Shown here: piece by piece, positions 1-64,000 of the stretch
How positions within the stretch are numbered: position 1 is the first letter of the stretch
Layout: each line of letters opens with the position of its first letter
Assembly (NCBI GenBank): GCA_965219955.1
Contig: OZ244799.1
Span: forward strand, 480,001-544,000
Direction of reading: 5' to 3'
DNA from: a bacterium
Lineage (GTDB): Bacteria > UBA8248
DNA: 64,000 bases
The notes under the pieces: generated by a model
What the model saw: only the letters and a program-made list of their open reading frames with translations
What the model was told of the DNA's origin: nothing
The model's database searches: none
Program-made: the position numbers and the translations under genes

Positions 1-366
1 GTCCCTACGGTGAACAATTCGATGATCGGGATTCCCTCCTCAAGGGGGGGAGTGATTCTTGCTCCCTCATCGGTCGCCCCAAACCCTCATCCTGAGTAGG
101 CGCGAAAGCGCCGTATCGAAGGATGGAAGGCGCAAACTTCGCCTTTCGACAGGCTCGGTACAGGCCCCTTCGATACGCCGCCTCCGGCGGCTACTCAGGG
201 TGAGGGGTATCGGGGAACGGCGGAGCCTGCCCCGAGCAAAGTCAAGGGGCCGCTACTCAGGGTGAGGCGGAGCGGCGGGTTGCTCGGGATGAGAGAGGCA
301 TTACGCGCCGGGGGGGGGAATGCGCCGCAAGCGCTATTCCCTCGGGGTCTTTTTCAACAGCCCCTC
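1..366. repeat. Composite intergenic cluster of palindromic REP/MITE-like repeats
   Basis: Contains GTCCCTAC (family A end), CCCTCAAGGGGGGAGTGA-like, CCTGAGTAG...CTACTCAGG and TTTTTCAACAGCCCC motifs that recur elsewhere in the window. Bases 1-31 are near reverse complement of ~29873-29905. Confidence 0.75.
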
Positions 367-427
367 AGGGGGAGGATAGGCATATCGGGGAAGATGCGGG
401 ACTGCAGGGGAAGTCGGGGATTCGGGC

Positions 428-1159
428 TTATACCCCGAGGTAGTATTTCTTCACGAGTTCGTGGCCGACGAGGGCTTCGGTGTTCTCGCCCGCGAAGGCG
501 ATCTCCCCGTGGACGATGATGTAGCCCCTGTCGGCTATCTTGACCGCCTGGTTGAAGTTCTGCTCGGCCATGAGGACGGTGAGCTGGTATTCTTCTTTCA
601 ACTCGCGGATCTTGGCGATCACCCGGTTCACGAGGATGGGCGCGAGACCCACCGAGGGTTCGTCCACCAGGAGCACCTTGGGCGCGGACATGAGCGCGCG
701 GGCCACGGCCAGCATCTGCTGCTCGCCCCCGCTCATGCTGCCGGCGAGCTGGTTCTTGCGCTCGGCGAGCACCGGGAAGGCCTCGAAGGAGAAGGCGAGG
801 TTTCTGTCGATGCCGCGGCGGGCTTCCTCGCGATAGGCGCCCAGGAGGAGGTTCTCCTCCACCGTCAGGCGCGGGAACAGGCGTCTGCCCTCCGGTACGA
901 GCGCCACGCCCAGGTTCACGATTTCCTCGGGGTTCCGGCCCGCCAGGTTGATTCGCTCGCCGTCGGCTTCGAGATAAATCTCGCCCTCATCGGGCTGGAT
1001 GATGCCCATGATGCACTTGATGAGGGTGCTCTTGCCGTTGCCGTTGGTGCCCAGGAGCACCACGGTCTCCCCGTCGTTCACCTCGATGGAGACTCCGTGC
1101 AGCACGCGCACTGCCCCGTAGCCCGCGGATACGTTGTCGACGACGATGCTATGCGCCAA
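428..1159 (-). CDS. livF: Branched-chain amino acid-type ABC transporter ATP-binding protein (LivF-like)
   Basis: Walker A GTNGNGKS, VPEGRRLF, MSGGEQQM, LLVDEPS. Probable TTG start at 1159 overlapping the upstream gene's stop. Confidence 0.9.
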   Translation of the reverse strand: MAHSIVVDNVSAGYGAVRVLHGVSIEVNDGETVVLLGTNGNGKSTLIKCIMGIIQPDEGEIYLEADGERINLAGRNPEEIVNLGVALVPEGRRLFPRLTVEENLLLGAYREEARRGIDRNLAFSFEAFPVLAERKNQLAGSMSGGEQQMLAVARALMSAPKVLLVDEPSVGLAPILVNRVIAKIRELKEEYQLTVLMAEQNFNQAVKIADRGYIIVHGEIAFAGENTEALVGHELVKKYYLGV

Positions 1160-1877
1160 GGTAGGCCCTTTCCACGTCCTTGTTGTTGACGATCTCATCG
1201 GGCGTCCCCTCGGCGATCTTCTCCCCGGCGTCGAGGACGACGATGCGCTCCGAGAAGTTCATGACTGCCCGCATGATGTGCTCGATCATGATGACGGTGA
1301 GGCCCTCTTCGTTCAGTCGCACGAGAATTTCGAGAATGTCGTCCACCTCGGTGTTCGAGAGACCCGCCATGGCCTCGTCCGATATGAGGAGCTTCGGCTT
1401 GGCCGCCATGGCGCGGGCGAGTTCGAGCTTTCTCAGCTCGATCTGCGTGAGCCCCCCGGTCCGCACGTCGGCTTTGTCCGCCATGCTCATGAGTTCGAGT
1501 ATCTCCATGGCCTCGCCGCGCAGCTCCACCCCGTGGGAGTGCTGGTGGGCGGCGTATTCGAGCGGGATGCAGAGGTTCTCGAGCACCGTCATGCTGACGA
1601 AGGGCTTGGGAATCTGGAAGCTGCGGGCGATGCCCAGCCGTGTTCGCTGGTAGGCGGGCATCCTGGTGATGTCATGGCCCGCGAAGACGATGTTCCCCTC
1701 GTCGTTGGCCAAAGCGCCCGAAATGCAGTTGATCATCGTCGTCTTGCCCGAGCCGTTGGGGCCGATGAGGCCGAAACGCTCGTTTTCCTTTACGTGCAGA
1801 TCGACTCTGGTGAGCGCGCTGAATCCGCCGAAGCGCTTCGTCACGCCGTTCACGTCGAGGAGGTTTTCGCTCATCAC
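1149..1877 (-). CDS. livG: ABC transporter ATP-binding protein (LivG-like)
   Basis: GPNGSGKTT, GIARSFQ, IEHIM, C-terminal AYLG. Confidence 0.9.
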   Translation of the reverse strand: MMSENLLDVNGVTKRFGGFSALTRVDLHVKENERFGLIGPNGSGKTTMINCISGALANDEGNIVFAGHDITRMPAYQRTRLGIARSFQIPKPFVSMTVLENLCIPLEYAAHQHSHGVELRGEAMEILELMSMADKADVRTGGLTQIELRKLELARAMAAKPKLLISDEAMAGLSNTEVDDILEILVRLNEEGLTVIMIEHIMRAVMNFSERIVVLDAGEKIAEGTPDEIVNNKDVERAYLGA

Positions 1878-2833
1878 GCCTCCCTCCCCGCCAGGCGCGC
1901 GCGAATCTTGCCGAACAGGCCCACGAGGCCGTCGGGCGCGAACACCACGAAGCCCACGAGCAGGCTGCCCACGATGAGCAGGTTCATCTCAGACGATAGG
2001 GTGACGGTGGCTATCTGCTGGGCCGTGCCGACGAGAACGGCGCCGACCAGCGGACCCAGCCAGGTGGTGGTTCCGCCGATCATGGGCATGGCGAGGCTGT
2101 TCACGGCGTAGTCGAGGTGAAACGCCGAGGTGGGTTCGATGTAGACGACGAAATAGGAAAACGGCGCTCCCGCGACTCCCATTAGCGCGCCGCTCACCGT
2201 GGTGGCGAACAGCTTGAGCTTGAGGATGGGCACGCCCATGCACTCGGCCGCTTCCTCGTTGTCGCGGATGGCGGCCATTCCCCGGCCTATCCAGGATTTC
2301 TCGATGAGCCAGGCGACGGCCACGGCGATCACCGCGAGCGCCGCCATGACGAAGAAGAGGAACTCGTCGTAGTTCGAGAACAGCGGCACGCTCCTGGGTT
2401 TCAGGATGGCCGTGCCCGCGCCCCCGCCCACATAGCTCCAGTTCGAGATGATCATCTGGAGCACGACAGCCAGCGCGAGGGTGGCGATGGAGAAGAAGAC
2501 GCCCCTGAGTCTCAGGGTCAGGTAGCCGATACCGAGCCCCAGAAGACCCGAGACGAGGCCGCCCGTGACGAGCAGCACGTAGAGGGGCGGCTTCCAGGTC
2601 TTGATGAGCGCCACGGCGGTGTAGGCGCCCATGGCGAAGAACGCCGCCGTGCCGAAGTTCACGTAGCCGGTGTAGCCGCCCAGGATGTTCCAGGCGGTGG
2701 CCAGGACGACGTATTGCAGCACGACGTAGGCCGCCTTGTAATAGAAGCGGTTTTCCATCTGGGTCGTGATGAGGAAGGCTCCGACGATCAGTACGGCGGC
2801 CACAATCAGGAAGAGCTTCCTTTCCTTGCTCAA
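1874..2833 (-). CDS. livM: ABC transporter permease (LivM-like)
   Basis: WNILGGYTGYVNFG, LRLRGVFFSIATL, AIRDNEEAAECMGV; multiple TM helices. Confidence 0.9.
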   Translation of the reverse strand: MSKERKLFLIVAAVLIVGAFLITTQMENRFYYKAAYVVLQYVVLATAWNILGGYTGYVNFGTAAFFAMGAYTAVALIKTWKPPLYVLLVTGGLVSGLLGLGIGYLTLRLRGVFFSIATLALAVVLQMIISNWSYVGGGAGTAILKPRSVPLFSNYDEFLFFVMAALAVIAVAVAWLIEKSWIGRGMAAIRDNEEAAECMGVPILKLKLFATTVSGALMGVAGAPFSYFVVYIEPTSAFHLDYAVNSLAMPMIGGTTTWLGPLVGAVLVGTAQQIATVTLSSEMNLLIVGSLLVGFVVFAPDGLVGLFGKIRARLAGREA

Positions 2834-2837
2834 GGAG

Positions 2838-3710
2838 CTACCTCCCGAACAGGCCGGACGGCCGGACCGCCAGGCAGATGAGCAGAATGCCGAACGAGAC
2901 GGCCAGCGCCCACGAGGGGCCGAAGAATGAAGAGGTGAAGCTCTCCGCTACGCCCAGGATGAGCCCGCCCACGAGCGTGCCCGTCATGCTGCCCAGCCCG
3001 CCGAGCACGGTGACCGCGAACACGCGGCCGATGTATTCGCGCCCGATGGTCGGCTCGACCGGACCGATGATGATGAGCAGGGAACCCGCGATCACGGCGG
3101 TGGCGATGCCGATGCCGAAGGCGACCGTCTTGATGCGGATGGGGTCGACCCCCATGAGCTGGACGGCGAGGCTGTCCTGCGCCACGCCCATGATGGCGCG
3201 GCCGAAAAAGGTTTTTGTGAGAAACAGGTAGAGGACGGCGGCGAGTATCCCCCCCACGAGGAAGGGTACGAACAGCCGGTAGGCGATTCCGATCGGGCCG
3301 ATGGAGGTGGACTGGCCGATGTAGAACGCGCGGACGAGGCGGTAGTCCACCCCGAAGGTGATGATGAGTATAACCTCGATGAGGAAAAAGAGTCCGAAGA
3401 AGAACACCAGTCCGCGCAGGGATTCCGCTCCCGTTTTTTCAAAGCTGTTGTAGTAGATTCGGTATACCGCAACCCCTACGAAATAGGCGGGAAAGGCGAA
3501 GACAACGCCTGCGAGTATCGGGTCGACTCCGAAGTGCTCGTTCACGTAGAAGGTAAGATAGGAGCCGAAAATGATGAAGGCCGGATGAGCGATGTTCACG
3601 ACGTCCAGCAAACCGAAGGAGAGCGAAAGGCCGGCGCTCATCGCTGCGTAGAAACCACCCAGCAGGAGGCCCGCAATGAGCGCGTTCAACAAGAATTCGA
3701 TGCTGAGCAT
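2838..3710 (-). CDS. livH: ABC transporter permease (LivH-like)
   Basis: GLSLSFGLLDVVNIAH, FGRAIMGVAQD, LGGLGS. Confidence 0.9.
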   Translation of the reverse strand: MLSIEFLLNALIAGLLLGGFYAAMSAGLSLSFGLLDVVNIAHPAFIIFGSYLTFYVNEHFGVDPILAGVVFAFPAYFVGVAVYRIYYNSFEKTGAESLRGLVFFFGLFFLIEVILIITFGVDYRLVRAFYIGQSTSIGPIGIAYRLFVPFLVGGILAAVLYLFLTKTFFGRAIMGVAQDSLAVQLMGVDPIRIKTVAFGIGIATAVIAGSLLIIIGPVEPTIGREYIGRVFAVTVLGGLGSMTGTLVGGLILGVAESFTSSFFGPSWALAVSFGILLICLAVRPSGLFGR

Positions 3711-3739
3711 GCGTGCTCTCCTCCCGCGAGCCGGACGCG

Positions 3740-3764
3740 GACCGGGGGGCGTCGCCCCCCGGTC
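3740..3764 (-). promoter_or_regulatory. Intercistronic stem-loop between the binding-protein and permease genes (mRNA stabiliser or attenuator)
   Basis: Perfect 11-bp stem GACCGGGGGGC-gtc-GCCCCCCGGTC. Confidence 0.55.
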
Positions 3765-3784
3765 ACGATATTATGTCCGGTTCG

Positions 3785-5044
3785 TTACTTGCCTTTCGCG
3801 TATGGGTAGATGAAGTTTCCGGACTTGAACTCCTCGGGATACACCACCACCATCTTTCCTGCTTTGCTGAACTCGCTCATCTTGTTGCTCTCGATGTTCT
3901 GGAGCTGCACCTGGAACGTCCTGGAAGTCGCCCATTCGCCGTTCTTGCCGAACTTCACGTCTCCGACCACGGTCGAATGGGTGTTGTTGCGGATGTAGGC
4001 GCCGACCTTCGCCTGATCGAAGCTCTTGGTGGCCTCGATCGCATTTCCGAGTAGTTGCACGTAGGCGTAGGCGAACGGCGGCAGGTAGTAGCCCAGCGGG
4101 TCGAGTTTCTGTTTGGGCGCTTCTTTCTGGTATTTCGCCAGGAAGGCTTCGATGCCGGGGAACTTCAGGGTCTTCTCCGGCGCCCAGAACCAGTAGTCCG
4201 TGATGCCGTTCAGCAGTTTGCCGAGGTTCATCTGGATGGCGGTGTACTGGAGTCCCACCATGCCGCCGCCGAAGAGCTTGGGTTCCAGTTTGATCTCATG
4301 TGCGGCCTTCACGATGCCCACCGAACCTCCCGGATAGGAACCCACGTAGAAGAGGTCCGGGTTCGCGGCCTTGACGGCGCGCAGAATCGGCGTGAAGTCG
4401 GTCGTGCCGGGGAAGGGGTAGCGCTTGTCGTAGACGATCTTGAAGCCGAATTTCTTCGCGTTCCGGCGGGCGCCGGCCACGGCGTTGCGCGCGAATTCCG
4501 CATCCGCCGAGAGCAGCGCGATCGTCTTGGGACGGGGCTTTTGCTTCGCTGCGAGTTCGAAGAAGCCGCGCGACCAGTCCACGATGGGGTCGGGGCCGGC
4601 CGGCATGATCTGGAAGTAGTTGTTGTATTTGAACTTCGCGTTCGCATCCAGGCCGAACAGGCCCATGAACACCATGCCGCGCTCCATCGCGATGGGCAGG
4701 GCGGGAACGATGAGGTTCGTCCCGTAGCCCGATACGATGAAGTCCACCTTGTCCACGTCGAGCAGCTTGGCGTAGATGCCCGGTACGTTGGCCGGCTTTG
4801 TCTGATCATCGTAATAGACCAGCTTGACCTTGCGGCCGAGTAGCCCGCCCTTGGCGTTCACGTCGTCGCGCCAGATCTGCATGGCCAGAAGCGCCGCCTT
4901 GCCCGCGGGGCCGAGCGGTCCTGTCAGCGCCATGCTGAAGCCGATTTTCACTTCCTTGGCCGCATGCGCCGCGGGCGTGAAGGCGATGCTCACCGCGAGG
5001 AGCAGCGCAAACCCGAGAATGACGTGCCTGATTATCCTGCCCAT
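3785..5044 (-). CDS. Amino-acid ABC transporter periplasmic substrate-binding protein (LivK/PBP1 family)
   Basis: Signal peptide (AAHA-A), KIGFSMALTG, NAKGGLLGRKVKLVYYDD. ATG at 5044 follows a GAGAGGGAG RBS. Confidence 0.9.
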   Translation of the reverse strand: MGRIIRHVILGFALLLAVSIAFTPAAHAAKEVKIGFSMALTGPLGPAGKAALLAMQIWRDDVNAKGGLLGRKVKLVYYDDQTKPANVPGIYAKLLDVDKVDFIVSGYGTNLIVPALPIAMERGMVFMGLFGLDANAKFKYNNYFQIMPAGPDPIVDWSRGFFELAAKQKPRPKTIALLSADAEFARNAVAGARRNAKKFGFKIVYDKRYPFPGTTDFTPILRAVKAANPDLFYVGSYPGGSVGIVKAAHEIKLEPKLFGGGMVGLQYTAIQMNLGKLLNGITDYWFWAPEKTLKFPGIEAFLAKYQKEAPKQKLDPLGYYLPPFAYAYVQLLGNAIEATKSFDQAKVGAYIRNNTHSTVVGDVKFGKNGEWATSRTFQVQLQNIESNKMSEFSKAGKMVVVYPEEFKSGNFIYPYAKGK

Positions 5045-5331
5045 TTTTTTCTCCCTCTCGATTTCAACTAAAGAGCCTTGGTTTCGAGACGCCACACCGC
5101 ACGAGGCGCGGCAACAAATTCACATTTCCATTTCATTGATTCGGCGGCGAAATTTACCACAAAACAATCCGCTTCACAATAACTCAAAAATCATAACGGG
5201 ATTTCAGGGAGAAAGTACGGGTGAAGAGGAGCAGTCCTTTCGAGCAGGTGCGAGGGATCAACTCGGGAGAGCCAGCGCACCACTGAACGGTGAAATGCCT
5301 GGGATAGTACGTCTAATGTTGACTTGCCGCC

Positions 5332-6609
5332 TTACGCCTTCACCCTCTCATTCGCGAGATGCGCGATGGCGGAGGCGAGGATTTCCGCACCTTTCACCAT
5401 GTCGTCAAAGTGCGTGAACTCCTCAGGCGTGTGCGAGAGCCCGTCCACCGAGGGGATGAACACCATGCCCATCGGGCAAATCGCCGCCATGCGGCAGGCG
5501 TCGTGCACGCCGCCGCTCGAGAGCGTGAGCGAAGCGTGGCCCGTCTCTTCGGAAGCGCGCCGGAGCGCCTTTTGAATGTTATTGGACGCGGGGCATACGG
5601 CCAGTTTCTTCACGTCGGAGAGGCGGCCCAGAACGCCGCGTTCCTTCTCGATGGCGGCGAGCGTCTTTTCCATGCGAGAGAGAGTGCGCTCCATCACCGC
5701 CTGGCTCCTGCTCCTGAGATCAAAGGAAAGCCTCGCGCCTCCGGGCACGATGGACACCCACCCCGGGAGCGCCTCCATCTCGCCGAAGGTGATCGTCAGC
5801 CGCTGGGAGTCGGGCGCGCGGTTCACGAGAGTTTCCATGCGCACCATGAAGTCCGCCGCCGCGATGCCGGCGTCTTTTCGGTAGGGCATGGGCTGTCCGC
5901 CCGAGTGCGCCGTGACGCCGGTAAAATGCACCTCGCCCCTCGTGTATCCCACCACCCTGTCCACGATGCCGATGGGCACCTCGGCCGATTCGAGCACCGG
6001 CCCCTGTTCGATGTGAAGCTCGAGAAATGCCTTGAGCGAACCATCCTTAATGCGGCATGAGCGAACACGCGCGGGATTGCCTCCCACCGCCTCGATGGCC
6101 TCATACAGCGATTTTCCGGTGGGCGGATGCACCGTGTTCTTCAAGTCCTTCACGCCCACGACGCCCGTGGCGACGCTGCTGCCGAACACCGTCATCCCGC
6201 AGGCGGATTCCTCCCCGATGAAGGCCACTATCTCGATGGGGTGATCGTGGTCGAGTCCCGTTTCCTCGATGCGCCGGAACGCTTCGAGAGCAGTGAGAAC
6301 GCCCGCGGGTCCGTCGAATCGCCCGCCCGGGCTTTGGGAATCGAGGTGAGAACCCGCCATCACGGCGGGAAGCCCGCGCACGCGGCCCTCTTTTCTTCCG
6401 TATAGATTCCCCACGGCGTCGACGCGCGTTGCGAGGCCCGCCGCCTTCATCCAGTCCTCTGCGAGGTCTCGCACTTCGTTGTAGACCGGTGTGAAGGCCA
6501 CGCGGTCGAGGCCCGTTTTTCCGAATTTGCCGATCTTCGCCTGGGCGTTGAACTCACGCCTCATGCGGGCGCGGTTCGCGCGGAAGGGGAACGTGTCTTT
6601 TGAGGGCAT
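5332..6609 (-). CDS. Zn-dependent M20 amidohydrolase (allantoate amidohydrolase / N-carbamoyl-L-amino acid hydrolase family)
   Basis: GSHLDS, GRFDG, GEE, ELHIEQGPVLE, SGGVHDA, GLSHTPEE. Confidence 0.9.
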   Translation of the reverse strand: MPSKDTFPFRANRARMRREFNAQAKIGKFGKTGLDRVAFTPVYNEVRDLAEDWMKAAGLATRVDAVGNLYGRKEGRVRGLPAVMAGSHLDSQSPGGRFDGPAGVLTALEAFRRIEETGLDHDHPIEIVAFIGEESACGMTVFGSSVATGVVGVKDLKNTVHPPTGKSLYEAIEAVGGNPARVRSCRIKDGSLKAFLELHIEQGPVLESAEVPIGIVDRVVGYTRGEVHFTGVTAHSGGQPMPYRKDAGIAAADFMVRMETLVNRAPDSQRLTITFGEMEALPGWVSIVPGGARLSFDLRSRSQAVMERTLSRMEKTLAAIEKERGVLGRLSDVKKLAVCPASNNIQKALRRASEETGHASLTLSSGGVHDACRMAAICPMGMVFIPSVDGLSHTPEEFTHFDDMVKGAEILASAIAHLANERVKA

Positions 6610-6639
6610 CAGACGGTCTCCTGGAAATAGAAACTTGAA

Positions 6640-7392
6640 CTAAAAGAGATCCTTGGGCACGGGCACTTCTTCGTAGTCCTCGGGCCTGAGCGGATTTTCC
6701 GGCTCCATCTCCAGCATCCCGAAATAGTGGTAGGTTTGCCGAAGATGCTGAAAGGCGTGTCCCAGGGAGAGGATCATCAACTCATGGACGGTGATGGGCC
6801 CCATGTAGCTCGATACTTTCGTCGCCAGCGCCTCGCCGCCGTCCGTGAGGAATTCGGTGAGCTTGCCCTGTATTTCATCTCCGTAGGCGCAGATGTCTTC
6901 GGTGGTATCGTAATCGTTCGCCATCGTTTCATACCGCCGCACCATTTCCTCGGTGTATTCCCCTGATGCGTGGGCCTGCATCACCAGGTCCGGACGTTCG
7001 AAGCTGTGCCAGGTGAGTTGGCGAAGCGAGCGGGGCCTGCCCGGAGATATCCAGTCGAGGGTTTCGTGTGGTATCTGGCGGACCACGCGGCGCAGGGCGT
7101 CGAAGACCATCTCGAAGTAGTGGAGCATTTTTTCGGACGAGAGGGGGCCTGCGCCTTCCCCTTCGATGTCGAAAGCCTCGCGAAGCGCATCCACGTCATA
7201 GCCCACTACTACGTTCTCTCCGCGCACGGCGACGGGCAGGGACTTGATGCCGAGCGCCTTTAGTTCCGCTTGGGCCTCTGCGTCGTTCGTGCAGTCTCTG
7301 TTGACGACTTCCAGACCGCTGGACGAGAGAAACTCTCTCGTAAGGGCGCAGGTGTATCACCCGTGGCGCGTATAGACTTTGACGGCTTCCAT
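6640..7392 (-). CDS. Probable selenoprotein: glutaredoxin/NrdH-like domain (U-Y-T-C) fused to a DinB-family domain, 250 aa
   Basis: ATG 7392 with GGGAG RBS reads MEAVKVYTRHG-TGA-YTCALTREFL...KSLPVAV...VVGYD, in frame into the DinB ORF (WHSFERP, HAFQHLRQ). The TGA at 7357-7359 sits at the first Cys position of the Grx CxxC. Confidence 0.8.
7323..7341 (-). promoter_or_regulatory. Putative bacterial SECIS hairpin
   Basis: mRNA ACGAGAG-AGUUU-CUCUCGU; the stem starts 15 nt after the UGA and has G in the apical loop. Confidence 0.65.
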
Positions 7393-7568
7393 CGCTTTTC
7401 TCCCAAATGAGCACGTAAGTAATTTCGGTTTGTGGCTGAAGCATAGCAAAACGATGGATATGAGAAAAACTGCCTCGTGCGCTTTGGCGAAAAAGGCCGC
7501 GTGTTTTACTATCCCGAAATCAAGGCGCGCGCGGTTTGACGTTTTTGGTTTTGAACAGCGAGACTCCG

Positions 7569-9095
7569 ATGTCCAAGTGGTTCGTGAAGGGTGATGTCGA
7601 CGGCTTCTTCGGCCTGTGGATGGATAACCTCATCAACCTTCTCCTCATCGTGAGCTTCTTGAAAGGGTTGTTGGGTTTTTCCGATTCGCTTATCTTCGGG
7701 CGCGTTTTGCCCGCCGCGGCGCTTAGCCTTCTGGGCGGCAACCTTTTCTACACCTGGCAGGCACGGCGTCTGGCCGAACGCGAGGGCCGCGACGACGTGA
7801 CCGCCATGCCGTACGGTCTCAACACGGTGACGCTTTTCGCGTTCATCTTTTTTGTCATGCTTCCCGTGAAGCTCAAGACCGGAAGCGCCGATGCGGCATG
7901 GAAGGCCGGGCTGGCGGCCTGTTTCGTGAGCGGGGTGATCGAGACCGTCGGCTCGCTGGTGGGCGGGTGGATCAGGCGGGTCGCGCCGAGGGCCGCGTTG
8001 CTATCGGCTCTGGGGGGCATCGCGCTCACGTTCATCTCCATGGATTTCGCGTTCAGAATCTGGGAGAACCCGCTCCTCTCCATGGTGCCTCTGGGAATCA
8101 TCCTCGTTCATTATTTCGGCGGATTCAGATTTCCCTTCGGTGTGCCGGGAGGCCTCGTTGCAGTGGCTGTGGGAGTGGTGCTGTCCGCCGTCATCAGAGG
8201 ATTTCCGGGCGGAATCCCCGCGCCTGTAGGGCTGGCGCTCCCATCTTCCGCCCTCGGCCCTTTGTCCGATGCTCTTTTTGGTCCGCTGGCGTGGGATTAT
8301 CTCGCGGTCTCCATCCCCATGGGCCTGATGACCCTGGTGGGCAGCCTGATGTGCCTGGAGAGCGCGGCCGCCGCCGGTGACAGTTACGACACGGGTAGTT
8401 CACTGGCGGTGAACGGCGCGGGCTCACTTCTCGCGGCGTGTCTGGGGAGTTGTTTTCCCACAACGATATATATCGGGCATCCGGCCTGGAAGAAAGTCGG
8501 GGCGCGCTCAGGCTACAGCGCCTTGAACGGAACCGTGATGACGATTCTTTGCTTCACCGGCTCGATTGCCGCCCTCTCGAAGATCATTCCGAGTGAGGCG
8601 CTTTTCGCCCTCATGCTGTGGATCGGGGTGACGATGCTCACCCAGGCGTTCCAGGCCGTGCCGAAGAATCACGGGCCGGCCGTGGCCATCGGCTTGATAC
8701 CCGCCATCTCCGCATGGGGACTGTTGATGGTGGAATCTTCTCTCAGAGGGGCGGGCGCGACTTTATGGAAAGTGGGGCAGGATGCGTTCACGAAAGCGGG
8801 ATTCCACCTGGTGGGGATGATTACCCTGGAGCGGGGATTTCTTTTCACATCCATCATCATGACGGCCATGGTTGCAAAGCTGGTGGACAGGGAACCCAGG
8901 CAGGCCGCAGGCTGGGCTTTTGCCGGTGCGGTATTGAGCTGGTTCGGGATCATTCATGCCTGGCGAATCACGCCCGGGGGCGTCGTCAGCTTCTTTGGTT
9001 GGGGGGCGGCGCCCGGCATAGCTGTCGGCTATTTGCTGATGGCGGTTTTGTTTTTCTTGTTCGGGCTGAAACCCCTGGATAAGGTAACATCTTGA
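7569..9095 (+). CDS. NCS2-family (xanthine/uracil/AzgA-like) permease
   Basis: GDVDGFFGL, DDVTAMPYGLNT, FPTTIYIGHPAWKKVGARSGYS; many TM helices. Confidence 0.85.
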   Translation: MSKWFVKGDVDGFFGLWMDNLINLLLIVSFLKGLLGFSDSLIFGRVLPAAALSLLGGNLFYTWQARRLAEREGRDDVTAMPYGLNTVTLFAFIFFVMLPVKLKTGSADAAWKAGLAACFVSGVIETVGSLVGGWIRRVAPRAALLSALGGIALTFISMDFAFRIWENPLLSMVPLGIILVHYFGGFRFPFGVPGGLVAVAVGVVLSAVIRGFPGGIPAPVGLALPSSALGPLSDALFGPLAWDYLAVSIPMGLMTLVGSLMCLESAAAAGDSYDTGSSLAVNGAGSLLAACLGSCFPTTIYIGHPAWKKVGARSGYSALNGTVMTILCFTGSIAALSKIIPSEALFALMLWIGVTMLTQAFQAVPKNHGPAVAIGLIPAISAWGLLMVESSLRGAGATLWKVGQDAFTKAGFHLVGMITLERGFLFTSIIMTAMVAKLVDREPRQAAGWAFAGAVLSWFGIIHAWRITPGGVVSFFGWGAAPGIAVGYLLMAVLFFLFGLKPLDKVTS

Positions 9096-9150
9096 GTGGA
9101 CTGGTCTGCGTTCGTTGCGGAAGAGACGCATTTCGTCGTCTGGAGAGGAT

Positions 9151-10671
9151 ATGAAGATGCAAAATGAATCGGTGTTTGATTTGGTATCCATCGGGGGAGG
9201 GGTCGGTGGTCTGGTGGCATCAGTAGGTGCCGCGCAACTGGGAGCCAAAGCCGCGCTCGTGGAGAAAGCGAAGCTCGGCGGCGATTGCCTGAATTATGGA
9301 TGCGTACCCTCAAAGGGTCTGATCCGCTCGGCCAGGCTGGCGGCGCAGGCGCGCTCGATGCCCGAGTTCGGGATTGATGTTAGCGATGTGCGGGTCGATT
9401 TCCCCCGCGTCATGAAGCGCATGAAGGCTGCCCAGGCCCACATCGGAGAGCACGACGCGCCCGAGCGCTTCGAGGGCATGGGCATCGAGGTGATATTCGG
9501 CGATGGCGCCTTTACAGGTCCCGATACGTTTCAAATAGGGGACAGGACGCTGCGGGCCAAGCGGTTTTTGCTGTCCATGGGAAGCTCTCCCTTCGTGCCG
9601 CCCATCGCCGGTCTCGATAGCGTGCCCTATCTCACGAACGAAACCGTTTTCGATTTGGAGGAGTTGCCGAGACGCCTGGTGGTTCTGGGAGCGGGACCCA
9701 TCGGTCTGGAATTGTCACAGGCATTTCAACAACTCGGCGCCGATGTGGAAGTGCTGCAAAGCGCGCCGAAGCTTTTGCCGAGGCTCGATAAGGAAATGGC
9801 CGAAATACTTGCCGATTCCTTGACGAAATCCGGCCTCAAACTTCACTTCGACGTGAACACGCAAAGAGTCGAGAAACGAGGTGATGAGATTTTTCTCGAG
9901 GCCGATACGCCATCGGGAAAAAGGGAGTGGAGCTGCGATCAACTCCTCATCGCGACCGGCCGCTCGCCCAACGTGGGCGGGATGGACCTGGAGAAGGCGG
10001 GCGTGAAGTACTCTCCGCGCGGCGTGGAGACGGATGAATATCTCCAAACCGCGAATCCGCGCATCTTCGCCGCCGGCGACATCCGGGGGCAGTACCTCTT
10101 CACTCACATGGCGGAGTATGAGGCGGGTGTAGCGCTCAGGAACATGCTATTCAGCGCGCCTTTCGGCATCTTGCTCCCGTTTCTCAAGAAAAAGACGAAC
10201 TATGACGCCGTTCCCTGGACGATCTACACGACGCCCGAGGCGGCGCACGTCGGCTTGAGCGAAGCCGATGCCGAAGCGGCTTTGGGGGCGAATCGCATGC
10301 AGGTGTTGCGTTTTCCGATGAGCCGGGTGGATCGCGCCGTACTGGACGGGGAAACGGAGGGAATTTGCAAGGTGGTGTGCGACGAGAAGGGCAGGCTTTT
10401 GGGGGCCGATTTGGTGGGGCCGGCGGCGGGAGAGATATTGCACGAATTCGCGTTGGCCGTTCGAAAAAAGATGCACGTCAAGGAGGTAGTGGATACGGTT
10501 CACGTGTATCCCACCCTGGCGCAGGTGAACAAAAGGGTGGCTGGCCGCTATTATGCCGAAAAGCTTTTCACACCAGCCTTCAGGAAGAAGATGCAGCGCC
10601 TGTTCGGGCTTAAAGGCAGCATCGAGGTGACCGACCCCGCCGAACTCAACGGGCACGGCGCGGAGGAATAG
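9151..10671 (+). CDS. Pyridine nucleotide-disulfide oxidoreductase (dihydrolipoamide dehydrogenase/MerA-like family)
   Basis: GGGVGG, GGDCLNYGCVPSK, GAGPIGLE, ATGRSPN, HVYPT. No C-terminal Cys pair. Confidence 0.85.
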   Translation: MKMQNESVFDLVSIGGGVGGLVASVGAAQLGAKAALVEKAKLGGDCLNYGCVPSKGLIRSARLAAQARSMPEFGIDVSDVRVDFPRVMKRMKAAQAHIGEHDAPERFEGMGIEVIFGDGAFTGPDTFQIGDRTLRAKRFLLSMGSSPFVPPIAGLDSVPYLTNETVFDLEELPRRLVVLGAGPIGLELSQAFQQLGADVEVLQSAPKLLPRLDKEMAEILADSLTKSGLKLHFDVNTQRVEKRGDEIFLEADTPSGKREWSCDQLLIATGRSPNVGGMDLEKAGVKYSPRGVETDEYLQTANPRIFAAGDIRGQYLFTHMAEYEAGVALRNMLFSAPFGILLPFLKKKTNYDAVPWTIYTTPEAAHVGLSEADAEAALGANRMQVLRFPMSRVDRAVLDGETEGICKVVCDEKGRLLGADLVGPAAGEILHEFALAVRKKMHVKEVVDTVHVYPTLAQVNKRVAGRYYAEKLFTPAFRKKMQRLFGLKGSIEVTDPAELNGHGAEE

Positions 10672-10676
10672 GGCGG

Positions 10677-11255
10677 CTATACGCCGAAATCCTTGATTTT
10701 CGGTTCATCCAGGCCCAGGGCGTGGCCGATTTCATGCAGCAGCAGATCGCCTATCTTCGCTCTGTAACGCTTCGGGTCTCGCCGACATTCGCTCTTGACG
10801 ACCGAAGCGTATATCTCTATCGCGTTCAAACGGGGAATCCACACGGCCACAGGGTAGCTACCCACTGCGCGTACGATTTCCGGCGGCGGGAGCGCCAGCA
10901 GCCGGACGGGTATGCCCCGGGCTTCGATTTCCCGCGCCATTTGCGGATGAATATCTTCCTTGATGACGTCGTCAAGAATATGTTCCATCAGGAGAACCTC
11001 TTCTTCCGATACTTCCGGAAAGAAAGACTCCATGAATTCGACGAGCGCTGCTTCATCCTCGGGGATCTCGGGTTCTTTGGGAGGGAAGAGGGCTTCTCTG
11101 TATTCGGAGAGCCTGGCGCTCCCCATGATGGCGAAGAAGATGATCGCTCCGAGCGCGATGACGCCCGCAAACCAGGCCAGACCTACGAGGGGTTTGATGT
11201 AGGGTTTCCACCACCAGGATTGCAGAAAATTCCAATCGCCCAAAAGGTTCGTCAT
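10677..11255 (-). CDS. Membrane-anchored zincin-like metallopeptidase
   Basis: N-terminal TM helix; LLHEIGHALGL (HExxH) near the C-terminus. Confidence 0.7.
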   Translation of the reverse strand: MTNLLGDWNFLQSWWWKPYIKPLVGLAWFAGVIALGAIIFFAIMGSARLSEYREALFPPKEPEIPEDEAALVEFMESFFPEVSEEEVLLMEHILDDVIKEDIHPQMAREIEARGIPVRLLALPPPEIVRAVGSYPVAVWIPRLNAIEIYASVVKSECRRDPKRYRAKIGDLLLHEIGHALGLDEPKIKDFGV

Positions 11256-11399
11256 CTATGAGACATCCAAAAGATAGACTGGAATGCTCCAGGAGGTTCC
11301 ATTGGATGGCGGAGAAGCTGAACAATCCGGAAAGTCCGCCGGGGCTGATTTCGCCGTCGCGATTACCAAATCAGCCGAATCATGTCTCCGGCGGGCCGT

Positions 11400-12806
11400 T
11401 CAACCCTCGAGACTCATGAGCATGGGCTCTTCCAGTGCGTCGGCCACCCACCGCAGGAATTTGACGCCATCCGCACCGTCGATGACGCGGTGATCGTAGG
11501 AAACCATGAGCGGGAGCATCAGGCGCGGTACAAATCTCTCCTCGTCTTTCATCCATACCGGTTCCATACGTGCCCGGGAGACGCCGAGAATCGCGACTTC
11601 GGGCCAGTTCACTATCGGGGTGAAATACGTGCCGCCGAATCCGCCGAGGTTCGTGATGGTGATGGAGCCGCCCTGCATGTCGTCGGGGGCGAGTCTTCGG
11701 GAGCGGGCGCGTTCCGCGACTTCGCCCAGTTCCACCGACAGCTCGATGATGTTCTTCTTGTCGGCATCACGAATCACCGGAACGAGCAGACCATTTTCGG
11801 TGTCCACGGCAACGCCGACGTGAACATAGTTTTTGTAGATGATCTCTTCTGTCGCCGCATCCACGCTCACGTTGAATTGCGGGAAGACCTTGAGGGCCGA
11901 GGCGATGACTTTGATGAGAATGGCGGTGACGGTGAGTTTGCCGCCTGCGGCCTCCGCTTTTGGAGAGAATTTTCTTCTCAAGTCATCGACTTCGGAAATA
12001 TCGGCTTTTTCGCATTGTGTTACGTGGGGGATGTTCGTCCACGCGCGCGTGAGATTCACGGATGTCGCGCGCCGGATTCCCGACATCGGTTCGCGCTTAA
12101 CCTCTCCCCAACGGGCGAGGTCGGGCAGTTGAACGGGCACGCTCATCAGCGCGGGAGCAGGCGCATCCGGTACGGCGGCGCCTCCTTGCGCCGCGACGAA
12201 TTGCCTGACGTCTTGCGCGGAAATCCTGCCTCCGATTCCGCTGCCCGGCACTTCGCTTATTTCGATGCCCGCCTCCCGAGCGATTCTGCGTACCGAGGGC
12301 GCCGCGGGCGCGGGCGTTTTTTTGCTCTTTGGCGCAGGTGTTTCGGCAGCCTCCGGTGCAGGTGTCTCAGGCGGCGCCTCTGCGGGTTCCAGCGTGTACC
12401 CTGCAGGTGCGGGCTCTGGCGTGGCAGTGTCTTCGTCTTTTGCTGCCGGAGAGGGGGGCGATTCATCTATCAGCATGGGCTGGGGTTTTTCCGTGTCCGC
12501 CGGATCGTCGGTGTCTGAAGAGATGTCCTCAAAATTCTCTTCGCCCAGAGTAGATCCCGTAGCAGCGGCGCTTTCCTCGATGACGAGAATGGTTCCTCCC
12601 ACTTCGGCGTCGTCACCGGGTTTGAGATGAATTTCCGTTATCGTGCCTTCGACGGAGGAGGGGACTTCGATAAGCGCCTTGTCGGTTTCGACTTCGATGA
12701 CCGACTGATCCACCGCTATGGTCTCTCCCACGTTCACCAAAACGGCGATCACTTTTCCTGACGTGATATTTTCCCCGAGCTCGGGGAGTTTGAGTTCGAT
12801 GGTCAT
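11400..12806 (-). CDS. aceF: Pyruvate dehydrogenase E2, dihydrolipoamide acetyltransferase
   Basis: Single lipoyl domain (ETDKA), PSVRRIARE binding domain, catalytic DHRVIDG. Confidence 0.95.
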   Translation of the reverse strand: MTIELKLPELGENITSGKVIAVLVNVGETIAVDQSVIEVETDKALIEVPSSVEGTITEIHLKPGDDAEVGGTILVIEESAAATGSTLGEENFEDISSDTDDPADTEKPQPMLIDESPPSPAAKDEDTATPEPAPAGYTLEPAEAPPETPAPEAAETPAPKSKKTPAPAAPSVRRIAREAGIEISEVPGSGIGGRISAQDVRQFVAAQGGAAVPDAPAPALMSVPVQLPDLARWGEVKREPMSGIRRATSVNLTRAWTNIPHVTQCEKADISEVDDLRRKFSPKAEAAGGKLTVTAILIKVIASALKVFPQFNVSVDAATEEIIYKNYVHVGVAVDTENGLLVPVIRDADKKNIIELSVELGEVAERARSRRLAPDDMQGGSITITNLGGFGGTYFTPIVNWPEVAILGVSRARMEPVWMKDEERFVPRLMLPLMVSYDHRVIDGADGVKFLRWVADALEEPMLMSLEG

Positions 12807-12827
12807 GGAACTCCCTCGGGATTTGAA

Positions 12828-15629
12828 TTAGGACATCATCGGGTTGGTTTTTTCGGGGTCGATATCCAGGTCTTTCATGGCTTTGTTCACGAGTTCAGGG
12901 TATATCTTTTTGTCGCGCGCCAGGCTGTACATGGTGGCGAGGACGATATAGCGCGCGTCGATTTCAAAGAAATCTCTCAGCGAAGCTCTCGACTCGCTTC
13001 TTCCGAATCCCTCGGTTCCCAGCGAAATCATGGGCCTGGGCACCCACTTCGAAATCGAATCGGGCGTGGCCTTCACATAGTCCGAGGCCGCCACGCAAAC
13101 GCCGGACGCGCGAGCGAGGCATTGCGTCACGTACGGAGTTTTCGGTGCGGAATCCGGGTGCAGCATGTTCCATCGCTCGACTTCGAGAGCGTCTCGCCTG
13201 AGTTCCTTGTAACTCGTGACGCTCCATACATCCGCTGAAATCGAATAGCGCGTCTCCAATATTTCCTGCGCCTTGAGCACCTCGTTCATGATGGTGCCGC
13301 TGCCCAATAACTGCGCTTTGAGGCCCGAGTCCGTCTCGGAGCGCTTGAAGAGATACATGCCTTTCAGTATCCCTTCCTGCGCACCCTCCGGCATGGGCGG
13401 CATGGCGTAGTTCTCGTTGTAGGCGGTGAGGTAATAAAAGATTTTCTCCTGTTCCTGGTACATTCTGCGAATCCCGTCCTGAATGATCACCGCCATCTCG
13501 AAGGCGAAAGCCGGGTCGTATGTGAGCAGATTCGGCACGGGATATGCCAGATGGTGGCTGTTGCCGTCCTGGTGCTGGAGCCCTTCCCCGTTCAGGGTGG
13601 TTCTGCCGGCCGTCCCACCGATCAGGAAGCCGCGCGCGCACATGTCCGCCGCAGCCCATATCAGATCGCCGATGCGCTGAAAGCCGAACATGGAGTAATA
13701 GATGTAGAACGGGATGGTGTTCACGCTGTGGGTGGCGTAGGCGGTTCCGGCGGCGATGAAAGAAGCCATCGAGCCCGCCTCGGTGATTCCTTCTTCGAGA
13801 ATCTGTCCGTCTTGCGCTTCTTTGTAGTACAGGAGGCTGTCGCGATCGACGGGCTCATACAGCTGTCCGGCGTGGGAGTAGATCCCGATTTGCCGGAACA
13901 AGGCTTCCATGCCGAACGTTCTGGCCTCATCGGGCACGATGGGAACGATGAGTTTGCCCAGTCCCTCGTCGCGGAGCAGCTTGCTCAGGACTCTGACGAA
14001 CACCATGGTCGTGGAGACTTCGCGCCCATCCGTACCTTCCAGGAACTCCTCGAATAACTCATCAGGCGGCGGTTTGAGCGGCGTGGAAATGCTCCGCCTT
14101 GTGGGAACGTACCCGCCGAGTTTTTCCCGTTTTTCTTTCAGGTACCGGATTTCGGGACTATTGTCCGGTGGTCGGTAAAACGGCGCCTCGGCCACTTCTT
14201 CATCGGATATCGGAATCTCGAAGCGCGTGCGGAATTCCTTGAGTTCATCCTCGTTGAGCTTTTTTTGCTGGTGGGTGACGTTCCGGCCCTCGCCGCCCTC
14301 GCCCAGGCCGTAGCCTTTCACTGTTTTCGCGAGGATGACCGTGGGGCGGTCCCTGCATTCCATGGCGGCCTGGTAGGCGGCGAACACCTTTTCGGGGTCG
14401 TGCCCCCCGCGGCGCATCCGGTTGAGTTGCCCATCGGACAAGGTGTCGGCCATCGCCTTCAACCGCTCGTCGCCGCCGAAGAAATGCTCGCGCAGGTAGC
14501 CGCCCTCCTTGACCTTCTCGACGCTGTATTTCTGGTATTGGCCGTCGACCGTCTCGTTCATCCGCTGGAGGAGCGCGCCCTCATCGTCCATCGCCACGAG
14601 GGGGTCCCAGTCGTCTCCCCAGATGACCTTGATGACGTTCCATCTCGCGCCCCGGAAGGCGGCCTCGAGTTCCTGGATAATTTTGCCGTTGCCCCGAACC
14701 GGGCCGTCCAGGCGCTGCAGGTTGCAGTTGATGACGAAAACCAGATTGTCGAGTTTTTCCCGCGCGGCCAGGGTGATGGCGCCAAGCGATTCGGGTTCGT
14801 CCATTTCGCCGTCGCCCAGGAACGCCCATACCTTCTGGCCCGTCGCGGGCTTGAGGCCGCGGTCTTCCAGATAGTGGAGATACCGCGCCTGGTATATCGC
14901 CATGAGGGGGGAGAGTCCCATCGATACCGTGGGATATTCCCAGAAATCAGGCATCAGCCAGGGATGCGGGTAGGAGGAGAGGCCGCCGCCCTCTTTGAGT
15001 TCTCGCCTGAAGTTCTCGAGATTTCTCTCCGTCAGGCGTCCTTCGAGGAATGCTCTTGCGTAGATGCCGGGCGCGCTGTGGCCCTGAAAGTAGACGATGT
15101 CGCCGCCCGAGGGGTGCCTCTTGCCCCGGAAGAAGTGGTTGAACCCGATTTCGAGCAGCGTGGCGGCTGAAGCGTAGGTGGAGATGTGCCCGCCGATAGA
15201 GGCGTCCTCGGTGTTGGCGCGCACCACCATGGCCATCGCGTTCCAGCGGACGAGGCTCTTGATCCGCCGCTCGATCGCCCGGTCTCCGGGGAAGGGGGGC
15301 TGTTTTTCCAAGGGGATGGTGTTGATATACGGGGTGTTCGCCGAAAAGGGGCGGACGACGCCCGCGCGCACGGCGTGAACCTGTAAATGGCGAAGGAGCG
15401 TCTTGGTGCGATCGGGGCCTCTGGTCTGGAGCACATAGTCGAGCGATTCGAGCCACTCGTCGGTTTCTATCTTGTCGAGTTCCGTTTCATGCGCCGGAGC
15501 AGATGCGCCCGCCGAGTCGGGCAGATACCTCGAATCGCCGGAGCCATCCTTTTGAGCCCCGTTCGTCGATAGGGATGAGCCGTTCTCACCTACCGGGACT
15601 TCCCCGATTTCCTGAGGATTCCTCTCCAT
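12828..15629 (-). CDS. aceE: Pyruvate dehydrogenase E1, homodimeric type
   Basis: GGHISTYAS, LSSYPHP, GDGEMDEPES, NLQRLDGPVRGN, EGLQHQDG. Confidence 0.97.
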   Translation of the reverse strand: MERNPQEIGEVPVGENGSSLSTNGAQKDGSGDSRYLPDSAGASAPAHETELDKIETDEWLESLDYVLQTRGPDRTKTLLRHLQVHAVRAGVVRPFSANTPYINTIPLEKQPPFPGDRAIERRIKSLVRWNAMAMVVRANTEDASIGGHISTYASAATLLEIGFNHFFRGKRHPSGGDIVYFQGHSAPGIYARAFLEGRLTERNLENFRRELKEGGGLSSYPHPWLMPDFWEYPTVSMGLSPLMAIYQARYLHYLEDRGLKPATGQKVWAFLGDGEMDEPESLGAITLAAREKLDNLVFVINCNLQRLDGPVRGNGKIIQELEAAFRGARWNVIKVIWGDDWDPLVAMDDEGALLQRMNETVDGQYQKYSVEKVKEGGYLREHFFGGDERLKAMADTLSDGQLNRMRRGGHDPEKVFAAYQAAMECRDRPTVILAKTVKGYGLGEGGEGRNVTHQQKKLNEDELKEFRTRFEIPISDEEVAEAPFYRPPDNSPEIRYLKEKREKLGGYVPTRRSISTPLKPPPDELFEEFLEGTDGREVSTTMVFVRVLSKLLRDEGLGKLIVPIVPDEARTFGMEALFRQIGIYSHAGQLYEPVDRDSLLYYKEAQDGQILEEGITEAGSMASFIAAGTAYATHSVNTIPFYIYYSMFGFQRIGDLIWAAADMCARGFLIGGTAGRTTLNGEGLQHQDGNSHHLAYPVPNLLTYDPAFAFEMAVIIQDGIRRMYQEQEKIFYYLTAYNENYAMPPMPEGAQEGILKGMYLFKRSETDSGLKAQLLGSGTIMNEVLKAQEILETRYSISADVWSVTSYKELRRDALEVERWNMLHPDSAPKTPYVTQCLARASGVCVAASDYVKATPDSISKWVPRPMISLGTEGFGRSESRASLRDFFEIDARYIVLATMYSLARDKKIYPELVNKAMKDLDIDPEKTNPMMS

Positions 15630-16099
15630 ATCCGGCGCGTCTCCAGTGGCAGCGTGGTATGCCTCGAATATATCATGTTCAGCCCATGAACGAAAACGCC
15701 TTGCGGCGACGCGCGGTCGGCTTGCGGTCCGTTCCTCCCGATCCGGGCCGGAGGGCGGGCTTCTCGCGGGAGCTTGCGGCGCCGGTGGGCAAATGCGGGG
15801 AATTGCGGGCTGCTGCAGGGTGCGAAAAAACTTTTTTTATTCGATACAATTCGAAAAAATATTCATTTTCTTCTTTAATCTACTTTCATAACTGATTGAA
15901 ATATCGCTTGTTTCTTCTTTGGTTTCTGCATCGTCCATTTTCAGGAATTTATCGAAAAACCTCGTGAATTTATCCAATTTTACGGGAAATTGGATTATTT
16001 TCATTTCCATCGTCATTTCCGGGTTCATGGGCGCTGCTCCCTGTGAGAGCCGAACCCGGGCGGGAGTCCGCCTCTTCGGATCATGCGGGGGGACGGGCT

Positions 16100-16272
16100 G
16101 CAGGGGCCGCCCTCGAACGGCCGCTGCGGAATACGCGGTCCTGGTCATCACGCCCTCCCTTGCGGGCTGGTTCCGAACGACGCGGGCGGGATTGCTCTCC
16201 CGCGCGCGGCGCGCACGATACCGCAATGCGGATTTTCGGGGCGTACGGCAATTGCGGGGAAATGCGTGGTCA
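16100..16272. repeat. Copy 1 of a ~170-bp diverged direct repeat (copy 2 at 22140-22311)
   Basis: Shared blocks such as CGCGGTCCTGGTCATCACGCCCTCCC, GGGCTGGTTCCG and AATGCGTGGTCA. Confidence 0.8.
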
Positions 16273-16724
16273 GGCCCGGCCGGGGCGGGAGGGTTCGACC
16301 CGCGCGGGGAGGGGCTGTTGAAAAAGTCTCTGCACGACTTTCGAGATCGTTTTCTGTAGGGACAGGCCTCCGTGCCTGTCCTGTATCGGGGTGAATATGA
16401 CGGGCGGGCACGGTCGAACTTCCCTCTTCGGGAAGTTCGACGCCCCTACAGTCGTCATTCGAGGGATCGCATGTATGGTTGTTGAAAATGCCTCCGAAAG
16501 CAGGGAATGGGTTTCCCGTAGGGGTCAGACATATATGTCTGACTGCGTGTCCGCCCGGTTGTTGATGCGGACCTTGTCGATGCTTTCTCCCCCTGTTGGC
16601 GTTCCAGCCCCCGATATCCGTTCGATATGCGAACTTCGCGTTTGGGTCGATGGGGTGGACGCCTCCTTCCGGCGGATTAGAATGTGGCGAGACGACGTCA
16701 CACACCGCCCGGAAGGAGACGACC

Positions 16725-17750
16725 ATGGGAGGAGTCTACATCATCGGGGTCGACTTGGCGAAACACAGTTTTCAACTCCACGGCGCGTGGGCGGACGGGC
16801 GGGTCGCGTTCCGCAAGAAGCTGACGCGGGCGAAGGTGCTGGAGTTTCTGTCGTCGCAGCCTCGATGCGTGGTGGCGATGGAGGCGTGCGCGAGCGCGCA
16901 CTACTGGGGGCGCGAGGTCGGCAAGCTCGGCCATGAGGTTCGGCTCATGCCGCCGGTCTACGTGAAGCCCTACGTGAAGCGCCACAAGAACGACGCGGCG
17001 GATGCGGAGGCCATTTGCGAGGCGGCCACCCGGGCGACGATGCGCTTCGTGGCGGTGAAGAGCGAAGCGCAGCAGGGGTGTGGGATGGAGTACCGCACGC
17101 GGGATTTGCTGGTGGGTCAGCGCACGCAGGCGCGCAACGCGCTGCGCAGCCACCTGGCGGAGTTCGGGGTCGTCGAGCGGCAAGGGCCCGTGGGCCTCAC
17201 ACGGCTGGCGGCGGCGGTTCGGGGAGCGGAATCGGGCCTGCCCGAGGAGGTCCGCGAGTTGGGCGGGATTCTGCTCGCCCAGATTGGCGGCCTCGATGCG
17301 AAGGTCCGGGAGTTGACCGGACGGCTCCGGGCGAGCGCATACGCGGACGAGGAGGCGCGGCGTCTGATGAGCATCCCGGGTGTTGGTCCGATTACGGCGT
17401 CGGCGATCCGGGCGTTCGCGCCGCCGGTGGAGAACTTCCGTCGGGGCCGTGACTTCTCGGCCTGGCTGGGTCTGGTTCCCCGGCAGCACTCCACGGGGGG
17501 CAAGCCCCGTCTGGGGGGCATGTCGAAGATGGGCCAGCGCGACGTGAGGCGTCTGTTGATATCGGGCGCGATGTCGGAGATACGCTGGGCGGGGCGTCGC
17601 CGGAAGCCGCCGTGTCCGTGGCTGGCGCGGATGCTGGCGCGCAAGCCGAGGAAGGTGGTGGCGGTGGCGCTGGCGAACCGGATGGCGCGCATCGCGTGGG
17701 CGCTGATGCGGAACAAGGATGTCTACAGGGAGCCGGCGCCCCTCGCCTGA
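16725..17750 (+). CDS. IS110-family DEDD transposase/recombinase
   Basis: GVDLAK, MEACA, KNDAADAEAI, SIPGVG, GLVPRQHSTGG (catalytic Ser). Confidence 0.95.
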   Translation: MGGVYIIGVDLAKHSFQLHGAWADGRVAFRKKLTRAKVLEFLSSQPRCVVAMEACASAHYWGREVGKLGHEVRLMPPVYVKPYVKRHKNDAADAEAICEAATRATMRFVAVKSEAQQGCGMEYRTRDLLVGQRTQARNALRSHLAEFGVVERQGPVGLTRLAAAVRGAESGLPEEVRELGGILLAQIGGLDAKVRELTGRLRASAYADEEARRLMSIPGVGPITASAIRAFAPPVENFRRGRDFSAWLGLVPRQHSTGGKPRLGGMSKMGQRDVRRLLISGAMSEIRWAGRRRKPPCPWLARMLARKPRKVVAVALANRMARIAWALMRNKDVYREPAPLA

Positions 17751-17789
17751 GCGGCGGGCGCACGGATAGAGCCGGGAGGAATGTGAGCA

Positions 17790-17970
17790 GGCCGGAGGAA
17801 GGGTAAGGGCAAACGGTCATCGAGACGGGACCGGGAAAACCAGATGCGTGTCCAGAGCCACCGAGCTCACCAGGTCGATTTGGACCCGGTCCACCTATCT
17901 CCATACGGGCCCGCGGCCAGAGTAAAGCGCCGCAACGAAGAGGCCGGATATACGACTGAGCCGAACCGCT
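17790..17970 (+). ncRNA. Putative bridge/seek RNA of the IS110 element (ends approximate)
   Basis: Stem GGACCGGG/CCCGGTCC encloses target guides TGCGTGTCC and GGTCG; a second loop carries donor guides CTCCAT and ATATACG. Confidence 0.7.
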
Positions 17971-18139
17971 TTGCGCCGAACCCTCCCCAAAAACCGCTTG
18001 CATTCTCGTGGGCGTCCATATACGGACACGCAGGTCCGCCCTTACAAAAAGCGCAGATCCTCATACATCAGGGCTTCTTCTTACCCCCCTGACAAGGGGG
18101 GGCAGGGGGGGGGGGTGGTTTTCAGGACGAGGGACCCCG

Positions 18140-19526
18140 CGAGTTACTGTCAAATGTTGTGTATGGCCGTCTTGAGTTCAGCGGCCTCCCTGCCGGTTTC
18201 TTTTTCATTCACCCCATTGATGAACCTCACGTCGGTGATCACGTCGGCCAGATGACCCAGGCCGCCCAGCCGCCCCCATCGCTTCTCGGCGCTCATGGCG
18301 AGTTGGTGAATCAGGCTCAGCGCCGTCTTCTCGCTCAGGCAGTTCCTCGTCTTCGCCGTTCGCAGCCGGATCGTGGCGAAGGTCGACTCGATCGGGTTCG
18401 TCGTCCGAAGACTCCGCCAGTGCGCCGCCGGGAAGTCGTAGAAGGCGAACAACTCCTCGCGGTCCCCCGCCAGGCACGCGGCGGCCTTGGGGTACTTCGC
18501 CTCCCAGGTGGCGAGAAAGCGTTCGAACGCCTTCTCCGCGTGCTCGCGGGTCTCCGCCCTCCACATCTCGTACAGCATCGGCCGCGCTTCGCGCTGAGCG
18601 CTTTTGGGCAGCTTGTCGAGAACGTTCGCCGTCTTGTGCACCCAGCAGCGCTGCGCCCGGGTCTCGGGATACACCTCGGCCAGCGCCGACCACAACCCCA
18701 GACCCCCGTCGCCCACCGCCAGCTTCGCCGCCTTTACCCCCCGCTCCCGCAGGCCGAGCAGAACCGCCTTCCAGCTCTCCTTCGATTCACGGAACCCCGC
18801 CTCCAGGGCCAGGAAGCGCTTGCGGCCCCGCGCGTCGCAGCCCACGACCACCAGAAGACAGCGCCGCTCCCCGCTGCGCACGTTCACGTAGATGCCGTCC
18901 GCCCACAAGTACGCGAACTCCTCGCCGCCCCAGTCCCGCTCGCGCCACTGTAAGTACTCGCGCTCCCAGCCCTCCTTGAGACGCGAGACGCTCGCCGGGG
19001 ACAAGCCCTTCACCGACTCGCCGAACAGCGCCGTGAGCGCCTCGCCGAAGTCGTTCGTCGATACCCCCTTCAGGTACAGCCACGGTATCACCGCCTCCAC
19101 GCGCCGCGTCTTGCGCAGATACGGCGGCAAAAGCTCCGAACGGAAACGCCGCCCCGCGCCCGACCTGTCCCGCGTCCGAGGAACTTGAACCCGCACCGGA
19201 CCCACACCCGTCAATACCTCCCGAGAAGGCAGATACCCGTTGCGCACCACCGCGCGGCGGCCCTGCGCGTCATGGTCGCCCGCATGCTCTTCCAGATAAG
19301 CCGCCAACTCCGCTTCCACCGCCTGGCGGATGATTCGTCGCGCGCCCGCGCGCAACAGTTCGCTCAACTCGTCTCGTAAGGCTGGATTCCTCAAGGGAAT
19401 CGTCGTATCTTCTCTCATGGTGGCGCATCTCCTTGTGCTGAATGACCGGGCTTTGGACAACCCTATTTCAGCAGGATGCGCCGCCTTCTTCAATTCAGCC
19501 CATACACAAGTTTTGAACGTAACTCG
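18140..19526 (-). mobile_element. IS256-family insertion sequence
   Basis: Imperfect ~27-bp TIRs (CGAGTTAC..TGTGTATGG); 8-bp target duplication GGACCCCG at 18132-18139 and 19527-19534. Confidence 0.92.
18150..19418 (-). CDS. IS256-family transposase
   Basis: RNGY, VPRTRDR, YLWADG, VGDG, QRCWVHK, RTTNPIES. Start MREDTT at 19418. Confidence 0.95.
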   Translation of the reverse strand: MREDTTIPLRNPALRDELSELLRAGARRIIRQAVEAELAAYLEEHAGDHDAQGRRAVVRNGYLPSREVLTGVGPVRVQVPRTRDRSGAGRRFRSELLPPYLRKTRRVEAVIPWLYLKGVSTNDFGEALTALFGESVKGLSPASVSRLKEGWEREYLQWRERDWGGEEFAYLWADGIYVNVRSGERRCLLVVVGCDARGRKRFLALEAGFRESKESWKAVLLGLRERGVKAAKLAVGDGGLGLWSALAEVYPETRAQRCWVHKTANVLDKLPKSAQREARPMLYEMWRAETREHAEKAFERFLATWEAKYPKAAACLAGDREELFAFYDFPAAHWRSLRTTNPIESTFATIRLRTAKTRNCLSEKTALSLIHQLAMSAEKRWGRLGGLGHLADVITDVRFINGVNEKETGREAAELKTAIHNI

Positions 19527-19574
19527 GGACCCCGGACAGGCACGGAGGCCTGTCCCTGCAATACGCGGTGTGGT

Positions 19575-19878
19575 TTGGTTCGTCATCCCGGTGTTTGCGC
19601 CGATCGTCGAACTGCTCGACTTTGCCGGCCATGCGTCCAGGCTGGACGTCGTCTATTGGTTCGCCATTCTGCTTGCGGTGGACCTGCAAACCTCTTTCCT
19701 GACGCCGCCGTTCGGATTTGCGCTGTTTTACATGAAGGGCGTGGCCTCACCCCAGGTCAGGATCCAGCAGATCTACACCGGAATCATTCCGTTCGTGCTT
19801 CTGCAACTGACCGGGCTGGCGCTTATCATGGCATTTCCGGGAATCGCCATGTGGCTGCCGAGACAACTGCTCAATTGA
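19575..19878 (+). pseudogene. 3' fragment of a TRAP transporter large permease (DctM-like)
   Basis: LQTSFLTPPFGFALFYMKGV...IYTGIIPFVLLQL...FPGIAMWLP. No start codon; 5' part missing next to REP/IS256. Confidence 0.8.
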
Positions 19879-19879
19879 G

Positions 19880-21295
19880 TCATTCCTGGGCCGGTGCGGC
19901 CAGATCGGGCCTCCGGTCGACCCACGGTCTGGCGGCCTCGAATGCGGCGGCGGCGCGGAAGATGTCTTCCTCGTGCAGGATCCTCGAAACCATCTGCATG
20001 CCCACGGGCAGGCCGTCCCGGGTCCATCCCGCCGGCACCGAGGCGGCCGGCTGGCCCGTCAGGTTGAACGGATAGGTGTAGTAGACCCAGGATACGATGT
20101 TGCGGCCGGGCAGCTCAGGCGGCGCGTTGCAGTTCACGTCGAAAGCCGGGACGGGAAGCGTCGGCGTCAGGAGCAGATCGTAGTCCTCGAAGAAGAGGCG
20201 CATCTTCTCGCGGAAGTCGTAGCGCCGGAAAACCTTGTCGTAATACTCGTCCAGTTCCTGATCGAGGGCGCCGGCGAGCACGTCGGCAACCGCCGGGTCG
20301 AGCAGGTCCGGCTTGTCGGCGAGCACATCCTTGAGCCGGGTTCCGACGCCGCCGTAGAACTCGGCCATCCAAATGGGGAGCGGGTCCTCTTCCATGACCT
20401 GTTCGACCAGGTCCACGGTGCAGCCGAGATCCTCGAACACCCTGACGGCCTCCTCGACGATCCGGACCACCTCGCCGGTCGGCTGCGCGTAGCCGAGCGT
20501 CGGGCTCCAGGCCAGGCGCATGCCCTCGACCGGACGCTCGCAGGCGGCCAGGAAGTCGGGCACGGGCTGCGCGACGCTGAAGGGATCCCGGCGGTCGTGC
20601 CCGGCGACGGCGCTCAGCAGGAGCGCCCCGTCGCGCACGGTGCGGGTGAGCGGGCCGACGTGGCCGAGCGTCGGCGTGGCGCTCGCCGGGAAGACCCCGA
20701 CGCGCGCGAACTGCGCCTTGATGCCGAAAAGGCCGCTGAGCGAACTCGGGATGCGGACGGACCCGCCGCCGTCGGTTCCGAGCGCGAACGGTGTGACCCC
20801 GGCGGCAACGCTGGTCGCGGCGCCGCAGCTCGATCCGCCCGGCGTCTTGGCGAGATTCCAGGCGTTCGGCGTCACCCCGGTCAGCGGGCTGTCGCCGACC
20901 GCCTTGCAGCCGAACTCGCTGGTCGTCGACTTGCCGACGATGCAGCCGCCCTGCCGCCGCACCCGGTCCACCGAGGGCGCGTCGACCGCCGCGACGTTGT
21001 CCGCCATCACCCGGGAGCCGAAGGTCAGCTTCAGGCCGTCCACGGCGATCAGGTCCTTCACCGAGATGGGTAGGCCGTGCAGCAGTCCGAGCTCTTCGCC
21101 GGACATGACGGCCTTTTCGGCCTGCCGCGCCGCTTCGAGGGCGAGGTCTGGCGAGGTCTGGACGAAACAGTTGAGCGTCGGCTCCAGCCCGTCCATGCGC
21201 TCCAGGGCCGACCCGACGAGTTCGACCGGCGAGATGTCGCCGCGCGCGATCAGGTCCTTCAACTCGATTGCCGTCATGAACGCGAAATCGCTCAT
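19880..21295 (-). CDS. Amidase (amidase-signature family)
   Basis: ISVKDL, TPGGSSCG, GTDGGGSVRIPS. Confidence 0.93.
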   Translation of the reverse strand: MSDFAFMTAIELKDLIARGDISPVELVGSALERMDGLEPTLNCFVQTSPDLALEAARQAEKAVMSGEELGLLHGLPISVKDLIAVDGLKLTFGSRVMADNVAAVDAPSVDRVRRQGGCIVGKSTTSEFGCKAVGDSPLTGVTPNAWNLAKTPGGSSCGAATSVAAGVTPFALGTDGGGSVRIPSSLSGLFGIKAQFARVGVFPASATPTLGHVGPLTRTVRDGALLLSAVAGHDRRDPFSVAQPVPDFLAACERPVEGMRLAWSPTLGYAQPTGEVVRIVEEAVRVFEDLGCTVDLVEQVMEEDPLPIWMAEFYGGVGTRLKDVLADKPDLLDPAVADVLAGALDQELDEYYDKVFRRYDFREKMRLFFEDYDLLLTPTLPVPAFDVNCNAPPELPGRNIVSWVYYTYPFNLTGQPAASVPAGWTRDGLPVGMQMVSRILHEEDIFRAAAAFEAARPWVDRRPDLAAPAQE

Positions 21296-21747
21296 CGTTC
21301 CTGTCCGTCGAGCCACCCGCCAAGCGTCTCGAGCGTCTTCGCAAACCGCTCGATTTCATCCACGTCTATCGCGCTGAAGGTCCGGAATAGATCCTGGCCG
21401 ATGTCCTTGTGGATCCTGTCGGGCAGCGCCGTGGTCTCATCCCTGGCAGTAACGATTTTCGAGCGCTTGTCGGTCGGGCTATCGGCGAAATCCACCGGTT
21501 CCATATTGCGGAACTTTGCCAGGGCCTTCGTAACGGCAGGCTGGCCGACTTCCACAGCCGCTGCGATGTCCGATATGCGGCTCCCTCCCCGCGCTCGTTG
21601 CCTGACGATGTGATGCAGGATGCCGAACTGACCCAACGTCAGACTGTGGGGTTCCGGCAAAATGGTCATGCGTGTTCCGAAAAGCTGGCAGACAATGGAC
21701 AGCCAGGTTGCACATCCGGATACCAGCGGGCCTGTGCGTTTCGACAT
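21292..21747 (-). CDS. MarR-family transcriptional regulator (possibly degenerating)
   Basis: LTLGQFGILHH, ISDIAAAVEVGQPAVTKAL, DKRSKIV. Confidence 0.7.
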   Translation of the reverse strand: MSKRTGPLVSGCATWLSIVCQLFGTRMTILPEPHSLTLGQFGILHHIVRQRARGGSRISDIAAAVEVGQPAVTKALAKFRNMEPVDFADSPTDKRSKIVTARDETTALPDRIHKDIGQDLFRTFSAIDVDEIERFAKTLETLGGWLDGQER

Positions 21748-21823
21748 GGTTTCACGATTCGCTTGATTTGCATTCCAAAGAATATAAAAAAATATTCCAG
21801 GGATTACAAATTGAAATAGAGCA

Positions 21824-22140
21824 ATGTTCCTGAAGCTGCTGGACGGCGTCACCGCCCTCCCGCTTTGGACCCATGCAGCTGCCGCGGTCGCGACAGTCGC
21901 CAGCTTTCAATGGACGAGGGGCTGGCTTGAAGCCGGCTATGCCGCGTCACGGCGCCCCGTGGATTTCGCCACCGGCCAGACCGCGTTCAGCGGCGAAAAG
22001 ATCAAGAGCTACTTCGCCCATACGCAGAAGACGGGAATTGGACCACCCAGGTCATCGACTACGGGTTCATCCTTGCCATGGCGTGCATGGGGCTGTTCGT
22101 CTGCACGTTCGTCGCGCGGTTCAACCGCGGCGGCAGGCGG
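21824..22140 (+). pseudogene. Frameshifted, truncated membrane protein gene
   Basis: PVDFATGQTAFSG continues in another frame as QVIDYGFILAMACMGLF and is then cut by repeat copy 2. Confidence 0.55.
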
Positions 22141-22311
22141 CAGGGGCCGCCCGCGAACGGCGTCTGCGGAATGCGCGGTCCTGGTCATCACGCCCTCCCC
22201 TGTGGGCTGGTTCCGGTCAATGGCGCGGGAATCCTTCGCCCCGCGCCCCGCGCGCGATACCGCAGTCCGGGTTTTCAGAGAGTACGGCAACTGTGGGGCA
22301 ATGCGTGGTCA
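22140..22311. repeat. Copy 2 of the ~170-bp diverged direct repeat
   Basis: Colinear similarity to 16100-16272. Confidence 0.8.
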
Positions 22312-22403
22312 AAGCCAAGTGGGAAAAAGGGAGTTGTTTTACTGATATTGATGTTTTTCTCGTCCTCGGTAAACTCTTCTTTTAGCGAATAATTTCATAC
22401 AAT

Positions 22404-22474
22404 TTGTGTCTATTATAGCAAATAGACACAATATATAGTTTTCCCTTTGAAAAAGTGTATTTATCCAGTATACT
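22404..22474 (+). promoter_or_regulatory. Operator palindrome and sigma70-type promoter of the defence operon
   Basis: Perfect IR TTGTGTCTATT-N6-AATAGACACAA (22404-22431); TTGAAA(22447)-N16-TATACT(22469). Confidence 0.6.
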
Positions 22475-22481
22475 ATGAGTC

Positions 22482-22688
22482 ATGAGGGATGTTGGCCGGA
22501 GTATTCACGTTCAGCGCGACTTATGGCAAAAGTTTCTAGATGCCTGCCGTGCAGATGAGCACTCCGCGGGCACAGGTGCTCAAGGATTTTTGAGAGCCTA
22601 TGTTGCAAGAAAGGGTTCGCGCGAGTACCAAAACGAATCTGATGATAACCACGCAATTGAAACGCGGCAACACAAGAAGGCACTCTGA
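22482..22688 (+). CDS. Small putative ribbon-helix-helix regulator, probably leaderless
   Basis: RSIHVQRDLWQKFLDAC...GFLRAYV has a beta-helix-helix pattern; ATG is 7 nt after the -10 box. Confidence 0.45.
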   Translation: MRDVGRSIHVQRDLWQKFLDACRADEHSAGTGAQGFLRAYVARKGSREYQNESDDNHAIETRQHKKAL

Positions 22689-22704
22689 TGAGGATAAGGG
22701 GAAC

Positions 22705-23586
22705 GTGAGGGTGGCATCTGAACTAGCGCATGACAACATTACGCGGCTTCAGCGGGATCAAATGGTTGATATCGTATGTGAAGACAACTTGAAATATATG
22801 CGGAAACTACCTGATCAGTTCATGCATCTCATTATCACTTCGCCACCATACAACAACGGTAAAGCCTATGAATTGCGCAAATCGCGTGAGCGATACATTG
22901 AAGAGCAAGCAGCCTGTATCGCAGAAGCAGTCCGGCTCTTGCACCCACAAGGTTCCATTTGCTGGCAAGTGGGTAATCATATTGATGATGGAGAAGTTTT
23001 TCCGCTAGATATCCTACTCTACGATCTATTTAAAAACCATGGACTGAAACTGAGAAATCGGATTGTTTGGACCTTTGGCCACGGCCTCCATTGTCAAAAG
23101 CGTTTATCAGGGCGACATGAAACGATTCTTTGGTTCACAAAGTCTGACGACTACATTTTTAATCTTGATCCTATTCGAGTTCCCTCAAAATATCCCAACA
23201 AGAAATACTTTAAGGGACCCAAAAAAGGCGAGTTTTCCGGCAATCCTCTCGGAAAGAATCCTTCGGACGTATGGGAAATACCGAACGTAAAATGGAACCA
23301 CGTTGAAAAAACCGACCATCCCTGCCAATTTCCAGTAGGACTTGTGGAAAGACTTGTTCTAGGTCTGACCAACATGGGCGACAACGTATTCGATCCATAC
23401 GTCGGGGTTGGTAGTTCCGCCATCGCGGCTCTTTTGCACGAACGTAACGCCTATGGGTGTGATTTTGAGCAGGGATATATTGATATTGCCTGGGAACGTA
23501 TTCACCAGCTTCGAGAGGGAACTTTGCGCACTCGTCCCATGAATAAGCCAGTGTACGAACCCCGAAAAAGGGGGAGCGATGAATGA
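22705..23586 (+). CDS. Site-specific DNA amino-methyltransferase (beta class, probably N4-C); start uncertain (ORF open from 22600)
   Basis: TSPPYN precedes HPCQFP and DPYVGVGSS (motif IV before motif I). Confidence 0.92.
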   Translation: MRVASELAHDNITRLQRDQMVDIVCEDNLKYMRKLPDQFMHLIITSPPYNNGKAYELRKSRERYIEEQAACIAEAVRLLHPQGSICWQVGNHIDDGEVFPLDILLYDLFKNHGLKLRNRIVWTFGHGLHCQKRLSGRHETILWFTKSDDYIFNLDPIRVPSKYPNKKYFKGPKKGEFSGNPLGKNPSDVWEIPNVKWNHVEKTDHPCQFPVGLVERLVLGLTNMGDNVFDPYVGVGSSAIAALLHERNAYGCDFEQGYIDIAWERIHQLREGTLRTRPMNKPVYEPRKRGSDE

Positions 23587-24044
23587 AGTTTGTCGCAACA
23601 TACTCCCATCACAATGGTGTCGCTGTCTGGAAAGAACGTGACCTCTATGAATGGGTCACGGACATCTTCGAAGCTCCTAGGGTGAAGATAAAGCCAAAAG
23701 GCACAAGCGATATTCGCAATCATGTGAAAAATGAGTTGAGCGACGAAGGGTGGGCGTTTAACGTCCGAGTTGATCCTGAAGCTGATTTGACGGTTTTTGC
23801 GAAAAAATCTGACCTCGTTGTTCAGATACAAACCGGCAACATTAGCCGTTATGCATACGACCTACTTAAGATACAACACCTTTATAGTAAGAAAGAAATC
23901 GAAGGAGCAGCGCTTGCGGTCCCCACCAAGGAAACAGCCAAGGTGTTAGGCAGCAACATTGCTTATGACGAGCGTGTCTGGAACGAACTGAATATTTTTG
24001 ACCGCGTGATTACCGTACCGTTGATGATTATTGCATTCAAATAA
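23583..24044 (+). CDS. BglII/BstYI-like restriction endonuclease-fold protein
   Basis: LSDEGW, VQIQTGNISRYAYDLLK, VPLMIIAF; translationally coupled to the MTase (ATGA overlap). Confidence 0.65.
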   Translation: MKFVATYSHHNGVAVWKERDLYEWVTDIFEAPRVKIKPKGTSDIRNHVKNELSDEGWAFNVRVDPEADLTVFAKKSDLVVQIQTGNISRYAYDLLKIQHLYSKKEIEGAALAVPTKETAKVLGSNIAYDERVWNELNIFDRVITVPLMIIAFK

Positions 24045-24057
24045 AGGGGAAGTGCAG

Positions 24058-25356
24058 ATGTACAAGATAAGCACCAGTCCGCTTGCTCAACGAAAAGAGC
24101 TAGTCGACCAAGCGTGCAAGGTGTCGAAGGAAACGCTGCCTTTTTACGAGTTCCAGAATAAGAGGCACGATTTATCGATCATTCGGCTCGACCTAAATGT
24201 GCCTGTTTACCGGATGCAGAACTTCAGAACACGCACGACACAATTAAAGTATGTGCGCGATCATAAAAAACCGGCAGACTTCTTTAGCAGTGGTCAGGAG
24301 AATGAGGAATCTCAACAGGCACAACACGCCCTCCTTGTTGTGTTTGCTAAGGAGGGGCGTACCGGTTCGATCTTGCCCATTTTTGACGCACTCCAAAGTG
24401 AAGAACAGAGAGAGCCACTGATAATCACGGCTGGTGGTGTGGTTGTAAACGGGAATCGTCGTCTCGCTGCAATGCGAGAGCTATTCACTGAAAGGCCGGC
24501 ACAGTTTCCCCGCTTTAGTCATGTCGATTGCGCTGTGCTCCCGGGAAATATAACGCCTGATGAGATTCGTGAAATTGAAGTCCGGCTTCAGATGCGTCAG
24601 GAAACAAAGTTGCCATATGAATGGGTCAATGAATCCCTAGCTATTCAAGAGCTTATACAAAGTGGGAAATCGGTCAGCCACATTGCTGATTTGATGAAGA
24701 AGAGGAAACGAGATGTTGAACGAGCCGATCAGGCGCTAAGGGAAGCCGATCTTTATCTTAAAGAGTGGGCACATACGCCGGGTGAATATCAAGAAGTGGA
24801 AGATGGAGAACAGCATTTTAATGATCTCGCTAAAGGGCTAGAAGGCAAACAGGGTGATGTATTAGAAGTTAGCCGTCGTATCGCGTGGGCACTTTTCTCG
24901 GCCAACAACCTTAAGGAGGGCCGACTCTACGGCTACAACTTTAGTTTTGGAAATCGAACCGACGAGGTAGTCGCATCTCTCGTTGAACGCCTAGATATAG
25001 ATTTGACGGTTGATAAAGAAGACAGCAATGATGACGATGATTTAGACATCGACATTGATGACGAAGAAGTAACTTCCCTTGATCCCTTAATTGAAATCTT
25101 TGATGACCCGTCTCATCGGCAGATGGTCACCGACGAGGTTGTCGCGATATGCGAGAACATCATTGAGAAGGACCGACAGGGCAAGATTGGACGGCGTGCT
25201 CTCAAGGCGCTCCAAGATGCCAACGGCAAACTACAGGAAGTAGATTTGAGCAAAGCTGAATCGTCAACATACGATGCTATCGATTCTCAACTTGATAGTA
25301 TTCTCGAGCGTGCTGCCGATCTTAAGAGAAAACTCGAGCCTTACAAGTCAAGTTAG
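24058..25356 (+). CDS. ParB/Sulfiredoxin-like N-terminal domain protein
   Basis: QREPLIIT..GVVVNGNRRLAAMREL; acidic linker and helical C-terminus. Confidence 0.7.
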   Translation: MYKISTSPLAQRKELVDQACKVSKETLPFYEFQNKRHDLSIIRLDLNVPVYRMQNFRTRTTQLKYVRDHKKPADFFSSGQENEESQQAQHALLVVFAKEGRTGSILPIFDALQSEEQREPLIITAGGVVVNGNRRLAAMRELFTERPAQFPRFSHVDCAVLPGNITPDEIREIEVRLQMRQETKLPYEWVNESLAIQELIQSGKSVSHIADLMKKRKRDVERADQALREADLYLKEWAHTPGEYQEVEDGEQHFNDLAKGLEGKQGDVLEVSRRIAWALFSANNLKEGRLYGYNFSFGNRTDEVVASLVERLDIDLTVDKEDSNDDDDLDIDIDDEEVTSLDPLIEIFDDPSHRQMVTDEVVAICENIIEKDRQGKIGRRALKALQDANGKLQEVDLSKAESSTYDAIDSQLDSILERAADLKRKLEPYKSS

Positions 25357-25376
25357 CCGATTTAGAGTGATCTTGT

Positions 25377-27278
25377 ATGAATGTGAGTTCGCGTCTCGAT
25401 ATAAGCATTTCATATGACGAAGATCAGCTTCGAGGGACGCTGAGTGTTGATGATCCCACCGAAAGTGGGGTGTGGGATCGGTTTCGCCAATCTGCAATTT
25501 CTCTAACTGAAGATTACAGGCTCACTCCCACATCCATTGGCATTCCCTGGTCGTCAGTTCTGTCGCTAATCCGAATCTTTGCGCCTAGTCAACGAAAGTG
25601 GAATTTCCGGTTTAAGCCGGATGAGACAGCTAGGGGACCCATTGACGAATTTCTATCTCAGCACAAAAAAGTTAGAGAAGCTCAGTCCGCTGCGGTTCAA
25701 AGTCTGAGTGCGGAAGAAGTATCAGAGAAGCTTAATGTACTTGGTTTCACTCAGCGTCAACTGAAGGATTTTCAGATCCGAGACTTACAGCGACTTGTAT
25801 CACTGCCGAATGGTGCAAATTTCTCAGTGCCAGGTGCCGGAAAAACGACCGTCACACTTGCTCTAAACTTGTTAACTCATCGAGAAGGTCAGCACATATT
25901 TGTCGTAGGGCCGAAAAGCTCATTCCCAGCCTGGTCGGTAGTAGTGGATGACTGTATTGGCGAAAACGCCCCGGACTGGGTACGCGAGCCATTTACTATT
26001 TTAACTGGCGGTGCCGATGCAGTGCGTAGGTCCCTAAATTCAGGTGCCTCCCGCTTCATAATAAATTACGATCAACTCATTCTCCTATCCGATGTATTCT
26101 TCAACTACCTTGCTCAAAATCCGGTCCATTTAGTTTTGGACGAGTCCCACAGGATGAAGGGTGGGCTAGCAGTTAAACGAGGAATAGTTCTCCTAAACGC
26201 AGCGACATTGCCTATTCGACGCGATATCCTAAGTGGAACGCCGATGCCCCAGGGACCAAGTGATTTACAGTCTCAACTCGAATTTTTGTGGCCTGGCTCA
26301 GGACTTGGAACCCAAATTGCCCTTGGTAGTACGCCCAAGCAAGTTATTGGAAATTTGTATGTTCGAACTACTAAAGCAGATCTTGGGTTGCCGCCAGTGC
26401 GTCGACACTTCCTACAGGTAGACATGGGTAAAGGACAATCCGCGCTTTACGCTATAGTCCGTAACGAGGCTTTGAGGGATCTAAGTTCGCTTCGATCTGG
26501 TAGCGGTGTCGATATCGTTCGCGCTAGGCGGTCGGTTATGCGGCTATTAAAGCTTTCTGCCAATCCGGTACTTGCACTCCGATCTATTATGAGTGAGGCG
26601 CCAACCGTCCAATCTGGTGTGGTGCAGCAAGTCATGGAGGATGGTCCATCGCCTAAAATGCTAGCAGTTCGGGATTTGGCACGAGAATTGGCTTCTAAAG
26701 GTCGTAAAGTCGTCATATGGAGTATCTTTACAAATACGCTCCAATGCATGGAGCGAATGCTTGCCGATCTGAACCCGGTGATGGTTTACGGAGCAGTCCC
26801 AACTGGAGAGCCGTCTGATCCTAACTCCCGCGAAGGGATGATGAGGCGGTTTCATGAGGATGGGAATTGTATGGTATTCATTGCAAATCCTGCCGCGGCT
26901 GGAGAAGGCATTAGCCTGCATCATGTTTGCCATGATGCGATTTATTTGGATCGCAGCTACAACACTACGCACTATCTACAATCGATAGATCGCATTCATC
27001 GTTTGGGCTTGCCGCCTGAAACTCAAACAAACGTGTATATCGTCCAAACAAGAGCGCCGAAGAGTCTTGGTTGCGTGGACCATTCGGTTAGCCGTCGACT
27101 GGCTATCAAGCTTAGGGCTCTTCAACAACTCCTAGATGATGAAGACTTGCACCAAATTGCGCTTGATGAAGAAGAGACTGAAGAGCCAATTGACTACGAC
27201 ATTGACCCTGAGGATTTGATGGATTTGATCGAAGAACTGGAAGGACGTACCTCCTTCGACGAGGGTGAAGGCGTGTGA
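25377..27278 (+). CDS. SNF2-family helicase/ATPase
   Basis: PGAGKT, LDESHR, LSGTP, ANPAAAGEGISL, QSIDRIHRLG. Confidence 0.9.
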   Translation: MNVSSRLDISISYDEDQLRGTLSVDDPTESGVWDRFRQSAISLTEDYRLTPTSIGIPWSSVLSLIRIFAPSQRKWNFRFKPDETARGPIDEFLSQHKKVREAQSAAVQSLSAEEVSEKLNVLGFTQRQLKDFQIRDLQRLVSLPNGANFSVPGAGKTTVTLALNLLTHREGQHIFVVGPKSSFPAWSVVVDDCIGENAPDWVREPFTILTGGADAVRRSLNSGASRFIINYDQLILLSDVFFNYLAQNPVHLVLDESHRMKGGLAVKRGIVLLNAATLPIRRDILSGTPMPQGPSDLQSQLEFLWPGSGLGTQIALGSTPKQVIGNLYVRTTKADLGLPPVRRHFLQVDMGKGQSALYAIVRNEALRDLSSLRSGSGVDIVRARRSVMRLLKLSANPVLALRSIMSEAPTVQSGVVQQVMEDGPSPKMLAVRDLARELASKGRKVVIWSIFTNTLQCMERMLADLNPVMVYGAVPTGEPSDPNSREGMMRRFHEDGNCMVFIANPAAAGEGISLHHVCHDAIYLDRSYNTTHYLQSIDRIHRLGLPPETQTNVYIVQTRAPKSLGCVDHSVSRRLAIKLRALQQLLDDEDLHQIALDEEETEEPIDYDIDPEDLMDLIEELEGRTSFDEGEGV

Positions 27279-28093
27279 AAGCGGACTTAGATATTGATCG
27301 TTGCTTTACTGTCGCAGCCTATTCTGCGTTCATGGTGCTGCGACAATACCTCGCCAAGAATCCAAATGCTACACCAAAAGATGCTGTGAACATCATTGAG
27401 GCCACAAATGCTGATGATGCGGGACTAGATTTTCTTGGTGGCCAAGAAATATACCTACACTTGAATGATATACTTGATCTCTCGTCTGGCACGAACCATC
27501 TTCGTGTTGTTATTGGTGAATTGATCCGCTCAAGTAGTCCATGGTGGATTCGCCTTATCCCTTACGGGCGAGAAAAAGTGAGATCCGCCTTACACCTAAA
27601 CCAAGTGCAATGCCTTAGAGAAGCAGGGTTATTGGATCCCGTTCCCGACGCTGAAGCCATCGCTTGGTGGGATGAGATAGCAGCTCTCATGAGAGGGGTG
27701 GTCGATAGCGAGCGCATGCTTCAAGCGAGACAAGCAGAACGGTTATCCCTTGAGTATGAACGAGCTCGCTTGAAAAACTTGGGAATTCATTTAGAACCCG
27801 TCTGGGTATCATTGGATGATAACACCCTTGGCTATGACATTCAGTCTTATAACAAGGAACCTAGTGGTATCGTGAGCCGCTTAATCGAAGTCAAAAGTAC
27901 AACCAATGACAGCATCTACATTACCAGAAACGAATGGCGTAACGCAGTGAGCACCAACCAAAGTTACTTGTTCCACGTTTGGTTCATGCCAGATCAAGAG
28001 GTGGTCGAGTATACTACCAATGCTATGGAACCCAGTATTCCTCTTGATAAGGGAACGGGTGAGTGGCAGAATGTCCGAGTAACTTTGTCATGA
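27275..28093 (+). CDS. DUF3883/NO VEIN-type PD-(D/E)xK nuclease domain protein
   Basis: AERLSLEYER, GYDIQS, IEVKST, ITRNEW. Confidence 0.8.
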   Translation: MKADLDIDRCFTVAAYSAFMVLRQYLAKNPNATPKDAVNIIEATNADDAGLDFLGGQEIYLHLNDILDLSSGTNHLRVVIGELIRSSSPWWIRLIPYGREKVRSALHLNQVQCLREAGLLDPVPDAEAIAWWDEIAALMRGVVDSERMLQARQAERLSLEYERARLKNLGIHLEPVWVSLDDNTLGYDIQSYNKEPSGIVSRLIEVKSTTNDSIYITRNEWRNAVSTNQSYLFHVWFMPDQEVVEYTTNAMEPSIPLDKGTGEWQNVRVTLS

Positions 28094-28194
28094 TCTTGGC
28101 ATCTCGTTAGATGGATTAGTGTATTTTCCTTGCGCCTCAACATCCAGAGTACTCCCATCTCTGGCGAGTGGGTATTCATACATCCGATCATAAA

Positions 28195-28830
28195 ATCAGG
28201 ACTTTTTAAACAACCCTCTTGTCAGGGGGGCTTTTCTTGCGCCTTCTCGTCGGGAGCGGTATCGCCTTTACCCCCCTCAAGGGGGGTGGGGCAGGGGGAT
28301 GGTTTTAAGTCAAACGAAGGCGAGTGGATGGTGTGGCGGATTACGCGCCGGTTCCCCTTTCTGCCACGCAGGCGGCCACGAAACCTCATCCCGAGCAGGC
28401 CCGAAGGGCCGTACGAGGGAGCGCCTCTTCGGCAGGCACGGGACAGGCCCTTCGATACAAACACTCCTTTCTCGGGGCTGTTGATAAAGTCATTCTTGGT
28501 CGTAATGACGGCCAAAACCCGAAACCGGGCGGAGCCGCAGTCTGTCGCCTTGAAAACCAACCCCCCCTACCCCCCCCTTGTCAGGGGGGCAAGAAAAAGC
28601 AAAACCCCCTCGGCCCAAAGGGGGCGCATCGCTTTTTTATACCCCTCTGACAAGGGGGGGGTAGGGGGGGTTGGTTTTATCCCCTGACAAGACGGGCTTT
28701 TTCAACAACCCCTCCCCGGTCGTGTTCGACCTCCGGCGGCTACTCGGGGTGAGGGGCGCCGGGCAACGCCGGAGCCTGCCCCGGACGAAGTCGAGGGGCC
28801 GCTGCCCGGGGTGAGGCGGAGCGGCGGCCG
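28195..28830. repeat. Composite repeat cluster including a MITE-like unit at 28474-28712
   Basis: GGGGCTGTTGATAAA...TTTTTCAACAACCCC termini around CCCCCCTACCCCCCCTTGTCAGGGGG palindromes. Confidence 0.75.
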
Positions 28831-28842
28831 GGCGACCGCGCG

Positions 28843-29772
28843 TCAGGGCGCGCGCTTCGCGCCGAAGGCGCCGAGGTAGCGGGTGGTGTCGAACACGCCC
28901 CAGGCCTCCTCGTGGCCGGGGCCGTGGAAAGCGCCGGCGAGGTAGTCGCTCCCCACCGTCCCGGTCGAGAAGCGCCCCGTCGAAAGCGGCATGTCCGCCC
29001 AGCCCGGCGCGCCGACGCTGTGCCCCGGCACGGAGACGGATACCCCCACGCGCGGGCGCGAGAGGTCCGCGACCGTCACCGTCACCGTCCCCTGAAGCCG
29101 CTCGAACGCGCCGGCGGGGCTCGCCTCGACGATCCCGCTCCAGGTCGCGCTCCCCGTCCCCGAGGGGTTCGAGCCCGAGACCCCGCCCGCGGCGTAGGCC
29201 CGTGCGAAGGCGAACTCGCCGGCGAGCGTCCCCTCACCGACCTCGCCGGTGAGGGGACCGGAACCCACCTCCAGCGCCGCGTAGCCGTGCGCGCCCCAGA
29301 AGCCGTAGCTCTCGACCTCCGGCGCCGCGGTCACCCGGACGCCCTCCACGCTCTCGTCGGTGATATCGAGACGCCCCCGGGTGGTCGCGGCGTCGAACCC
29401 CCCGCGCCGGGCGAGAGCCGCCGCGCTCAGGCTGACGCCGAGAACGGCGGCCGAGCCCGTCAGGCTCCCTATGGTGACCGCCGTCCCGTCCGCCGCCTCG
29501 CAGCGCGCGCCCGTGCACTCGAACGTGTCGACCAGGTCCTCCGCGAGCGTCTCGCCCCCGCCCTCGAGTGAATAACGGGCGCGGGCGCTCGTGAGCAGCA
29601 GCGCGTCGGCGCCCGCGAGGATTTCGCCGAGCCGGACCACCGCCGGGTCCGAGCGCACCCGTTCGAGCTCCGCCTCGCCCGGCGCGGCGGTCGCCCCGCC
29701 GCCGCCGCCGCCCCCGCAGGCCGCCAGCGCCAGCGCGGCGAAGGCCAGACCCCCGAGTATCTTCATCCCCAT
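28843..29772 (-). CDS. Surface lipoprotein with a TbpB-like C-terminal beta-barrel
   Basis: Lipobox LAAC followed by poly-Gly; GSATWSG, GAFHGPGHEEAWGVF, GAFGAKR. Confidence 0.7.
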   Translation of the reverse strand: MGMKILGGLAFAALALAACGGGGGGGATAAPGEAELERVRSDPAVVRLGEILAGADALLLTSARARYSLEGGGETLAEDLVDTFECTGARCEAADGTAVTIGSLTGSAAVLGVSLSAAALARRGGFDAATTRGRLDITDESVEGVRVTAAPEVESYGFWGAHGYAALEVGSGPLTGEVGEGTLAGEFAFARAYAAGGVSGSNPSGTGSATWSGIVEASPAGAFERLQGTVTVTVADLSRPRVGVSVSVPGHSVGAPGWADMPLSTGRFSTGTVGSDYLAGAFHGPGHEEAWGVFDTTRYLGAFGAKRAP

Positions 29773-29819
29773 GAACCACCGCGCCTCCAATCCCCTGCCG
29801 ATCATCTTCCGCTCCTTCT

Positions 29820-30490
29820 TCAGAACACGAGTTTGCGGCAGGGACGGTTCGCGAACCGCCCCCGCGAGAAAATCCCGATCATCGAATTGTTCACCGTAGC
29901 AGGGACAGGCCTTTGCGCCTGTCCGAGGCCTCCGTGCCTGTCCTGCCCTCCGTGGTTGTCCTTCGTCAGGACAGGCACGGAGGCCTGTCCCTACAAAACC
30001 ATCGCGCCTGCGTCGCGTGAATCTCCATGCCGCCGACCCCGAATCAGGCTTTTTCAACAGCCTCTTAAGGGCCTGTTAAAAAACCCCTCTCCACCTCATC
30101 CTGAGTAGCGGCCCCTCGACTTCGCTCGGGACAGGCTCCGCCGTTCCCTGACACCCCTCATCCTGAGTAGGCGCGTAAGCGCCGTATCGAAGGTCAAACG
30201 CGATTGATGAATGAGCGTTTGCTCTCGCTCGGCGCGAGGCGTTCGACTCCCCGCGCCCTTCGATACGCCGCCCTTCGACAAGCTCAGGACAGGCTCTTCG
30301 GCGGCTACTCAGGGTGAGGAAAGAGGCGTTGGCGGTTTGCGGAGGGCAGACCAGGCTTTTTCAACAGCCCTCCTTAAGGGGGGTAGAGGGGTGCCTTTCA
30401 AGGCGAGAACCCCCGCCGCCGCTTAACCTCCCAACCCCCCTTGTCAGGGGGGCTTTTCTTTTATCCCCTCGTCGGGGGATATCGCCCTCC
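29820..30490. repeat. Tandem MITE/REP-like units
   Basis: ~29925-30062 is nearly identical to ~41915-42052; a second unit spans 30069-30370; TTAA at the junctions. Confidence 0.8.
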
Positions 30491-33400
30491 TCAGAACCTG
30501 TAGCGCACGTCGAGCCTGAGCCCGTGCGACGGGTCCGCCGTCTCGCGCTCCGTCCGCTCGCCGGCGAACTCCACGTCCAGGTCCGCCCGCGCCGCCTCGA
30601 AGCGCGTTCCCAGCCTCAGGCGGCTGCTGCTCTCCCCCGCGCTCGTCTCGGCGAAGGGCGTCACCAGACCCCGCCCCGCCCACGCGAAACCGTAGCCCAC
30701 CCGCGCATCCACGGCGGCCTCCCGCGCCACCGCCGCGAGCCTCGGTATCTCGTCGCGCCAGAGCGCCTCCGCGCCGCCCGCAGGCGCCCCCCAGCGCGGC
30801 GTCAGCGCGAAGGAGAGCCCCCGGCCCTCCGCCCCGGGACCCATCCGCACCGTCACGCTCACGCCTTGTTCGCGCGCGTCGTCCTCCGAATGCGCCGCCA
30901 GCCACCGCCCGCGCGCTTCTACCTGGAGCCGCGCCGCCGTGTAGCGCGCCCCGCCCGCAATCTCGATACCGCTCCCCGTGAGGCCGTCGCCCCCGTCGCG
31001 GCGCGCCGCCGCCTCCAGGAAAGGCGTGAGCGCAGCACCCCCGCCCAGTTCGACCCGGCGCGAAGCCTCCAGCCCCAGCCGCAGGCGGCGCGTGTCCGCG
31101 TTCACGCCCGAGATGGTCTCGGGACCCGCCCCGACCTCCATCCGCACGAAGCTCGCGTCCGCGCGCACCGCCAACTCGAAACCCCCCACCGGGGCGAGTT
31201 CGCGCCTCAGACCCACCGACGCCATCCGCATGTCGAGGTCGCCCGTCTCGCGCTCCTCATCCTCCGGCCGGTGGCGCGCCTCGCCTTCGCCTGCGCCCAG
31301 CACCAGGCGCAACTCCAGCCCGTTCGCGAACCGCCAGCGCCCGTAGGGATACGCCGCCGTCAGCGTCGTCTCCAGGCGGCCCCGGCCGGATGCGCCCTCC
31401 GAATCGAAGCCGTAGTCCGTCTCGCTCGTCCCGTGCGAGAGCGCAAGGCCCGCCACCCACGGACCCCGCCGCATGTCGAAGCCCAGCCAGCCCGTCCGCG
31501 TTTCGCCCTCATAGCGCGCTCCCGCCTCCGGGCGGCCCTCGAAGGAGCCGAAATCACTCCGGCCCCACACCGCCCACAGCGGCGCGCCGGGAGCCCCGTC
31601 CCCATCGGCCGAGGCCGGCGTCCAGGTGAACGCGCTCGCGCGCATGAGTTCATCGCTCGTGATTCCCGCCGCGCCGCACCCCCCGGGGGCCGCGCGCTCG
31701 TAGACGGGGCGCTCGTAGCGCTCCGCCGGGCACGCCCGCTCCAGAACCGCAGGTACGGCCCCGCCGAGCAGAACCTCCCGCCCCGCCAGCCGCACCCCCG
31801 TCCCGGGGGCGATGTCGGCGAAGCGCGCGTTCACGTTGCCCAACGCGCCCGCGAGCGTCCGCGTCCCCACGGCCGCCAGCGTCCGCCTCAGCACCCGCCG
31901 CACCGCCTCCCGGGCCGCGGGGTTCGGCGCCGCCTGGATCGTAACCGCGAAGGTCAGCGCCGCCGCGTCCGCCACCGCGCGGTTCGCGTCCGCGTCGTGG
32001 GCCGTATACGTGAACTCGTATCGCCCCGCCGCCTGCGGCGTCCCCGAAAGCCGCCGCGTCGCCGGGTCGAAGACGAGCCCCGCCAGGCCCGCCGGCTCCG
32101 AGGTCAGGCCGTAAGTCAGCGCGCCGTCGCCGCCCGCCGCCGCCGGCAGCGCCACCGGCTCCATCGCCGCGCCCCGCGCCAGCACCAGCGCCGCCACCGA
32201 CGCGCCGCCGAAGCTGGGCGCCGCGTCGGGCGTTCCGCCGCCACCGCCGCCCCCGCCACCGGGGGGCGGCGTTCGCGTCGTCGGTGGCGGGCCATAAGGC
32301 ACATCTATAGACTCGAGCAATCCCGCGCCGTTGCCCGCGTAGTCCTGAATCCGGTAATCGTCGTCGATATGATAGGTCACCCTCACCCTGTCGTCCTCGG
32401 CCACCGCCTTTGCCAGCGTCAGGATGACCGCCCGGTCGCGTACCCTGACGCTGGTCACGCCGACTATCTCAACATCCAGTCTGACGGGGGTGTTGGCATA
32501 GTTGGCGTCGTTGGGGTCTCTGGTGTCGAAGGTGCGTCGCACGCGGAAGGAGCCCGTGAGCGGTGCGACGCTCGGGTCCAGCTCCTCATCGTAGGTCAGC
32601 GTCAGCGCCGCCCCTTCCACCGTCGCGGCCACAAGCATCGGGCGCCTGGTGTCCCCGGCCAGCCGCCGATTGCGGATCGGGCGCGCGAGGTTGCCCGCGT
32701 AGTCCTGGATGCCGGCGTTTCCCGGGCCAGAACCCGCCGGGACCTCGTAGGTCAGCCGCACGGCCTGGCCTTCGGCCACCGCCGATGCCAGGGTCAGGAC
32801 GACCGCGCCGCCGCGTATCTCGACGTCGGTGACGGTCCGGCGCTGTCCCGCCACCCTCACCGAGAAGCGCTCCGGCCCCGGCGTGCGGCCCGGGTTCAGG
32901 GTCTCGCTGTAGGTCAGCACAAGCACCGACCCCTGCGCCGTCGCGCTCCACAGCGCCGGGGGCGTCGTGTCGGGCTCCGCCGGCGTGTCGTTGGCCGCCC
33001 CGAAGCCGGAGAAGTCCTCCGCGTCGTTGCCGGCCTTGTCCTGGAGCGGATTGGCGCCCGGCGCCGTGTAGCTCACCGTGACCGCCTCGCCGTGGGCGAC
33101 CGCCTGGCCCAGGGTCACCGTCGCGGTCATGCCGGAGACGGTGGCCGCGCCCGCCCCGGCGATGTTCCGGGGCGCGCCGTCCGGGGGCGTCGCGCTCACG
33201 CGGAACGCGCTCCCCGCCGGCCTCGAGCCGGCGTCCAGCGCTTCGTTGAAGGTCACGGTCAGCGTATTCTCGTACACCGTCGCGTCGGTGGCGGCGGGCA
33301 GCGCGGCGTCGGGCGTGTCGTTGTCCGCCGACTGGCTGGTGAAGCCGAACGCGTCGTTGCCGGCCGCGTCCTGGAGCGGACCGGTGCCCGGCGCCGTGTA

Positions 33401-34594
33401 TCTCACCGTGAGCGCCTCACCGTGGACGACCGCATCGCCCAGGGTCACCGTCGCGGTCTTGCCGGAGACGGTGGCCGTGCCCGTGCCATTGATGGTCCGG
33501 TCCGTGCCGCCCGGGCGCGTCGCGCTCACGCGGAACGCGCTCCCCGCCGGGCGCGAGCCGGTGTCCAGGGCCAGGTCGAAGGTCACCGTGAGCGTCGTTC
33601 CGTTCACCGACGCGCTGGAGAACATGGGCGCCGGCGTCTCGTTGTCCGCCTCCTTGCCGGAGAAGTCCGCCGTCTTGTTGCCGACCGCGTCCTTAAGCGG
33701 ATTGGTCGCCGGCTCCATGTATCTCACCCTGAGCCTCTCGCCGTGGACGACCCTGCCGTCCAGGGTCACCGTCGCGGTCTTGTCGGAGATGGAGACCGTG
33801 TCCTTGCCGTTGATGGTCCGGGGCGCGCTGCCCTGGCGACTCGCAATCACGCGGAACGCGCTCCCCGCCGGCCTCGATCCGGCGTCCAGGGGCTCGTCGA
33901 ACGTCACCTTCAGCGTCGTCGCGTTCACCGACGCGCTGGAGAACACGGGCCCCCACCTGTCCGGGTTCTTTCGTGCGTGGACGGCGATCTTCAGGGCATG
34001 GTCGGTGATGGACCCGACCCACGAACCGGTGCTTTGGTATCCCCGGAAGTGGACCAGGTCCGCAATACTCCAGTCTGGCTCCCCGGTCTCCGAATCCGAA
34101 GCCGTGAGCTGGACCTCGGCGTCACCCGGGCTGGAGACATTGAGCGCCACCCAGTATGTCGTATTGGGTCTCATGAAGACGCTACTGTTTTCGGAGAGCG
34201 TGAAACTGTTGACCCCCTGTACCAGCGACGCCGGGTTCTTCAGCGTGCTCGAGAGGGCGGAGGTGTACGGCGTGCCGTCGTTGTCCCGGTAGATGGTCAC
34301 TTTGTAGTCCGGCTGCGTTGTGATAGTAGAGAACTCGATGTCCACGCTGGTGAGCCAGTAGCCGTAGCGGTGGCTGTCCGTGGTGAACGCCTGGGCGAAA
34401 TCGTTGCCGAGGCTTGTGGAAACATCGGACGACTGCCCGGTGTTGTCCACCACTTTGATCGGAGTCTGCGTCGGGGTCTGCGCCCCGGCGGCGCCGGCGG
34501 CGAACAGCAGGGCGAGGGCGAGCAGGCAGGCCGCCGCGCGCCGCGCGCGGAAGCGGTTCGGTTCGATAGGATTCAGGCATTCTTTCGCTTTCAT
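30491..34594 (-). CDS. Autotransporter-like adhesin with tandem SwmB-type repeats, an Ig-like domain and a C-terminal beta-barrel
   Basis: Signal peptide; five repeats of the TLTVTFDE.LD..S.P...AFRV...L.D.AGN type; WGRSDFGSFEG barrel; C-terminal YRF. Confidence 0.85.
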   Translation of the reverse strand: MKAKECLNPIEPNRFRARRAAACLLALALLFAAGAAGAQTPTQTPIKVVDNTGQSSDVSTSLGNDFAQAFTTDSHRYGYWLTSVDIEFSTITTQPDYKVTIYRDNDGTPYTSALSSTLKNPASLVQGVNSFTLSENSSVFMRPNTTYWVALNVSSPGDAEVQLTASDSETGEPDWSIADLVHFRGYQSTGSWVGSITDHALKIAVHARKNPDRWGPVFSSASVNATTLKVTFDEPLDAGSRPAGSAFRVIASRQGSAPRTINGKDTVSISDKTATVTLDGRVVHGERLRVRYMEPATNPLKDAVGNKTADFSGKEADNETPAPMFSSASVNGTTLTVTFDLALDTGSRPAGSAFRVSATRPGGTDRTINGTGTATVSGKTATVTLGDAVVHGEALTVRYTAPGTGPLQDAAGNDAFGFTSQSADNDTPDAALPAATDATVYENTLTVTFNEALDAGSRPAGSAFRVSATPPDGAPRNIAGAGAATVSGMTATVTLGQAVAHGEAVTVSYTAPGANPLQDKAGNDAEDFSGFGAANDTPAEPDTTPPALWSATAQGSVLVLTYSETLNPGRTPGPERFSVRVAGQRRTVTDVEIRGGAVVLTLASAVAEGQAVRLTYEVPAGSGPGNAGIQDYAGNLARPIRNRRLAGDTRRPMLVAATVEGAALTLTYDEELDPSVAPLTGSFRVRRTFDTRDPNDANYANTPVRLDVEIVGVTSVRVRDRAVILTLAKAVAEDDRVRVTYHIDDDYRIQDYAGNGAGLLESIDVPYGPPPTTRTPPPGGGGGGGGGTPDAAPSFGGASVAALVLARGAAMEPVALPAAAGGDGALTYGLTSEPAGLAGLVFDPATRRLSGTPQAAGRYEFTYTAHDADANRAVADAAALTFAVTIQAAPNPAAREAVRRVLRRTLAAVGTRTLAGALGNVNARFADIAPGTGVRLAGREVLLGGAVPAVLERACPAERYERPVYERAAPGGCGAAGITSDELMRASAFTWTPASADGDGAPGAPLWAVWGRSDFGSFEGRPEAGARYEGETRTGWLGFDMRRGPWVAGLALSHGTSETDYGFDSEGASGRGRLETTLTAAYPYGRWRFANGLELRLVLGAGEGEARHRPEDEERETGDLDMRMASVGLRRELAPVGGFELAVRADASFVRMEVGAGPETISGVNADTRRLRLGLEASRRVELGGGAALTPFLEAAARRDGGDGLTGSGIEIAGGARYTAARLQVEARGRWLAAHSEDDAREQGVSVTVRMGPGAEGRGLSFALTPRWGAPAGGAEALWRDEIPRLAAVAREAAVDARVGYGFAWAGRGLVTPFAETSAGESSSRLRLGTRFEAARADLDVEFAGERTERETADPSHGLRLDVRYRF

Positions 34595-35089
34595 GTCGTA
34601 CCCCTCCTCGCGCGAACCCCGCGCCGGCGCGGCCGGAACGCGGGGTTCGCGAAGCATGTATTGTGGGATGAATTATTGTGGGATGAATGGAAAAATTCGA
34701 GGCGAAACGGGGAGGAAACAGGCTCAGCCTTAGGGCGGGGACTCGGGATCGGGCGGGAGCGGCGCTCCCGGCGGCGGCCGGCGCGGTCCACGGCGTCAGC
34801 CGCGCGGACGCGGCGCCCGGTTCGAATCAGGTTCAGGCGTGCCCTTGCTTTCAAGTCGTACTTGCCCCCGTATGAAGAACTGCGCACCGGCGCCGTCGCC
34901 GGGCGGTGTTACGGGGTCATGGCCGGATGTATTGGAAGGCCGTATGTAGGATTACGCCTCGTGGGAAGTATATTCTCGCATTCAGGATATACTATGGGAG
35001 GAGTATGCCTCATTGATCCTGAAATGTATATACCCTGTCGGGGAGATTTTTGTTTTTGCGCGTTTTTTCGGCGCCGGGGCGTCCGGACC

Positions 35090-35800
35090 GGCCCAGGGGG
35101 GCGTATCGAGAGCTTGTCTTAAGCCTGTCGAAGGGGACGCGGGAAAACAGCTTTCCCGCCCCCGCCCGCAGTGAAACCTCCCTCCCCGGGGTTGTTGAAA
35201 AAGTCCTGACGAAAGAGAGGTTTGTTTCGTAATGGGCCGTTCTCGTGAACGGCCCACGTTCGCGAACGACCCTTGCCGGAGAAACGGGCGCTTTATGAAG
35301 CGCCCCTATGACACCCTTCCGGAGAGAGCGCAACTCCCGTCATTCCGGCGAAAGCCGGAATCCATTTTTACTTTTCACCGGGCAGGGCGGCCACGACCTT
35401 GTTGTCGGACGGCGTCCAGATGCGGAATTCAGAAAATTCGCCTTTCGTTTTTGTTGTGTTCGATTCCGATCCATCCCACCCGGGAGTAAAGACGGCCGAG
35501 CGAGGAGGCGAAAAGGCCAAGGCGAAAATGGATTCCGTCGAATCCTCCCGCCTTGGTCGGCTCCGACACCGGAATGACGAGCAAAACCGCATTCACCCGC
35601 AGTGACAACCCCCCCAAGGGGGCCTGTTGAAAAAGTCCCCCGCCGAGGGAAAATTTGTTTGTGTGTAGGGGTCGCATACATGCGACCCGGTCTTTTTGCC
35701 TTCCAACGACGGGCCGCATATATGCGGCCCCTACACTCCCTTTAGCAAGCCGGAATCTCGTTGCCGTCATTGCAGGGGTTTTTCAACAAGCCTCAAGGGA
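35090..35800. repeat. Composite repeat cluster (CGTCATTCCGGCGAAAGCCGGAATCCA family plus a MITE-like unit at 35620-35792)
   Basis: Palindromes shared with 53582-53720; GGCCTGTTGAAAAA...TTTTTCAACAAGCC termini. Confidence 0.75.
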
Positions 35801-35839
35801 GGAGAAATGAAAAAGCAGGGGCGGCTTGCGTCTGCCCTG

Positions 35840-36730
35840 CTACCCCTCCCGCGCCTCGAACACCTTGTAGACCGCCGCGCTGTCGAGGGCGCCGAAGCCG
35901 AGTTCCTGTCCCTCGGTGTAAAAGGGCAGGCAGAGATCGCCGAGCGGCATGTTCGCGCTCACGCTTTCGCCCAGGGCGAGGCCGAGCTTGATGTCCTTGG
36001 TCAGCACGTCGAGCGTGCTCACGGGATTCGAAAAATCTCCGCTCACCATCCGGGGGCCCCGGTTTCTGAGCTGCCTGCTGTCGGCGGCGCTTCTCATGAA
36101 GGCGTCGAGCAGGAGTTCCCCTTTCACGCCCGCTCTCAGACCCATCCTGAGCGTCTCGGCGATGGCGCACCGCTGCAGACAGGTGAGGTAGTTGATGAGC
36201 ACCTTCATCGTCGCCCCGTCGCCCGCCGCACCGCAGTGAATCTGATCGGAGAGCAGGCGGCCTAACATGTCCTCCACGAGCGCGTGCGTCCGCTCCGCAC
36301 CGCCCACGAGGAAGAGGCCCACGCGGTTTTTCACGTTCTCGCTGTTGCCGCTCACGCACGCCTCCATGAAGTCGAAGCCCCGCTCCGCGCACAGGCGCGC
36401 CATCTCGCGCGTGTCGTCCGGGTCCGCGGTGGTGGTGTCGACCACGGCCTTCGGCTTCTTCTCCGGATCAACTGTGAGATAGCCGTCCTCGCCCCGGGCG
36501 CATTCGAGCGATATCCTGGAATTCGGCACCGAGATGAAGACGAAATCGGCCGCCTCGGCCACCTCCTTCGGCGAGGCGAGCACCTCCCCGCCGAGCGCCT
36601 TGAATTCCTCCTGCGCCGCCGGAACCGGGTCCGCTCCCACGAGGCGGTAGCCGTCCTCGATTAAATTCCTGGAAAACGCCCGGCCCATGAGGCCCAGGCC
36701 GATGAAGCCGATGGTTTCTTCTCTTTTCAT
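35840..36730 (-). CDS. NAD(P)-dependent oxidoreductase, 3-hydroxyisobutyrate dehydrogenase family
   Basis: GFIGLGLMG, EACVSG, MKVLIN, KDIKL. Confidence 0.9.
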   Translation of the reverse strand: MKREETIGFIGLGLMGRAFSRNLIEDGYRLVGADPVPAAQEEFKALGGEVLASPKEVAEAADFVFISVPNSRISLECARGEDGYLTVDPEKKPKAVVDTTTADPDDTREMARLCAERGFDFMEACVSGNSENVKNRVGLFLVGGAERTHALVEDMLGRLLSDQIHCGAAGDGATMKVLINYLTCLQRCAIAETLRMGLRAGVKGELLLDAFMRSAADSRQLRNRGPRMVSGDFSNPVSTLDVLTKDIKLGLALGESVSANMPLGDLCLPFYTEGQELGFGALDSAAVYKVFEAREG

Positions 36731-36812
36731 GTTCGCTTCTCTCTCCTGGCGTAGATGTCTTGTTTATCTTGGAAAAATGTGATTCGGATTCCGATCCTGG
36801 AGCGCCCGAGAC

Positions 36813-37859
36813 TCAGCCTTCTTTCGGGATGAGCACCACCTTGATGGCCCCGTCCTTTCGCTCGCGCATCATCTCGATGCCCCGGTGCACCATGGATAGG
36901 GGAATCCGGTGCGTGATCATGGGTTTCACGTTCAGCTCTCCCCGGGCGGCGAGGTCGATGCAGACCTCGAAGGTGTCGGGGTGCCCGCGCGAGCCGATGA
37001 TCTCTTTTTCGAGGTGCTGGAGGTGTTCGAGCGCGATGGGCGCATCCACCGAGAACGCGCCCACGACGACGATGCGCCCGCCCTTTCGCGCCATCTCGAA
37101 GGCCTGGGCCATCGTCTTGTTCTGCGCCCCGCCCACGACTTCGAGCACGGCGTCCGCCCCGTGCCCGCCGGTCAGGTCCTTTACGGCGGAAACCGAATCG
37201 TGCTCGCGTACGTCTATCGTCTCATCCGCTCCCATCTCCCGCGCGACTTCGAGCCTGTCCGCCACCGCGTCGATCGCGACCACGCGGCATCCCGCGTATT
37301 TCGCGCAAGCCAGCGCGCACAGCCCCACCGGCCCCATCCCGAGGATGGCGACGGTCTCGCCGGCTTCCATCCGCGCGCGGTTCATCACCACGTGATAGCC
37401 CGTGCCCAGCGTCTGCATGACCGAAGCGGTGGCGTCGTCCAGCGCGTCCGGCAGGGGCAGGACGGACTTCGCGGGCGCTACGACGTGCCGGCTGTAGCCG
37501 CCGTCTGCGTTCATGCCGATGGAGCGCGAGTCGTTGCACAGGTTCACCCGGCCCATCCGGCAGAAATAACACTCTCCGCAGTGCACGTGGTTCTCGATGC
37601 AGGCGCGCGCGCCGACTTCCACGCCTTCGGCGCCCGGGCCCAGCGCGCTCACCACGCCCATGAGTTCGTGGCCCGGCACGACGGGGTATTTCGCGCGCCG
37701 AACGTGGCCGTCTATCAGGTGGAAATCGCTGCCGCATATCGCGCAGGCGCCGACTTCGACGAGCACTTCGCCGGGGCCGGGTTCGGGCGCGGGCCGCTCC
37801 ACGAGTTCGAGTTTCCCCGGTTCATGCAAAAGAGCGGCGAGTGAATTTCGGTCGTTCAC
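36813..37859 (-). CDS. Zn-dependent medium-chain alcohol dehydrogenase
   Basis: ICGSD, GHE, CGECYFC..GRVNLC, GMGPVG. Confidence 0.93.
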   Translation of the reverse strand: MNDRNSLAALLHEPGKLELVERPAPEPGPGEVLVEVGACAICGSDFHLIDGHVRRAKYPVVPGHELMGVVSALGPGAEGVEVGARACIENHVHCGECYFCRMGRVNLCNDSRSIGMNADGGYSRHVVAPAKSVLPLPDALDDATASVMQTLGTGYHVVMNRARMEAGETVAILGMGPVGLCALACAKYAGCRVVAIDAVADRLEVAREMGADETIDVREHDSVSAVKDLTGGHGADAVLEVVGGAQNKTMAQAFEMARKGGRIVVVGAFSVDAPIALEHLQHLEKEIIGSRGHPDTFEVCIDLAARGELNVKPMITHRIPLSMVHRGIEMMRERKDGAIKVVLIPKEG

Positions 37860-37956
37860 GAGAAATCCTCCGGTGGCATCAATGGGTTTTCGGCGATTCG
37901 GCGACGCACTATAAGGTTTTATCCCGCGCTTCGCCAGAGGAGGGGGTCTCCCGTAT

Positions 37957-38245
37957 GGGTTTGCTGAAAAAAGCCCCGGGAGAGAGGAATCACTCCCCCC
38001 TTGAGGGGGTCGGGCTTCCCGAGGGGAAAGCCCGACAGAAGCCGAGCGTTTTTTGCGAAGGCTGATGCGGTGGGGGGTAAAATGCGTTTTATCGCCATTC
38101 CGGATATACCCCCCACCGAATCGCTTTCGGGCTTACGCCCTCAGCTCTTCGACTCCCCCTCAAGGGGGGAGTGAACTTCAAAAGCGTGCGCTCAACCAAA
38201 ATCGCTCCGCTGGATTTTTTCAACAGCCCCGACAAGGGGGGAGTA
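37957..38245. repeat. MITE-like unit with CCCCCTTGAGGGGG palindromic cargo
   Basis: GGGTTTGCTGAAAAA...TTTTTCAACAGCCCC termini. Confidence 0.7.
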
Positions 38246-38367
38246 ATTTGTTCTCTTGCCGGTCTGCAAGACTAGCCTTTCGCCGGATTCACTCGGAGGA
38301 GCCCTGCGCGCCTTGCGGAGGGCGGGTCGGGATTGTAGGATTCGCGCGTCTTCAAGGAGAAAGCAAA

Positions 38368-39459
38368 ATGGTGATTCAAAAGAAAGAAGTCGGCGTCGGC
38401 CTGATCGGCGCGGGCAAGATCGGCTCGCTCCGCGCGCATCTGGCGGCCACCTCGCCGGTGGTGAACTTTTTCGCCATATCGGACATCGACCCCCAGCGCG
38501 CAGAGGCCGTGGCCCAGCAGAACGAGGCGGCCTTCCATACCTCCGATAACCGTGAGGTCATCGAACACCCCCAGGTGGATGCGCTCATCGTCTCGACGCC
38601 CGAGGGCGAGCACACAGAAGCCATCTGCATGGCGCTGGAGGCCGGAAAGCCCGTCCTGGTCGAAAAGCCCATCGCGCTCACGCTGCCGGACGCGGACAGG
38701 ATCATGGAGTCGAAGGACAAGGGGGGCGCGGAACTCTACATCGGCTACACGCAGCGGATCAGGCGGAAATTCCTGGCGATCAAGGAGCACATCGACGCCG
38801 GCCGCCTGGGCGAGGTGATGACCGCGCGCATGACGATCTACAACACGCGGCCCACGGCGCGGCAGGTCTACCTGCGCGCCCCGCACGCGAACCCCTTCAC
38901 GGACGAGATCACCTACATGGCGGACATGGCGCTCTGGTTCTTCCAGCCCAGAAAGCCGGTGCGCGTCTACGCGCAGGCGGGCAGTGAGGTGTTTCACGAT
39001 CATCCCGACGGGATGGGCGATTACGGCTGGGCGGTCGTCACTTTCGACGACGGGGCGGCGGCGTGCCTGGGCGGCAACTGGGCGCTGCCCGAGTACTGGC
39101 CCGCCACGGTGGCGACCATCAGCATGGACATCTTCGGGAGCGAGGGCGCCATCCGCATCGACGACGGCCACAAGGACGTGATGATGGTGGGCAACGAGCG
39201 CGTCCCCTCGCCCTATGCGCCCGATTCCTCGGTGGAGGTCGCCTTCCTGGGCTCCGCCATGCCCGGCGATTGGGCCGTGGGCGATTTCGTGGGGCCGATG
39301 CGAGACGAGACGAGGCTCTTCCTGGAGCGTGTCACCACCGGCAAGGAGGTGCCGCTTTGCGACGCGGAGACGGGCCGCGCCGTGCTCGAACTCACCCTCG
39401 CCATGGAAGAGAGCGCCCGCCGGGGCGGCGAGGTGATCGAACTGCCTTTTCAGGGATGA
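38368..39459 (+). CDS. Gfo/Idh/MocA-family oxidoreductase
   Basis: GLIGAGKIG, VSTPEGEH, VLVEKP; AAGGAG RBS before ATG 38368. Confidence 0.92.
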   Translation: MVIQKKEVGVGLIGAGKIGSLRAHLAATSPVVNFFAISDIDPQRAEAVAQQNEAAFHTSDNREVIEHPQVDALIVSTPEGEHTEAICMALEAGKPVLVEKPIALTLPDADRIMESKDKGGAELYIGYTQRIRRKFLAIKEHIDAGRLGEVMTARMTIYNTRPTARQVYLRAPHANPFTDEITYMADMALWFFQPRKPVRVYAQAGSEVFHDHPDGMGDYGWAVVTFDDGAAACLGGNWALPEYWPATVATISMDIFGSEGAIRIDDGHKDVMMVGNERVPSPYAPDSSVEVAFLGSAMPGDWAVGDFVGPMRDETRLFLERVTTGKEVPLCDAETGRAVLELTLAMEESARRGGEVIELPFQG

Positions 39460-39568
39460 GAAACTGAAACGAACGTGGGACTGACCCACCGCTCGGGCGA
39501 TGCTGCGGCCGGGTGCGCGGCGATAATGTAACTATCTGTTTTTATTGGAATTTTCTGTTGTTTCCCGA

Positions 39569-40627
39569 TCACCCGGCGGCATCGCCCCTCTGATTCCAAT
39601 CCACACTGTCCGGATAGAATTGCTCGCAATAGCGCCGGAAGGTTCCAATCTCTCCGTCGGAGCCGCACAGGCGGGGGCGGGGGATATACTGTTTACGGTC
39701 CCATATGACGACGTCCGATAACACGTCGCGCTTCTGGGCCGCCATGATGATTTTGTTCATGAGCCGGGTGCGGAGACCTGACGGCAGGAAGCGCATGCCG
39801 ATGATCGCCCGCTTCGGCTCCCGCAACCGCTTCACCTGGCTGACCAGCACCATTTCGAGCAGGTCGCCGTCGACCGGCGTTGCGAGCACCCACAGGCGCG
39901 TTTCCATGCCGAGGCCGTGTTCTTCGACCTCGACGTAGGAATAGCCCAGCCCGTGCACGTGGGTGACGGCGGAAACGTCGTATGTGTAGACCTTTACGCC
40001 GGCTACTTTCTGGCTTCGCGTGAAGTCGAAGCAGCTCTTGAGGTAGGAGCCTTCCACCTCGATGGTGCCGACCCGGTTCACGCTGCCGAAGCCGTGCACG
40101 TAGCGCAGGTGTCCGTCGTCGACGGAGTTCTCGGTCGTCTCCTGGGGATGCCCCGTGAACCTGACGCTCCAGGTCTCCAGCTCGCTCCAGTCGTCCCCGG
40201 CAGGTTCTTCCGGGAGGCGCCATTGCGGCGGCCGTCCGCCGACCCCCCGCCAGGCGAAGACGAGACCCAGGATTTCGCGCGTCTCGAACACGTTCAGCCT
40301 GGCGGTTCTGGGCGCGGGCGCGTAGGGCGTCTTGACGCATTGCCCTGTGGCGTCGTACTCGAACCCGTGGAAGGGACAGACGAGGCAGCCGTCCCGCACT
40401 ACGCCGCCGACGTCGGGGCCGAGTTCCGAACCCAGATGCGGGCAGAGGTCCTCCGCCACGCAGATGCGCCCCGCATCGTCGCACCAGACGACGATTTGCT
40501 CGCCCATCCAGGTTTTCTGGATCAGTTTTTTCTTCTCTATCGTCTTTCGGGTGGCGATGAAGTACCAGCCTTCGGGGAATGGGTAAAGCGAGGCTGTTTC
40601 TTTGCGCTCGATTCGCTCGGCTTTCAT
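39569..40627 (-). CDS. Rieske non-heme iron oxygenase, Neverland/DAF-36/KshA-like (sterol-acting)
   Basis: FPEGWY, CPHLG...CPFHG, ENSVDDGHLRYVH, DVVIWDRK.Y..PRL...DG.I..FRRY..QFY. Confidence 0.85.
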   Translation of the reverse strand: MKAERIERKETASLYPFPEGWYFIATRKTIEKKKLIQKTWMGEQIVVWCDDAGRICVAEDLCPHLGSELGPDVGGVVRDGCLVCPFHGFEYDATGQCVKTPYAPAPRTARLNVFETREILGLVFAWRGVGGRPPQWRLPEEPAGDDWSELETWSVRFTGHPQETTENSVDDGHLRYVHGFGSVNRVGTIEVEGSYLKSCFDFTRSQKVAGVKVYTYDVSAVTHVHGLGYSYVEVEEHGLGMETRLWVLATPVDGDLLEMVLVSQVKRLREPKRAIIGMRFLPSGLRTRLMNKIIMAAQKRDVLSDVVIWDRKQYIPRPRLCGSDGEIGTFRRYCEQFYPDSVDWNQRGDAAG

Positions 40628-40712
40628 CGGTATCCGCCATCCCCTGGTTCAAAGGCCGCCGCTTCGCCCCCGTGCAGGGCGTCGCGCGAGGTCATCGGGT
40701 GAGACCTGACGC

Positions 40713-41645
40713 CTAGAATCGATAGCGTATCCCCAACTCGAAAAGATGAATCCGCAAATCTGTCGTCGCCCTGACCGACGCACTCCTGTCGGCACTCGTG
40801 GCGGTGAACTCGAACTCGCTGGTTTGCTGGTAGCGGTAGCCCAGCTGAAAAGTAATGGCGTCCGAATACTGGTAGCCTATTCCCATGCCGAACTGATAGA
40901 CCACCCCCGAGTCGGCGCCTCTGACGTCGGGTATGGACCCCGGCGGCACGGCGGCCTGGGCCCCCAGAATAGCCTGCTGCCGGGCTTGTTCTATGGCTTG
41001 TGGAGGCGTGCCCGGAGGCAGGTTTCCCAACACGGTCGCCACCGCCACCGCCTCGGCAATCGCCAGTGCGGGCCCCCGGGGGTCATACTCCAGGTCGCCC
41101 TGATCGACCCGAATGAAGCCGAGGCCGCCGCCGATATAGGGTTTCCAGCGGGAAGCGGTGCTGATGTCGTACCAGAGGTTCACCGTGGTGCCGAACTGGC
41201 TGGCCGGGCCGGAGACCGGGATGTCCCTCGGCGGAACATCGAGGCCTGGCAACAAGGGACTGGAGATTCCGGTGTACGTCAGTTTGTCGACCTCGGACTT
41301 TCCGTAGAACACCTCGCCCTCGACGCGCAGACCCGAGTCGAATCTCCGGCCCAGGGCGCCGCTGATCCGGAACCCCGTTGCGTACGAGTTGGTGGCCGTC
41401 GAAGTGTAGGGGACTGGTATTGGTGATGGCGCGATAGCGGCTTCGCCGGCGGAGACGCTCACCGAGTCGTCGATGAACATGACCGGCACGTTGAAGCTCA
41501 TGTACCATTTCGAACCCTGAGTTTCCGCGCCTGAATCCGCGGCGCGCGCATCGGGCGTGAACGCCGGGAGGAGGAACACGGCAAGAATTACCGCCGTAAA
41601 GATCATCCGGTTACGAGTGTTTTCCCGGTGTGAAATCAGTCTCAT
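40713..41645 (-). CDS. Outer-membrane beta-barrel protein (Opa/P44/OmpA-like)
   Basis: Signal peptide; GLRVEGE, NLWYD, PYIGGGLG, QLGYRY; C-terminal YRF. Confidence 0.8.
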   Translation of the reverse strand: MRLISHRENTRNRMIFTAVILAVFLLPAFTPDARAADSGAETQGSKWYMSFNVPVMFIDDSVSVSAGEAAIAPSPIPVPYTSTATNSYATGFRISGALGRRFDSGLRVEGEVFYGKSEVDKLTYTGISSPLLPGLDVPPRDIPVSGPASQFGTTVNLWYDISTASRWKPYIGGGLGFIRVDQGDLEYDPRGPALAIAEAVAVATVLGNLPPGTPPQAIEQARQQAILGAQAAVPPGSIPDVRGADSGVVYQFGMGIGYQYSDAITFQLGYRYQQTSEFEFTATSADRSASVRATTDLRIHLFELGIRYRF

Positions 41646-41832
41646 GGCCTCTCCTCGTTTTCAGGTCGACTCGAACATATCTGCATAATCGCTCAACGGT
41701 CGATATCATCCGGTTTCTTCCCCAGAGCGGAACAAGAGCGATAAAGCCTTACGGAATCTGTATTATGGATATACTCAAAGACGCTCTCACCTTTGTCAAG
41801 TTTTTTCCAGGCGGTAAGGACGGCGGCAGGTC

Positions 41833-42055
41833 GGGTCTGTTGAAAAACTCCTATCCGACCTTCGAGATTGTTCGCCGTAGGGACAGGCCTCCGTGCGAGA
41901 TTGTTCGCCGTAGGGACAGGCCTCCGTGCCTGTCCTGCTCTTCGTGGTTGTCCTTCGTCAGGACAGGCACGGAGGCCTGTCCCTACAGAGCCATCGCGCC
42001 TGCGTCGCGTGAACCTACATGCCGCCGACCCCGAAACAGGCTTTTTCAACACCCC
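41833..42055. repeat. MITE-like unit with family A REP cargo and an internal 33-bp tandem duplication
   Basis: GGGTCTGTTGAAAAA...TTTTTCAACACCCC; CGAGATTGTTCGCCGTAGGGACAGGCCTCCGTG twice (41863-41928). Confidence 0.8.
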
Positions 42056-42100
42056 CGGCTCCCGCGGGCCGCCCGGGGAACCCGGCGCGGGACAGAAAAC

Positions 42101-42129
42101 TTGAATCCATCGATCCGCTGGGCCATAAT
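42101..42129 (+). promoter_or_regulatory. Putative sigma70 promoter of the MMPL-SMT genes
   Basis: TTGAAT-N17-CATAAT; similar to 46976-47005. Confidence 0.5.
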
Positions 42130-42281
42130 GATCTCACTTTGGTTCACTGTTGCGACCGCCCGGGCGTCATGGACTTCCACCGCGCAAGCCGCGTTGCGAT
42201 GCTCGGGATTCGCAACCAGTTCACAACCGCCCCCGGAACCGGCGGGTACGCTGCGGCTATACGCCGCCGTATAGCGAGGCC

Positions 42282-44567
42282 ATGATGTCCGCACCTCTGA
42301 ACCGCTATATTGCGTTCATGTTGCGCCGCAGACGGCTGGTCCTCGCGGCGAGCGTAGCGGTCATGCTGATACTGGCGGTCGGCCTCCGCACCATCGTCAT
42401 CTCCAACGACTGGCGCGACATGCTGGACGAGGGCAATCCCCAACTCGTCGCGTTCGACGCCATGGAGGCCACCTATTCGGCGACCAATGCGGCGGTGATC
42501 GCAGTCGCGCCCAAGGGGGGGGCGGTGTTCACCCGCGAGGCGCTCGGCGCCGTCGAGGAGTTGACCGAAGCCGCCTGGCGCGTGCCCAGGGCCATACGGG
42601 TCGACTCCATTACGAACTATAACCACACGGAGGCGGAAGAGGACGACTTGATCGTGGAGCGCCTCGTGGACGACGCGGGATCACTCAGCGATGCGGATCT
42701 CAAGCGGATCGAGAAGATCGCGCTGAGCGAGAGCAGCATCGTGGGCCGTCTCGTCTCGGGAGACGGGCGCGTTGCCGGGCTGGTCATCAGTTTCGCCTTG
42801 CCCGAGCGTTCGGACGCCGCGGAGATCCGGATTTACAACCATATCCGCGGCCTCCTTGAAAAATCCCGGAAGGCCCACCCGGACATCGAATACCACGTGA
42901 CCGGCAACGTCTTCGTGAACCAGGTCCTGACGGAAGCGGCCCAGGACGATATGGGGATCCTCGCGCCCGCGGCGTTCTTCATCATCATAGCCGTCGCCGC
43001 CATTCTGCTGCGCTCCCTGTTCGGCACGCTGTCCCTCGTCGCCGTGGTCATCTTCACCGTCATCTCGACCATGGGCGTCATCGGCTGGATCGGCCTGGTG
43101 CTCAACGCGGCCAACTCCAGCGTTCCCCTCATCATCATGACGCTCGCCATCGCGCACTCGGTCCACGTCGTCGAGTCGATCATTTCAGGCATGAGGGGAG
43201 GGCTGGACAGGGACGCCGCGATCGCCGGGTCGATGCGCGACAATGCCTGGCCCGTGTTCCTGACGACGGCCACGACGATGATCGGGTTCTTCAGCATGAA
43301 CGCCTCGGACTCTCCGCCTTTCCGGATCCTCGGCAACCTGGTGGCGTTCGGCATGCTGTGCGCCTACGCCTATTCCATGACGCTTCTGCCGGCGCTGCTG
43401 TCGGTCCTGCCGTTGCGCGCGCGTCCGGCGGGCGCCGTGGGTTCGGGCCTCTTCGACCGGCTCGGCGCCTTCGTCGTCGCGCGCCGCGCGCTCCTGCTCT
43501 GGGCCCTGGCCGCCGTTGCGATCGCGCTCGTGGCGGGCGTGCCCCGCGTCGAACTGACGGACAACTGGACGCAGCATCTGGATAAGCGTTACGAGTTCCG
43601 GCGCGACACGGATTTCGTCATCGAGAACCTGACCGGCGTGGAAACCCTGGAGTACTCCCTGGACTCCGGGCGCGAAGGCGGCATTACCGATCCCGGGTAT
43701 CTTCGCAAGGTCGAAGCCTTCGCCGATTGGTACCGCGCCCAGCCGGAAGTGGCGCACGTCCAGGTGTTTACGAACATCATGAAGCGCCTCAACAAGAACA
43801 TGAACGGCGATAATCCCGCCTTCTACCGGCTGCCGGAAAACTCCCGGCTCGCCGCGCAGTATCTGCTGCTCTACGAGCTTTCGGTCCCCTTCGGCATGGA
43901 CCTCAACAACCGCATCAACATCGCCAAATCCGCGACGCGCATGACCGTCACGCTCAAGAGGCTCAAGTCCGAGGAGCTGCGCGCGCTGGAAGCGCGCGGG
44001 CAGAAATGGCTCAGCGCCAACGCGCCCGACCTCGCGAAAGAGGCGTCGGGTTACAGCCTCATCTTCGCCCATCTGGCCATTCAGAACACCTTGAGCATGT
44101 TGTGGGGCACGCTCACCGGCATGATCCTCATTTCGCTGATCCTGATCGGGATTTTCAAGAGCCTGCGCCTCGGCCTCATCAGCCTCGTGCCCAACCTCAT
44201 CCCCGCGGCCATGGCCTTCGGCGTCTGGGGTTATCTGTACAGCGAGGTGGGGCCCGCCGGCTCTCTCGTGACCGCCATCGCCTTCGGCATCGTCGTCGAC
44301 GACACGATTCACTTCATGAGCAAGTATCTGAAGTCGCGCCGGGATGGTCATTCGGCATCCGAGGCGGTGCGCGCCACCTTCCGTTCGGTAGGCTTTGCGC
44401 TGTTCTCTACGACCTCGATCCTGGTGCTGGGCTTCCTGGTATTCGCCACGTCGGGATTCGCGATCACCTGGATGCTCGGCCTCCTGGTGGCGCTCACGCT
44501 TAGCTTCGCGCTGATCCTGGATTTGCTGCTCCTCCCGCCCCTGCTGATAGCCCTCGACCGGAAGTAA
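42282..44567 (+). CDS. MMPL/RND-family lipid transporter
   Basis: Two halves with periplasmic domains; LTTATTMIGF.S, GIVVDDTIHF, LDLLLLPPLL. Confidence 0.92.
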   Translation: MMSAPLNRYIAFMLRRRRLVLAASVAVMLILAVGLRTIVISNDWRDMLDEGNPQLVAFDAMEATYSATNAAVIAVAPKGGAVFTREALGAVEELTEAAWRVPRAIRVDSITNYNHTEAEEDDLIVERLVDDAGSLSDADLKRIEKIALSESSIVGRLVSGDGRVAGLVISFALPERSDAAEIRIYNHIRGLLEKSRKAHPDIEYHVTGNVFVNQVLTEAAQDDMGILAPAAFFIIIAVAAILLRSLFGTLSLVAVVIFTVISTMGVIGWIGLVLNAANSSVPLIIMTLAIAHSVHVVESIISGMRGGLDRDAAIAGSMRDNAWPVFLTTATTMIGFFSMNASDSPPFRILGNLVAFGMLCAYAYSMTLLPALLSVLPLRARPAGAVGSGLFDRLGAFVVARRALLLWALAAVAIALVAGVPRVELTDNWTQHLDKRYEFRRDTDFVIENLTGVETLEYSLDSGREGGITDPGYLRKVEAFADWYRAQPEVAHVQVFTNIMKRLNKNMNGDNPAFYRLPENSRLAAQYLLLYELSVPFGMDLNNRINIAKSATRMTVTLKRLKSEELRALEARGQKWLSANAPDLAKEASGYSLIFAHLAIQNTLSMLWGTLTGMILISLILIGIFKSLRLGLISLVPNLIPAAMAFGVWGYLYSEVGPAGSLVTAIAFGIVVDDTIHFMSKYLKSRRDGHSASEAVRATFRSVGFALFSTTSILVLGFLVFATSGFAITWMLGLLVALTLSFALILDLLLLPPLLIALDRK

Positions 44568-44700
44568 TCATGCTCCGGGCTCCGTCTCTCCCGATTGGCG
44601 CAGAGGGTCTCCGCGCTGCGTGGGTGCGGCCTTCCGGCAACAGGTGCGCTGCGAAGCGCCGCACGCAATGCGCCCGAACACGCTCGACTGACGCATCGTC

Positions 44701-45732
44701 ATGACATCCAAACCCAGGCTCACCGACATCCTGAAAGACGCAAAAACCGGTGACCGCGTTGCCTCTGGCATCCAGGAATATGACCGGCGCTACGGCGGCG
44801 CGGAACGCGGCGGCCTGGACGAGCGCAAGACGGACTACCTGGACTTCGAGAGAAGCTATTACAATCTGGTCACCGATTTCTTCGAGTACGGCTGGGGCCG
44901 GTCCTTCCATTTCGCGCCGCGCGTCGAAGGGGAGAGCTTCGCCGCCTCGCTCGCGCGTCACGAGCACTACATGGCGCACAGGCTGAATCTCCGGCCCGGA
45001 ATGGTGGCGGTGGACCTGGGCTGCGGCGTCGGCGGCCCGTTGCGCGAGATCGCACGCTTCTCGGGCGCGAAAATCGTCGGCGTCAACATCAACGAATACC
45101 AGTTGAAGCGCGCCGCAGAGCTGACGGAAGCGGAGCATCTAAGCCACCTGGCCGAATACCTGAACTGCGATTTCATGCGCGTCGATGCACCGGATGCCAG
45201 CTTCGACGCCGCCTATTCCATCGAGGCGACCTGCTGCGCGCCGGACAAGGCCGGCGTCTATGCCGAGGCGTTCCGCCTGCTCAAGCCCGGGGCTCTTCTC
45301 GGGGTCTACGAATACTGTATGACCGACCTTTTCGACGCGCAGAATCCCGGGCACCTGAAGCTCAAGGCCGATATGGAGCATAGCGGCGCACTGCCCGATA
45401 TCGCCCGGCCGCAAGAAGTCGACGACGCGGTTCGACAGGCAGGTTTCGAACTGCTCGAAGCGTGCGACCTCGCCGCCGAGGCACCGCCGGGGGTTCCCTG
45501 GCACCAGCCGCTGGTCGGCTCCGGCCTGTCCCTGGCGAGTTTCCGCTCCTCGGCGCTCGGGCGCCGGCTGACGCACAGCACGCTCTGGCTGCTCGAGCGG
45601 CTGGGAATCGTGCCGCGCGGGACGACCAGGGTGTCGAGCCTGCTGAACTTCGCCGCCGTCACCTTCGCCGAAGCCGGCCGCCTCGGTATTTTCACCCCGA
45701 TGTATTTCATACTCGCCCGCAAGCCGGAGTAG
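44701..45732 (+). CDS. Sterol 24-C-methyltransferase (ERG6/SMT family)
   Basis: YYNLVTDFFEYGWGRSFHFA, DLGCGVGGP, SIEATCCAP, YEY, C-terminal GIFTPMYFILARKP. Confidence 0.9.
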   Translation: MTSKPRLTDILKDAKTGDRVASGIQEYDRRYGGAERGGLDERKTDYLDFERSYYNLVTDFFEYGWGRSFHFAPRVEGESFAASLARHEHYMAHRLNLRPGMVAVDLGCGVGGPLREIARFSGAKIVGVNINEYQLKRAAELTEAEHLSHLAEYLNCDFMRVDAPDASFDAAYSIEATCCAPDKAGVYAEAFRLLKPGALLGVYEYCMTDLFDAQNPGHLKLKADMEHSGALPDIARPQEVDDAVRQAGFELLEACDLAAEAPPGVPWHQPLVGSGLSLASFRSSALGRRLTHSTLWLLERLGIVPRGTTRVSSLLNFAAVTFAEAGRLGIFTPMYFILARKPE

Positions 45733-45890
45733 GGAGGGGGTGCTGGGGAAGTGTTGATTTCGTGATTCGGCGTATGGAGCCGACCGGGGAGGGGCGGCTT
45801 CTTTGCGAAGCGGACGCCTCTTGCGGTTTTCGTATAACGCCCTCCTGAACCGAAGCGGGTATGGATTTCGCAGTCCGCAGGAAGCGTGTC

Positions 45891-46631
45891 ATGAACAAGT
45901 TCATATTATTCACTTGCCTGACGATTGCGTGCGCGTTCGCGCCGGCGAGGAATGCCTGCGCGCAGTCGATAGAAGAAGCGCGCGCCGCGTATGCCGAGGG
46001 CCGCTTCGTGGAGGCGGCCGAGCTCGCCCGTGCGCTCGGCACTTCCGAAGGCTATACGCTGGCCGCCGATTCACTGGCGATTCATGGCTACTACATGGCG
46101 CCGGAGGGCGAAAAGGAGGGCTTGTTCAAGCGGGCGGAGGAGTCCGCGCGAAAGGCGATCCGGCTCGACGCGGCCAGCCCCGAGGCCCATCTCCAGTTGG
46201 CCCACGCCATGGGCCGCCAGGCGCAGGTGAGCGGTGCGCTCAAGGCGTTGAAAGAGGGCTATGCAACCAAGGTGCGCGATGCGATTGAAGAGGCGCTTCG
46301 GCTGGCCCCGGACTCGGCATCCGCCCACGTCAGCCTGGGCGCCTGGCATGCGGGCGCCGTCGGCGCAGGCGGATTCTTCGCCGGTCTGCTCTACGGGGCG
46401 AGCGCAGAGGACGCTCACGCCCATTTCGAGCGGGCGCTCGAATTGGCGCCTCGGGACAAGGTGGCGCTTTTCGAATACGCGCTTGGTTTGCTGAGCCTGG
46501 ATGCCGATGAGAACCGCGCGAAGGCGCGCGACCTGCTCGAGCGTGCGATAAAATTGCCGCCGAAAAACGCCTTTGAGCGGCTGATTCACCAAAAAGCGGT
46601 CGAGCGGCTCGCGGCTATAAGCGGTGGATAG
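45891..46631 (+). CDS. Secreted TPR-repeat protein
   Basis: Signal peptide; TPR patterns ARKAIRLD..PEAH, EEALRLAP, FERALELAP. Confidence 0.75.
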   Translation: MNKFILFTCLTIACAFAPARNACAQSIEEARAAYAEGRFVEAAELARALGTSEGYTLAADSLAIHGYYMAPEGEKEGLFKRAEESARKAIRLDAASPEAHLQLAHAMGRQAQVSGALKALKEGYATKVRDAIEEALRLAPDSASAHVSLGAWHAGAVGAGGFFAGLLYGASAEDAHAHFERALELAPRDKVALFEYALGLLSLDADENRAKARDLLERAIKLPPKNAFERLIHQKAVERLAAISGG

Positions 46632-46925
46632 GGGGTTGTTGGAAAAATCCCCTTTTTCGGGGGCAGAGGGGACGCCCTGCTCGCCTGGAAAACCAACCCC
46701 CCCTACCCCCCCTTGACAGGGGGGTATAAAAAGGCGACGCCCGCCGCTGGTAGAGGGGCATTTGTTTTTTCTTGCCCCCCTGTCAAGGGGGGGTAGGGGG
46801 GGGTGCCTTTATCCTCTGACAAGAGGCCTTTTTCAACAGCCCCCTCAAGGGGGGAGTGGCTTGATGATGCGTATGTCGTTGAGAAATCTATTTCGGCTCG
46901 TTTGGGGACTGTTTCAACGACCTCA
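46632..46925. repeat. MITE-like unit (46632-46843) plus adjacent repeat remnants
   Basis: GGGGTTGTTGGAAAA...TTTTTCAACAGCCCC around CCCCCCTACCCCCCTTGACAGGGGG palindromes. Confidence 0.75.
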
Positions 46926-46975
46926 CAGGCCCGGCTTCATGCGCTTGTCGGAGCGATAGATACTGAATAAAACAC

Positions 46976-47005
46976 TTGAAATCAATCGTTTTACTGGCCC
47001 ATAAT
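46976..47005 (+). promoter_or_regulatory. Putative sigma70 promoter of the P450 gene
   Basis: TTGAAA-N18-CATAAT. Confidence 0.45.
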
Positions 47006-47112
47006 GCGCTTGGTCGGCTTTCTGCCGCGGCGGCCTGAGCGACACAGTCCCGCCTATTGGAAGCTTCCTGGAGCCATATACTCCTACACCCTGGCTTGGG
47101 GTGCGTTGTTCG

Positions 47113-49170
47113 ATGAGACTGATCGAAGAAATCATACTCCTGCTGCTGAACGAGGAGAGCGGCTATCTCGAACAGGTGGCAGGCTGGAATCTCTCGTGCG
47201 TTCTCGCCGGCGCCGTACTGGCGGACCTCGACCTCGAATCCCGCATCGACACCGCGCACGAGACACTCAAGCTGGACGATTCGACACCTGTGGGAGACGA
47301 CCTCCTCGACCCCGTACTGGCGACCATCGTCCGCGATCCCGAACCACGCAGCGTAAGCTACTGGGTCGAGAAAATCGCCGTCACGTCGGACGAGATACTG
47401 GATCAGGCTCTCGAACGGCTGGTGGAAAACGGGATTCTGGACCATTCGATCGGCGGCTTCTGGTCTCTCTCGCGAAACGCCGCGAATGCCGCCTACAGCA
47501 TGTCCAGCGGCGAGTCCCGGGCGAAAATCCGCCGGCGAATCGTCGATACGATACTCGAGGACGACATCCCCGACCCCCGTGACGCCATTATCATCGGCCT
47601 CGCCAATTCCTGCGACGCGTTCAGGTTTCTCCTGCAGCCGGAAGACTACGAGGCTTCACGCGAACGTATCGAGCTGTTCAGCATGCTGGACCGCATCAGC
47701 CGATCCGTCGCCACCGCCGTCGCGGCGACATCGGTCCGCCGCACCATCAAGACGGCGACGAAGCCCATTCCCGACATCAGCTTATGGAAACTGCTCCGCA
47801 AGGATTCGTTCTGGCAGGGAAATATGTCCAGGATAACGGCCGACCTCTACCGCGACTACGGCCCTGTATTCGCGATCAAGGCTCCCTTCTCCCAAAAGAG
47901 AATCTTCGTCATCGCCGGGAACAAGGCCAACATCTGGGTCAACCGGCGCGGACGGATGTACCTGCGGTCGAAGGATTACATTTCGGGTCTGGAGGAAGCG
48001 CTCGGCGTATCCAGAAGCCTGCCGGGCATGGACGGGGCCGAACACTACCGCATGCGCAAGGCGCAGTACACGGCCTTCACCAAGGGCCGCCTGAACGAAC
48101 GTCTCGACGAACTGCTGCATGAGGTTCGTGTGGGCCTGGATTCGTGGAAAGAGGGCGACGTGCTCATCGCCCGTGACGCGATCCGCAGGCTGATGGCCCG
48201 GCAGGTCACCCAGCTCTCGGTCAGCCTGGACCTTTCGGAATACATGGACGACATCCTCAGCTACAAGAACCGCATGTTGATCACCCACGTGCAAAAGGCC
48301 TTGCCGAAGTTTTTTCTGAAAACACCGAAAATGGCCGCCAAGGGACGGCGCATCGACCAGGTCTACGCCATGATCCGGAACACGCACACGCCGGGGCAGC
48401 GGGAGAACAAGCCGCGCGACCTGATCGACGACCTGCTCAGCCTGCACGCCAGCGACCCGCAGTATTTTCCGGAGGCCGATCACAAGTTTCCGATGATCAT
48501 GGCGTTCGTCGCGTCCATGTACATGGGCACCGCCCTCGCGTTCGCGGTCTTTGAAATGTATTCCAACCCGGACCTCCTTCAGCGCGTCCGCGAGGAAGCC
48601 GAGGCGCTGTTCGCGAACGGAGAACCGGGACCCGAGGACTTCACCGACGAGGCCATGGACACCACCCACAGGCTGGTCCTCGAGGCGCTTCGGGTCTATC
48701 CCAGCGTACCCGTGCAGATGAGAAACGTCATGAACCCCTGCGTCGTGGAGGGTTATGAAATTCCCCTCGGCTCACGCATCATCATGGCGATGACGGCCGT
48801 TCATTACCTGGAGGAGAACTATCCGGATCCGCTTAAGTTCGACATCGACCGGCATCTTCCCGGACGCGAGGAGACCAGGAAACACGGCGCATTCGGGACA
48901 TACGGTTTGGGGACGCACACCTGCCTCGGCGCAAGGGTGGTGGAATATCAGATGACTATCAACCTGATGATGATCGCCTACCACTTCGACCTCGAAGTGA
49001 TGCCCTCGAGCTACCCGATCAAAATCAATCCGTTCCCGACCTGCACCCCTCGCAAGAGCCTCAAGCTGCTGGTCAAGTCGAAGCGGCCGGTCACCCCGAG
49101 CGGCCAGGCGGACGCCTCGGGCGACCAGGCGGGCGCCGCGAGCGAGCGTAAGGTCGCCCTGCATTCCTGA
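47113..49170 (+). CDS. Cytochrome P450 with an N-terminal GPP34 (GOLPH3-like) domain
   Basis: N-terminus LIEEIILLLL..ESG...LAGAVLADL.LE.RID (GPP34-like); C-terminal EALR, DIDRH and heme motif YGLGTHTCLG. Confidence 0.88.
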   Translation: MRLIEEIILLLLNEESGYLEQVAGWNLSCVLAGAVLADLDLESRIDTAHETLKLDDSTPVGDDLLDPVLATIVRDPEPRSVSYWVEKIAVTSDEILDQALERLVENGILDHSIGGFWSLSRNAANAAYSMSSGESRAKIRRRIVDTILEDDIPDPRDAIIIGLANSCDAFRFLLQPEDYEASRERIELFSMLDRISRSVATAVAATSVRRTIKTATKPIPDISLWKLLRKDSFWQGNMSRITADLYRDYGPVFAIKAPFSQKRIFVIAGNKANIWVNRRGRMYLRSKDYISGLEEALGVSRSLPGMDGAEHYRMRKAQYTAFTKGRLNERLDELLHEVRVGLDSWKEGDVLIARDAIRRLMARQVTQLSVSLDLSEYMDDILSYKNRMLITHVQKALPKFFLKTPKMAAKGRRIDQVYAMIRNTHTPGQRENKPRDLIDDLLSLHASDPQYFPEADHKFPMIMAFVASMYMGTALAFAVFEMYSNPDLLQRVREEAEALFANGEPGPEDFTDEAMDTTHRLVLEALRVYPSVPVQMRNVMNPCVVEGYEIPLGSRIIMAMTAVHYLEENYPDPLKFDIDRHLPGREETRKHGAFGTYGLGTHTCLGARVVEYQMTINLMMIAYHFDLEVMPSSYPIKINPFPTCTPRKSLKLLVKSKRPVTPSGQADASGDQAGAASERKVALHS

Positions 49171-49324
49171 CCGGCGAAGGGACAGGCCTCCGTGCCTGTC
49201 CTGATGGCAACCATCCTGCAAAGGACAACCACGGAGGGTTGTCCCTACAACCGCCATTCCTCATTCATCGAGGCTTCTTCAACGGCCCCGACTCTATCGG
49301 GTGCGCAGACGAAAAGAATTTGAT

Positions 49325-50581
49325 CTAGAAATTGTACGTCACGTTCAGGGCCACGAAGCTGTCCCGCCTCGTGTCGTAGATGATGTCCTCCTCGCCCACG
49401 TCCATGAAAACAATCGATTCCAGCTTCATCGACCACTGGTCCGAGAGGCGCCGTCTCAGTTCGAAGCTCATGGTGCGCGTGGAATGGTCCGCGTCCGCGA
49501 GAACCCCGGCGATGATCTCCGTGCTCTGGGCGTCGTTGAGCCCGAGTCGAACGGCGAAGAAGAGGTCGTTCTGGAACTCGGAGTTCGAACGCTCGCGGCG
49601 CTCGTCGTAATTCCATTCGGCGAGCAGGCCGAGGTCGGCGGCCGAGCCGAAAACGGCGTTGAAGGTGTACTCCCCCCCGATGACGAAAGCGGCGAAATCC
49701 TCTTCCATTCCCAGGAGGTTCCGCGCGCCTTCGCGGTGAATGGCTTCGAGCTTGAGCAGCCAGGCCTCCAGTGTGAGCTGGGCGTCCACGCTGACCTGAA
49801 AGATTGGTTCGTAGCGCTGGCGCAGGCTCAGCGCGCCGCGCTCGTCGAAGTGCGGTGTGACGAACGGCTCCCGGCTGGTGCCGTCGAATACGCTGAGCCC
49901 TAAGTCGAAAGGCCCGAAGCTGTGGCTGTAGCGGGCGGCGAGGTCCACGCGCCACTCCCCGGCTGCGCTTTCGTAGGAGACGTGCTCGTCGTCTATGACG
50001 ATCGCGGAGCGCAGGCGGCCGTGAAGGCCCGGGTAGGTGCGCGCGCGGTGATAAGTGAGGGCGAAGAACTCCAGGATGCCCCACTCCGCCGACCAGGTGA
50101 GGTGGGCCATGGGCTGGCCCAGCTTGCTTTCCTTGTTGGGATGCTCGACGAGGTCGGTCTGATTGATGATGTCGACCAGGTGCTGCGATTCGGTGACGCC
50201 CCAGAACACGCGGTCCACGCCCAGGCGCAGCTCCCATTCCCCGTCGCCGGCCTCACCGAACATGAGAAGATAGGCTTCGCGCAAATCGGCGCGGGTGCGG
50301 CGCGAGTCCGCGCCGTCGTAGCGGAAAAACGGCGCGACCGTGAAACTCCAGTTCCCCCCGCTTTCGAGATGGAGTTTCGGCTCAACGGCCAAACCGCTCA
50401 CGTGCGCGCGCTGGTCGGGATGGGCGTTAAGCTGGGGATACCACCGGCCGTCGACGTCCAGGCTGCCGGAAAACTCGTGCTCGATGCTTTCGGCCCCGTG
50501 GCTGGCACCTGCGATAAGGAAAACGGTCAGGATGGCGACGGCGGCCAGCACCGCGCGGTGAAAAGCGGCGCGCATCGGCAT
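49325..50581 (-). CDS. Outer-membrane beta-barrel (DUF1302-like channel)
   Basis: Signal peptide; DLREAY, VFWGVTES.HLVDIINQTD; C-terminal YNF. Confidence 0.75.
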   Translation of the reverse strand: MPMRAAFHRAVLAAVAILTVFLIAGASHGAESIEHEFSGSLDVDGRWYPQLNAHPDQRAHVSGLAVEPKLHLESGGNWSFTVAPFFRYDGADSRRTRADLREAYLLMFGEAGDGEWELRLGVDRVFWGVTESQHLVDIINQTDLVEHPNKESKLGQPMAHLTWSAEWGILEFFALTYHRARTYPGLHGRLRSAIVIDDEHVSYESAAGEWRVDLAARYSHSFGPFDLGLSVFDGTSREPFVTPHFDERGALSLRQRYEPIFQVSVDAQLTLEAWLLKLEAIHREGARNLLGMEEDFAAFVIGGEYTFNAVFGSAADLGLLAEWNYDERRERSNSEFQNDLFFAVRLGLNDAQSTEIIAGVLADADHSTRTMSFELRRRLSDQWSMKLESIVFMDVGEEDIIYDTRRDSFVALNVTYNF

Positions 50582-51399
50582 CAGCGCACCCGTTTCAGCC
50601 CGGTCCGGGTGAATTCGCTGGCTTTGAGCTTGATGCGGAACTTGTAGTTGTTCCAGCGCAGCACGGTGCTCTTGCCCGTGAGGTGGTTCACCATGTTCAT
50701 CTCTTGCGACTGCCAGTACTTGCCCAGATACTTCTTGTAATTCCCTAAAGTGAGCGTCTTCAGGTGCGAGTTCTTCCGGTCGTAGTACTGCACCTTCCAG
50801 GCGCGGAGCTCGCTCTTGTCCTGCCAGATGATCTGGCGCCTGTAGCCCGAGCGCTTGTTCGTCGGGAAGCGCTCGACGACCGTGCAGGTCAGCTTGCCGC
50901 AGGGCTCGTCGCGCAGGTAGCGGTAGGTGAACTTCTCCACCTCCTGGGTGCCCATGTCCTCATAGGCGAACTCGCTGCCCATGAAGGAGCCGGATTGGTT
51001 CGAGGAGCTGATGCGCTTGACCCGCTTGAGAGCGGGCAGGTAGAGCCACTGGTCGTCGTTTTTCTTCTTGTGGGTGTGGACGAGCAGGGCGGTTCCTCTC
51101 ACGTCGCGCGGACGGTCGAAGACGAACAGGCTCTTGTTGCCGCCTCCGTCCGTCTCGAGCACCTTCACGCGCAGCTGGCGCTTGCTCTCCTGGCCGTGCT
51201 TGTTGCGCAGCACCATGGACTGCTCGGCCGTGAAGTTTCCGAAACCCTTGGCTTTCTCGCGGGTATCGCGCGCGATCTGGAGGCCTTTCTCCTCGGGCGT
51301 CGCGCCCTCTGCGTGAGGCGGCGCAAGCGGATGAACCAGAACGCAGGCGCAGATCGCGAGAAGCGGGAGAGTCGTTCGGACGAGATGAGCGTGCATCAT
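50581..51399 (-). CDS. LolA-like outer-membrane lipoprotein-sorting / lipid carrier protein
   Basis: PRDVRGTALL, DDQWLYLPALKRVKRIS, SFMGSEFAYED. Confidence 0.88.
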   Translation of the reverse strand: MMHAHLVRTTLPLLAICACVLVHPLAPPHAEGATPEEKGLQIARDTREKAKGFGNFTAEQSMVLRNKHGQESKRQLRVKVLETDGGGNKSLFVFDRPRDVRGTALLVHTHKKKNDDQWLYLPALKRVKRISSSNQSGSFMGSEFAYEDMGTQEVEKFTYRYLRDEPCGKLTCTVVERFPTNKRSGYRRQIIWQDKSELRAWKVQYYDRKNSHLKTLTLGNYKKYLGKYWQSQEMNMVNHLTGKSTVLRWNNYKFRIKLKASEFTRTGLKRVR

Positions 51400-51639
51400 T
51401 TTTTCCTCCGGTCGATGGCCATCAGCAGAGTCGGCGGAAGCAGAAAATCAGCCATGAGCGTGATAACAAGTTATCCCGAGCAGGAGACCGAGCGCCCTGT
51501 GATTCGCCGATCCCGACGCGGCGAAAGCCAAGAGACCCGGGGCGAAGACGGTGGTTGTCGCACATAACGCATGACCTATGGTGCGAAAAAAGCAGCGAAC
51601 GGCCTCGGGCGGCGAAAGCGCTTCTTTCCGGGCGTCCTT
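51396..51639 (-). pseudogene. Degenerate 3' remnant of a second MMPL transporter gene
   Basis: SPPEAVRCFFRTIGHAL...LGLLLGIT / ITLMADFLLPPTLLMAIDRRKK* aligns with the C-terminus of 42282-44567; its TGA overlaps the LolA-like ATG. Confidence 0.75.
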
Positions 51640-51814
51640 CGCGATGGCCGGATCGCGTCATTGCAGGAACTTATATGACTGCTCCCGTGAAAATAAAGTG
51701 TATCTGTGTAGAATTGGCCGGTCAACATAAAAGCCCCGACGACCTCGCCTCCCTGTTTCCCGGTCCGGCCGCGCGGATTCGCCGGCGCACCGCACAGGCC
51801 CGTGCAAATCGTCC

Positions 51815-51960
51815 GCCATCACATATTTGCGGCCCTTGTCGATATCACCATCGAAGCGTGCTTGACGCCTTCGGGCGCCGGACCTTAGGGTGGTTCATGG
51901 CTCCTTCTTCGGGCTGGACTGACGCCCGGAGCGCTGAACATGGCGTCGGGACGGCGCCGC
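51815..51960 (+). pseudogene. IS3-family transposase (rve) remnant
   Basis: Fragments ITYL, VLDAFGRRTLGWFMA and ALNMA in different frames. Confidence 0.5.
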
Positions 51961-52019
51961 ATGTTAGAAGGTTTTCATAGTCGGTGAAAATGGTTTGATG
52001 TATCGGAAAGGATAAGAAT

Positions 52020-53108
52020 GTGAAACAGATCGGATTGGGAATCGTGGGTTCGGGACGCATGGGGAGGCTGCGCGCGCACCTGGCGTCCGGCTCGCCTGAG
52101 GTGAAATTTCTGGCGCTCTCGGACAGGGACCCGGAGCGGGCGAAACTCATCGCGGAGGAGACGCAGGCCGATTTCCACACGGGCGATAACGAAGAAGTGC
52201 TCGCGCATCCCGACGTGGACGCGGTGATCGTCTCCACGCCCGAGTTCGATCACGCAGACGCCGTCTGCCGGGCGCTGGAACTCGGAAAGCCCGTGCTGTG
52301 CGAGAAGCCGATCTCCCTCTCTCTGGACGATGCGGACAGGATTCTTGCGGCGTATGAGAAATCGAACACCGAGCTCTTCATCGGCTACACGCAGCGGCAG
52401 AGGCGACGTTTCCTGAACGCCAAGGAGCAGATTCAGCGGGGACGGCTCGGGCACCTGCAGACCGCGCGCGCCACGCTCTATAACGTCACCACCAACGGGG
52501 CGGAGATCTACAAGCGCGCCGCCCATGCCGGCCCCGTCACCGACACGCTCACCTACATGGTGGACATCTGCCTGTGGTATTTCGAGGGCAGAAAGCCCAA
52601 GCGCGTCTACGCCCAGGGGGGCAGCAAGGTGTTCCCGCATCACCCGATGGGCTGCGGGGACTGGGCGTGGGCGATCCTCACCTTCGAGGACGGCGGCACC
52701 GTGAACTTCGGCTGCTCGTGGATACTGCCCGACAACTGGCCGGCGAACATCACCTCCATCGACCTCGAAGTCATGGGCACCGAGGGGGCCATCGCGATAG
52801 ACGATTCGCACAAGAACGCCGTCATGGCGACGAACAAGGGCGTGCCCTCGCCCTACGTGGACGGCATGTCGTCGGACGTCGTGTTCCTCGAATCCATGAT
52901 GGCGGGCGACTGGCTGGTGGGCGATTTCTGGGGGCCGATGCGCGATGAGACGAGGCTTTTTCTCGAAAGAGTGACGATGGGCCGGAGCGTCTCGCTGGCG
53001 CTTCCCCATCACGCGCGCACCGTGCTCGAGGTGACGCTCGCGATCGAGCACAGCGCGAAGGAAAACCGGCCCATCGACTTTCCGCTCACGAACGCCTATT
53101 CCCATTAA
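52020..53108 (+). CDS. Gfo/Idh/MocA-family oxidoreductase (paralogue of 38368-39459)
   Basis: GIVGSGRMG, VLCEKP, GPMRDETRLFLERVT shared with the paralogue. Confidence 0.92.
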   Translation: MKQIGLGIVGSGRMGRLRAHLASGSPEVKFLALSDRDPERAKLIAEETQADFHTGDNEEVLAHPDVDAVIVSTPEFDHADAVCRALELGKPVLCEKPISLSLDDADRILAAYEKSNTELFIGYTQRQRRRFLNAKEQIQRGRLGHLQTARATLYNVTTNGAEIYKRAAHAGPVTDTLTYMVDICLWYFEGRKPKRVYAQGGSKVFPHHPMGCGDWAWAILTFEDGGTVNFGCSWILPDNWPANITSIDLEVMGTEGAIAIDDSHKNAVMATNKGVPSPYVDGMSSDVVFLESMMAGDWLVGDFWGPMRDETRLFLERVTMGRSVSLALPHHARTVLEVTLAIEHSAKENRPIDFPLTNAYSH

Positions 53109-53120
53109 GCCCCATTCGCG

Positions 53121-53492
53121 GTGAATTCCGGGCAGAGCGTTCTGCTTTCGCATCCCCAGTATGAACTCGGGAAATCCGCCTCGGGCGATTGTTTTATCCT
53201 CGCAGGCGATCTCGATGCCGAAGGAGCCGCCCGCGTCCTGGAGACGATGGAAGGCGAGAGCTTGTGCGCAGACCTCACGAGCCTCGATCTGGAAGAGCTT
53301 GAGCTTGTCGACGGCGCCGCCGTCGCAAGGATGGTGGACCTCATCCGTCATCTTCTGAGCGCTTCCAGCCGGGTCGAAGTATCAAAGTCTCCGCAGTCTC
53401 TGGCGCACACGCTCTACCGGGTGGGGATGCTGGAGGGCGATTCGCGGCTGGAACTCATCGACCCCCGTGAGGAAGAGGGTACGACCAATTGA
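53121..53492 (+). CDS. STAS-like domain protein
   Basis: LAGDLD, LDLEELELVDGAAVA, PQSLAHTLYRVG. Confidence 0.55.
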   Translation: MNSGQSVLLSHPQYELGKSASGDCFILAGDLDAEGAARVLETMEGESLCADLTSLDLEELELVDGAAVARMVDLIRHLLSASSRVEVSKSPQSLAHTLYRVGMLEGDSRLELIDPREEEGTTN

Positions 53493-53504
53493 GGCGAGGC
53501 CGAT

Positions 53505-53778
53505 GGGGTTGTTGAAAAATCCCGATGAAGGAGGAATCGTTAAGACCGGGGAGGGAGTGATTTCTCGGTTTGGATTTTGCTCGTCATTCCGGCGAAAGCC
53601 GGAATCCATTTGCGGATGCGAGTGAATACGCGGCGGCGTTTCATTTCCCCGCCGATGCGCGGGAACCCGGGCGAAAGGCAAAAGGCGAAAAAATGGATTC
53701 CGGCTTTCGCCGGAATGACGGTGAACGCTCTCGATTACGGGGCAACAATCCCTTGGAGAGAGCTTTTCAACGGGCCCC
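53505..53778. repeat. MITE-like unit with CGTCATTCCGGCGAAAGCCGGAATCCA inverted-repeat cargo
   Basis: GGGGTTGTTGAAAAA...CTTTTCAACGGGCCCC termini. Confidence 0.75.
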
Positions 53779-53822
53779 GATGCGCGCCCTTAAACCATGA
53801 TTCTTGATTTCTGGAGCCATCC

Positions 53823-54707
53823 ATGAGTCCCGTATCCCCCGATGATCCTTATGAGAGAAAGCGCGTCCGCGTCTTGGGAGCCGAGATGGCGTATGTCGAG
53901 GCAGGCGAAGGCGCGCCCATCGTGCTCCTGCACGGCAACCCGGCCACCTCATATCTCTGGCGGAACGTGATCCCCCATCTCGAAGGCCTGGGGCGGTGTC
54001 TCGCGCCCGACCTCATGAACAGCGGGGCGTCGGAGGACATTCCCGGCGGCGGCTTGCGCTTTCAGGATCACATCCCCTACATGGACGCCTGGTTCGAGGC
54101 AGTCGGAGCGACCAAAGATGCGTTTTTCGTGCTCCACGACTGGGGGGCCGCGCTGGGCTTCAACCGCGTCTCCCGATATCCCGAGCAGGTGGTCGGTCTC
54201 GCCTATATGGAGTCCATGGTGCGCCCGCGCCTCTGGACGGACATGCCCGAGGACAGGGTCGCGCAGTTCCAGACGCTGCGCGGCGAGGCGGGTCTCGCGA
54301 TGGTGATGGAGGATAATTTCTTCGTCGAGACCATGCTGTTCGAGCGGGGAATCGTGCGCGATTTGAGCGAGACGGAAAAGGAGGCCTACCGCGCACCCAC
54401 CCGGGAAACGCAGAAAAGAAGGCAGACCCACCAGTGGGCGTGCGAGATTCCCTTCGAGGGCGAGCCTGCTGACAACTACGAGATCGTGAAGCGCTACAGC
54501 GAATTTCTGCGCACGAGCGGGGATCTTCCCAAACTCTTCATCAACTGCGAGTACGGCCACGCCCTGGCGGGGGCCGCGCGGGCGTTCTGCCGCGAGTGGC
54601 CGAACCAGGAGGAGATCACCATCCCGACGCGCCACTACGGCCAGGAGGACTGTCCCGATGAGATAGGCCGGGCCGTGGCGCGATTCATCCGCAAGTTGCG
54701 AGATTGA
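53823..54707 (+). CDS. Haloalkane dehalogenase (DhaA/LinB subfamily)
   Basis: LHGNPATSYLWRN, HDWG, YMES, NFFVE, HYGQED. Confidence 0.88.
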   Translation: MSPVSPDDPYERKRVRVLGAEMAYVEAGEGAPIVLLHGNPATSYLWRNVIPHLEGLGRCLAPDLMNSGASEDIPGGGLRFQDHIPYMDAWFEAVGATKDAFFVLHDWGAALGFNRVSRYPEQVVGLAYMESMVRPRLWTDMPEDRVAQFQTLRGEAGLAMVMEDNFFVETMLFERGIVRDLSETEKEAYRAPTRETQKRRQTHQWACEIPFEGEPADNYEIVKRYSEFLRTSGDLPKLFINCEYGHALAGAARAFCREWPNQEEITIPTRHYGQEDCPDEIGRAVARFIRKLRD

Positions 54708-54744
54708 GGCGGGGGTATAGCGGCGAGAAAGGAGAATCCGGGCG

Positions 54745-55038
54745 ATGTCCAAGAACACCAAGATTACGGATGCCAAGATCATGTATGCCGTGCTCGTCAT
54801 GCTCAAGAGCAGAGGCCCTCTCAGCGGGAATGAAATAAAAGAGCGCGTGTTGGAGGCGCTTATCACACGCACTGATTATAAAAACGCAGGATATTTGAGG
54901 AGTCGAAAAAAAGAAGGATCGCAAGAACATATATGGGAAATTACCGATAAAGGGATCGAAGCACTTAAAATGGACGATGTCGATTTGTATAAAAAAGCGC
55001 GCATGGAGAGTAAGGCGCAATATGATGCCAAGGAGTGA
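54745..55038 (+). CDS. Small low-GC winged-helix protein, Mrr N-terminal-like
   Basis: AGYL...IWEITDKG motif; no nuclease domain. Confidence 0.45.
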   Translation: MSKNTKITDAKIMYAVLVMLKSRGPLSGNEIKERVLEALITRTDYKNAGYLRSRKKEGSQEHIWEITDKGIEALKMDDVDLYKKARMESKAQYDAKE

Positions 55039-55041
55039 AAT

Positions 55042-55422
55042 ATGCCTATCTACAGATTCGAAGACCTGAAAGACGTGCGGCAGAACCCGGGCCTCTCCTC
55101 GGGCCACGGGGAGAGCATCAAGGGGGAGCGGATGTATTTCTGCCACCGCATCTGGGAGGCGGGCACGGAGGCGAAGCCGCACTACCACGCCTGCGAGCAG
55201 TTCATCTACATCATGCGCGGGCGCCAGAAGTTCACGATGGGCGGCGAGGAGTACGAACTGGGGCCCGGCGACGTCATCCACATACCGGCGAACGAGGTCC
55301 ACGCCGCGGAGATGATCGAGGAAGTCGAGGCCATCTATGTCAAGGACACCACCTGGAGTCTGAAAGGCGTTGCCGCCGGCGAGGCCGCGCCCGACGCGCC
55401 GCCGCCCGATGATCCGTTTTAG
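55042..55422 (+). CDS. Cupin-domain protein
   Basis: PHYHACEQ, GPGDVIHIPANEVH. Confidence 0.88.
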   Translation: MPIYRFEDLKDVRQNPGLSSGHGESIKGERMYFCHRIWEAGTEAKPHYHACEQFIYIMRGRQKFTMGGEEYELGPGDVIHIPANEVHAAEMIEEVEAIYVKDTTWSLKGVAAGEAAPDAPPPDDPF

Positions 55423-55449
55423 GGTGAGGGGATAAGAGGCAAGAAGGTG

Positions 55450-55734
55450 TCAGGCATCTTGCGCCAGGAACTTCGCTCCCGGAATGACTTCCTCGATGGA
55501 TTTGCCGGTGAGTTCCAGGTAGAGGGCGTCCGCGCAAAGCTCAGCATCCTCATCCCAGGCGATGGCCCTGTGGGGAGCAATGCTGACTTTCTCGAAACAG
55601 CCCGGTTTGCTCCAGGCTTTGAATGCGCCGCGTCCGACGAGACCGGAGAGGTCGATCTCGCCTTCCAGGCCATCGGAATACCGAATCCATATCCGGTTTC
55701 CGGGACGTGGTTCCACGCAAACAGGTTGAATCAT
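55450..55734 (-). CDS. DUF2442-domain protein
   Basis: IWIRYSDG.EGEIDL, IAW....ELCADALY. Confidence 0.75.
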   Translation of the reverse strand: MIQPVCVEPRPGNRIWIRYSDGLEGEIDLSGLVGRGAFKAWSKPGCFEKVSIAPHRAIAWDEDAELCADALYLELTGKSIEEVIPGAKFLAQDA

Positions 55735-55974
55735 CGCTGCTCCTCCATGTTTTCTCCATGGAACACGCGCTGCAGAATCAGGACCTGCGTTTCCTTATTC
55801 GATATCGTATTCGAGAAGAAGGCCGTCCACAAGTTCGTTGAACGCCGTATCGAGTCTGTGAAGCCGGCAAATTGTGTGAATATTTGGCGCCCGACGCGTC
55901 GCCTGCTTGATACAAGGTAGATATTTATCGTAGGGACAGGTCGCGACCTGTCCCTACAGGTGATCCCCTCTATA

Positions 55975-56391
55975 TTACACCTTCCCGGAAAGCTCCTCCG
56001 CCTTGGCGTCGAGGTGCGCGATGATGTCCTGAAGATCGTCCGGATAGTGGTGGTCGGCGCCCAGGTCGGGGTCTTCGGCGGGTGATTTCGCCACGAACAT
56101 CACCGCTTTTTCCGTCAGCGTCCTGCCGCCGTGGAGCGTTCCCCGGGGGATGTGGACGATGTCGCCGGGGCCGATGATGCGCTCCTCATCGCCCAGGCGC
56201 ATGTAGCGCTTTCCCTCGATGATATAGATGTATTGCTCCTCGCCCTCGTGCCAGTGGGGTTTGGAACCCGTGCCCCTGCGGTAGGTGACCACGCCCGCCT
56301 TCATGAATTCCCCGGCCAGGGGCTTGTACTCGCCCGGGTTGCCCGTGCGGAGTTGTACGTTCTCGATGGTCTCGGTGCTGTAAAAAGGCAT
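55975..56391 (-). CDS. Cupin-domain protein
   Basis: PHWHEGEEQ, GPGDIVHIPRGTLHG; start MPFY at 56391 after a GGAG RBS. Confidence 0.88.
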   Translation of the reverse strand: MPFYSTETIENVQLRTGNPGEYKPLAGEFMKAGVVTYRRGTGSKPHWHEGEEQYIYIIEGKRYMRLGDEERIIGPGDIVHIPRGTLHGGRTLTEKAVMFVAKSPAEDPDLGADHHYPDDLQDIIAHLDAKAEELSGKV

Positions 56392-56619
56392 GTATGGCTC
56401 TCCTGCAGTGATGAATGGTTGACGTGTGTCGTTCGCTTCATCCGTGGCGAAATGAAAACAGCGCTCTATGAAACTCCCTGAGCGTGATGCGCTGAACGGA
56501 CAATCTCTGAAAAGAACCTGCGAATCATAACCCGATTCCAAGATGGGGATCATCTCGCGTATACTTGCGCCGTCTTCAATCAGAGCGGTTCCACATATCG
56601 ACACTGAAGGAGAGTGCGC

Positions 56620-57798
56620 ATGGTCGTCAACGCGGTACGCAATATCCCGTGGTTCACCTATTTCCCCGATAACTATCGCTGGTCGTTCATCACCTCCATG
56701 GGCCTGATGCGCGTGGCGGGCGGCGGGGCCGACCCGGCGGAGATTTTCGAGGTTTGCAGGAATCTCGATAAAGACGTCGGCAACGACGAACTCTGGTTCG
56801 ATGAGTGGAAGCGCATGGGCGACCGCATACGCGCGATGGGCGTGGCGGCGCAGCGGCGCGGCAAGAACCTGACGGCGGCGGGCCATTTCTGCCGCTCCGC
56901 CACCTATCACCAGATGGCCGATCGCTTCCGCTTTCCCAAGGACAGGGAATCCCAGGGCGTCTACCGCAAATCCATCGACAGCTTCAAGCGCTACGTCAGC
57001 CTGAACGACAGTCCCAGGGCGGAGCTCGTCGAGATTCCCTACGAGGGGGGCAAGTCGCTGCCCGGCTATTTCGTCCACGCGGAGAACACGCGCAAATCGA
57101 GACCCCCCGTGGTCGTGCTCTATTCGGGTTTCGACGGCACGAAAGAATCGCCCATGATCATCTCGGCTGGCGAACTCGCCCGGCGCGGCATGAGCGTGGT
57201 GGTGGTCGACAGCCCCGGCGTGGGCGAGGCCATCCGCTTCCGCAAGATATATCTCAGGCACGACTACGAGGTGGCGGGCTCGGCGGTTCTCGACTGGCTG
57301 GAGAAGCGAAAAGACGTGAACGCGAAGCGCGCCGGCATCATGGCGTCGAGCCTGGGGGGATACTACGCGCCCAGAACCGCGAGCATGGAGCGCCGCTTCA
57401 AGGCCTGTCTCGCCCACGGCGCGATCTGGGACTACCACGCGATATGGAAAAAGCGCATCGAGGCCGCGTTCAGGATTCAGCTCCCCTCGCCGGGGAACCA
57501 CCTGGCGTGGAGCTTCAACGTCAAGACGGCGGAAGAGGGCCTGCAAAAGCTCGAAGGCTTCCGCTTGGACGGCGTGGTGCAGAAGATGAGGTGCCCCTTC
57601 CTGCTGGTGCACGGGGAAGACGATCAGCAAATACCGCTCGCGGACGCGAAATCGCTCTACAAGGCGGCGGGCTCGAAGGACAAGACCATGCGGGTCTACA
57701 AGGGAACCGACGGCGGCTCCCAGCATTGCCACATGGACTACATCGCGCCCGTCGTGGGCTACATGGCGGACTGGATGGCCGAAAAGCTGGGCGCATAG
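56620..57798 (+). CDS. Alpha/beta hydrolase, 2,6-dihydroxypseudooxynicotine hydrolase/FrsA-like
   Basis: VEIPYEG, GFDGTKE, DSPGVGE, ASSLGGYYAPR, HGEDD, QHCH. Confidence 0.85.
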   Translation: MVVNAVRNIPWFTYFPDNYRWSFITSMGLMRVAGGGADPAEIFEVCRNLDKDVGNDELWFDEWKRMGDRIRAMGVAAQRRGKNLTAAGHFCRSATYHQMADRFRFPKDRESQGVYRKSIDSFKRYVSLNDSPRAELVEIPYEGGKSLPGYFVHAENTRKSRPPVVVLYSGFDGTKESPMIISAGELARRGMSVVVVDSPGVGEAIRFRKIYLRHDYEVAGSAVLDWLEKRKDVNAKRAGIMASSLGGYYAPRTASMERRFKACLAHGAIWDYHAIWKKRIEAAFRIQLPSPGNHLAWSFNVKTAEEGLQKLEGFRLDGVVQKMRCPFLLVHGEDDQQIPLADAKSLYKAAGSKDKTMRVYKGTDGGSQHCHMDYIAPVVGYMADWMAEKLGA

Positions 57799-57892
57799 GG
57801 CCAGACAGGAGTTTCATTTGGCGCGACAAAGCCGACCATCCGTGCATATCCGCACGAGTGCAGGCGTTTGACGCGCGCTTGAGGAGTTTCAG

Positions 57893-58717
57893 TTGGCGAC
57901 GCTGGAAGTCGAGAGCCGGGGAAAGCTCGAAGTCTATTACGAGGAAGAGGGCGCGGGCGAACCCCTGGTGATGGTGGGCGGCCTCACAGCCACGGTGGAG
58001 GTCTGGGGGAAGCTGAGGGGTCACCTCGCGGCGCATCACCGCCTCATCATGCCGGATAACCGGGGGACGGGCAGGACGAAGGCCTATCAGGATGACGGCG
58101 ACCGTTCCCCCGCGCGCATGGCGGAAGACCTGCTGGGGCTGGTCGACGGGCTGGGTCTCGATTCGTTTCACCTCATGGGCGGTTCCTACGGCGGGACGAT
58201 AGCGCTCTCGTTTGCCGTCGCACACCCCGCAAGGCTCAAGAGCTTGGTCGTCGCGTGCTCTCATTTCGGAGGAGCCGACAAGGTCGCGTCCGCGCCGGGC
58301 GTACGGGAGACGCGCGCGCGGGGCGGCGCGCCCGACGCCACGGAAGCTGAGCGCCGGGCGGCTTTGGAGACCCTCTTTCATCCCGAGACGATAGACGAAC
58401 GCCCAGAGGTGGTCGCTTTCTATGACGGCTTCAAGCGCCGCTTTCCCATCAGCAAAGAAGAAATCGAGCGGCGCAACGAGGGAATGGCGGAATTCGACGT
58501 ATCAGAAGATGTCAGGACTTTGAGCGTCCCCACGCTCGTCATCTCGGGCGAGGCGGACGTTCTCGTGCCGACGGAGAATTCGAGACTCATGGCCGGGCGG
58601 ATTCCGGGGGCCGAGCTCGTGATCGTCGAGAACACGGGCCATCACTTCTATTCCGAACGCCCCGAAGCCTCGGCCGAGGCGATCCTGGCGTTTTTGAAGA
58701 GGCGCAGGTCCCCATGA
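57893..58717 (+). CDS. Alpha/beta hydrolase (enol-lactonase-like)
   Basis: DNRGTG, GGSYGG, GEAD, GHH. Confidence 0.88.
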   Translation: MATLEVESRGKLEVYYEEEGAGEPLVMVGGLTATVEVWGKLRGHLAAHHRLIMPDNRGTGRTKAYQDDGDRSPARMAEDLLGLVDGLGLDSFHLMGGSYGGTIALSFAVAHPARLKSLVVACSHFGGADKVASAPGVRETRARGGAPDATEAERRAALETLFHPETIDERPEVVAFYDGFKRRFPISKEEIERRNEGMAEFDVSEDVRTLSVPTLVISGEADVLVPTENSRLMAGRIPGAELVIVENTGHHFYSERPEASAEAILAFLKRRRSP

Positions 58718-59541
58718 ACATACCCGCTTTCGAGACGCTCCTGTTCGAGGTGCGCGGCCGCGTCGCGGTCGTGAGCCTGAACCGCCCCGAGCGGCTGAAC
58801 GCCATGAACCGCGTCATGCTCCGCGAGTTGAACGAGGCGTGTGATTTCATCGAGGCCGAAGACTCCATATTCGTCGCCGTTCTCACCGGAGAGGGCAAGT
58901 CTTTTTCCTCTGGTTTCGATCTCAAGGAACAGGCGGAGAACACGCCGGTCGGCTACGCCGAGTGGCGGCGCGCGCTCCGGCAGGATTTCGACGCCGTCAT
59001 GCGTTTCTGGAATCTCTCGAAACCCACGGTCGCCGCCGTTCGCGGACACGCCCTGGCCGGAGGATGCGAGCTTGCGCTGGCTTGCGACATCACCGTGGCG
59101 GCGGAAGACGCCGTGTTCGGCGAGCCGGAGCTCAAGTTCGGCGCGGGGATCGTCGTCATGCTCCTGCCCTGGCTCACGAACCCCAAGCTGGCCAAGGAGA
59201 TCATCCTGACAGGTGATGATGGGGTGTCGGCCCAGGACGCCCACCGCATGGGTCTCGTGAACCGTGTGGTTCCCGAAGCCCAAGTGCTCGATACCGCCAT
59301 GTCCATAGCGGAGAAAATGACGCCGATGGACCAGAGCCTCCTGCGCGCCACCAAGCTGGTGCTCAACCGCGCGTATGAGATCATGGGAATGGGCCGCGCG
59401 CTCGAAGATGCGCTCGACCTGGACCTCATGATCGAGGGCAGGGGAACGGAAGACAAGGCCCGCTTTCTGGAGATTGCGCGAACCGAGGGCCTTCGCGCCG
59501 CCGTCGCCTGGCGCGACGCGAGATTCGAGGATTCGGAATAG
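58714..59541 (+). CDS. Enoyl-CoA hydratase/isomerase family protein
   Basis: LNRPERLNA, FSSGFDL, ALAGGCEL, FGEPE. Confidence 0.92.
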   Translation: MNIPAFETLLFEVRGRVAVVSLNRPERLNAMNRVMLRELNEACDFIEAEDSIFVAVLTGEGKSFSSGFDLKEQAENTPVGYAEWRRALRQDFDAVMRFWNLSKPTVAAVRGHALAGGCELALACDITVAAEDAVFGEPELKFGAGIVVMLLPWLTNPKLAKEIILTGDDGVSAQDAHRMGLVNRVVPEAQVLDTAMSIAEKMTPMDQSLLRATKLVLNRAYEIMGMGRALEDALDLDLMIEGRGTEDKARFLEIARTEGLRAAVAWRDARFEDSE

Positions 59542-59542
59542 T

Positions 59543-59740
59543 GGCTGTTGAAAAAACGAGTTTCGGGAGCGGGCGCGTTCCCCTCGTCCTGCTTGGCCGC
59601 TGTTTCGAGCTCACCCTGAGTAGCTGCCGAAGGCGGCGTATCGAAGGGCGCTCCCCCTTCGACATGTTCGGGATGGGCTCTTGATGTGCTCGGGCTTTCC
59701 CTCGATACGGCGCGCAAGCGCGTCTACTCGGGATGAGGGA
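59543..59740. repeat. REP/MITE-like repeat cluster
   Basis: GGCTGTTGAAAAA end; CCCTGAGTAGCTGCCGAAGGCGGCGTATCGAAGGG family also seen at 84-290 and 30095-30320. Confidence 0.7.
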
Positions 59741-60010
59741 GAGACGCCGCCGTGCGCTCCCAGACAGGGGAACCACCGCAGGCATAAAAAAGCCACCAAG
59801 GTCCGCGTCATCAATAAACGTCACTGAGAGAGGCGTGGTGGCTATGTTGGCTTCAATATACTCTTCGAGTCGTAGTGATATCAAGCATAATCAGATCGAG
59901 GCTTGCGCTATTTTTAGATGAGATTCACAGAGTAGTTGTCTGCATATCGTGTTCGTTATAAATAGCTACTTCGTTTCGTCTTTTTTATTTCCCAAGGAGG
60001 AAGTTCACAG

Positions 60011-60565
60011 ATGCACCCACTCATCAAGAACCGAAGAAGCCTGCGCGCCTTCAACGGCGTGCCGCCAGAGGCCGAGAAGCTCGAAGCCATGCTCGAGGCG
60101 TTTCGCTGGGCGCCGTCCTCGAACAACCGCCAGCCCTGGCGCGTCATCGTGGTGGAATCAGAAGAGGCGCAGGCGAAGTTCGACGAATGCCTGAACGAGG
60201 GGAACCGCCAGTGGGCGGCCGCCGCGCCGCTCAAGATGATCATCCTCGGAAACCCGGAAGAACAGCCGGAGCGTTTCGGGCAGCAGCGCTACCTGATCGA
60301 CGTCGGCATGGCGCTCGAGAATCTCCTGCTCCAGGGCAGTGACTTCGGGCTGACCGTTCACGCCATGGCGGGCTGGGACGAGCAGAAGGTGCTGGAGGGT
60401 TTCGGCATCCCCGAGCCGTTCCGCGTCGCGGCGCTCTTCGCCGTGGGCTATCCGGGCAAGACCGAAGAGCTGCACCCCGACGTGCAGGCGAAAGACAACA
60501 AGCCGCCCGCGCGCAAGGACCCCGCCGAAATCTTTTTCTTGGATTCGTTCGGCCAGGCGAGATAG
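60011..60565 (+). CDS. Nitroreductase family protein
   Basis: RRSLRAF, WAPSSNNRQPW, GYPG. Confidence 0.92.
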   Translation: MHPLIKNRRSLRAFNGVPPEAEKLEAMLEAFRWAPSSNNRQPWRVIVVESEEAQAKFDECLNEGNRQWAAAAPLKMIILGNPEEQPERFGQQRYLIDVGMALENLLLQGSDFGLTVHAMAGWDEQKVLEGFGIPEPFRVAALFAVGYPGKTEELHPDVQAKDNKPPARKDPAEIFFLDSFGQAR

Positions 60566-60753
60566 CCGCGAGGCGTGCGTTTCACGGCGCGTTTCGCGTT
60601 TGACCCTCTTGTCCTAAGCCCCTAGAATCCGGCGGGTTTGCGGGTGAAACTTCCGCCGCCGGGAATTTCCGGGTTCTTCGCCCGGCCCGGCGGATTGCAG
60701 CGGTTCGCGCCGCCCGTTCATCGTCGGCTCTCTCGTCGCGGTAAGGGACTGTC

Positions 60754-61425
60754 TTGTTCTCATCCGATTTCATTCAGCAGCTGCTGATCGCGATACCGGC
60801 CATTCTGCTGGCGCTCACCTTCCACGAGGTGGCGCACGCCTGGGTGGCCGAGAAGCTGGGCGACAACACCGCGCGAATGCTGGGGCGCATCAATCTGAAT
60901 CCCATCGTCCATCTCGACTTGATGGGGACGCTCGCCTTCGTCATCTCCATGGTGGGGGGCGTGGGCTTCGGCTGGGCGAAGCCGGTGCCGGTGGATCCGC
61001 GCAATTTCCGTCATCCCAGGCGTGGGATGATGTGGGTGGCCCTCGCCGGGCCGGCGACGAACTTCATCCTGGCGATCATCAGCGGTTTTTTGTTTTCTCT
61101 GCTGCGCGGCTCGGGCCTGGGCTTCACCTTCGTGGGCGAGCCGCTCATGCTGATGCTGCGGGCGAGCTTCACCATCAACACCGCGCTCGCGGCGTTCAAC
61201 CTGATTCCCATCCTCCCCTTCGACGGGGGGAGGGTCGTCATGGGGCTTTTGCCGAGAAGACTGGCGTGGACTTACTCGCGCAGCGAGCCGTTCGGGTTCT
61301 TCATCGTGCTGGGCCTGTTGCTGCTGGGCGCGCTGCACACGATCATGATGCCGATTTTCGTCGCCCTGGCTACGGCCGAGCAGGTTTTTGTGCTAAATCT
61401 TCTCAGAATCTTCGGTTTGGCGTAG
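60754..61425 (+). CDS. Site-2 protease (peptidase M50)
   Basis: HEVAH, ALAGPATN, FNLIPILPFDG. Confidence 0.92.
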   Translation: MFSSDFIQQLLIAIPAILLALTFHEVAHAWVAEKLGDNTARMLGRINLNPIVHLDLMGTLAFVISMVGGVGFGWAKPVPVDPRNFRHPRRGMMWVALAGPATNFILAIISGFLFSLLRGSGLGFTFVGEPLMLMLRASFTINTALAAFNLIPILPFDGGRVVMGLLPRRLAWTYSRSEPFGFFIVLGLLLLGALHTIMMPIFVALATAEQVFVLNLLRIFGLA

Positions 61426-61462
61426 CGGGTTTCTCGCAGGCGCGCGTATAGAGGACACACCG

Positions 61463-62485
61463 ATGACGGACAGCCAAAACGAGAAGAACCGGCCGACGCG
61501 GTTTCTCTCCGGCGTGCAGCCCTCGGGAAAACTGCACCTGGGCAATTATTTCGGCGCGCTCAAACAGCACATCGCGCTCCAGGACGAGGCTGAGGCCTTC
61601 TATTTTATTGCGAACTACCACGCCATGACGACGGTGCAGGACAGGGACTTGCTTTCGGAGCAGACGCTTGCCGTGGCGATGGACTACCTCGCCTTGGGCC
61701 TGGACCCCGAAAAGGCGGTTTTCTTCCGCCAGTCCGACGTGCCCGAGGTGAACGAACTCGCCTGGATGCTCTCCGCCGTCACGGGCAAGGGGCTTCTCGA
61801 TCGCGCCACGTCGTTCAAGGACAAGGTGGCGCGGGGCATCACGCCCTCGATGGGGCTTTACTATTACCCCATGCTCATGGCTGCCGACATCCTCATCTAT
61901 CGCTCCACGGTCGTGCCTGTGGGGGAAGATCAGGTGCAGCACCTCGAGATGACGCGGGACATGGCGCTCGCTTTCAACAAGGCGTATGGGGAAATCTTCC
62001 CCCTGCCCACCGTCAGACTCGACGCGGGCGCGAAGGTGCCGGGCCTGGACGGCCAGAAGATGAGCAAGAGCTACGACAACACGATAGAGATTTTCGAAGA
62101 GGGGAAACGCCTGAGAAAGCGGGTGATGTCGATAGTCACCGACTCCACCCCGCTCGAAGAACCCAAAGACCCCGGCGCCTGCAACGTGTTCGCCCTGTAT
62201 CAACTCTTCTCCGATGAGGCGGAACAGGGGGAGCTCAGGGAGAAATACCGGACGCCCGGGTTCGGCTACGGCAACGCGAAACAGGTTCTCTTCGAGAAGC
62301 TGGATGCGTATTTCGCGCCTTACCGGGAGGAGCGGAAACGCCTGGAAGGGGATATCGGCTATGTGGAAGGCGTTCTGGCCGAAGGGGGCGCCAGGGCCAG
62401 GGCGGAGGCGCAAAAGACGATGCGCCTCGTGAGGGAGGCGGCGGGAATCCCCGGGATGCCCGTATCGGCTGTCGAAACGACATAA
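61463..62485 (+). CDS. trpS: Tryptophan--tRNA ligase
   Basis: [26 protein letters not shown]. Confidence 0.96.
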
Positions 62486-62501
62486 AGGACTGGATGGGAG
62501 A

Positions 62502-64000
62502 ATGACGACGAACTACAAGGAACTGCTGAACCTGCCCAAAACCTCGTTTCCCATGAAGGGGAACCTGCCCAGGCGCGAGCCGCAGATGCTCGAGTCCTGG
62601 GAGGAGCAGGATATTTACGAAAAAATCAGGGACGCATCGCAGGGCTGCAAGAAATACATCCTGCACGACGGCCCCCCCTACGCGAACGGGCACATCCACC
62701 TGGGCACGGTGCTGAACAAGATATTGAAGGACGTCGTGGTGAAATCGAAGCAGATGGCCGGCTTCGACGCCGTCTACGTGCCGGGGTGGGACTGCCACGG
62801 CCTGCCCATCGAGCACCAGGTGGACAAGGAACTCGGCCGCAAGCGCTTCGAGATCGACGAGGTCCAAAAGCGCAGGATGTGCCGCGAATACGCCGAGAAA
62901 TACATCGACATCCAGCGGGACGAGTTCAAGCGCCTGGGCGTATTCGGGGACTGGGAGCGGCCCTACCTCACCATGAGCTACGACTACGAAGCGGCCACCG
63001 TGCGCGAACTGGCGCGCTTCATCGAGCGAGGCGGCGTGTATCTGGGCCTGAAACCCGTGCACTGGGCGCCGGGCCTGAGAACCGCTTTGGCCGAGGCCGA
63101 AGTGGAGTACGAGGAGGTCACTACGCCGAGCATCTATGTGAAATTCCCCGTCTCGGACGAGCAGTTGCCGGGCTGGGCGGAGAAGATCGAAGGTCTGGGC
63201 GAGGCCGCCCGGGGAACGCCGGTGAGCGTTCTCATCTGGACGACGACGCCCTGGACGCTGCCCGCCAATCTCGCGCTGGCGTTCAGTGAGACTCTCGAAT
63301 ACGGCGTGTTCCGCCACGGGGAGGAGTTGCTGATATTCCACGAGCATTTCCTTCCCCGGTTGAAAGAGCTGGCCGAACAAGAGGGGATGAGCGTCGCCTT
63401 CGAGAAAGTGGCGGGTTTTCAGGGTGGCGCAATCGAGGGCCTGCACGCGCGGCATCCCTGGATAGAGCGCGACTCGCTCGTCGTGAAGGCCGATTACGTC
63501 ACACTCGATCAGGGCACGGGTGTCGTGCACACCGCTCCCGGCCACGGGCGCGAGGACTACGAGACCGGCCTCAAATACGGCCTCGAAGTCTACAGCCCCA
63601 TAGCGGACGACGGGAAATTCACCGACGACGTGGCGCATTTCGCAGGCCAGTTCGTCTTCGATGCCGACCCGAACATCATCACGCATCTTCGCGAATCGGG
63701 CCGCCTGTTCGCGGTGGAGGATTACACCCACCCCTATCCGCACGACTGGCGCAGCCACAGGCCGACCATCTTCCGCGCGACGCCGCAGTGGTTCATCTCG
63801 ATGGAGCACGCCGATCTGAGAAAGCGCTCGCTGGCGGAGATACGAAAAGTCGCCTGGGTGCCGCCCTGGGGCGAGGAGCGCATCTACGGCATGATCGAGA
63901 ACAGGCCGGATTGGTGCATCTCGCGCCAGCGATCCTGGGGGGTGCCCATCGTCGCCTTCCATTGCGAAGATTGCGGGCACGTAGTCGTGGACGCCGAGGT
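62502..64000 (+). CDS. ileS: Isoleucine--tRNA ligase (runs off the window end; absent from the ORF track)
   Basis: [74 protein letters not shown]. Confidence 0.96.

What the first reader, a model, noticed from the sequence alone, without database searches (positions are those of the whole stretch)
16648..18045. IS110/IS1111 bridge recombinase with readable guides, a CG core, a REP target and a junction promoter
Seen: removing the element restores TTTGGGT-CG-GACACGCAGGTCCGCCCTTAC, the right arm of a REP-like palindrome whose left arm CTGCGTGTCCGCCC is at 16543-16556. In the downstream non-coding region, stem GGACCGGG(17828)/CCCGGTCC(17885) encloses TGCGTGTCC (17845-17853, complementary to the right target) and GGTCG (17873-17877, identical to left target plus core). 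A second loop holds CTCCAT (17899, matching the left end ATGGGG with one wobble) and ATATACG (17948, right end plus core). Circularisation creates TTGCAT(17998)-N17-TACGAT. Established: IS110-family bridge/seekRNAs guide target and donor choice, and IS1111-type circles form junction promoters. Inference: an intact, programmable recombinase aimed at this genome's own repeats.
Basis: partly seen in the sequence, partly recalled or inferred. Interest (0 to 1): 0.7.

Follow-up and report, generated by a model that had tools for sequence, protein, structure and literature searches.

The report
IS1111-type RNA-guided insertion sequence in REPs
This is an intact, recently active insertion sequence of a known RNA-guided kind (IS1111 group), and its eight copies in this genome differ almost only in the guide bases that match the repeat variants they sit in.

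Summary
Window 16650-18024 is a 1375-bp IS1111-group element: a 341-aa DEDD transposase, 8-bp subterminal inverted repeats, a CG core at both junctions and a 274-nt 3' non-coding region. The genome holds 8 copies, 98-100% identical, all with open reading frames.

Across 32-41 related elements from other genomes, three of the four proposed guides track each element's own flanks or right end (0 of 1000 permutations reach the observed match). The fourth (CTCCAT) is nearly constant. The RNA fold has 28 consensus pairs, 13 with compensatory changes.

The targets are REP-like hairpins. One copy lies in a cobW-like gene at a sequence-matching site outside any REP.

New here: copies L003-L005 differ from the window copy only at 17846-48 (GCG to ATA). 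That turns the right-target guide into the complement of a second REP class, where L003 and L005 sit. L006 carries a changed left-target guide that fits the canonical REP.

The junction promoter is a weak consensus match (7 of 12), but its -35 box and spacing are conserved. No circle junction was seen.

The parts
16518..16556 (-). Neighbouring inverted REP unit (REP-2 palindrome fused to a REP-1 arm).
16640..16647 (+). Left target flank (GTTTGGGT). The last 3 nt plus the core match the left-target guide.
16648..16649 (+). CG core copy at the left junction. The same dinucleotide ends the element at 18023-24.
16650..18024 (+). The insertion sequence, 1375 bp counted with the right CG. There are 8 copies in the genome.
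16650..16655 (+). Left-end extension ATGGGG (the right donor half-site once the element is circular).
16656..16663 (+). Left subterminal inverted repeat TGGACGCC.
16656..16683 (+). Promoter-like site inside the left end (TGGACG, 16 nt, TAGAAT; 9 of 12). Not conserved in L009.
16725..17750 (+). Transposase gene, 341 aa plus stop (DEDD domain, PF02371, GLVPRQHSTG motif).
17751..18024 (+). 3' non-coding region that encodes the seekRNA/bridge RNA and the right end.
17815..17967 (+). Conserved RNA fold. P1 17815-19/17963-67; P2 17828-35/17885-92; P2b 17840-41/17882-83; P3 17855-58/17865-68; P4 17908-11/17942-45; P5 17913-17/17929-33.
17845..17853 (+). Right-target guide TGCGTGTCC, complementary to the top strand of core G plus GACACGCA. 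It reads TATATGTCC in copies L003, L004, L005 and L008.
17871..17877 (+). Left-target guide CAGGTCG, identical to the left flank plus core (5 nt match in this copy). It reads GAGGGCG in copy L006.
17899..17904 (+). Right-donor guide CTCCAT, complementary to left end ATGGGG with one U.G pair. Largely constant across the family.
17948..17954 (+). Left-donor guide ATATACG, identical to the right end plus core.
17998..18003 (+). -35-like TTGCAT of the predicted circle-junction promoter.
18011..18018 (+). Right subterminal inverted repeat GGCGTCCA.
18019..18024 (+). Right-end extension TATA plus core CG.
18025..18045 (+). Right target flank: the rest of the interrupted REP-1 hairpin (GACACGCAGGTCCGCCCTTAC).

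Best explanation
Window 16650-18024 is an intact copy of an IS1111-group insertion sequence (IS110 family). It encodes a DEDD/RuvC-like transposase with a Ser/Thr-Gly C-terminal domain. Downstream of that gene it encodes a structured RNA of about 155 nt, a seekRNA or bridge RNA.

Target recognition. One arm of the RNA is an internal loop. [quoted passage not shown] Donor recognition. Two single-stranded stretches in a multiloop (17899-904 and 17948-54) recognise the abutted ends of the excised circle: ATATA-CG-ATGGGG.

Recombination at the CG core inserts the element, without duplication, into the 5' arm of REP-like hairpins of this genome.

What is shown here: the anatomy; multiple recent copies with open frames; the guide-to-flank and guide-to-end covariation; the RNA fold; the REP targets; one sequence-matched insertion outside any REP.

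What is inferred from published work on ISEc11, ISPa11, ISKpn4 and IS621: that the RNA binds the transposase; that a circle forms; and that joining the ends makes the promoter that drives the transposase gene and the RNA.

The genome carries at least three guide alleles. Since all copies share the same ends, each allele's RNA can probably mobilise any copy in trans.
For: Protein:
- PF02371 at 8.2e-23 and PF01548 at 1.9e-13.
- NF033542 at 302 bits, cut-off 140.
- 341 aa, within the 330-350 aa range given for IS1111 transposases.
- Full-length 38-39% identity to IS4321/IS5075.
- Only the C-terminal half aligns to the IS621 and ISCro4 structures.

Copies: 8 full copies at 98-100% identity plus one 79% relative. 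All 8 reading frames are intact.

Ends: the subterminal repeat and the CG or TG core at both junctions recur in relatives.

Guides, over 32 elements, as mean longest exact match, own flank versus permuted flank:
- Left-target guide: 5.88 vs 2.54.
- Right-target guide: 6.16 vs 3.13.
- Left-donor guide: 6.91 vs 3.73.
- Each reached in 0 of 1000 permutations.
- The right-end 7-mer recurs inside the element's own non-coding region in 39 of 41 elements, against 11 of 1460 cross pairs.

Within the genome:
- L009 changes both its guides and its flanks together.
- L003, L004 and L005 differ from the window copy only at 17846-48 (GCG to ATA). This is the exact complement of the difference between the GACACGCA and GACATATA targets.
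- L006 differs at 17871 and 17875 in the left-target guide, and sits at GGG-CG.
- Both guide alleles are present in short-read contigs of run X1. ATA is the only form in X6, X7 and X18.

Fold: 28 pairs, 97.5% of cells paired, 13 pairs with changes on both sides. 0 of 500 shuffles reach this, and slid controls give 21-45% paired. G.U pairs on the + strand fit transcription in the sense of the transposase gene.

Targets: 49 REP-1 hairpins (98 two-strand hits), and 10 unoccupied perfect sites for L006's guides. L004 sits in a cobW-like gene at GGAGGT-CG-ACACGCAGG, which argues for sequence recognition rather than hairpin recognition.

Promoter: TTGC lies 17 nt (35 elements) or 18 nt (3 elements) before an NAYGAT hexamer that spans the junction, in 38 of 41 elements.

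Literature:
- The IS1111 order of the two target matches, trans action of the non-coding region, the junction promoter and the REP target of ISPa11 (Siddiquee 2024, PMC11187229; sections and passages read).
- Guide nomenclature, and donor nucleotides in a multiloop in many IS1111 members (Durrant 2024, PMC11208160; passages read).
Against: - No right-end-to-left-end circle joint appears among the joints listed for the four runs laid. These are contigs, which drop rare forms.
- The junction promoter matches the sigma-70 consensus at only 7 of 12 positions (TTGCAT 3 of 6, TACGAT 4 of 6). It would fail the scan tool's own threshold of 9 of 12 (criteria).
- In this copy the left-target guide matches only 5 nt, which 2739 of 5000 shuffles reach.
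- The right-donor guide is nearly constant (CCAT against ATGG), so its covariation is weak: 4.81 vs 4.57, reached in 3 of 1000 permutations.
- In the window copy P1 forms only 3 of its 5 consensus pairs.
- Two of 8 copies sit at sites that fit the other guide allele: L002 and L004. Six of 8 concordant is not significant by itself (one-sided Fisher 17/70 = 0.24, my arithmetic).
- The minimum-free-energy fold of the single sequence is unremarkable, z = -1.16.
- No Rfam family matched at E up to 1.
- RNA evidence is limited to contigs of a metatranscriptome from another sample, carrying a variant sequence.
Confidence: 0.93

Rival explanations
1. The element is an IS110-family transposon, but target choice is made by the protein recognising the REP hairpin. 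The short matches in the non-coding region would then be captured REP-like sequence or coincidence.
For: Most copies (7 of 8) lie in palindromic REP units. The 5-nt left-target match in this copy is not significant alone.
Against: The guides covary with unrelated, non-REP flanks across 32 elements from many phyla, with 0 of 1000 permutations reaching the observed match. L004 lies in a coding sequence that matches the guides but is not a REP. Guide alleles differ exactly at the bases that distinguish the two REP classes.
Confidence: 0.02
2. The copies are immobile relics: a past burst, now inactive. The RNA would no longer be made or used.
For: No circle junction was seen. Two copies have a right junction one base short. 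Copy L007 has a duplicated right end.
Against: Six copies differ by 0-3 bases and all 8 frames are open. An uninterrupted version of the window site exists in run X6. Contigs of an RNA library lie on 17665-18045. The stems keep pairing in all copies; the one stem change in L006 gives a G.U pair.
Confidence: 0.04
3. It is an IS110-group (IS621-like) element, with the bridge RNA upstream in the left end.
For: NCBIfam and Pfam name only the IS110 family.
Against: The upstream non-coding stretch is 75 nt, against 274 nt downstream. The conserved, covarying fold and all four guides lie downstream. An 8-12 bp subterminal inverted repeat is present. The order of the two target matches is the IS1111 order.
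Confidence: 0.01

Closest known systems
ISPa11 (IS1111 family, Pseudomonas aeruginosa)
   Same: An IS1111-type element that inserts at a fixed position in a REP. Its 3' non-coding region gives a transposase-bound seekRNA, with the top-strand match 5' of the bottom-strand match (PMC11187229, passages read).
   Different: Different host and a different REP sequence. I did not hold its sequence, so identity was not measured. Here several guide alleles coexist in one genome.
ISEc11 / ISXne4 (IS1111 family)
   Same: A downstream non-coding region is essential in cis or in trans. A circle forms with a junction promoter. The seekRNA is programmable. The two elements show natural retargeting by replacement of the target-matching bases.
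   Different: There the retargeting is between two elements whose transposases are 72% identical. Here it is between copies that differ by 3 bases in 1375. The ISEc11 target is linear, not a REP.
IS4321 / IS5075 (IS1111 family, target the inverted repeats of Tn21-type transposons)
   Same: Full-length transposase similarity of 38-39% over residues 1-334. Subterminal inverted repeats (title of the reference listed).
   Different: Different target. Distant sequence.
IS621 (IS110 group, E. coli)
   Same: An RNA-guided DEDD recombinase with a two-nucleotide core. The left guides pair with the bottom strand and the right guides with the top strand. It inserts in REPs and tolerates an rG:dT pair (PMC11208160).
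   Different: Its bridge RNA is upstream in the left end. The guide order in the loop is reversed. Its donor guides lie in a simple internal loop, whereas here they lie in a multiloop. Only the C-terminal half of the protein aligns (E = 4.2e-9).
ISPpu9 / ISPpu10 (IS110 group, Pseudomonas putida)
   Same: Insert in REPs. ISPpu10 circles carry a strong junction promoter. Alternative ends give several circle types (PMC12288879). That last point is a possible parallel to the duplicated right end of copy L007.
   Different: That paper assigns ISPpu9 to the IS110 group, without subterminal repeats. ISPpu9 makes no junction promoter.

Membership tests
IS1111 group of the IS110 family | N-terminal DEDD (RuvC-like) transposase domain | tested here: met
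   PF01548 at 1.9e-13, residues 7-146.
IS1111 group of the IS110 family | C-terminal PF02371 domain with the GL-P----S(t)G motif | tested here: met
   PF02371 at 8.2e-23. GLVPRQHSTG read in the translation. The motif is as stated. The T aligns with the S of ISCro4.
IS1111 group of the IS110 family | Transposase of 330-350 aa, related over its full length to IS1111-type transposases | tested here: met
   341 aa. 38-39% identity over residues 1-334 to IS4321/IS5075. IS1111 itself was not compared.
IS1111 group of the IS110 family | Subterminal inverted repeats of 7-17 bp | tested here: met
   TGGACGCC at 16656-63 and GGCGTCCA at 18011-18. Up to 12 bp in relatives.
IS1111 group of the IS110 family | The longer non-coding region lies downstream of the transposase gene | tested here: met
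   274 nt downstream against 75 nt upstream.
IS1111 group of the IS110 family | Insertion at a specific site without duplication beyond the shared core | tested here: met
   Flanks of 8 copies. Frame continuity at L004. The X6 contig lacks a net 1375 bp.
IS1111 group of the IS110 family | seekRNA with the top-strand target match 5' of the bottom-strand match, the two overlapping at the insertion point | tested here: met
   17845-53 and then 17871-77. Covariation.
IS1111 group of the IS110 family | Circular intermediate whose joined ends form an active promoter | tested here: inconclusive
   The predicted promoter is TTGCAT, 17 nt, TACGAT (7 of 12). The -35 box and spacing are conserved in 38 of 41 elements. 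No circle joint was listed in contigs. Activity is not testable with these tools.
IS1111 group of the IS110 family | The RNA is bound by the transposase and required for excision and insertion | not testable with these tools
   Known only for ISEc11, ISPa11, ISKpn4 and ISPst6.
IS110 group proper (IS621-like) | Bridge RNA encoded in a long left end upstream of the recombinase gene | tested here: not met
   The left non-coding stretch is 75 nt. The fold and the guides lie downstream.
REP / BIME-like repeats (the target) | Short imperfect palindromes in many copies, often in inverted pairs | tested here: met
   GGCGGAC-N6-GTCCGCC gives 98 two-strand hits, which is 49 sites. REP-2 has 12 sites. 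Inverted pairs about 55-65 bp apart occur, for example at G000 63574/63639 and 416249/416311. Whether the sites are extragenic was not checked systematically.

The most novel reading that the evidence does not exclude
Retargeting may be caught in progress inside one genome. Three guide alleles sit on an otherwise near-identical 1375-bp element, and each fits a different variant of the host's REP families.

- One allele pairs TGCGTGTCC with CAGGTCG.
- A second pairs TATATGTCC with CAGGTCG.
- A third pairs TGCGTGTCC with GAGGGCG.

The GCG/ATA switch is three adjacent transitions. They are the only differences between six of the copies.

Two copies, L002 and L004, lie at sites that fit another allele's guide. 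Because all copies share the same ends, this would be the footprint of mobilisation in trans by a sister copy's RNA.

If so, co-resident guide alleles act as a small shared guide library that widens the target range of every copy.

The right junction that is one base short (L002, L008, and contigs of X7 and X18) might mark a slipped register at the C-G-G run, or copies that can no longer excise.
Probability: 0.45. Interest if true: 0.5.

Novelty: new member of a known kind. Interest (0 to 1): 0.35.

Why it matters
The element adds no new mechanism. It is a clean natural example of the seekRNA/bridge RNA design in the less-studied IS1111 group.

All four guide segments are readable, and a fold with covariation support places the donor guides in a multiloop, as Durrant et al. 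predicted for many IS1111 members.

Its main value is as a natural experiment. Sister copies differ only in guide bases and sit in matching repeat variants. That gives ready-made allele pairs for testing how few changes retarget such a recombinase. It also allows a test of whether co-resident guide RNAs mobilise each other's copies.

It further shows that a REP family in an uncultured, probably sponge-associated or marine bacterium is under attack from an RNA-guided element. Ten perfect sites are still empty.

Tried and rejected
- Rfam scan of 16400-18300 at E up to 1 gave only two chance-level hits (ASdes, a flavivirus stem-loop). No bridge RNA or seekRNA family matched.
- The single-sequence fold of 17751-18024 is not distinctive (z = -1.16) and did not give the consensus fold. 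The consensus came only from the alignment.
- Circle junction. None of the joints listed for X1, X6, X7 and X18 runs from about 18024 back to about 16650. The back-joints in table 5c (18110 to 16354; 18045 to 16355/16356) carry other letters and concern flanking repeats. All four runs are contigs, so this says nothing about absence.
- RNA run X18. Contigs lie on 16648-16695 and 17665-18045, among them one whole contig of 181 nt on 17814-17994 with 10 other letters. Depth over 16726-17648 is near zero, apart from 7.13 in the bin 16868-16938 and 0.07 in 16797-16867. A part without cover is not evidence, and DNA can be present in such a library. I therefore use this only as a weak hint that the non-coding region is transcribed in a related strain.
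- Joints 16556/16557 to 18023/18024 ('between: not known') are REP-to-REP matches from other loci, not empty sites.
- I considered that the one-base-short right junction of L002 and L008 was an assembly error. I rejected this because the same loss at 18023 appears in contigs of X7 (depth 5.6 of 36.1) and X18 (8.83 of 15.5). A shifted-core model (core GG) does not fit the left junctions.
- I considered that L004 had lost a base. I rejected this because the cobW-like frame is continuous without it.
- I tried to fix the register of the right-target guide by homology with L016. The alignment is ambiguous by one column next to P3, so I dropped it.
ISfinder is not on hand. I therefore cannot say whether this element or a near relative already has a name. 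I made no search aimed at within-genome guide alleles, so I do not claim that they are unreported.
Full report
What is there.

The element runs from ATGGGG at 16650 to ATATACG at 18024. CG stands just outside the left end (16648-49) and also forms the last two bases (18023-24).

The only long frame in the sense of the element is 16725-17750. It encodes 341 aa carrying PF01548 (DEDD transposase) and PF02371. It scores 302 bits against NCBIfam NF033542, 'IS110 family RNA-guided transposase', cut-off 140.

Its C-terminal half aligns to the solved IS621 and ISCro4 transposases. The whole protein aligns at 38-39% identity to IS4321/IS5075 transposases on plasmids.

The upstream non-coding stretch is 75 nt and the downstream one is 274 nt. 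TGGACGCC (16656-63) and GGCGTCCA (18011-18) are subterminal inverted repeats. By the criteria in the sections of Siddiquee et al. 2024 that I read and the passages of Durrant et al. 2024, this is the IS1111 group.

Copies and boundaries.

The genome (one contig of 4.28 Mb) holds 8 full copies at 98-100% identity and one 79% relative, L009. There is also a 41%-identical homologue with a stop codon, plus fragments. All 8 frames are open.

Left flanks end in (A/G/T)(G)G(T/G)-CG. Right flanks begin GACACGCAGG or GACATATATG.

Three independent checks fix the boundaries:
- Paralogous uninterrupted repeats such as ..GATTGGGCGGACACGCAGGTCCGCCCCTAC exist.
- Copy L004 interrupts a cobW-like gene (PF02492 on the left, PF07683 on the right). 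Its frame is continuous when the element plus one CG is removed.
- A 1565-nt contig of run X6 joins 16645 to 18023 with two letters between, so a net 1375 bp is absent.

That contig reads AG where the window has GT at 16646-47. I cannot explain this beyond strain polymorphism.

The target.

The genome has a family of hairpins, GGCGGAC-N6-GTCCGCC. It gives 98 two-strand hits, which is 49 sites because the stem is palindromic. There are also 12 sites of GTCAGACATATATGTCTGAC and 4 intact sites of GTCGGACAT(A/G)TATGTCCGAC. These often occur in inverted pairs.

The element sits inside the 5' arm of such hairpins.

Guides.

I collected 80 loci that encode relatives at 56-81% amino-acid identity, from MAGs and isolates of several phyla. 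I found their ends through the subterminal repeat.

The plan is conserved: flank, then CG or TG, then ATGG(G/A)G, then the repeat, then the body, then the repeat, then four bases, then CG or TG, then flank.

In 32 distinct elements with usable flanks, I measured the mean longest exact match between each guide block and the element's own half-site, and compared it with permuted pairings:
- Left-target guide: 5.88 own vs 2.54 permuted.
- Right-target guide: 6.16 vs 3.13.
- Left-donor guide: 6.91 vs 3.73.
- Each was reached in 0 of 1000 permutations.
- Right-donor guide: 4.81 vs 4.57, reached in 3 of 1000. It is nearly constant, CCAT against a constant ATGG. L051 and L069 show CGCCAT with ATGGCG.

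In the same genome, L009 has changed the left-target guide, the left flank, the left-donor guide and the right end in step.

In the nomenclature of Durrant et al., the four segments are:
- 17845-53: the right-target guide.
- 17871-77: the left-target guide.
- 17899-904: the right-donor guide.
- 17948-54: the left-donor guide.

The order, with the top-strand match first, is the one Siddiquee et al. report for IS1111 members.

Fold.

RNAalifold on 35 elements gives six helices. Counting them gives 28 pairs, 97.5% of cells paired and 13 pairs with changes on both sides. 0 of 500 shuffles reach this, and sliding the partners gives only 21-45% paired.

The target guides face each other across an internal loop between P2/P2b and P3. 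The donor guides lie in the multiloop closed by P1, P2 and P4. Durrant et al. note this arrangement for many IS1111 members.

In the window copy P1 forms only 3 of its 5 consensus pairs.

Guide alleles inside the genome.

- L003, L004 and L005 differ from the window copy at exactly three bases, 17846-48 (GCG to ATA). This changes the right-target guide from the complement of GGACACGCA to the complement of GGACATATA.
- L003, L005 and L008 (26 differences in all, also ATA) sit at GACATATATG sites.
- The window copy, L006 and L007 carry GCG and sit at GACACGCA sites.
- L006 differs at three bases. Two are in the left-target guide (CAGGTCG to GAGGGCG), and its flank is GGG-CG, the canonical form of the repeat. 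Ten such sites are still unoccupied. The third change turns a stem pair into G.U.

Short-read contigs confirm the polymorphism. Both forms occur in X1. ATA is the only form in X6, X7 and X18, so ATA is probably the older allele.

Two copies are exceptions: L002 has a GCG guide at a TATATG site, and L004 has an ATA guide at an ACACGCAGG site. Six of 8 concordant is not significant on its own. The weight lies in which bases vary.

The non-coding region acts in trans in ISEc11, and all copies here share the same ends. Mobilisation by a sister copy's RNA is therefore the simplest account of the exceptions. This is inference.

Junction promoter.

Joining the ends gives TTGCAT, 17 nt, TACGAT, which matches 7 of 12 consensus positions. 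TTGC at 17 nt (35 elements) or 18 nt (3 elements) before an NAYGAT hexamer is kept in 38 of 41 elements. Junction promoters are documented for ISEc11, ISEc21 and ISPpu10, but not for ISPpu9. I rate it likely but not shown.

A promoter-like site inside the left end (16656-83, 9 of 12) is not conserved in L009.

Distribution.

Related elements (76-85% identity, with 97-98% partial matches in G011) occur in 9 of the 12 other genomes of the same genus that were searched, and in 2 of 6 of another family in the class. Their guides again fit their own flanks.

Verdict.

The element is a new member of a known kind. Not shown here are the circle, the RNA ends, and activity.

Noticed in passing
G000:C1:4139968-4140037 (copy L007): The right end is followed by an exact second copy of the element's last 70 bp. 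The duplication runs between the internal ATATACG that encodes the left-donor guide and the terminal ATATACG. Copy L007 therefore has two right ends 70 bp apart. Slippage, or recombinase action on the guide-coding DNA, could make this.
   Followed up: partly
G000 copies L002 (694059) and L008 (4205791); window position 18023: The right junction reads ATATA-GG-ACATATATG, one base shorter than in L003 and L005. The two copies belong to different sequence lineages. The same one-base loss appears in contigs of runs X7 and X18. Unexplained.
   Followed up: partly
window 16646-16647 versus the contig of run X6: The uninterrupted version of this site in X6 reads AG where the occupied site has GT. The occupied allele fits the left-target guide better than the empty one does.
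   Followed up: no
G000:C1:1959370-1960744 (copy L004): This copy interrupts a cobW/COG0523-like GTPase gene: PF02492 on the left flank, PF07683 on the right. It is the only one of the 8 copies that does not lie in a REP.
   Followed up: yes
G000:C1:1860727-1860986 (L010) and 3812420-3812614 (L012): L010 is a 5'-truncated relative that keeps the end of the transposase gene, the RNA region and the right end, with guides that fit its own flank. L012 is an RNA region plus right end with no transposase gene, directly after what reads like a tRNA gene.
   Followed up: partly
L049 and L019 (other genomes): In both, the right end is followed by internal sequence of an element of this family rather than by host DNA. 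In L049 the sequence starts at the right-donor guide region. In L019 it starts just after a left-donor guide. Both recall the duplication in L007.
   Followed up: no
L087 and L089 (other genomes): Each element's right-target guide fits the other's right flank better than its own.
   Followed up: no
window 18079-18117: A C-run/G-run hairpin (CCCCCTGACAAGGGG) occurs 111 times in the genome. It is a further abundant repeat family next to the REP units.
   Followed up: partly
window 18150-19586 (- strand): A 478-aa Mutator/IS256-type transposase (PF00872, 1e-71) lies right beside the element. The region is a cluster of mobile and repeated DNA.
   Followed up: partly
window 16414-16442: A perfect hairpin (TCGAACTTCCC-TCTTC-GGGAAGTTCGA) is present 5 times in the genome. 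The stretch 16300-16441 has very high contig depth in all DNA runs laid.
   Followed up: no

Follow-up and report, generated by a model that had tools for sequence, protein, structure and literature searches.

The window, the whole stretch of 64,000 nucleotides analysed here, contains at positions 22404-28230 what its open reading frames (ORFs) show to be an intact, co-directional, low-GC operon of five genes. The features of this cassette are as follows:

22404..22431, no strand: palindrome of 28 nt with 11-bp arms (a stem of 11 pairs) and a 6-nt centre, operator-like
22447..22474, + strand: candidate sigma-70-like promoter, TTGAAA and TATACT separated by 16 nt, with 10 of 12 matches
22482..22688, + strand: ORF of 68 aa, probable ribbon-helix-helix controller, with a homologous ORF in the related locus L002
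22600..23586, + strand: beta-class N4/N6 amino-methyltransferase (MTase; PF01555), with SPPY as motif IV
23583..24044, + strand: protein of 153 aa with a BstYI/OkrAI/BglII/BamHI fold, apparently without catalytic carboxylates, as judged from the modelled fold and alignments
24058..25356, + strand: ParB/KorB/Noc-like protein of 432 aa, from its NGNRR motif and the Foldseek neighbours of its AF2 model
25377..27278, + strand: SNF2-family ATPase of 633 aa (PF00176 and PF00271)
27275..28093, + strand: DUF3883/NOV_C PD-ExK nuclease of 272 aa (PF13020, E = 1.1e-15)
28214..28230, + strand: terminator-like hairpin with a T-rich tail after it, a consensus match only

All five cassette ORFs lie on the + strand, with 4-nt overlaps between the MTase and the 153-aa ORF (23583-23586) and between SNF2 and DUF3883 (27275-27278). 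The GC content of 1-kb windows was 0.457-0.488 across the cassette (22500-27999), compared with 0.605-0.708 upstream (19500-21999) and 0.616-0.759 downstream (28000-32499). An earlier sequence-only reading had described a low-GC, co-directional, tightly coupled operon with these two overlaps, with genes for an SPPY amino-MTase, a short BglII/BstYI-like protein, a ParB/Srx-like protein, an SNF2 ATPase and a PD-(D/E)xK nuclease of the DUF3883 type, and the ORF coordinates, GC windows and gene assignments bore it out on every one of these points. Transposases of the IS110 and Mutator families are located upstream, and no conjugation or phage structural genes were found adjoining the cassette in the window. 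As part of the overall explanation developed below, we lean towards regarding the operon as an intact, horizontally or recently acquired defence cassette of the restriction-modification (R-M) type.

Scrutiny of the region ahead of the MTase gene revealed putative control elements. The palindrome lies just 5' of the promoter-like site, and in L002 a similar inverted repeat (TGTGT...ACAC) precedes the small ORF; the palindrome may serve as an operator. The promoter candidate, a match to consensus only, was the best of nine sites in 22000-28800, where shuffled sequences gave a mean of 7.2 sites. The 68-aa ORF overlaps the longest possible MTase ORF and has a homologue in the ORF upstream of the MTase gene of locus L002 (44% identity by tblastn, E = 8e-8), which gave a weak, below cut-off match to RHH_9 (E = 0.0034). 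The window ORF itself had no Pfam match, and a homologue was detectable in only one of the 80 related loci described below; it probably encodes a ribbon-helix-helix controller protein. At the opposite end of the operon, the terminator-like hairpin sits 120 nt past the last stop codon.

We confirmed 169 relatives and retained 80 related loci for comparison. By tblastn, the ParB-like gene was detected in 80 of these loci, SNF2 in 79, the MTase and BstYI-like genes in 77 each, and DUF3883 in 75. Five complete ORFs were present in 62 of the 80 loci, in identical order in all 62, and the record titles of the related loci named about 11 phyla. The MTase and BstYI-like genes overlap at 50 of 68 junctions, and SNF2 and DUF3883 at 58 of 71. 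These results show that the genes have not come to lie side by side by chance, and that all five are passed on as a set, in a fixed order with coupled junctions. The sequence-only reading is supported in that the cassette is real, conserved, made up of several genes and linked to an MTase. Three loci (L020, L033 and L068) lack the BstYI-like gene but have the ParB-SNF2-DUF3883 trio and an MTase whose identity is about 52%, indicating that the trio can exist without this gene or with an unrecognised partner.

Among the five gene products, the MTase shows the highest conservation (66-83% identity in standard cassettes). It matched PF01555 (E = 2.2e-48) and the PADLOC model MTase_II (E = 9.4e-79), and the motif TSPPYN is read in its sequence. 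Homologues in the related loci align by tblastn from about residue 40-58, and the true start probably lies downstream of 22600. The SPPY motif suggests N4-cytosine methylation. Among solved structures M.RsrI comes closest (E = 1.2e-33), with DPPY in place of SPPY; M.RsrI is an N6-adenine enzyme, which counts against taking m4C as settled.

The 153-aa protein matched the Pfam BglII family below its cut-off (E = 0.0021; 18.2 bits, cut-off 26). In its AF2 model (pLDDT 96.7), all 16 Foldseek matches in the PDB at E <= 0.001 were BstYI, OkrAI, BglII or BamHI, with TM scores of 0.70-0.82 on the query, and the next match had an E-value of 0.07. The BstYI/BamHI fold is thus confirmed at the level of the predicted structure. 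The active site of OkrAI is formed by E71/D86/E99/E101, equivalent to E77/D94/E111/E113 of BamHI, as described in PMC3025578. Where its relatives have the catalytic Glu-x-Glu/Gln, the 153-aa family has Gln-x-Gln: Q81 and Q83 align with E99/E101 of OkrAI and E128/Q130 of BstYI, and the family profile places fQlQtGN on IEVQFGK of BstYI and EWETGN of OkrAI. Among 156 family members, position 81 is Gln in 150, His in five and Cys in one, and hence acidic in none, while position 83 is Gln in all 156. T70 and F72 align to the catalytic Asp, and the preceding strand has no conserved Asp. No contig end cuts the ORF in 74 of 76 loci, and in these it is 151-154 aa long; the window protein falls 40-70 residues short of the solved enzymes (194-223 aa). 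These alignments, profiles and residue counts indicate that the BstYI-like protein has apparently lost the catalytic Glu and Asp, and with them the cutting function, and we propose that it acts as a sequence-recognition subunit. An unorthodox site might still be built on two other acidic positions, D77 (D/E in 151 of 156) and D68 (D/E in 110 of 156).

These residues bear on whether the locus combines two adjacent systems, namely an orthodox Type IIP R-M system with an active BstYI-like enzyme and an independent ParB-SNF2-DUF3883 unit serving as a backup or second layer. In favour of this, defence systems commonly cluster, the trio is also seen next to other R-M genes, the three loci named above dispense with the BstYI-like gene, and the source databases carry members of the family as 'restriction endonuclease' or 'BglII/BstYI family type II restriction endonuclease'. 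However, the replacement of the catalytic Glu in 156 of 156 members, the missing Asp, the tight and often overlapping junctions across five genes, and the confinement of the 153-aa family to this cassette context across the 77 loci that yielded it make this arrangement unlikely. The self-sufficient simple Type II R-M core assumed in the sequence-only reading is therefore probably absent. That reading had left a choice between a translocating restriction complex and a backup that fires when R-M is inhibited; the lack of catalytic carboxylates favours the former and speaks against the latter.

The specificity of BstYI is RGATCY. We analysed word frequencies in 991 kb of flanking DNA from the 80 loci relative to an order-4 Markov expectation. 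In these flanks GGATCC (observed/expected, O/E, 0.57) and AGATCT (0.60) ranked second and third most depleted among 4096 words, and AGATCC and GGATCT (0.72, ranks 17-18) were the sole hexamers in the top 25 for depletion that are not palindromes; for YGATCR, the non-palindromic words stood at 1.13. RGATCY was below expectation in 69 of the 80 loci and above it in 10, with a bootstrap interval of 0.59-0.71 for O/E. In cassette-free controls (two replicons, 150 kb in total) the palindromic words were depleted too (0.46 and 0.61), and the non-palindromic words were at 1.14 in one replicon and 0.86 in the other, from Bradyrhizobium. In Paracoccus denitrificans, local flanks gave a weak RGATCY signal, and 100 kb of the cassette-bearing replicon far from the cassette showed no depletion of the non-palindromic words (1.06). 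The window's own flanks contain 22 RGATCY sites, with 28.1 expected. These results show that the flanking DNA is depleted in all four words of the BstYI specificity, and that the signal is not universal.

Such depletion would fit addiction and defence alike. As a selfish module of post-segregational killing, the cassette would attack the chromosome through its nuclease once the MTase was lost, and any anti-phage effect would be incidental. Consistent with this are the low-GC cassette in a high-GC host, the transposases upstream, and the MTase identity of 66-83% across distant phyla, which implies frequent horizontal transfer. R-M systems act as both addiction and defence, and the two roles are not exclusive. 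As PMC13064643 describes it, the lactococcal AbiR system is toxic without its methylase, but it also protects against phage. We consider a chiefly selfish role quite unlikely.

The ParB-like ORF extends over 441 aa from TTG at 24031, and the form in the protein collection over 432 aa from ATG at 24058. The protein had no match in Pfam, PADLOC or NCBIfam; its family profile gathered 1884 cluster representatives at E <= 1e-3, and NGNRR is invariant in the family. The AF2 model (pLDDT 87.5) comprises an N-terminal ParB/Srx domain, a helical middle, an acidic disordered linker (321-336) and a C-terminal coiled coil. Its closest PDB neighbours were KorB, ParB, Spo0J and Noc, led by KorB (E = 8e-4, TM 0.61 on the target) and followed by ParB with CTP-gamma-S or CDP. 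It resembles the CTP-dependent DNA clamps ParB, KorB and Noc and other ParB/Srx NTPases (DndB, DpdB and the DUF262 domain of GmrSD), its nearest structural neighbours, and has an invariant Arg pair within its Box II-like NGNRR. Unlike ParB, KorB and Noc, it has no known parS and no ParA partner gene next to it in the window, and it is extended by a long N-terminal segment and the C-terminal coiled coil. According to PMC12704722, the ligands of ParB-fold proteins are CTP, ATP or GTP, ATP being that of a Sigma70-domain fusion; in Dpd, as outlined in PMC12839542, the ParB-like ATPase DpdB works in a system with the SNF2 protein DpdE, whose PADLOC model matched in the cassette (E = 1.7e-9). By analogy, the ParB-like protein may bind an NTP and function as a switch or clamp.

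The same gene types raise the question of a mobile-element establishment or anti-restriction module, since ParB-like, SNF2 and amino-MTase domains also make up the set that occurs in polyvalent proteins of phages and conjugative elements. Polyvalent proteins combine SWI2/SNF2, adenine methylase and ParB domains (as stated in PMC5512222), ParB-MTase fusions are enriched in prophages (as stated in PMC12704722), and related ParB-like/SNF2 pairs sit on plasmids. However, the cassette proteins are separate and not polyvalent, one of them has the fold of a restriction enzyme and another is a conserved PD-ExK nuclease, genes for conjugation or phage structure do not adjoin them in the window, and tblastn against 50,697 phage records gave one weak partial match to the ParB-like protein and none to the 153-aa protein. 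Such a module in place of host defence is very improbable on this evidence.

The motifs of the SNF2 ATPase and the DUF3883 protein predict that both are active. In 36 of 36 aligned homologues of SNF2, the Walker A residues G153/G155/K156/T157, the DExH residues D255/E256/H258 and the motif VI residues Q535...R539...R542 are invariant; the N-terminal region of about 130 aa is uncharacterised. The DUF3883 protein has an uncharacterised N-terminal domain (about 1-150) and a C-terminal NOV_C nuclease domain, in which the D188/E205/K207 triad, along with V206, is unchanged across 36 of 36 homologues. We propose that it is the cleavage subunit.

We then compared the cassette with known systems. A ParB-like/SNF2 pair follows another Type II restriction endonuclease (REase)-like gene in L082 (PADLOC REase_II, E = 2.8e-19) and a Type III Mod-Res pair in L089 from Lactococcus, and in L087 a Sau3AI-family REase and a Dcm fragment are found in the vicinity of ParB and PLD-SNF2 genes. 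By hhalign, the ParB-like protein matched those of distant pairs with probabilities of 96.5-99.7, and the window SNF2 matched the L087 PLD-SNF2 with a probability of 100 (E = 1.8e-40); for Lactobacillales plasmid loci of AbiR architecture the probabilities were 96.5-97.4 for ParB-like and 100 for SNF2. The ParB-SNF2(-nuclease) unit thus behaves as a module, found again next to other genes of R-M type.

PADLOC 2.0.0 had no system-specific model for the cassette, returning generic SNF2 and nuclease matches and no BREX, DISARM, Druantia or Hma signatures, in agreement with the sequence-only reading, which had set these four aside. Its claim of an undescribed system holds in that respect, but the kind of system is not wholly undescribed, since AbiR shares the core logic. 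AbiR of Lactococcus lactis pKR223, as described in PMC13064643, consists of the sigma70-like AbiRi, the ParB-like AbiRii and AbiRiii, a nuclease joined to Snf2; it depends on the LlaKR2I methylase, and experiments have shown that it acts against phage, reducing phage DNA replication. What the cassette shares with it is the combination of ParB-like protein, SNF2 ATPase, nuclease and DNA methylase, a link that rests on architecture and on homology to the AbiR-like plasmid loci, AbiR itself being compared by description. Both are centred on a site with a GATC core; LlaKR2I is an isoschizomer of Sau3AI, and a Sau3AI-family REase lies near the L087 pair. Unlike AbiR, the window has no sigma70-like gene, encodes the nuclease as a separate DUF3883 protein rather than as an N-terminal domain of SNF2, possesses its own beta-class amino-MTase instead of borrowing that of a neighbouring system, and adds the catalytically degenerate BstYI-like protein.

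Type IIP systems of BstYI, BglII, BamHI and OkrAI resemble the cassette in the fold, the cognate-looking, overlapping amino-MTase gene directly upstream and the depletion of the BstYI site, whereas the shorter, carboxylate-lacking window protein is always followed by three more genes. Hma, which consists of HmaA (SNF2 and DUF3883), the DUF1156 methylase HmaB and the DUF499 ATPase HmaC, likewise combines a methylase with an SNF2 motor and a DUF3883 nuclease. PMC11232893 reports that the DUF3883 domain of HmaA nicks DNA when isolated and that defence against T4 requires it. In contrast to Hma, the cassette separates SNF2 from DUF3883, has an MTase of another family (PF01555) and no DUF499 ATPase, and includes ParB-like and BstYI-like proteins; the PADLOC HmaA model matched only the DUF3883 protein (E = 0.0034). 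The ATP-dependent Type II restriction enzymes of the CglI/NgoAVII type (PMC5861437), compared here by description, follow the same logic: a site-recognising subunit is paired with a separate SF2 helicase-like motor, and cleavage requires this motor to translocate at the expense of ATP. In CglI, however, the R subunit carries both recognition and nuclease, the motor is a DEAD-Z1 protein rather than SNF2, and there is no ParB-like protein.

On balance we favour, with slightly better than even confidence, an NTP-dependent restriction complex in which recognition, motor and cleavage are split as in the logic of Type I, Type III, ISP and CglI enzymes, and which would be a distant architectural variant of AbiR. 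The MTase would mark host RGATCY sites, and the dead BstYI-like protein, probably as a dimer, would bind unmethylated RGATCY on incoming DNA with no cutting. It would then recruit or license the ParB-like NTP-binding switch or clamp and the SNF2 motor, whose ATP-driven translocation would deliver the DUF3883 nuclease, so that the DNA is nicked or cleaved. The small ribbon-helix-helix protein and the palindrome may time expression so that methylation comes first. What is new is a restriction-enzyme-like protein apparently devoid of its catalytic carboxylates within a conserved cassette. The jobs of a restriction enzyme would here be divided among four proteins, with the cutting apparently left to the ParB-like protein, SNF2 and DUF3883.

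Five co-directional ORFs lie on the plus strand between 22.4 and 28.2 kb in the ORF listing of the window, with 4-nt overlaps at the MTase/BstYI-like and the SNF2/DUF3883 junctions. The features of the region are as follows.

16596-17750, plus strand: IS110-family transposase gene, upstream flank
18150-19586, minus strand: Mutator-family transposase gene, upstream flank
22404-22431: 28-nt palindrome ahead of the operon
22447-22474: promoter-like site, 10/12 matches to consensus
22482-22688: RHH-like ORF of 68 aa, ahead of the operon
22600-23586, plus strand: MTase gene, 328 aa
23583-24044, plus strand: BstYI-like gene, 153 aa
24031/24058-25356, plus strand: ParB-like gene, 441 or 432 aa
25377-27278, plus strand: SNF2 gene, 633 aa
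27275-28093, plus strand: DUF3883 protein gene, 272 aa
28214-28230: terminator-like hairpin after the operon
30491-34657, minus strand: gene for a giant SWM-repeat protein, 1388 aa, downstream of the cassette

The GC content was 0.457-0.488 over 22500-27999, against 0.605-0.708 directly upstream and 0.616-0.759 downstream, and the picture is that of a small, recently acquired island. The two transposase genes precede it by 3-6 kb, and the flanks also hold an amidase and a MarR regulator. When direct repeats or att-like sites were sought around the low-GC island, none bracketed 22.4 and 28.1 kb convincingly, and ARAGORN and an Rfam gathering search gave no credible tRNA at its border. An 87-nt tRNA-Phe (GAA) called by ARAGORN at 33858-33944 on the minus strand falls inside the SWM-repeat ORF and is probably a false positive; Rfam detected no RNA family in the whole window. 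The intergenic stretch that follows the cassette (28130-28720) is GC-rich and contains a 57-nt inverted repeat (28553-28609 / 28622-28678, 86% complementary), together with a G/C-rich, hairpin-forming repeat unit of 18 nt that occurs twice (28214-28231 and 28573-28590). These repeats resemble an element of the REP or miniature type, and the stretch may mark the island border.

Related loci were collected by scanning one genome per species with a ParB-like profile. The scan matched 210 stretches; 169 of them proved to be relatives, and the 80 best were retained. In these best 80 of the 169 loci, tblastn with the window proteins detected the ParB-like gene in 80, SNF2 in 79, the MTase and the BstYI-like gene in 77 each, and DUF3883 in 75, the missed genes being mostly at contig ends. 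Of the 80 loci, 62 carried all five ORFs complete and on a single strand, and the order was identical in all 62. The MTase and BstYI-like genes were adjacent in 68 loci and overlapped in 50 of them, and the SNF2/DUF3883 junction overlapped in 58 of 71. The cassette is conserved, and is not a chance neighbourhood. A sequence-only reading of the window had proposed an undescribed defence system, made of a restriction-modification (R-M) core and a ParB-SNF2-nuclease module; the gene neighbourhood of that trio (ParB-like, SNF2 and DUF3883) is kept, as this order shows.

The hosts, according to record titles, include Alpha-, Beta- and Gammaproteobacteria, Acidobacteriota, Verrucomicrobiota, Bacteroidota, Bacillota, Nitrospinota, Nitrospirota, Spirochaetota, Planctomycetota and Binatia. 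Among standard cassettes, identity to the window was 66-83% for the MTase, 49-71% for SNF2, 44-80% for the BstYI-like protein, 34-62% for the ParB-like protein and 30-52% for DUF3883. The ParB-like family formed at least 903 clusters at 90% identity among 7999 candidates scored, and its profile matched 1884 representatives (50% identity) at E<=1e-3, 523 of them at E<=1e-30, more distant variants included. No cassette was found by blastn of 22700-26600 in 5,426 complete E. coli genomes, and it was essentially absent from 50,697 phage records.

Several loci depart from the standard arrangement. Three from Bacillota (L024, L044 and L052) keep the BstYI-like gene, but the sole MTase match in each, at 25-27% identity, is weak and lies on the opposite strand; that of L024 is a different, 492-aa MTase. 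Three others, L020 (8857-14025), L033 (9003-14054) and L068, carry an MTase of ~52% identity and the trio without a BstYI-like gene. Beside two of these variants lie unannotated minus-strand ORFs of 142 aa (L033, 8576-9004) and 332 aa (L020, 7036-8034), which might replace it. In another locus, L019, the MTase gene is downstream on the other strand. The RHH-like ORF, preceded by a TGTGT...ACAC(A) inverted repeat, occurs in the window and, of the 80 loci, in its nearest relative alone (L002, 8448-8660), which points to a single sub-lineage having gained a controller module. The 68-aa ORF itself had zero Pfam matches even at E<=5.

We then consider the two genes that resemble an R-M pair. The MTase matched PF01555 (E 2.2e-48) and the PADLOC MTase_II model (E 9.4e-79), and its nearest solved relative was M.RsrI (E 1.2e-33), on whose DPPY motif the SPPY of the MTase was aligned. 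SPPY and SPPF are the motifs usual in N4-cytosine enzymes, M.BamHI and M.PvuII among them. This gene lies directly upstream of the BstYI-like gene and overlaps it by 4 nt. For the BstYI-like protein Pfam gave only a sub-threshold BglII match (E 0.0021), and a profile of 36 homologues compared with PDB sequences retrieved BstYI (E 1.2e-5), then OkrAI and BamHI. The AF2 model had a pLDDT of 96.7. In Foldseek, 16 of 16 matches with E<=0.001 were BstYI, OkrAI, BglII or BamHI (TM 0.70-0.82 on the query), and the next match was at E 0.07. The predicted fold is thus the BamHI-like alpha/beta restriction-endonuclease fold. Of 76 loci, 74 have an ORF that no contig end cuts, and since the protein is 151-154 aa long in these 74, its short length is native.

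The active site of OkrAI is described as Glu71, Asp86, Glu99 and Glu101, equivalent to Glu77, Asp94, Glu111 and Glu113 of BamHI (PMC3025578). The family profile "fQlQtGN" aligned with "IEVQFGK" of BstYI (E128, Q130) and "EWETGN" of OkrAI, placing Q81-x-Q83 of the BstYI-like protein on E99/E101 of OkrAI and E128/Q130 of BstYI. We counted residues in 156 family members (120 from a family search, 35 from the loci, and the window). Position 81 was acidic in none (Q 150, H 5, C 1), and position 83 was Q in all 156. The equivalent of the catalytic Asp was T70 in the OkrAI alignment or F72 in the BstYI alignment; position 72 was likewise acidic in 0/156 (F141, T10, L2, S2, Y1), and the nearest partly acidic position was 68, with D or E in 110/156. 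By these alignments the catalytic carboxylates, Asp ... Glu-x-(Glu/Gln/Lys), appear to be missing. A self-sufficient R-M core is therefore improbable: the fold and the adjoining MTase agree with it, and the catalytic residues of the BstYI-like protein do not. The same reading had offered the trio as a backup that fires when R-M is inhibited. A backup needs an active R-M core, and with these carboxylates missing the cassette seems to be without one.

The C-terminal domain of the last protein of the operon is DUF3883/NOV_C (E 1.1e-15), in which D188, E205, V206 and K207 were invariant in 36/36 homologues. The isolated DUF3883 domain of HmaA is described as a nickase (PMC11232893; Tiamat preprint). 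Because the carboxylates are missing from the BstYI-like protein and the DUF3883 triad is invariant in the same operon, we infer that the former would read DNA without cutting it and that the DUF3883 protein would be the nuclease. The SNF2 protein appears equipped as a motor, with G153/G155/K156/T157 (Walker A), D255/E256/H258 (DExH) and Q535, R539 and R542 (motif VI) invariant in 36/36 homologues. The N-terminal parts of the SNF2 (first 130 residues) and DUF3883 proteins had no Pfam match even at E<=5.

The ParB-like protein matched nothing in Pfam, PADLOC or NCBIfam, and PDB sequence searches with it returned nothing apart from weak coiled-coil matches. The NGNRR motif and about 30 further positions are invariant in its family. 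The PDB structure closest to its AF2 model (pLDDT 87.5, pTM 0.76) was KorB (E 8e-4; TM 0.61, scaled to the target), followed by ParB with CTP-gamma-S or CDP, Spo0J, Noc and PadC. A nucleoporin p58/p45 coiled-coil match to the C-terminal helices was weak (E 0.012) and was taken as spurious. Proteins of the ParB fold are reported to bind CTP, ATP or GTP (PMC12704722). Distant relatives carry NCBI names such as "ParB/RepB/Spo0J family partition protein" and "ParB N-terminal domain-containing protein". A ParABS system, however, needs a ParA neighbour and parS, whereas no ParA-type gene was present within 16.6-35 kb of the window, and the neighbours of the ParB-like gene were the same four defence-type genes in 62 of the 80 loci.

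Hexamer counts were used to ask which site the cassettes may act on; RGATCY is the site of BstYI. Hexamers in the flanks of the 80 loci (cassettes removed, 991 kb pooled, strands combined) were compared with an order-4 Markov expectation. GGATCC had an observed/expected ratio of 0.57 (rank 2/4096) and AGATCT of 0.60 (rank 3). AGATCC and GGATCT, at 0.72 (ranks 17-18), were the sole non-palindromes among the 25 most depleted hexamers, while the non-palindromic YGATCR words stood at 1.13. RGATCY was below expectation in 69 of the 80 loci and above it in 10 (bootstrap interval over loci 0.59-0.71), and the non-palindromic pair alone in 61 and 16 loci, respectively (0.63-0.81). Only three locus pairs among the 80 had flank sequence in common. 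No weakening of the depletion with distance was seen across 0-10 kb (0.67, 0.80, 0.72 and 0.63), and the cassettes themselves showed it too (0.71).

As controls, a cassette-free Rhizobium leguminosarum replicon, sampled over 100 kb, showed depleted palindromes (0.46, 0.61) and non-palindromic words at 1.14, and 50 kb of a Bradyrhizobium plasmid gave 0.86. Contrary evidence came from the cassette-bearing Paracoccus denitrificans replicon, where 100 kb far from the cassette had non-palindromic words at 1.06 and the local flanks were weak. Genome-wide avoidance of RGATCY by hosts was considered as a test; this was the sole host replicon sampled far from a cassette, and as its non-palindromic words were free of depletion, we claim depletion only for the 7-10 kb around cassettes. 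The window's own flanks held 22 RGATCY sites against 28.1 expected, which fits recent arrival and adds nothing to the case. We conclude that, relative to a small control set, DNA travelling with the cassette has been selected to avoid RGATCY, a sign that restriction there probably exerts real pressure. Separately, the GATC tetramer was under-represented in the whole window (250 observed against 361 expected, order-2 Markov) but not in the pooled flanks of the 80 loci (6531 against 6530); the window's deficit may reflect another GATC-directed system in the host.

The cassette was compared with described defence systems. PADLOC 2.0.0, from which a full-system match would count against novelty, gave only generic matches: MTase_II, REase_II (E 1.6e-5), the helicase cores of ZorD, DpdE, DrmD and BrxH, and, on the DUF3883 domain, PD-T4-1, PDC-S36, TmtA and HmaA. 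NCBIfam gave nothing above its cut-offs on the cassette proteins. In Hma, HmaA joins SNF2 and a C-terminal DUF3883 in a single protein, whereas the cassette has two ORFs; the PADLOC HmaA model matched only the DUF3883 protein (E 0.0034) and was absent among the 20 models matched by SNF2 at E<=0.01. HmaB (DUF1156 methylase) and HmaC (DUF499 ATPase), as defined in PMC11232893, were found neither in the operon nor in the scanned flanking ORFs. DISARM comprises DrmA and DrmB (DUF1998), DrmC or DrmD, and a methylase; the cassette SNF2 matched DrmD (E 3.6e-6) and DrmA (E 2.2e-4) weakly and generically, PADLOC detected no DrmB in the cassette, and the NCBIfam DrmD score was 26 bits against a cut-off of 610. 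PglZ, BrxC/PglY and PglX of BREX/Pgl were not detected in the cassette, and the BrxHII match was a weak one to the helicase core (E 4e-6). The earlier statement that the operon is not BREX, DISARM or Hma was borne out, since the defining parts of these systems are absent. Dpd consists of DpdA (TGT), DpdB (ParB-like), DpdC and DpdD-K; the cassette is without a TGT gene, and SNF2 matched DpdE at E 1.7e-9 or weaker, through the helicase core. In the main text of open-access papers we found no description of this gene combination.

The trio is a module with a studied relative, the lactococcal anti-phage system AbiR. AbiR was reported in 2000, and a 2026 review of lactococcal Abi systems calls its mechanism unclear. 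In that account AbiRi is sigma70-like, AbiRii is ParB-like, and AbiRiii combines an N-terminal endonuclease-like with a C-terminal Snf2 domain; the genes are arranged around the LlaKR2I R-M system, whose methylase is required, AbiR being toxic without it, and AbiR lowers phage DNA replication (PMC13064643). Makarova et al. 2013 describe AbiR as often associated with R-M systems (PMC3632139). As in AbiR, the cassette places a ParB-like gene next to a Snf2-family ATPase. In contrast to AbiR, its nuclease is a separate DUF3883 protein rather than an N-terminal fusion to Snf2, and the operon is without a sigma70-like gene, a BstYI-like gene preceding the ParB-like one. We draw this link by architecture and by homology to loci of that architecture.

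Such loci occur on plasmids. In 72,556 plasmids, tblastn matched the ParB-like protein in 5 records and SNF2 in 25, the P. denitrificans replicon being one plasmid record with a standard cassette. Plasmids of Rhizobium, Mesorhizobium, Azospirillum and Kozakia encode a protein of 280-319 aa ahead of ParB-like, SNF2 and DUF3883, and Vsr or Dcm genes are near in three of these four. The 288-aa REase-like protein of one such locus (L082) matched the PADLOC Type II REase model (E 2.8e-19) and had no PDB, NCBIfam or Pfam relative. Lactococcus lactis pIBB109_AgSa_3 (L089, 1-8189) carries genes for ParB-like, SNF2 and a 201-aa protein that fits no known family behind a Type III Mod-Res pair, and the junctions overlap; here the ParB-SNF2 module seems to have been added to a Type III system. 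The 201-aa protein was ruled out as a DUF3883 relative (hhalign probability 0.2). Lactiplantibacillus and Exiguobacterium plasmids carry a ParB-like gene and a PLD-SNF2 fusion. Such fusions occur in L087 and L090, with a Dcm fragment and a Sau3AI-family REase near in L087. The hhalign probability to the window's ParB-like family was 99.7 for L082, 97.4 for L087 and 96.5 for L089, and that of the L087 PLD-SNF2 protein to its SNF2 family was 100 (E 1.8e-40, 32% identity over 435 columns). Because its core logic (ParB-like protein, SNF2 motor, nuclease, a predicted methylase dependence) is that of AbiR, we rate the cassette as not a new category. New relative to AbiR are an MTase of its own, a split-off DUF3883 nuclease and, serving as a dedicated subunit, a Type IIP enzyme that is apparently nuclease-dead.

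On the basis of these results, we propose how the cassette may work. The MTase would protect RGATCY, and the dead BstYI-like protein would locate unmethylated sites. The ParB-like protein would serve as an NTP-dependent switch or clamp, the SNF2 motor would translocate, and DUF3883 would nick or cut. The RHH-like ORF and the palindrome would set the timing, as do the controller proteins that regulate timing in Type II systems. We infer this mechanism from the co-inheritance of the genes, the folds, the missing and intact catalytic residues, the RGATCY depletion and the modular association with R-M genes. A broader reading, which we hold only tentatively and think rather unlikely, is that of a widespread superfamily of ParB-SNF2-nuclease restriction engines with interchangeable modules, in which the dead BstYI homologue here would recognise unmethylated RGATCY and place a ParB-type NTP-gated clamp on foreign DNA, the clamp then engaging SNF2 and DUF3883. 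The plug-in modules would be a dead Type IIP enzyme here, Type III Mod-Res on the Lactococcus plasmid and, on the plasmids of rhizobia, another Type II REase-like protein, with AbiR as the sole studied member.

The annotation labels "restriction endonuclease" for the BstYI-like protein and partition protein for the ParB-like protein are both probably misleading. The cassette offers a testable case of a Type IIP enzyme, apparently without catalysis, retained across phyla at 44-82% identity inside a larger machine, and it proposes a role in immunity for a ParB NTP-switch fold coupled with an SNF2 motor. The mechanism would explain AbiR, and would place it in a large family (1884 ParB-like representatives). 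If the superfamily reading is true, the ParB clamp mechanism would here be seen at work in immunity for the first time, and a restriction enzyme would have been naturally turned into a pure DNA-reading subunit.

Follow-up and report, generated by a model that had tools for sequence, protein, structure and literature searches.

A putative sterol tailoring and trafficking island in a sponge-associated bacterium

Sterol synthesis in sponge symbionts has been described from the gene clusters of Kelly et al. 2022 (PMC9531527) and Brown et al. 2023 (PMC10070321). According to the portions of the latter report considered here, sterol C24-methyltransferases (SMTs) from sponge-symbiont metagenomes methylate desmosterol and 24-methylenecholesterol in vitro. 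In the available part of its supplement, one gene identifier matches both ERG1 and ERG7, so that a squalene epoxidase-OSC (SE-OSC) fusion is implicit there. Within the accessible sections of both papers, a KshA-like Rieske oxygenase, a GPP34-P450 fusion and an envelope set are not among the sterol genes, and the main text of PMC10070321 has 0 occurrences of the words 'Rieske', 'P450' and 'transporter'.

Two further systems are relevant. The Bst proteins, an MMPL-family RND protein, a periplasmic binding protein and a TatT-family protein, carry sterols to the outer membrane, as described in the sections of PMC10942540 considered here. The fusion of a GPP34 domain to a cytochrome P450 was proposed in 2025 (Microbiome, PMC11706023) to be a secreted, PI4P-binding phagosome effector. 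The same paper, in the parts available, reports the fusion as exclusive to sponge symbionts, points to PI4P binding by the eukaryotic GPP34 family, and describes two genomes in which a Rieske domain is the fusion partner of GPP34, an arrangement that links GPP34 to the other oxygenase type of the module analysed below.

We analysed a 64,000-nt stretch of DNA, in the following called the window, from a sponge-associated bacterium (GCA_965219955.1 OZ244799.1:480001-544000). Its genome of 4.28 Mb lies on one contig with a two-replichore GC skew (marker-gene completeness 94.25%, contamination 5.02%). Positions 39569..51639 had been read in a preliminary description as a sterol-related island of nine elements. 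All nine were recovered where they had been placed (Pfam, tblastn), the DUF1302-like barrel alone being weakly supported, and Pfam scans of 52 window ORFs agreed with the earlier observation that the window contains no squalene epoxidase, cyclase or ring-degradation gene. Synteny of the flanking genes for GFO/IDH/MocA oxidoreductases, an ADH and a haloalkane dehalogenase does not extend beyond the closest relatives, L005 and L033, and these genes were excluded from the island.

Enzymes and envelope proteins of the island

We consider it likely that the region is an island for sterol tailoring and trafficking, working in this bacterium on sterols from outside the cell. Three cytoplasmic enzymes, an ERG6-type C24-methyltransferase, a KshA/Neverland-family Rieske oxygenase and a GPP34-fused P450, would modify sterols at the inner membrane, and a Bst-like envelope set would carry them between the inner and outer membranes. 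In relatives the island would act downstream of a de novo sterol pathway; here, its substrates would come from the sponge host or from co-resident sterol-producing symbionts.

The SMT/ERG6-family homologue (44701..45732, plus strand, 343 aa) has the domain arrangement of this family, a class I SAM methyltransferase domain (Methyltransf_11, 64.7 bits) followed by Sterol_MT_C (80.1 bits against a cut-off of 21.7; profile positions 3-66 of 66). It is predicted to methylate delta-24 sterols. Homologues are numerous, with 1653 at E<=1e-20. Elsewhere the genome encodes two further SMT paralogs, one of which adjoins a second KshA_C Rieske gene, as well as an ERG4/ERG24-family reductase.

The Rieske non-haem iron oxygenase (39569..40627, minus strand, 352 aa) belongs to the KshA family by its Rieske 2Fe-2S domain (65.5 bits) and its KshA_C catalytic domain (83 bits). 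It lacks a signal peptide, its best solved relatives are KshA chains (E 1.4e-23), and its translation shows the CPH...CPFH cluster ligands together with a DDGHLRYVH motif. The named homologues among the best 120 matches listed are called only 'Rieske 2Fe-2S domain-containing protein'. An identity as the 4-beta-methylsterol monooxygenase SdmA was rejected, as NCBIfam model NF052579 scored 39.6 bits against a cut-off of 600 and matched the Rieske domain only. Pfam scans of the window ORFs detected neither a KshB-type reductase or steroid ring-degradation genes near the oxygenase nor, within the island, a reductase or ferredoxin partner for the two oxygenases. At the genome level, ring degradation was checked through KshA_C: the genome has two such genes only, and both adjoin SMT genes, not catabolic genes. 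The sequence does not allow Neverland-like chemistry at C7 or KshA-like chemistry at C9 to be ascribed to it; any regiochemistry given for the two oxygenases is a prediction.

The GPP34-cytochrome P450 fusion (47101..49170, plus strand) is a single ORF of 689 aa without a signal peptide. Its GPP34 domain occupies residues 7-209 (PF05719, 107.2 bits, profile positions 1-200 of 201) and its p450 domain residues 229-655 (131.6 bits). The architecture is preserved as a single ORF of 674-742 aa in 15 further loci, and the alignment shows no variation in the haem ligand Cys608 or in the ExxR motif. A search of the ESM Atlas with the P450 domain returned generic P450 clusters only. We rejected an identity as the sterol 14-alpha-demethylase CYP51, for CYP51 chains matched with E values of about 3e-18, the best ones over the C-terminal third only, and identity to the CYP51-like protein of a relative was 23% over 198 residues.

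Among the envelope genes, the RND/MMPL transporter with a sterol-sensing-type domain (42150..44567, plus strand; MMPL, PF03176, 108.7 bits; Sterol-sensing, 30.8 bits) likely starts at the methionine of MMSAPL... near 42282. NCBIfam gave HAE3 (148 bits) and HpnN (60 bits), both under their cut-offs, and the best solved relatives are MmpL4/5 (E 2e-8). The exported protein encoded at 45861..46631 (plus strand, 256 aa) combines TPR repeats with a signal peptide and a TatT/BstC fold. Its Pfam match to TAtT is weak (E 0.0062, 16.3 bits, under the cut-off of 26.5), and phmmer against the PDB reached generic and designed TPR proteins only, not BstC. Its AF2 model (pLDDT 88.3) aligned by VIA-align to 8g52_A, a TPAT family transporter, with Z 22.1, and to 7t1s_B, the bacterial sterol transporter BstC, with Z 21.4 (216/230 residues aligned, rmsd 3.2 A), compared with Z <=17 for generic TPR proteins.

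The LolA-like periplasmic lipid carrier (50581..51399, minus strand, 272 aa) contains the LolA_like domain (PF17131, 202.9 bits) and a signal peptide, with 3bk5_A as a solved relative (E 1.4e-77). The set also includes two outer-membrane barrels, the second of them putative. The first (40713..41645, minus strand, 310 aa) scores 39.5 bits for OMP_b-brl (cut-off 28.7), carries a signal peptide and ends in ...RYRF. The second, DUF1302-like protein (49325..50581, minus strand, 418 aa) scored 20.6 bits, below the cut-off of 23.2, over 78 residues. It has a signal peptide and a C-terminal ...TYNF with Phe as the last residue; its AF2 model is poor (pLDDT 51.5), with a beta meander in the C-terminal two thirds, and a PDB sequence search gave no match. 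NCBIfam assigned no family to either barrel protein or to the LolA-like protein. Upstream of the LolA-like gene, tblastn located a frameshifted C-terminal remnant of a second RND/MMPL gene (51457..51633, minus strand). This remnant, already noticed in the preliminary description, is real: it corresponds to residues 729-787 of the intact RND protein with 44% identity, the break is visible in the three-frame translation, and alphaproteobacterial loci have a full RND gene at its position. By analogy, these proteins would form a sterol transport set resembling Bst.

Recurrence of the module and the missing synthesis genes

We defined the Rieske oxygenase, the GPP34-P450 fusion and the SMT as the core module and looked for it in 80 SMT-seeded loci from MAGs of many phyla. 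All three genes lie within 10 kb of one another in 20/80 loci belonging to at least six phyla; the record titles name Alphaproteobacteria, Chloroflexota/Dehalococcoidia, Binatia, Thermodesulfobacteriota, Syntrophobacterales, Nitrospinota and unclassified bacteria. In the sponge-metagenome loci seeded with the fusion, an SMT or a Rieske gene lies alongside in 49/64 and both do in 20/64; counting only loci with at least 3 kb on each side (n=32), the values are 29/32 and 17/32. The median gap between fusion and SMT in fusion-seeded loci is 64 bp. Conservation across MAGs had been proposed as a check, with genes never found together elsewhere as grounds for giving up the sterol reading. The same genes occur together again in other genomes and metagenome contigs, and their co-location is not due to chance. 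Only loci from taxa labelled as diderm combine the module with RND and LolA-like genes; these are present in 0/7 module-bearing loci labelled Chloroflexota.

In three relatives, the congener locus L089 and the loci L106 and L150, the module is contiguous with ERG24, an SE-OSC fusion and a CYP51-like P450. SdmA-like genes are found in both L089 and L150, and SdmB-like ones in L089. This contiguity with a de novo sterol cluster and the BstC fold of the TPR protein bear out the earlier view that the island is directed toward sterols. In this bacterium, the proposed genome search for osc and sqe genes found none, with PF13243, PF13249 and PF08491 unmatched on the single contig, a separate plasmid or second replicon lying outside this view. 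A squalene-hopene cyclase is absent from the contig as well. Used as a tblastn query, the SE-OSC fusion of a congener had no match in the genome, and CYP51-like, ERG24, SdmA-like and SdmB-like queries gave weak, paralog-level matches or none. A cyclase domain is also lacking in 12/20 module-bearing genomes across all phyla, 5 of these 12 being chromosome-level records.

We compared 22 other species of the genus and 18 genomes outside it. The SMT is present in 10/22 congeners, the Rieske oxygenase in 12/22, the full-length fusion in 11/22 and an ERG4/24-like reductase in 10/22; SE-OSC occurs in only 5/22, there as part of the full de novo cluster. None of these five genes was detected in the genomes outside the genus (0/18). 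In G037, G047, G049 and G038 the island is present and the cyclase domain absent, and in the first three of these it is syntenic. Among cyclase-less genomes, dN/dS of the island genes ranges from 0.06 to 0.49, leaving out the RND pair of G037 and G049 (an artefactual 2.64 at dN 2.56) and six comparisons with an HSP running through a stop codon. The island is thus under purifying selection in at least four congeners that lack a cyclase.

Decay of the system does occur, as seen from the RND remnant in this genome and from two congeners, in which the fusion is interrupted (G057) or fragmentary (G043). Together with the SE-OSC cluster surviving in five congeners, in one of which it is bordered by a reverse transcriptase gene and insertion sequences that are multi-copy in the genome studied here, this would fit a leftover of a de novo pathway whose synthesis half was recently lost and which now decays without a substrate. 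We regard such a history as rather unlikely, as the island ORFs are intact (8/8) with a GC3 typical for the genome and both the synteny and the dN/dS values in cyclase-less congeners speak for maintenance. Moreover, one recent loss cannot explain the lack of a cyclase in module-bearing genomes of several phyla. In addition, contigs from RNA libraries of sponge metatranscriptomes lie on 7/8 island genes, a record of presence only that carries no information on strand, level or transcript ends and in which uncovered stretches are uninformative.

A maintained island might also serve another lipid. With a NUDIX-HpnC-HpnD fusion and an HpnE-like amine oxidase encoded in the genome, squalene is available as an endogenous lipid, and SMT-like enzymes of the alga Botryococcus methylate squalene. 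With the cyclase absent, the enzymes could therefore act on squalene or on some other endogenous lipid, isoprenoid or polycyclic, which the envelope set would then export. This seems quite improbable to us: the HpnCD fusion occurs in 22/22 congeners, with or without the module, and hence does not track it, the module of relatives adjoins OSC, CYP51 and ERG24 genes, the TPR protein resembles the sterol-binding BstC, and SMTs from sponge-symbiont metagenomes are reported to methylate sterols (PMC10070321, in the portions considered).

The GPP34 domain

In GOLPH3, the PI4P pocket is formed by W81, R90, R171 and R174 (PMC2806290). The fusion does not retain most of this pocket. W81 is kept as W29, R90 is aligned to Ala36, R171 falls in a segment missing from the fusion, and R174 is aligned to Leu, the alignment being of low confidence around R171 and R174. 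Read by eye from the printed alignment, all 16 homologues have Ala, Val, Ile or Gly in place of R90, and none a basic residue.

A role as an effector that is secreted, binds host PI4P and blocks phagosome maturation, with the sterol genes as incidental neighbours, would suit the solid GPP34 match and the reported restriction to sponge symbionts with PI4P binding in the eukaryotic family (PMC11706023, parts considered), but is very improbable for a protein that has no signal peptide, requires haem and cytoplasmic redox partners, keeps only the Trp of the four pocket residues, lies beside an SMT or KshA-like Rieske gene in most fusion loci, and has counterparts in which GPP34 is joined to a Rieske domain. 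The degraded pocket and the genomic context rather point to sterol metabolism, in which the GPP34 domain would have a lipid-handling role.

Sterol source, implications and comparison with described systems

Sterols are the predicted substrates of the island in this bacterium, and as no cyclase, squalene epoxidase, CYP51 or SdmA/B is encoded in the genome, they would come from outside; probably, exogenous sterols of the host or of neighbouring cells are acted on here. Of the capture reading in the preliminary description, this part is supported. Because 5/22 congeners possess the full de novo pathway, however, capture is not an intrinsic function of the island, which is a unit for tailoring and trafficking that works with or without endogenous synthesis. 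The accompanying claim of import found no support. The known relatives of the transport set, BstABC and HpnN, carry lipids outward, from inner to outer membrane, whereas use of an exogenous substrate calls for inward transport, for which we know of no citable precedent among bacterial RND proteins; the direction of transport by the envelope set is a prediction only.

The earliest chemical record of animals is seen in side-chain-alkylated steranes such as 24-isopropylcholestane, and it is debated whether the parent sterols came from sponges or from their bacteria. Published work has assigned the SMTs of symbionts to de novo synthesis by the bacteria. Many SMT carriers, this single-contig genome included, lack the cyclase, and yet selection maintains in them two oxygenases and a lipid route across the envelope. 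This suggests a third option, in which bacteria remodel sterols from the host or from other symbionts. More tentatively, one may envisage a sterol-tailoring module that has spread horizontally through sponge symbionts of at least six phyla, with GPP34 as a lipid-handling adaptor on a sterol P450, and occasionally on a Rieske oxygenase, instead of a PI4P effector. Over half of its carriers, unable to make sterols, would acquire sterols from the host or the community and return the alkylated and oxidised products via a Bst-like envelope route. If so, the unconventional side-chain-alkylated sterols of sponges that serve as animal biomarkers would have one source in the remodelling of host sterols by symbionts. 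The analysis also offers a testable biochemical role for the GPP34-P450 fusion, which is reported as a hallmark of sponge symbiosis and whose role as an effector is unproven.

With the clusters of Kelly et al. 2022 (PMC9531527) and Brown et al. 2023 (PMC10070321), as far as the parts considered describe them, the locus shares habitat, taxa, SMT family and horizontal spread across phyla, and the module of relatives is physically joined to the same cluster (SE-OSC, CYP51, ERG24, SdmA/B), whereas the window and its genome lack every defining synthesis gene. The Rieske oxygenase resembles KshA, Neverland and DAF-36 in its Rieske and KshA_C domains, with KshA as the best solved relative, but differs from KshA in having neither a KshB-type reductase nor ring-cleavage genes nearby. 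GPP34_L of PMC11706023, in the sections available, has the identical two-domain architecture in sponge-symbiont genomes of many phyla; the words 'sterol' and 'methyltransferase' are absent from that main text, whereas in the loci analysed here the fusion forms the core of a conserved module that also comprises an SMT and a KshA-like Rieske oxygenase. The likeness to BstABC of Methylococcus capsulatus (Zhai et al. 2024, PMC10942540, parts considered) lies in an MMPL-family RND gene and a TatT-family TPR gene beside sterol enzymes: the RND protein corresponds to the inner-membrane component by its family domain, and the TPR protein to BstC by its fold, its sequence match being weak. Pfam scans of the window ORFs found no BstB-type periplasmic binding protein of the Phosphonate-bd family, and the island has a LolA-like carrier and two barrels instead. 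By this analogy, Bst-type bacterial sterol transport may extend beyond methanotrophs.

Gene content of the island

The region is probably an island for sterol tailoring and for trafficking similar to that of Bst, the sterol transport system of Methylococcus. Using ORF calling and codon-position GC content, we delineated eight intact genes from 39569 to 51399, and Pfam searches of these ORFs bore out the gene content given in the preliminary description. On the reverse strand lie genes for a Rieske oxygenase with a KshA_C domain (39569–40627) and an OMP_b-brl outer membrane protein (40713–41645). Four genes on the forward strand follow, encoding an RND protein with MMPL and Sterol-sensing domains (42150–44567), a sterol methyltransferase (SMT) with SAM methyltransferase and Sterol_MT_C domains (44701–45732), a TPR protein (45861–46631) and a GPP34–P450 fusion in a single ORF (47101–49170). 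The last two genes, again in reverse orientation, encode a DUF1302-like protein (49325–50581), recognized by a weak Pfam match of 20.6 bits that is below the cut-off of 23.2, and a LolA_like protein (50581–51399). The second MMPL remnant noted earlier is real, a frameshifted match on the reverse strand (51457–51633) to residues 729–787 of the intact RND protein. Signal peptides are found in the OMP, TPR, DUF1302-like and LolA-like proteins and are absent from the Rieske protein, the SMT and the GPP34–P450 fusion; both putative barrels end in Phe. There is no redox partner for the Rieske protein or the P450 within the island.

The nearest solved structures to the Rieske protein are KshA chains (E 1.4e-23). 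An assignment to the sterol C4-demethylase SdmA was rejected (39.6 bits versus a cut-off of 600). The SMT contains a full Sterol_MT_C domain (80.1 bits in Pfam). Against CYP51 chains, the P450 half of the fusion reaches only E ~3e-18, with the best matches confined to the C-terminal third, and its identity to the true CYP51-like protein of a relative is 23%. Because of these weak, partial matches and this identity value, CYP51 was rejected and the fusion is considered to contain a distinct P450. Homologs of the fusion are likewise single ORFs of 674–742 amino acids with an invariant haem cysteine and ExxR motif.

Further features were observed in the window. A palindromic, MITE-like repeat with G/C runs occurs at 28545–28712 and at 46680–46830, the latter inside the intergenic gap between the TPR and P450 genes; it has ~200 blastn matches genome-wide and, in metagenome runs, gives rise to numerous chimeric joints and a very high depth of contigs. 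A low-GC island (22600–28093; 0.47–0.48 versus ~0.62) encodes an N6/N4 DNA methylase, a SNF2-type helicase, a NOV_C-domain protein and unassigned ORFs, with IS110-family and Mutator-family transposases upstream (16596–17750 and 18150–19586); it resembles an acquired island for restriction or defence. In a stretch of 72% GC, the reverse strand encodes a protein of 1388 amino acids with five SWM_repeat units and Big_5 and He_PIG Ig-like domains (30491–34657); the longest ORF of this stretch, on the opposite strand, was rejected as spurious by GC3. A haloalkane dehalogenase is encoded at 53823–54707 on the forward strand (NF002938, 332.5 bits versus the NCBIfam equivalog cut-off of 241).

The window stretch is present in sequencing runs from three studies that are labelled sponge metagenome, and also in others bearing the labels marine metagenome and coral metagenome. 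The Rieske, OMP, RND, TPR, P450, DUF1302-like and LolA-like genes were matched by contigs of three RNA libraries with 90–99% likeness, which indicates presence only, and DNA carry-over is possible.

Conservation of the three-gene module

At E ≤ 1e-20, 1653 SMT homologs were identified, and an SMT-seeded scan of species-representative genomes yielded 80 loci (55–96% identity), with titles naming Alphaproteobacteria, Chloroflexota/Dehalococcoidia, Binatia, Thermodesulfobacteriota, Nitrospinota, Nitrospirales and Acidimicrobiia MAGs, among others. Searching these loci by tblastn with the proteins of the window, we found that the clustering recurs across MAGs: both the KshA-like Rieske gene and the GPP34–P450 fusion lie within 10 kb of the SMT gene in 20 of the 80 loci. 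The complete three-gene set is missing in the other 60, mostly Dehalococcoidia, most of which have the SMT alone within the stretch examined. Envelope genes were also detected (RND 16, LolA-like 11, TPR 7, OMP 6 and DUF1302-like 4 of the 80). None of the seven module-bearing Chloroflexota-labelled loci gave a tblastn match to the RND or LolA-like gene, which fits a need for the envelope genes in diderm bacteria only.

As an independent test, a metagenome scan seeded with an alignment of the fusion yielded 64 loci, with the SMT present in 37, the Rieske gene in 32, either in 49 and both in 20. Where at least 3 kb was available on each side of the fusion (32 loci), at least one partner was found in 29 and both in 17; the median gap between fusion and SMT in the fusion-seeded loci is 64 bp. 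Several contig prefixes are those of sponge metagenomes from Aplysina, Petrosia and Sarcotragus listed in the supplement of PMC10070321.

Among 22 other species of the same genus, the SMT occurs in 10, the KshA-like Rieske protein in 12, an ERG4/24-like reductase in 10, a squalene epoxidase–oxidosqualene cyclase (SE-OSC) fusion in 5 and a full-length GPP34–P450 fusion in 11; the GPP34–P450 gene is broken in G057 and fragmentary in G043. None of these five was found in 18 more distant genomes searched. Four congeners carry the module without a cyclase domain, namely G037 (one contig), G047 (two contigs), G049 and G038, and the domain is present in the control genome G055; the island is syntenic in G037, G047, G049 and G055. 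When all phyla are taken together, 17 of 35 genomes with an SMT show a cyclase-domain match. The 20 full-module genomes include 8 with the domain and 12 lacking it, five of the latter being records titled chromosome assemblies. That the island is a decaying relic is unlikely, with dN/dS among three cyclase-less genomes ranging from 0.06 to 0.49 (Nei–Gojobori; one artefactual value and six comparisons left out).

Relation to sterol synthesis

In a locus of one congener (L089), the fusion and two SMT genes adjoin five more sterol genes, for an SE-OSC fusion (1189 amino acids), a CYP51-like P450, an ERG24 reductase, an SdmA-like Rieske protein and an SdmB-like dehydrogenase. Two metagenome loci (L106 and L150) have the order fusion, SMT, SMT, SE-OSC, CYP51, ERG24. 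Clusters of this type are described by Kelly et al. 2022 (PMC9531527) and Brown et al. 2023 (PMC10070321), the latter reporting in vitro methylation of desmosterol and 24-methylenecholesterol by sponge-symbiont SMTs. The SE-OSC gene (L089:6033–9602, reverse strand) is one ORF joining the epoxidase (SE, FAD_binding_3) to a complete cyclase of the oxidosqualene/squalene-hopene type with both SQHop_cyclase domains. Comparable long frames of 1130–1600 amino acids were seen in 11 of the 35 genomes with an SMT, and such a fusion is implicit in the PMC10070321 supplement, where a single gene id matches ERG1 and ERG7.

The genome containing the window is a single contig (C1) of 4,283,615 bases (completeness 94.25%, contamination 5.02%) whose cumulative GC skew shows two replichores and comes back to near zero. 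As described previously, neither a cyclase nor a squalene epoxidase nor any ring-degradation gene came up in Pfam scans of 52 ORFs in the window, and osc and sqe are lacking from the genome too: SQHop_cyclase_C, SQHop_cyclase_N and SE had zero matches, and tblastn with the congener's SE-OSC fusion returned nothing. Queries for CYP51-like, ERG24, SdmA-like and SdmB-like proteins gave weak paralog-level tblastn matches or none. The genome encodes two P450s only, the fusion and a non-CYP51 enzyme, and two KshA_C proteins only, each adjoining SMT genes.

A second sterol-type locus (C1:2276433–2285755) contains two SMT paralogs, 45–46% identical to that of the window, one abutting the second Rieske/KshA_C oxygenase; a divergently transcribed SDR adjoins. 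An ERG4/ERG24-family reductase (C1:2229433–2230569, forward strand, 115.4 bits) lies next to a generic methyltransferase, and its orthologs (85–97% identity) occur in 10 of the 22 congeners, nearly all carrying island genes.

The genome likely makes squalene, because it encodes a NUDIX–HpnC–HpnD triple-domain fusion of 719 amino acids (C1:2055190–2058705, reverse strand) followed by an HpnE-like amine oxidase. For the island, a non-sterol substrate such as squalene is nevertheless improbable. The NUDIX–HpnC–HpnD fusion is present in all 22 congeners, though most have no cyclase to use squalene, and therefore does not track the module.

GPP34, transport and comparison with known systems

According to PMC11706023, a 2025 paper that counts 656 such proteins, the GPP34–P450 combination is found exclusively in sponge symbionts and is proposed to be a secreted effector that binds PI4P; neither "sterol" nor "methyltransferase" appears in the main text of that paper. 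A literature search linking GPP34, sterol and sponge gave one unrelated paper only. The PI4P pocket of GOLPH3 consists of W81, R90, R171 and R174 (PMC2806290). In HMMER alignments to GOLPH3 and Vps74 chains, the GPP34 domain of the window keeps the Trp, has Ala for R90 and, in a low-confidence part of the alignment, lacks the segment with R171 and has Leu for R174. By eye, the R90-aligned position is basic in none of 16 homologs. Two GPP34–Rieske fusions reported in PMC11706023 tie GPP34 to the other oxygenase type of the module. From the pocket changes and these fusions, we infer that GPP34 is here an accessory domain of sterol oxygenases, probably handling lipid or membrane. The published effector role is improbable for this fusion.

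For the TPR protein, an AF2 model (pLDDT 88.3) aligned in VIA-align with the TPAT family transporter 8g52_A (Z 22.1), with BstC, a "bacterial sterol transporter" (7t1s_B; Z 21.4, rmsd 3.2 Å, 216 of 230 residues aligned), with TatT (Z 19.5) and with generic TPR proteins (Z ≤ 17). The LolA-like carrier has a solved relative in 3bk5_A (E 1.4e-77). Elsewhere in the genome (C1:3114927–3122509), two tandem RND paralogs with sterol-sensing domains, 57–58% identical to that of the window, flank an MpaB/Lcp-type oxygenase, with an amine oxidase after them, possibly a further locus for lipid export.

With somewhat less confidence than we have in tailoring and trafficking as such, we suggest that this cyclase-less genome uses the island on sterols supplied by the host or by neighbours that produce them. 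For cytoplasmic enzymes to act on exogenous sterol, inward movement would be required, whereas the bacterial transport relatives export. According to PMC10942540, Bst consists of BstA (MMPL-family RND), BstB (periplasmic binding protein) and BstC (TatT-family), and is proposed to bring sterols to the outer membrane. The window shares components of the BstA kind (MMPL-family RND) and BstC kind (TatT-family) but has the LolA-like carrier instead of BstB, plus two barrels. Published work already covers the gene families, the de novo clusters, Bst and the GPP34–P450 architecture. New relative to the accessible papers are the conserved module of Rieske protein, GPP34–P450 fusion and SMT, its coupling to a Bst-like envelope set and its frequent occurrence without any cyclase.
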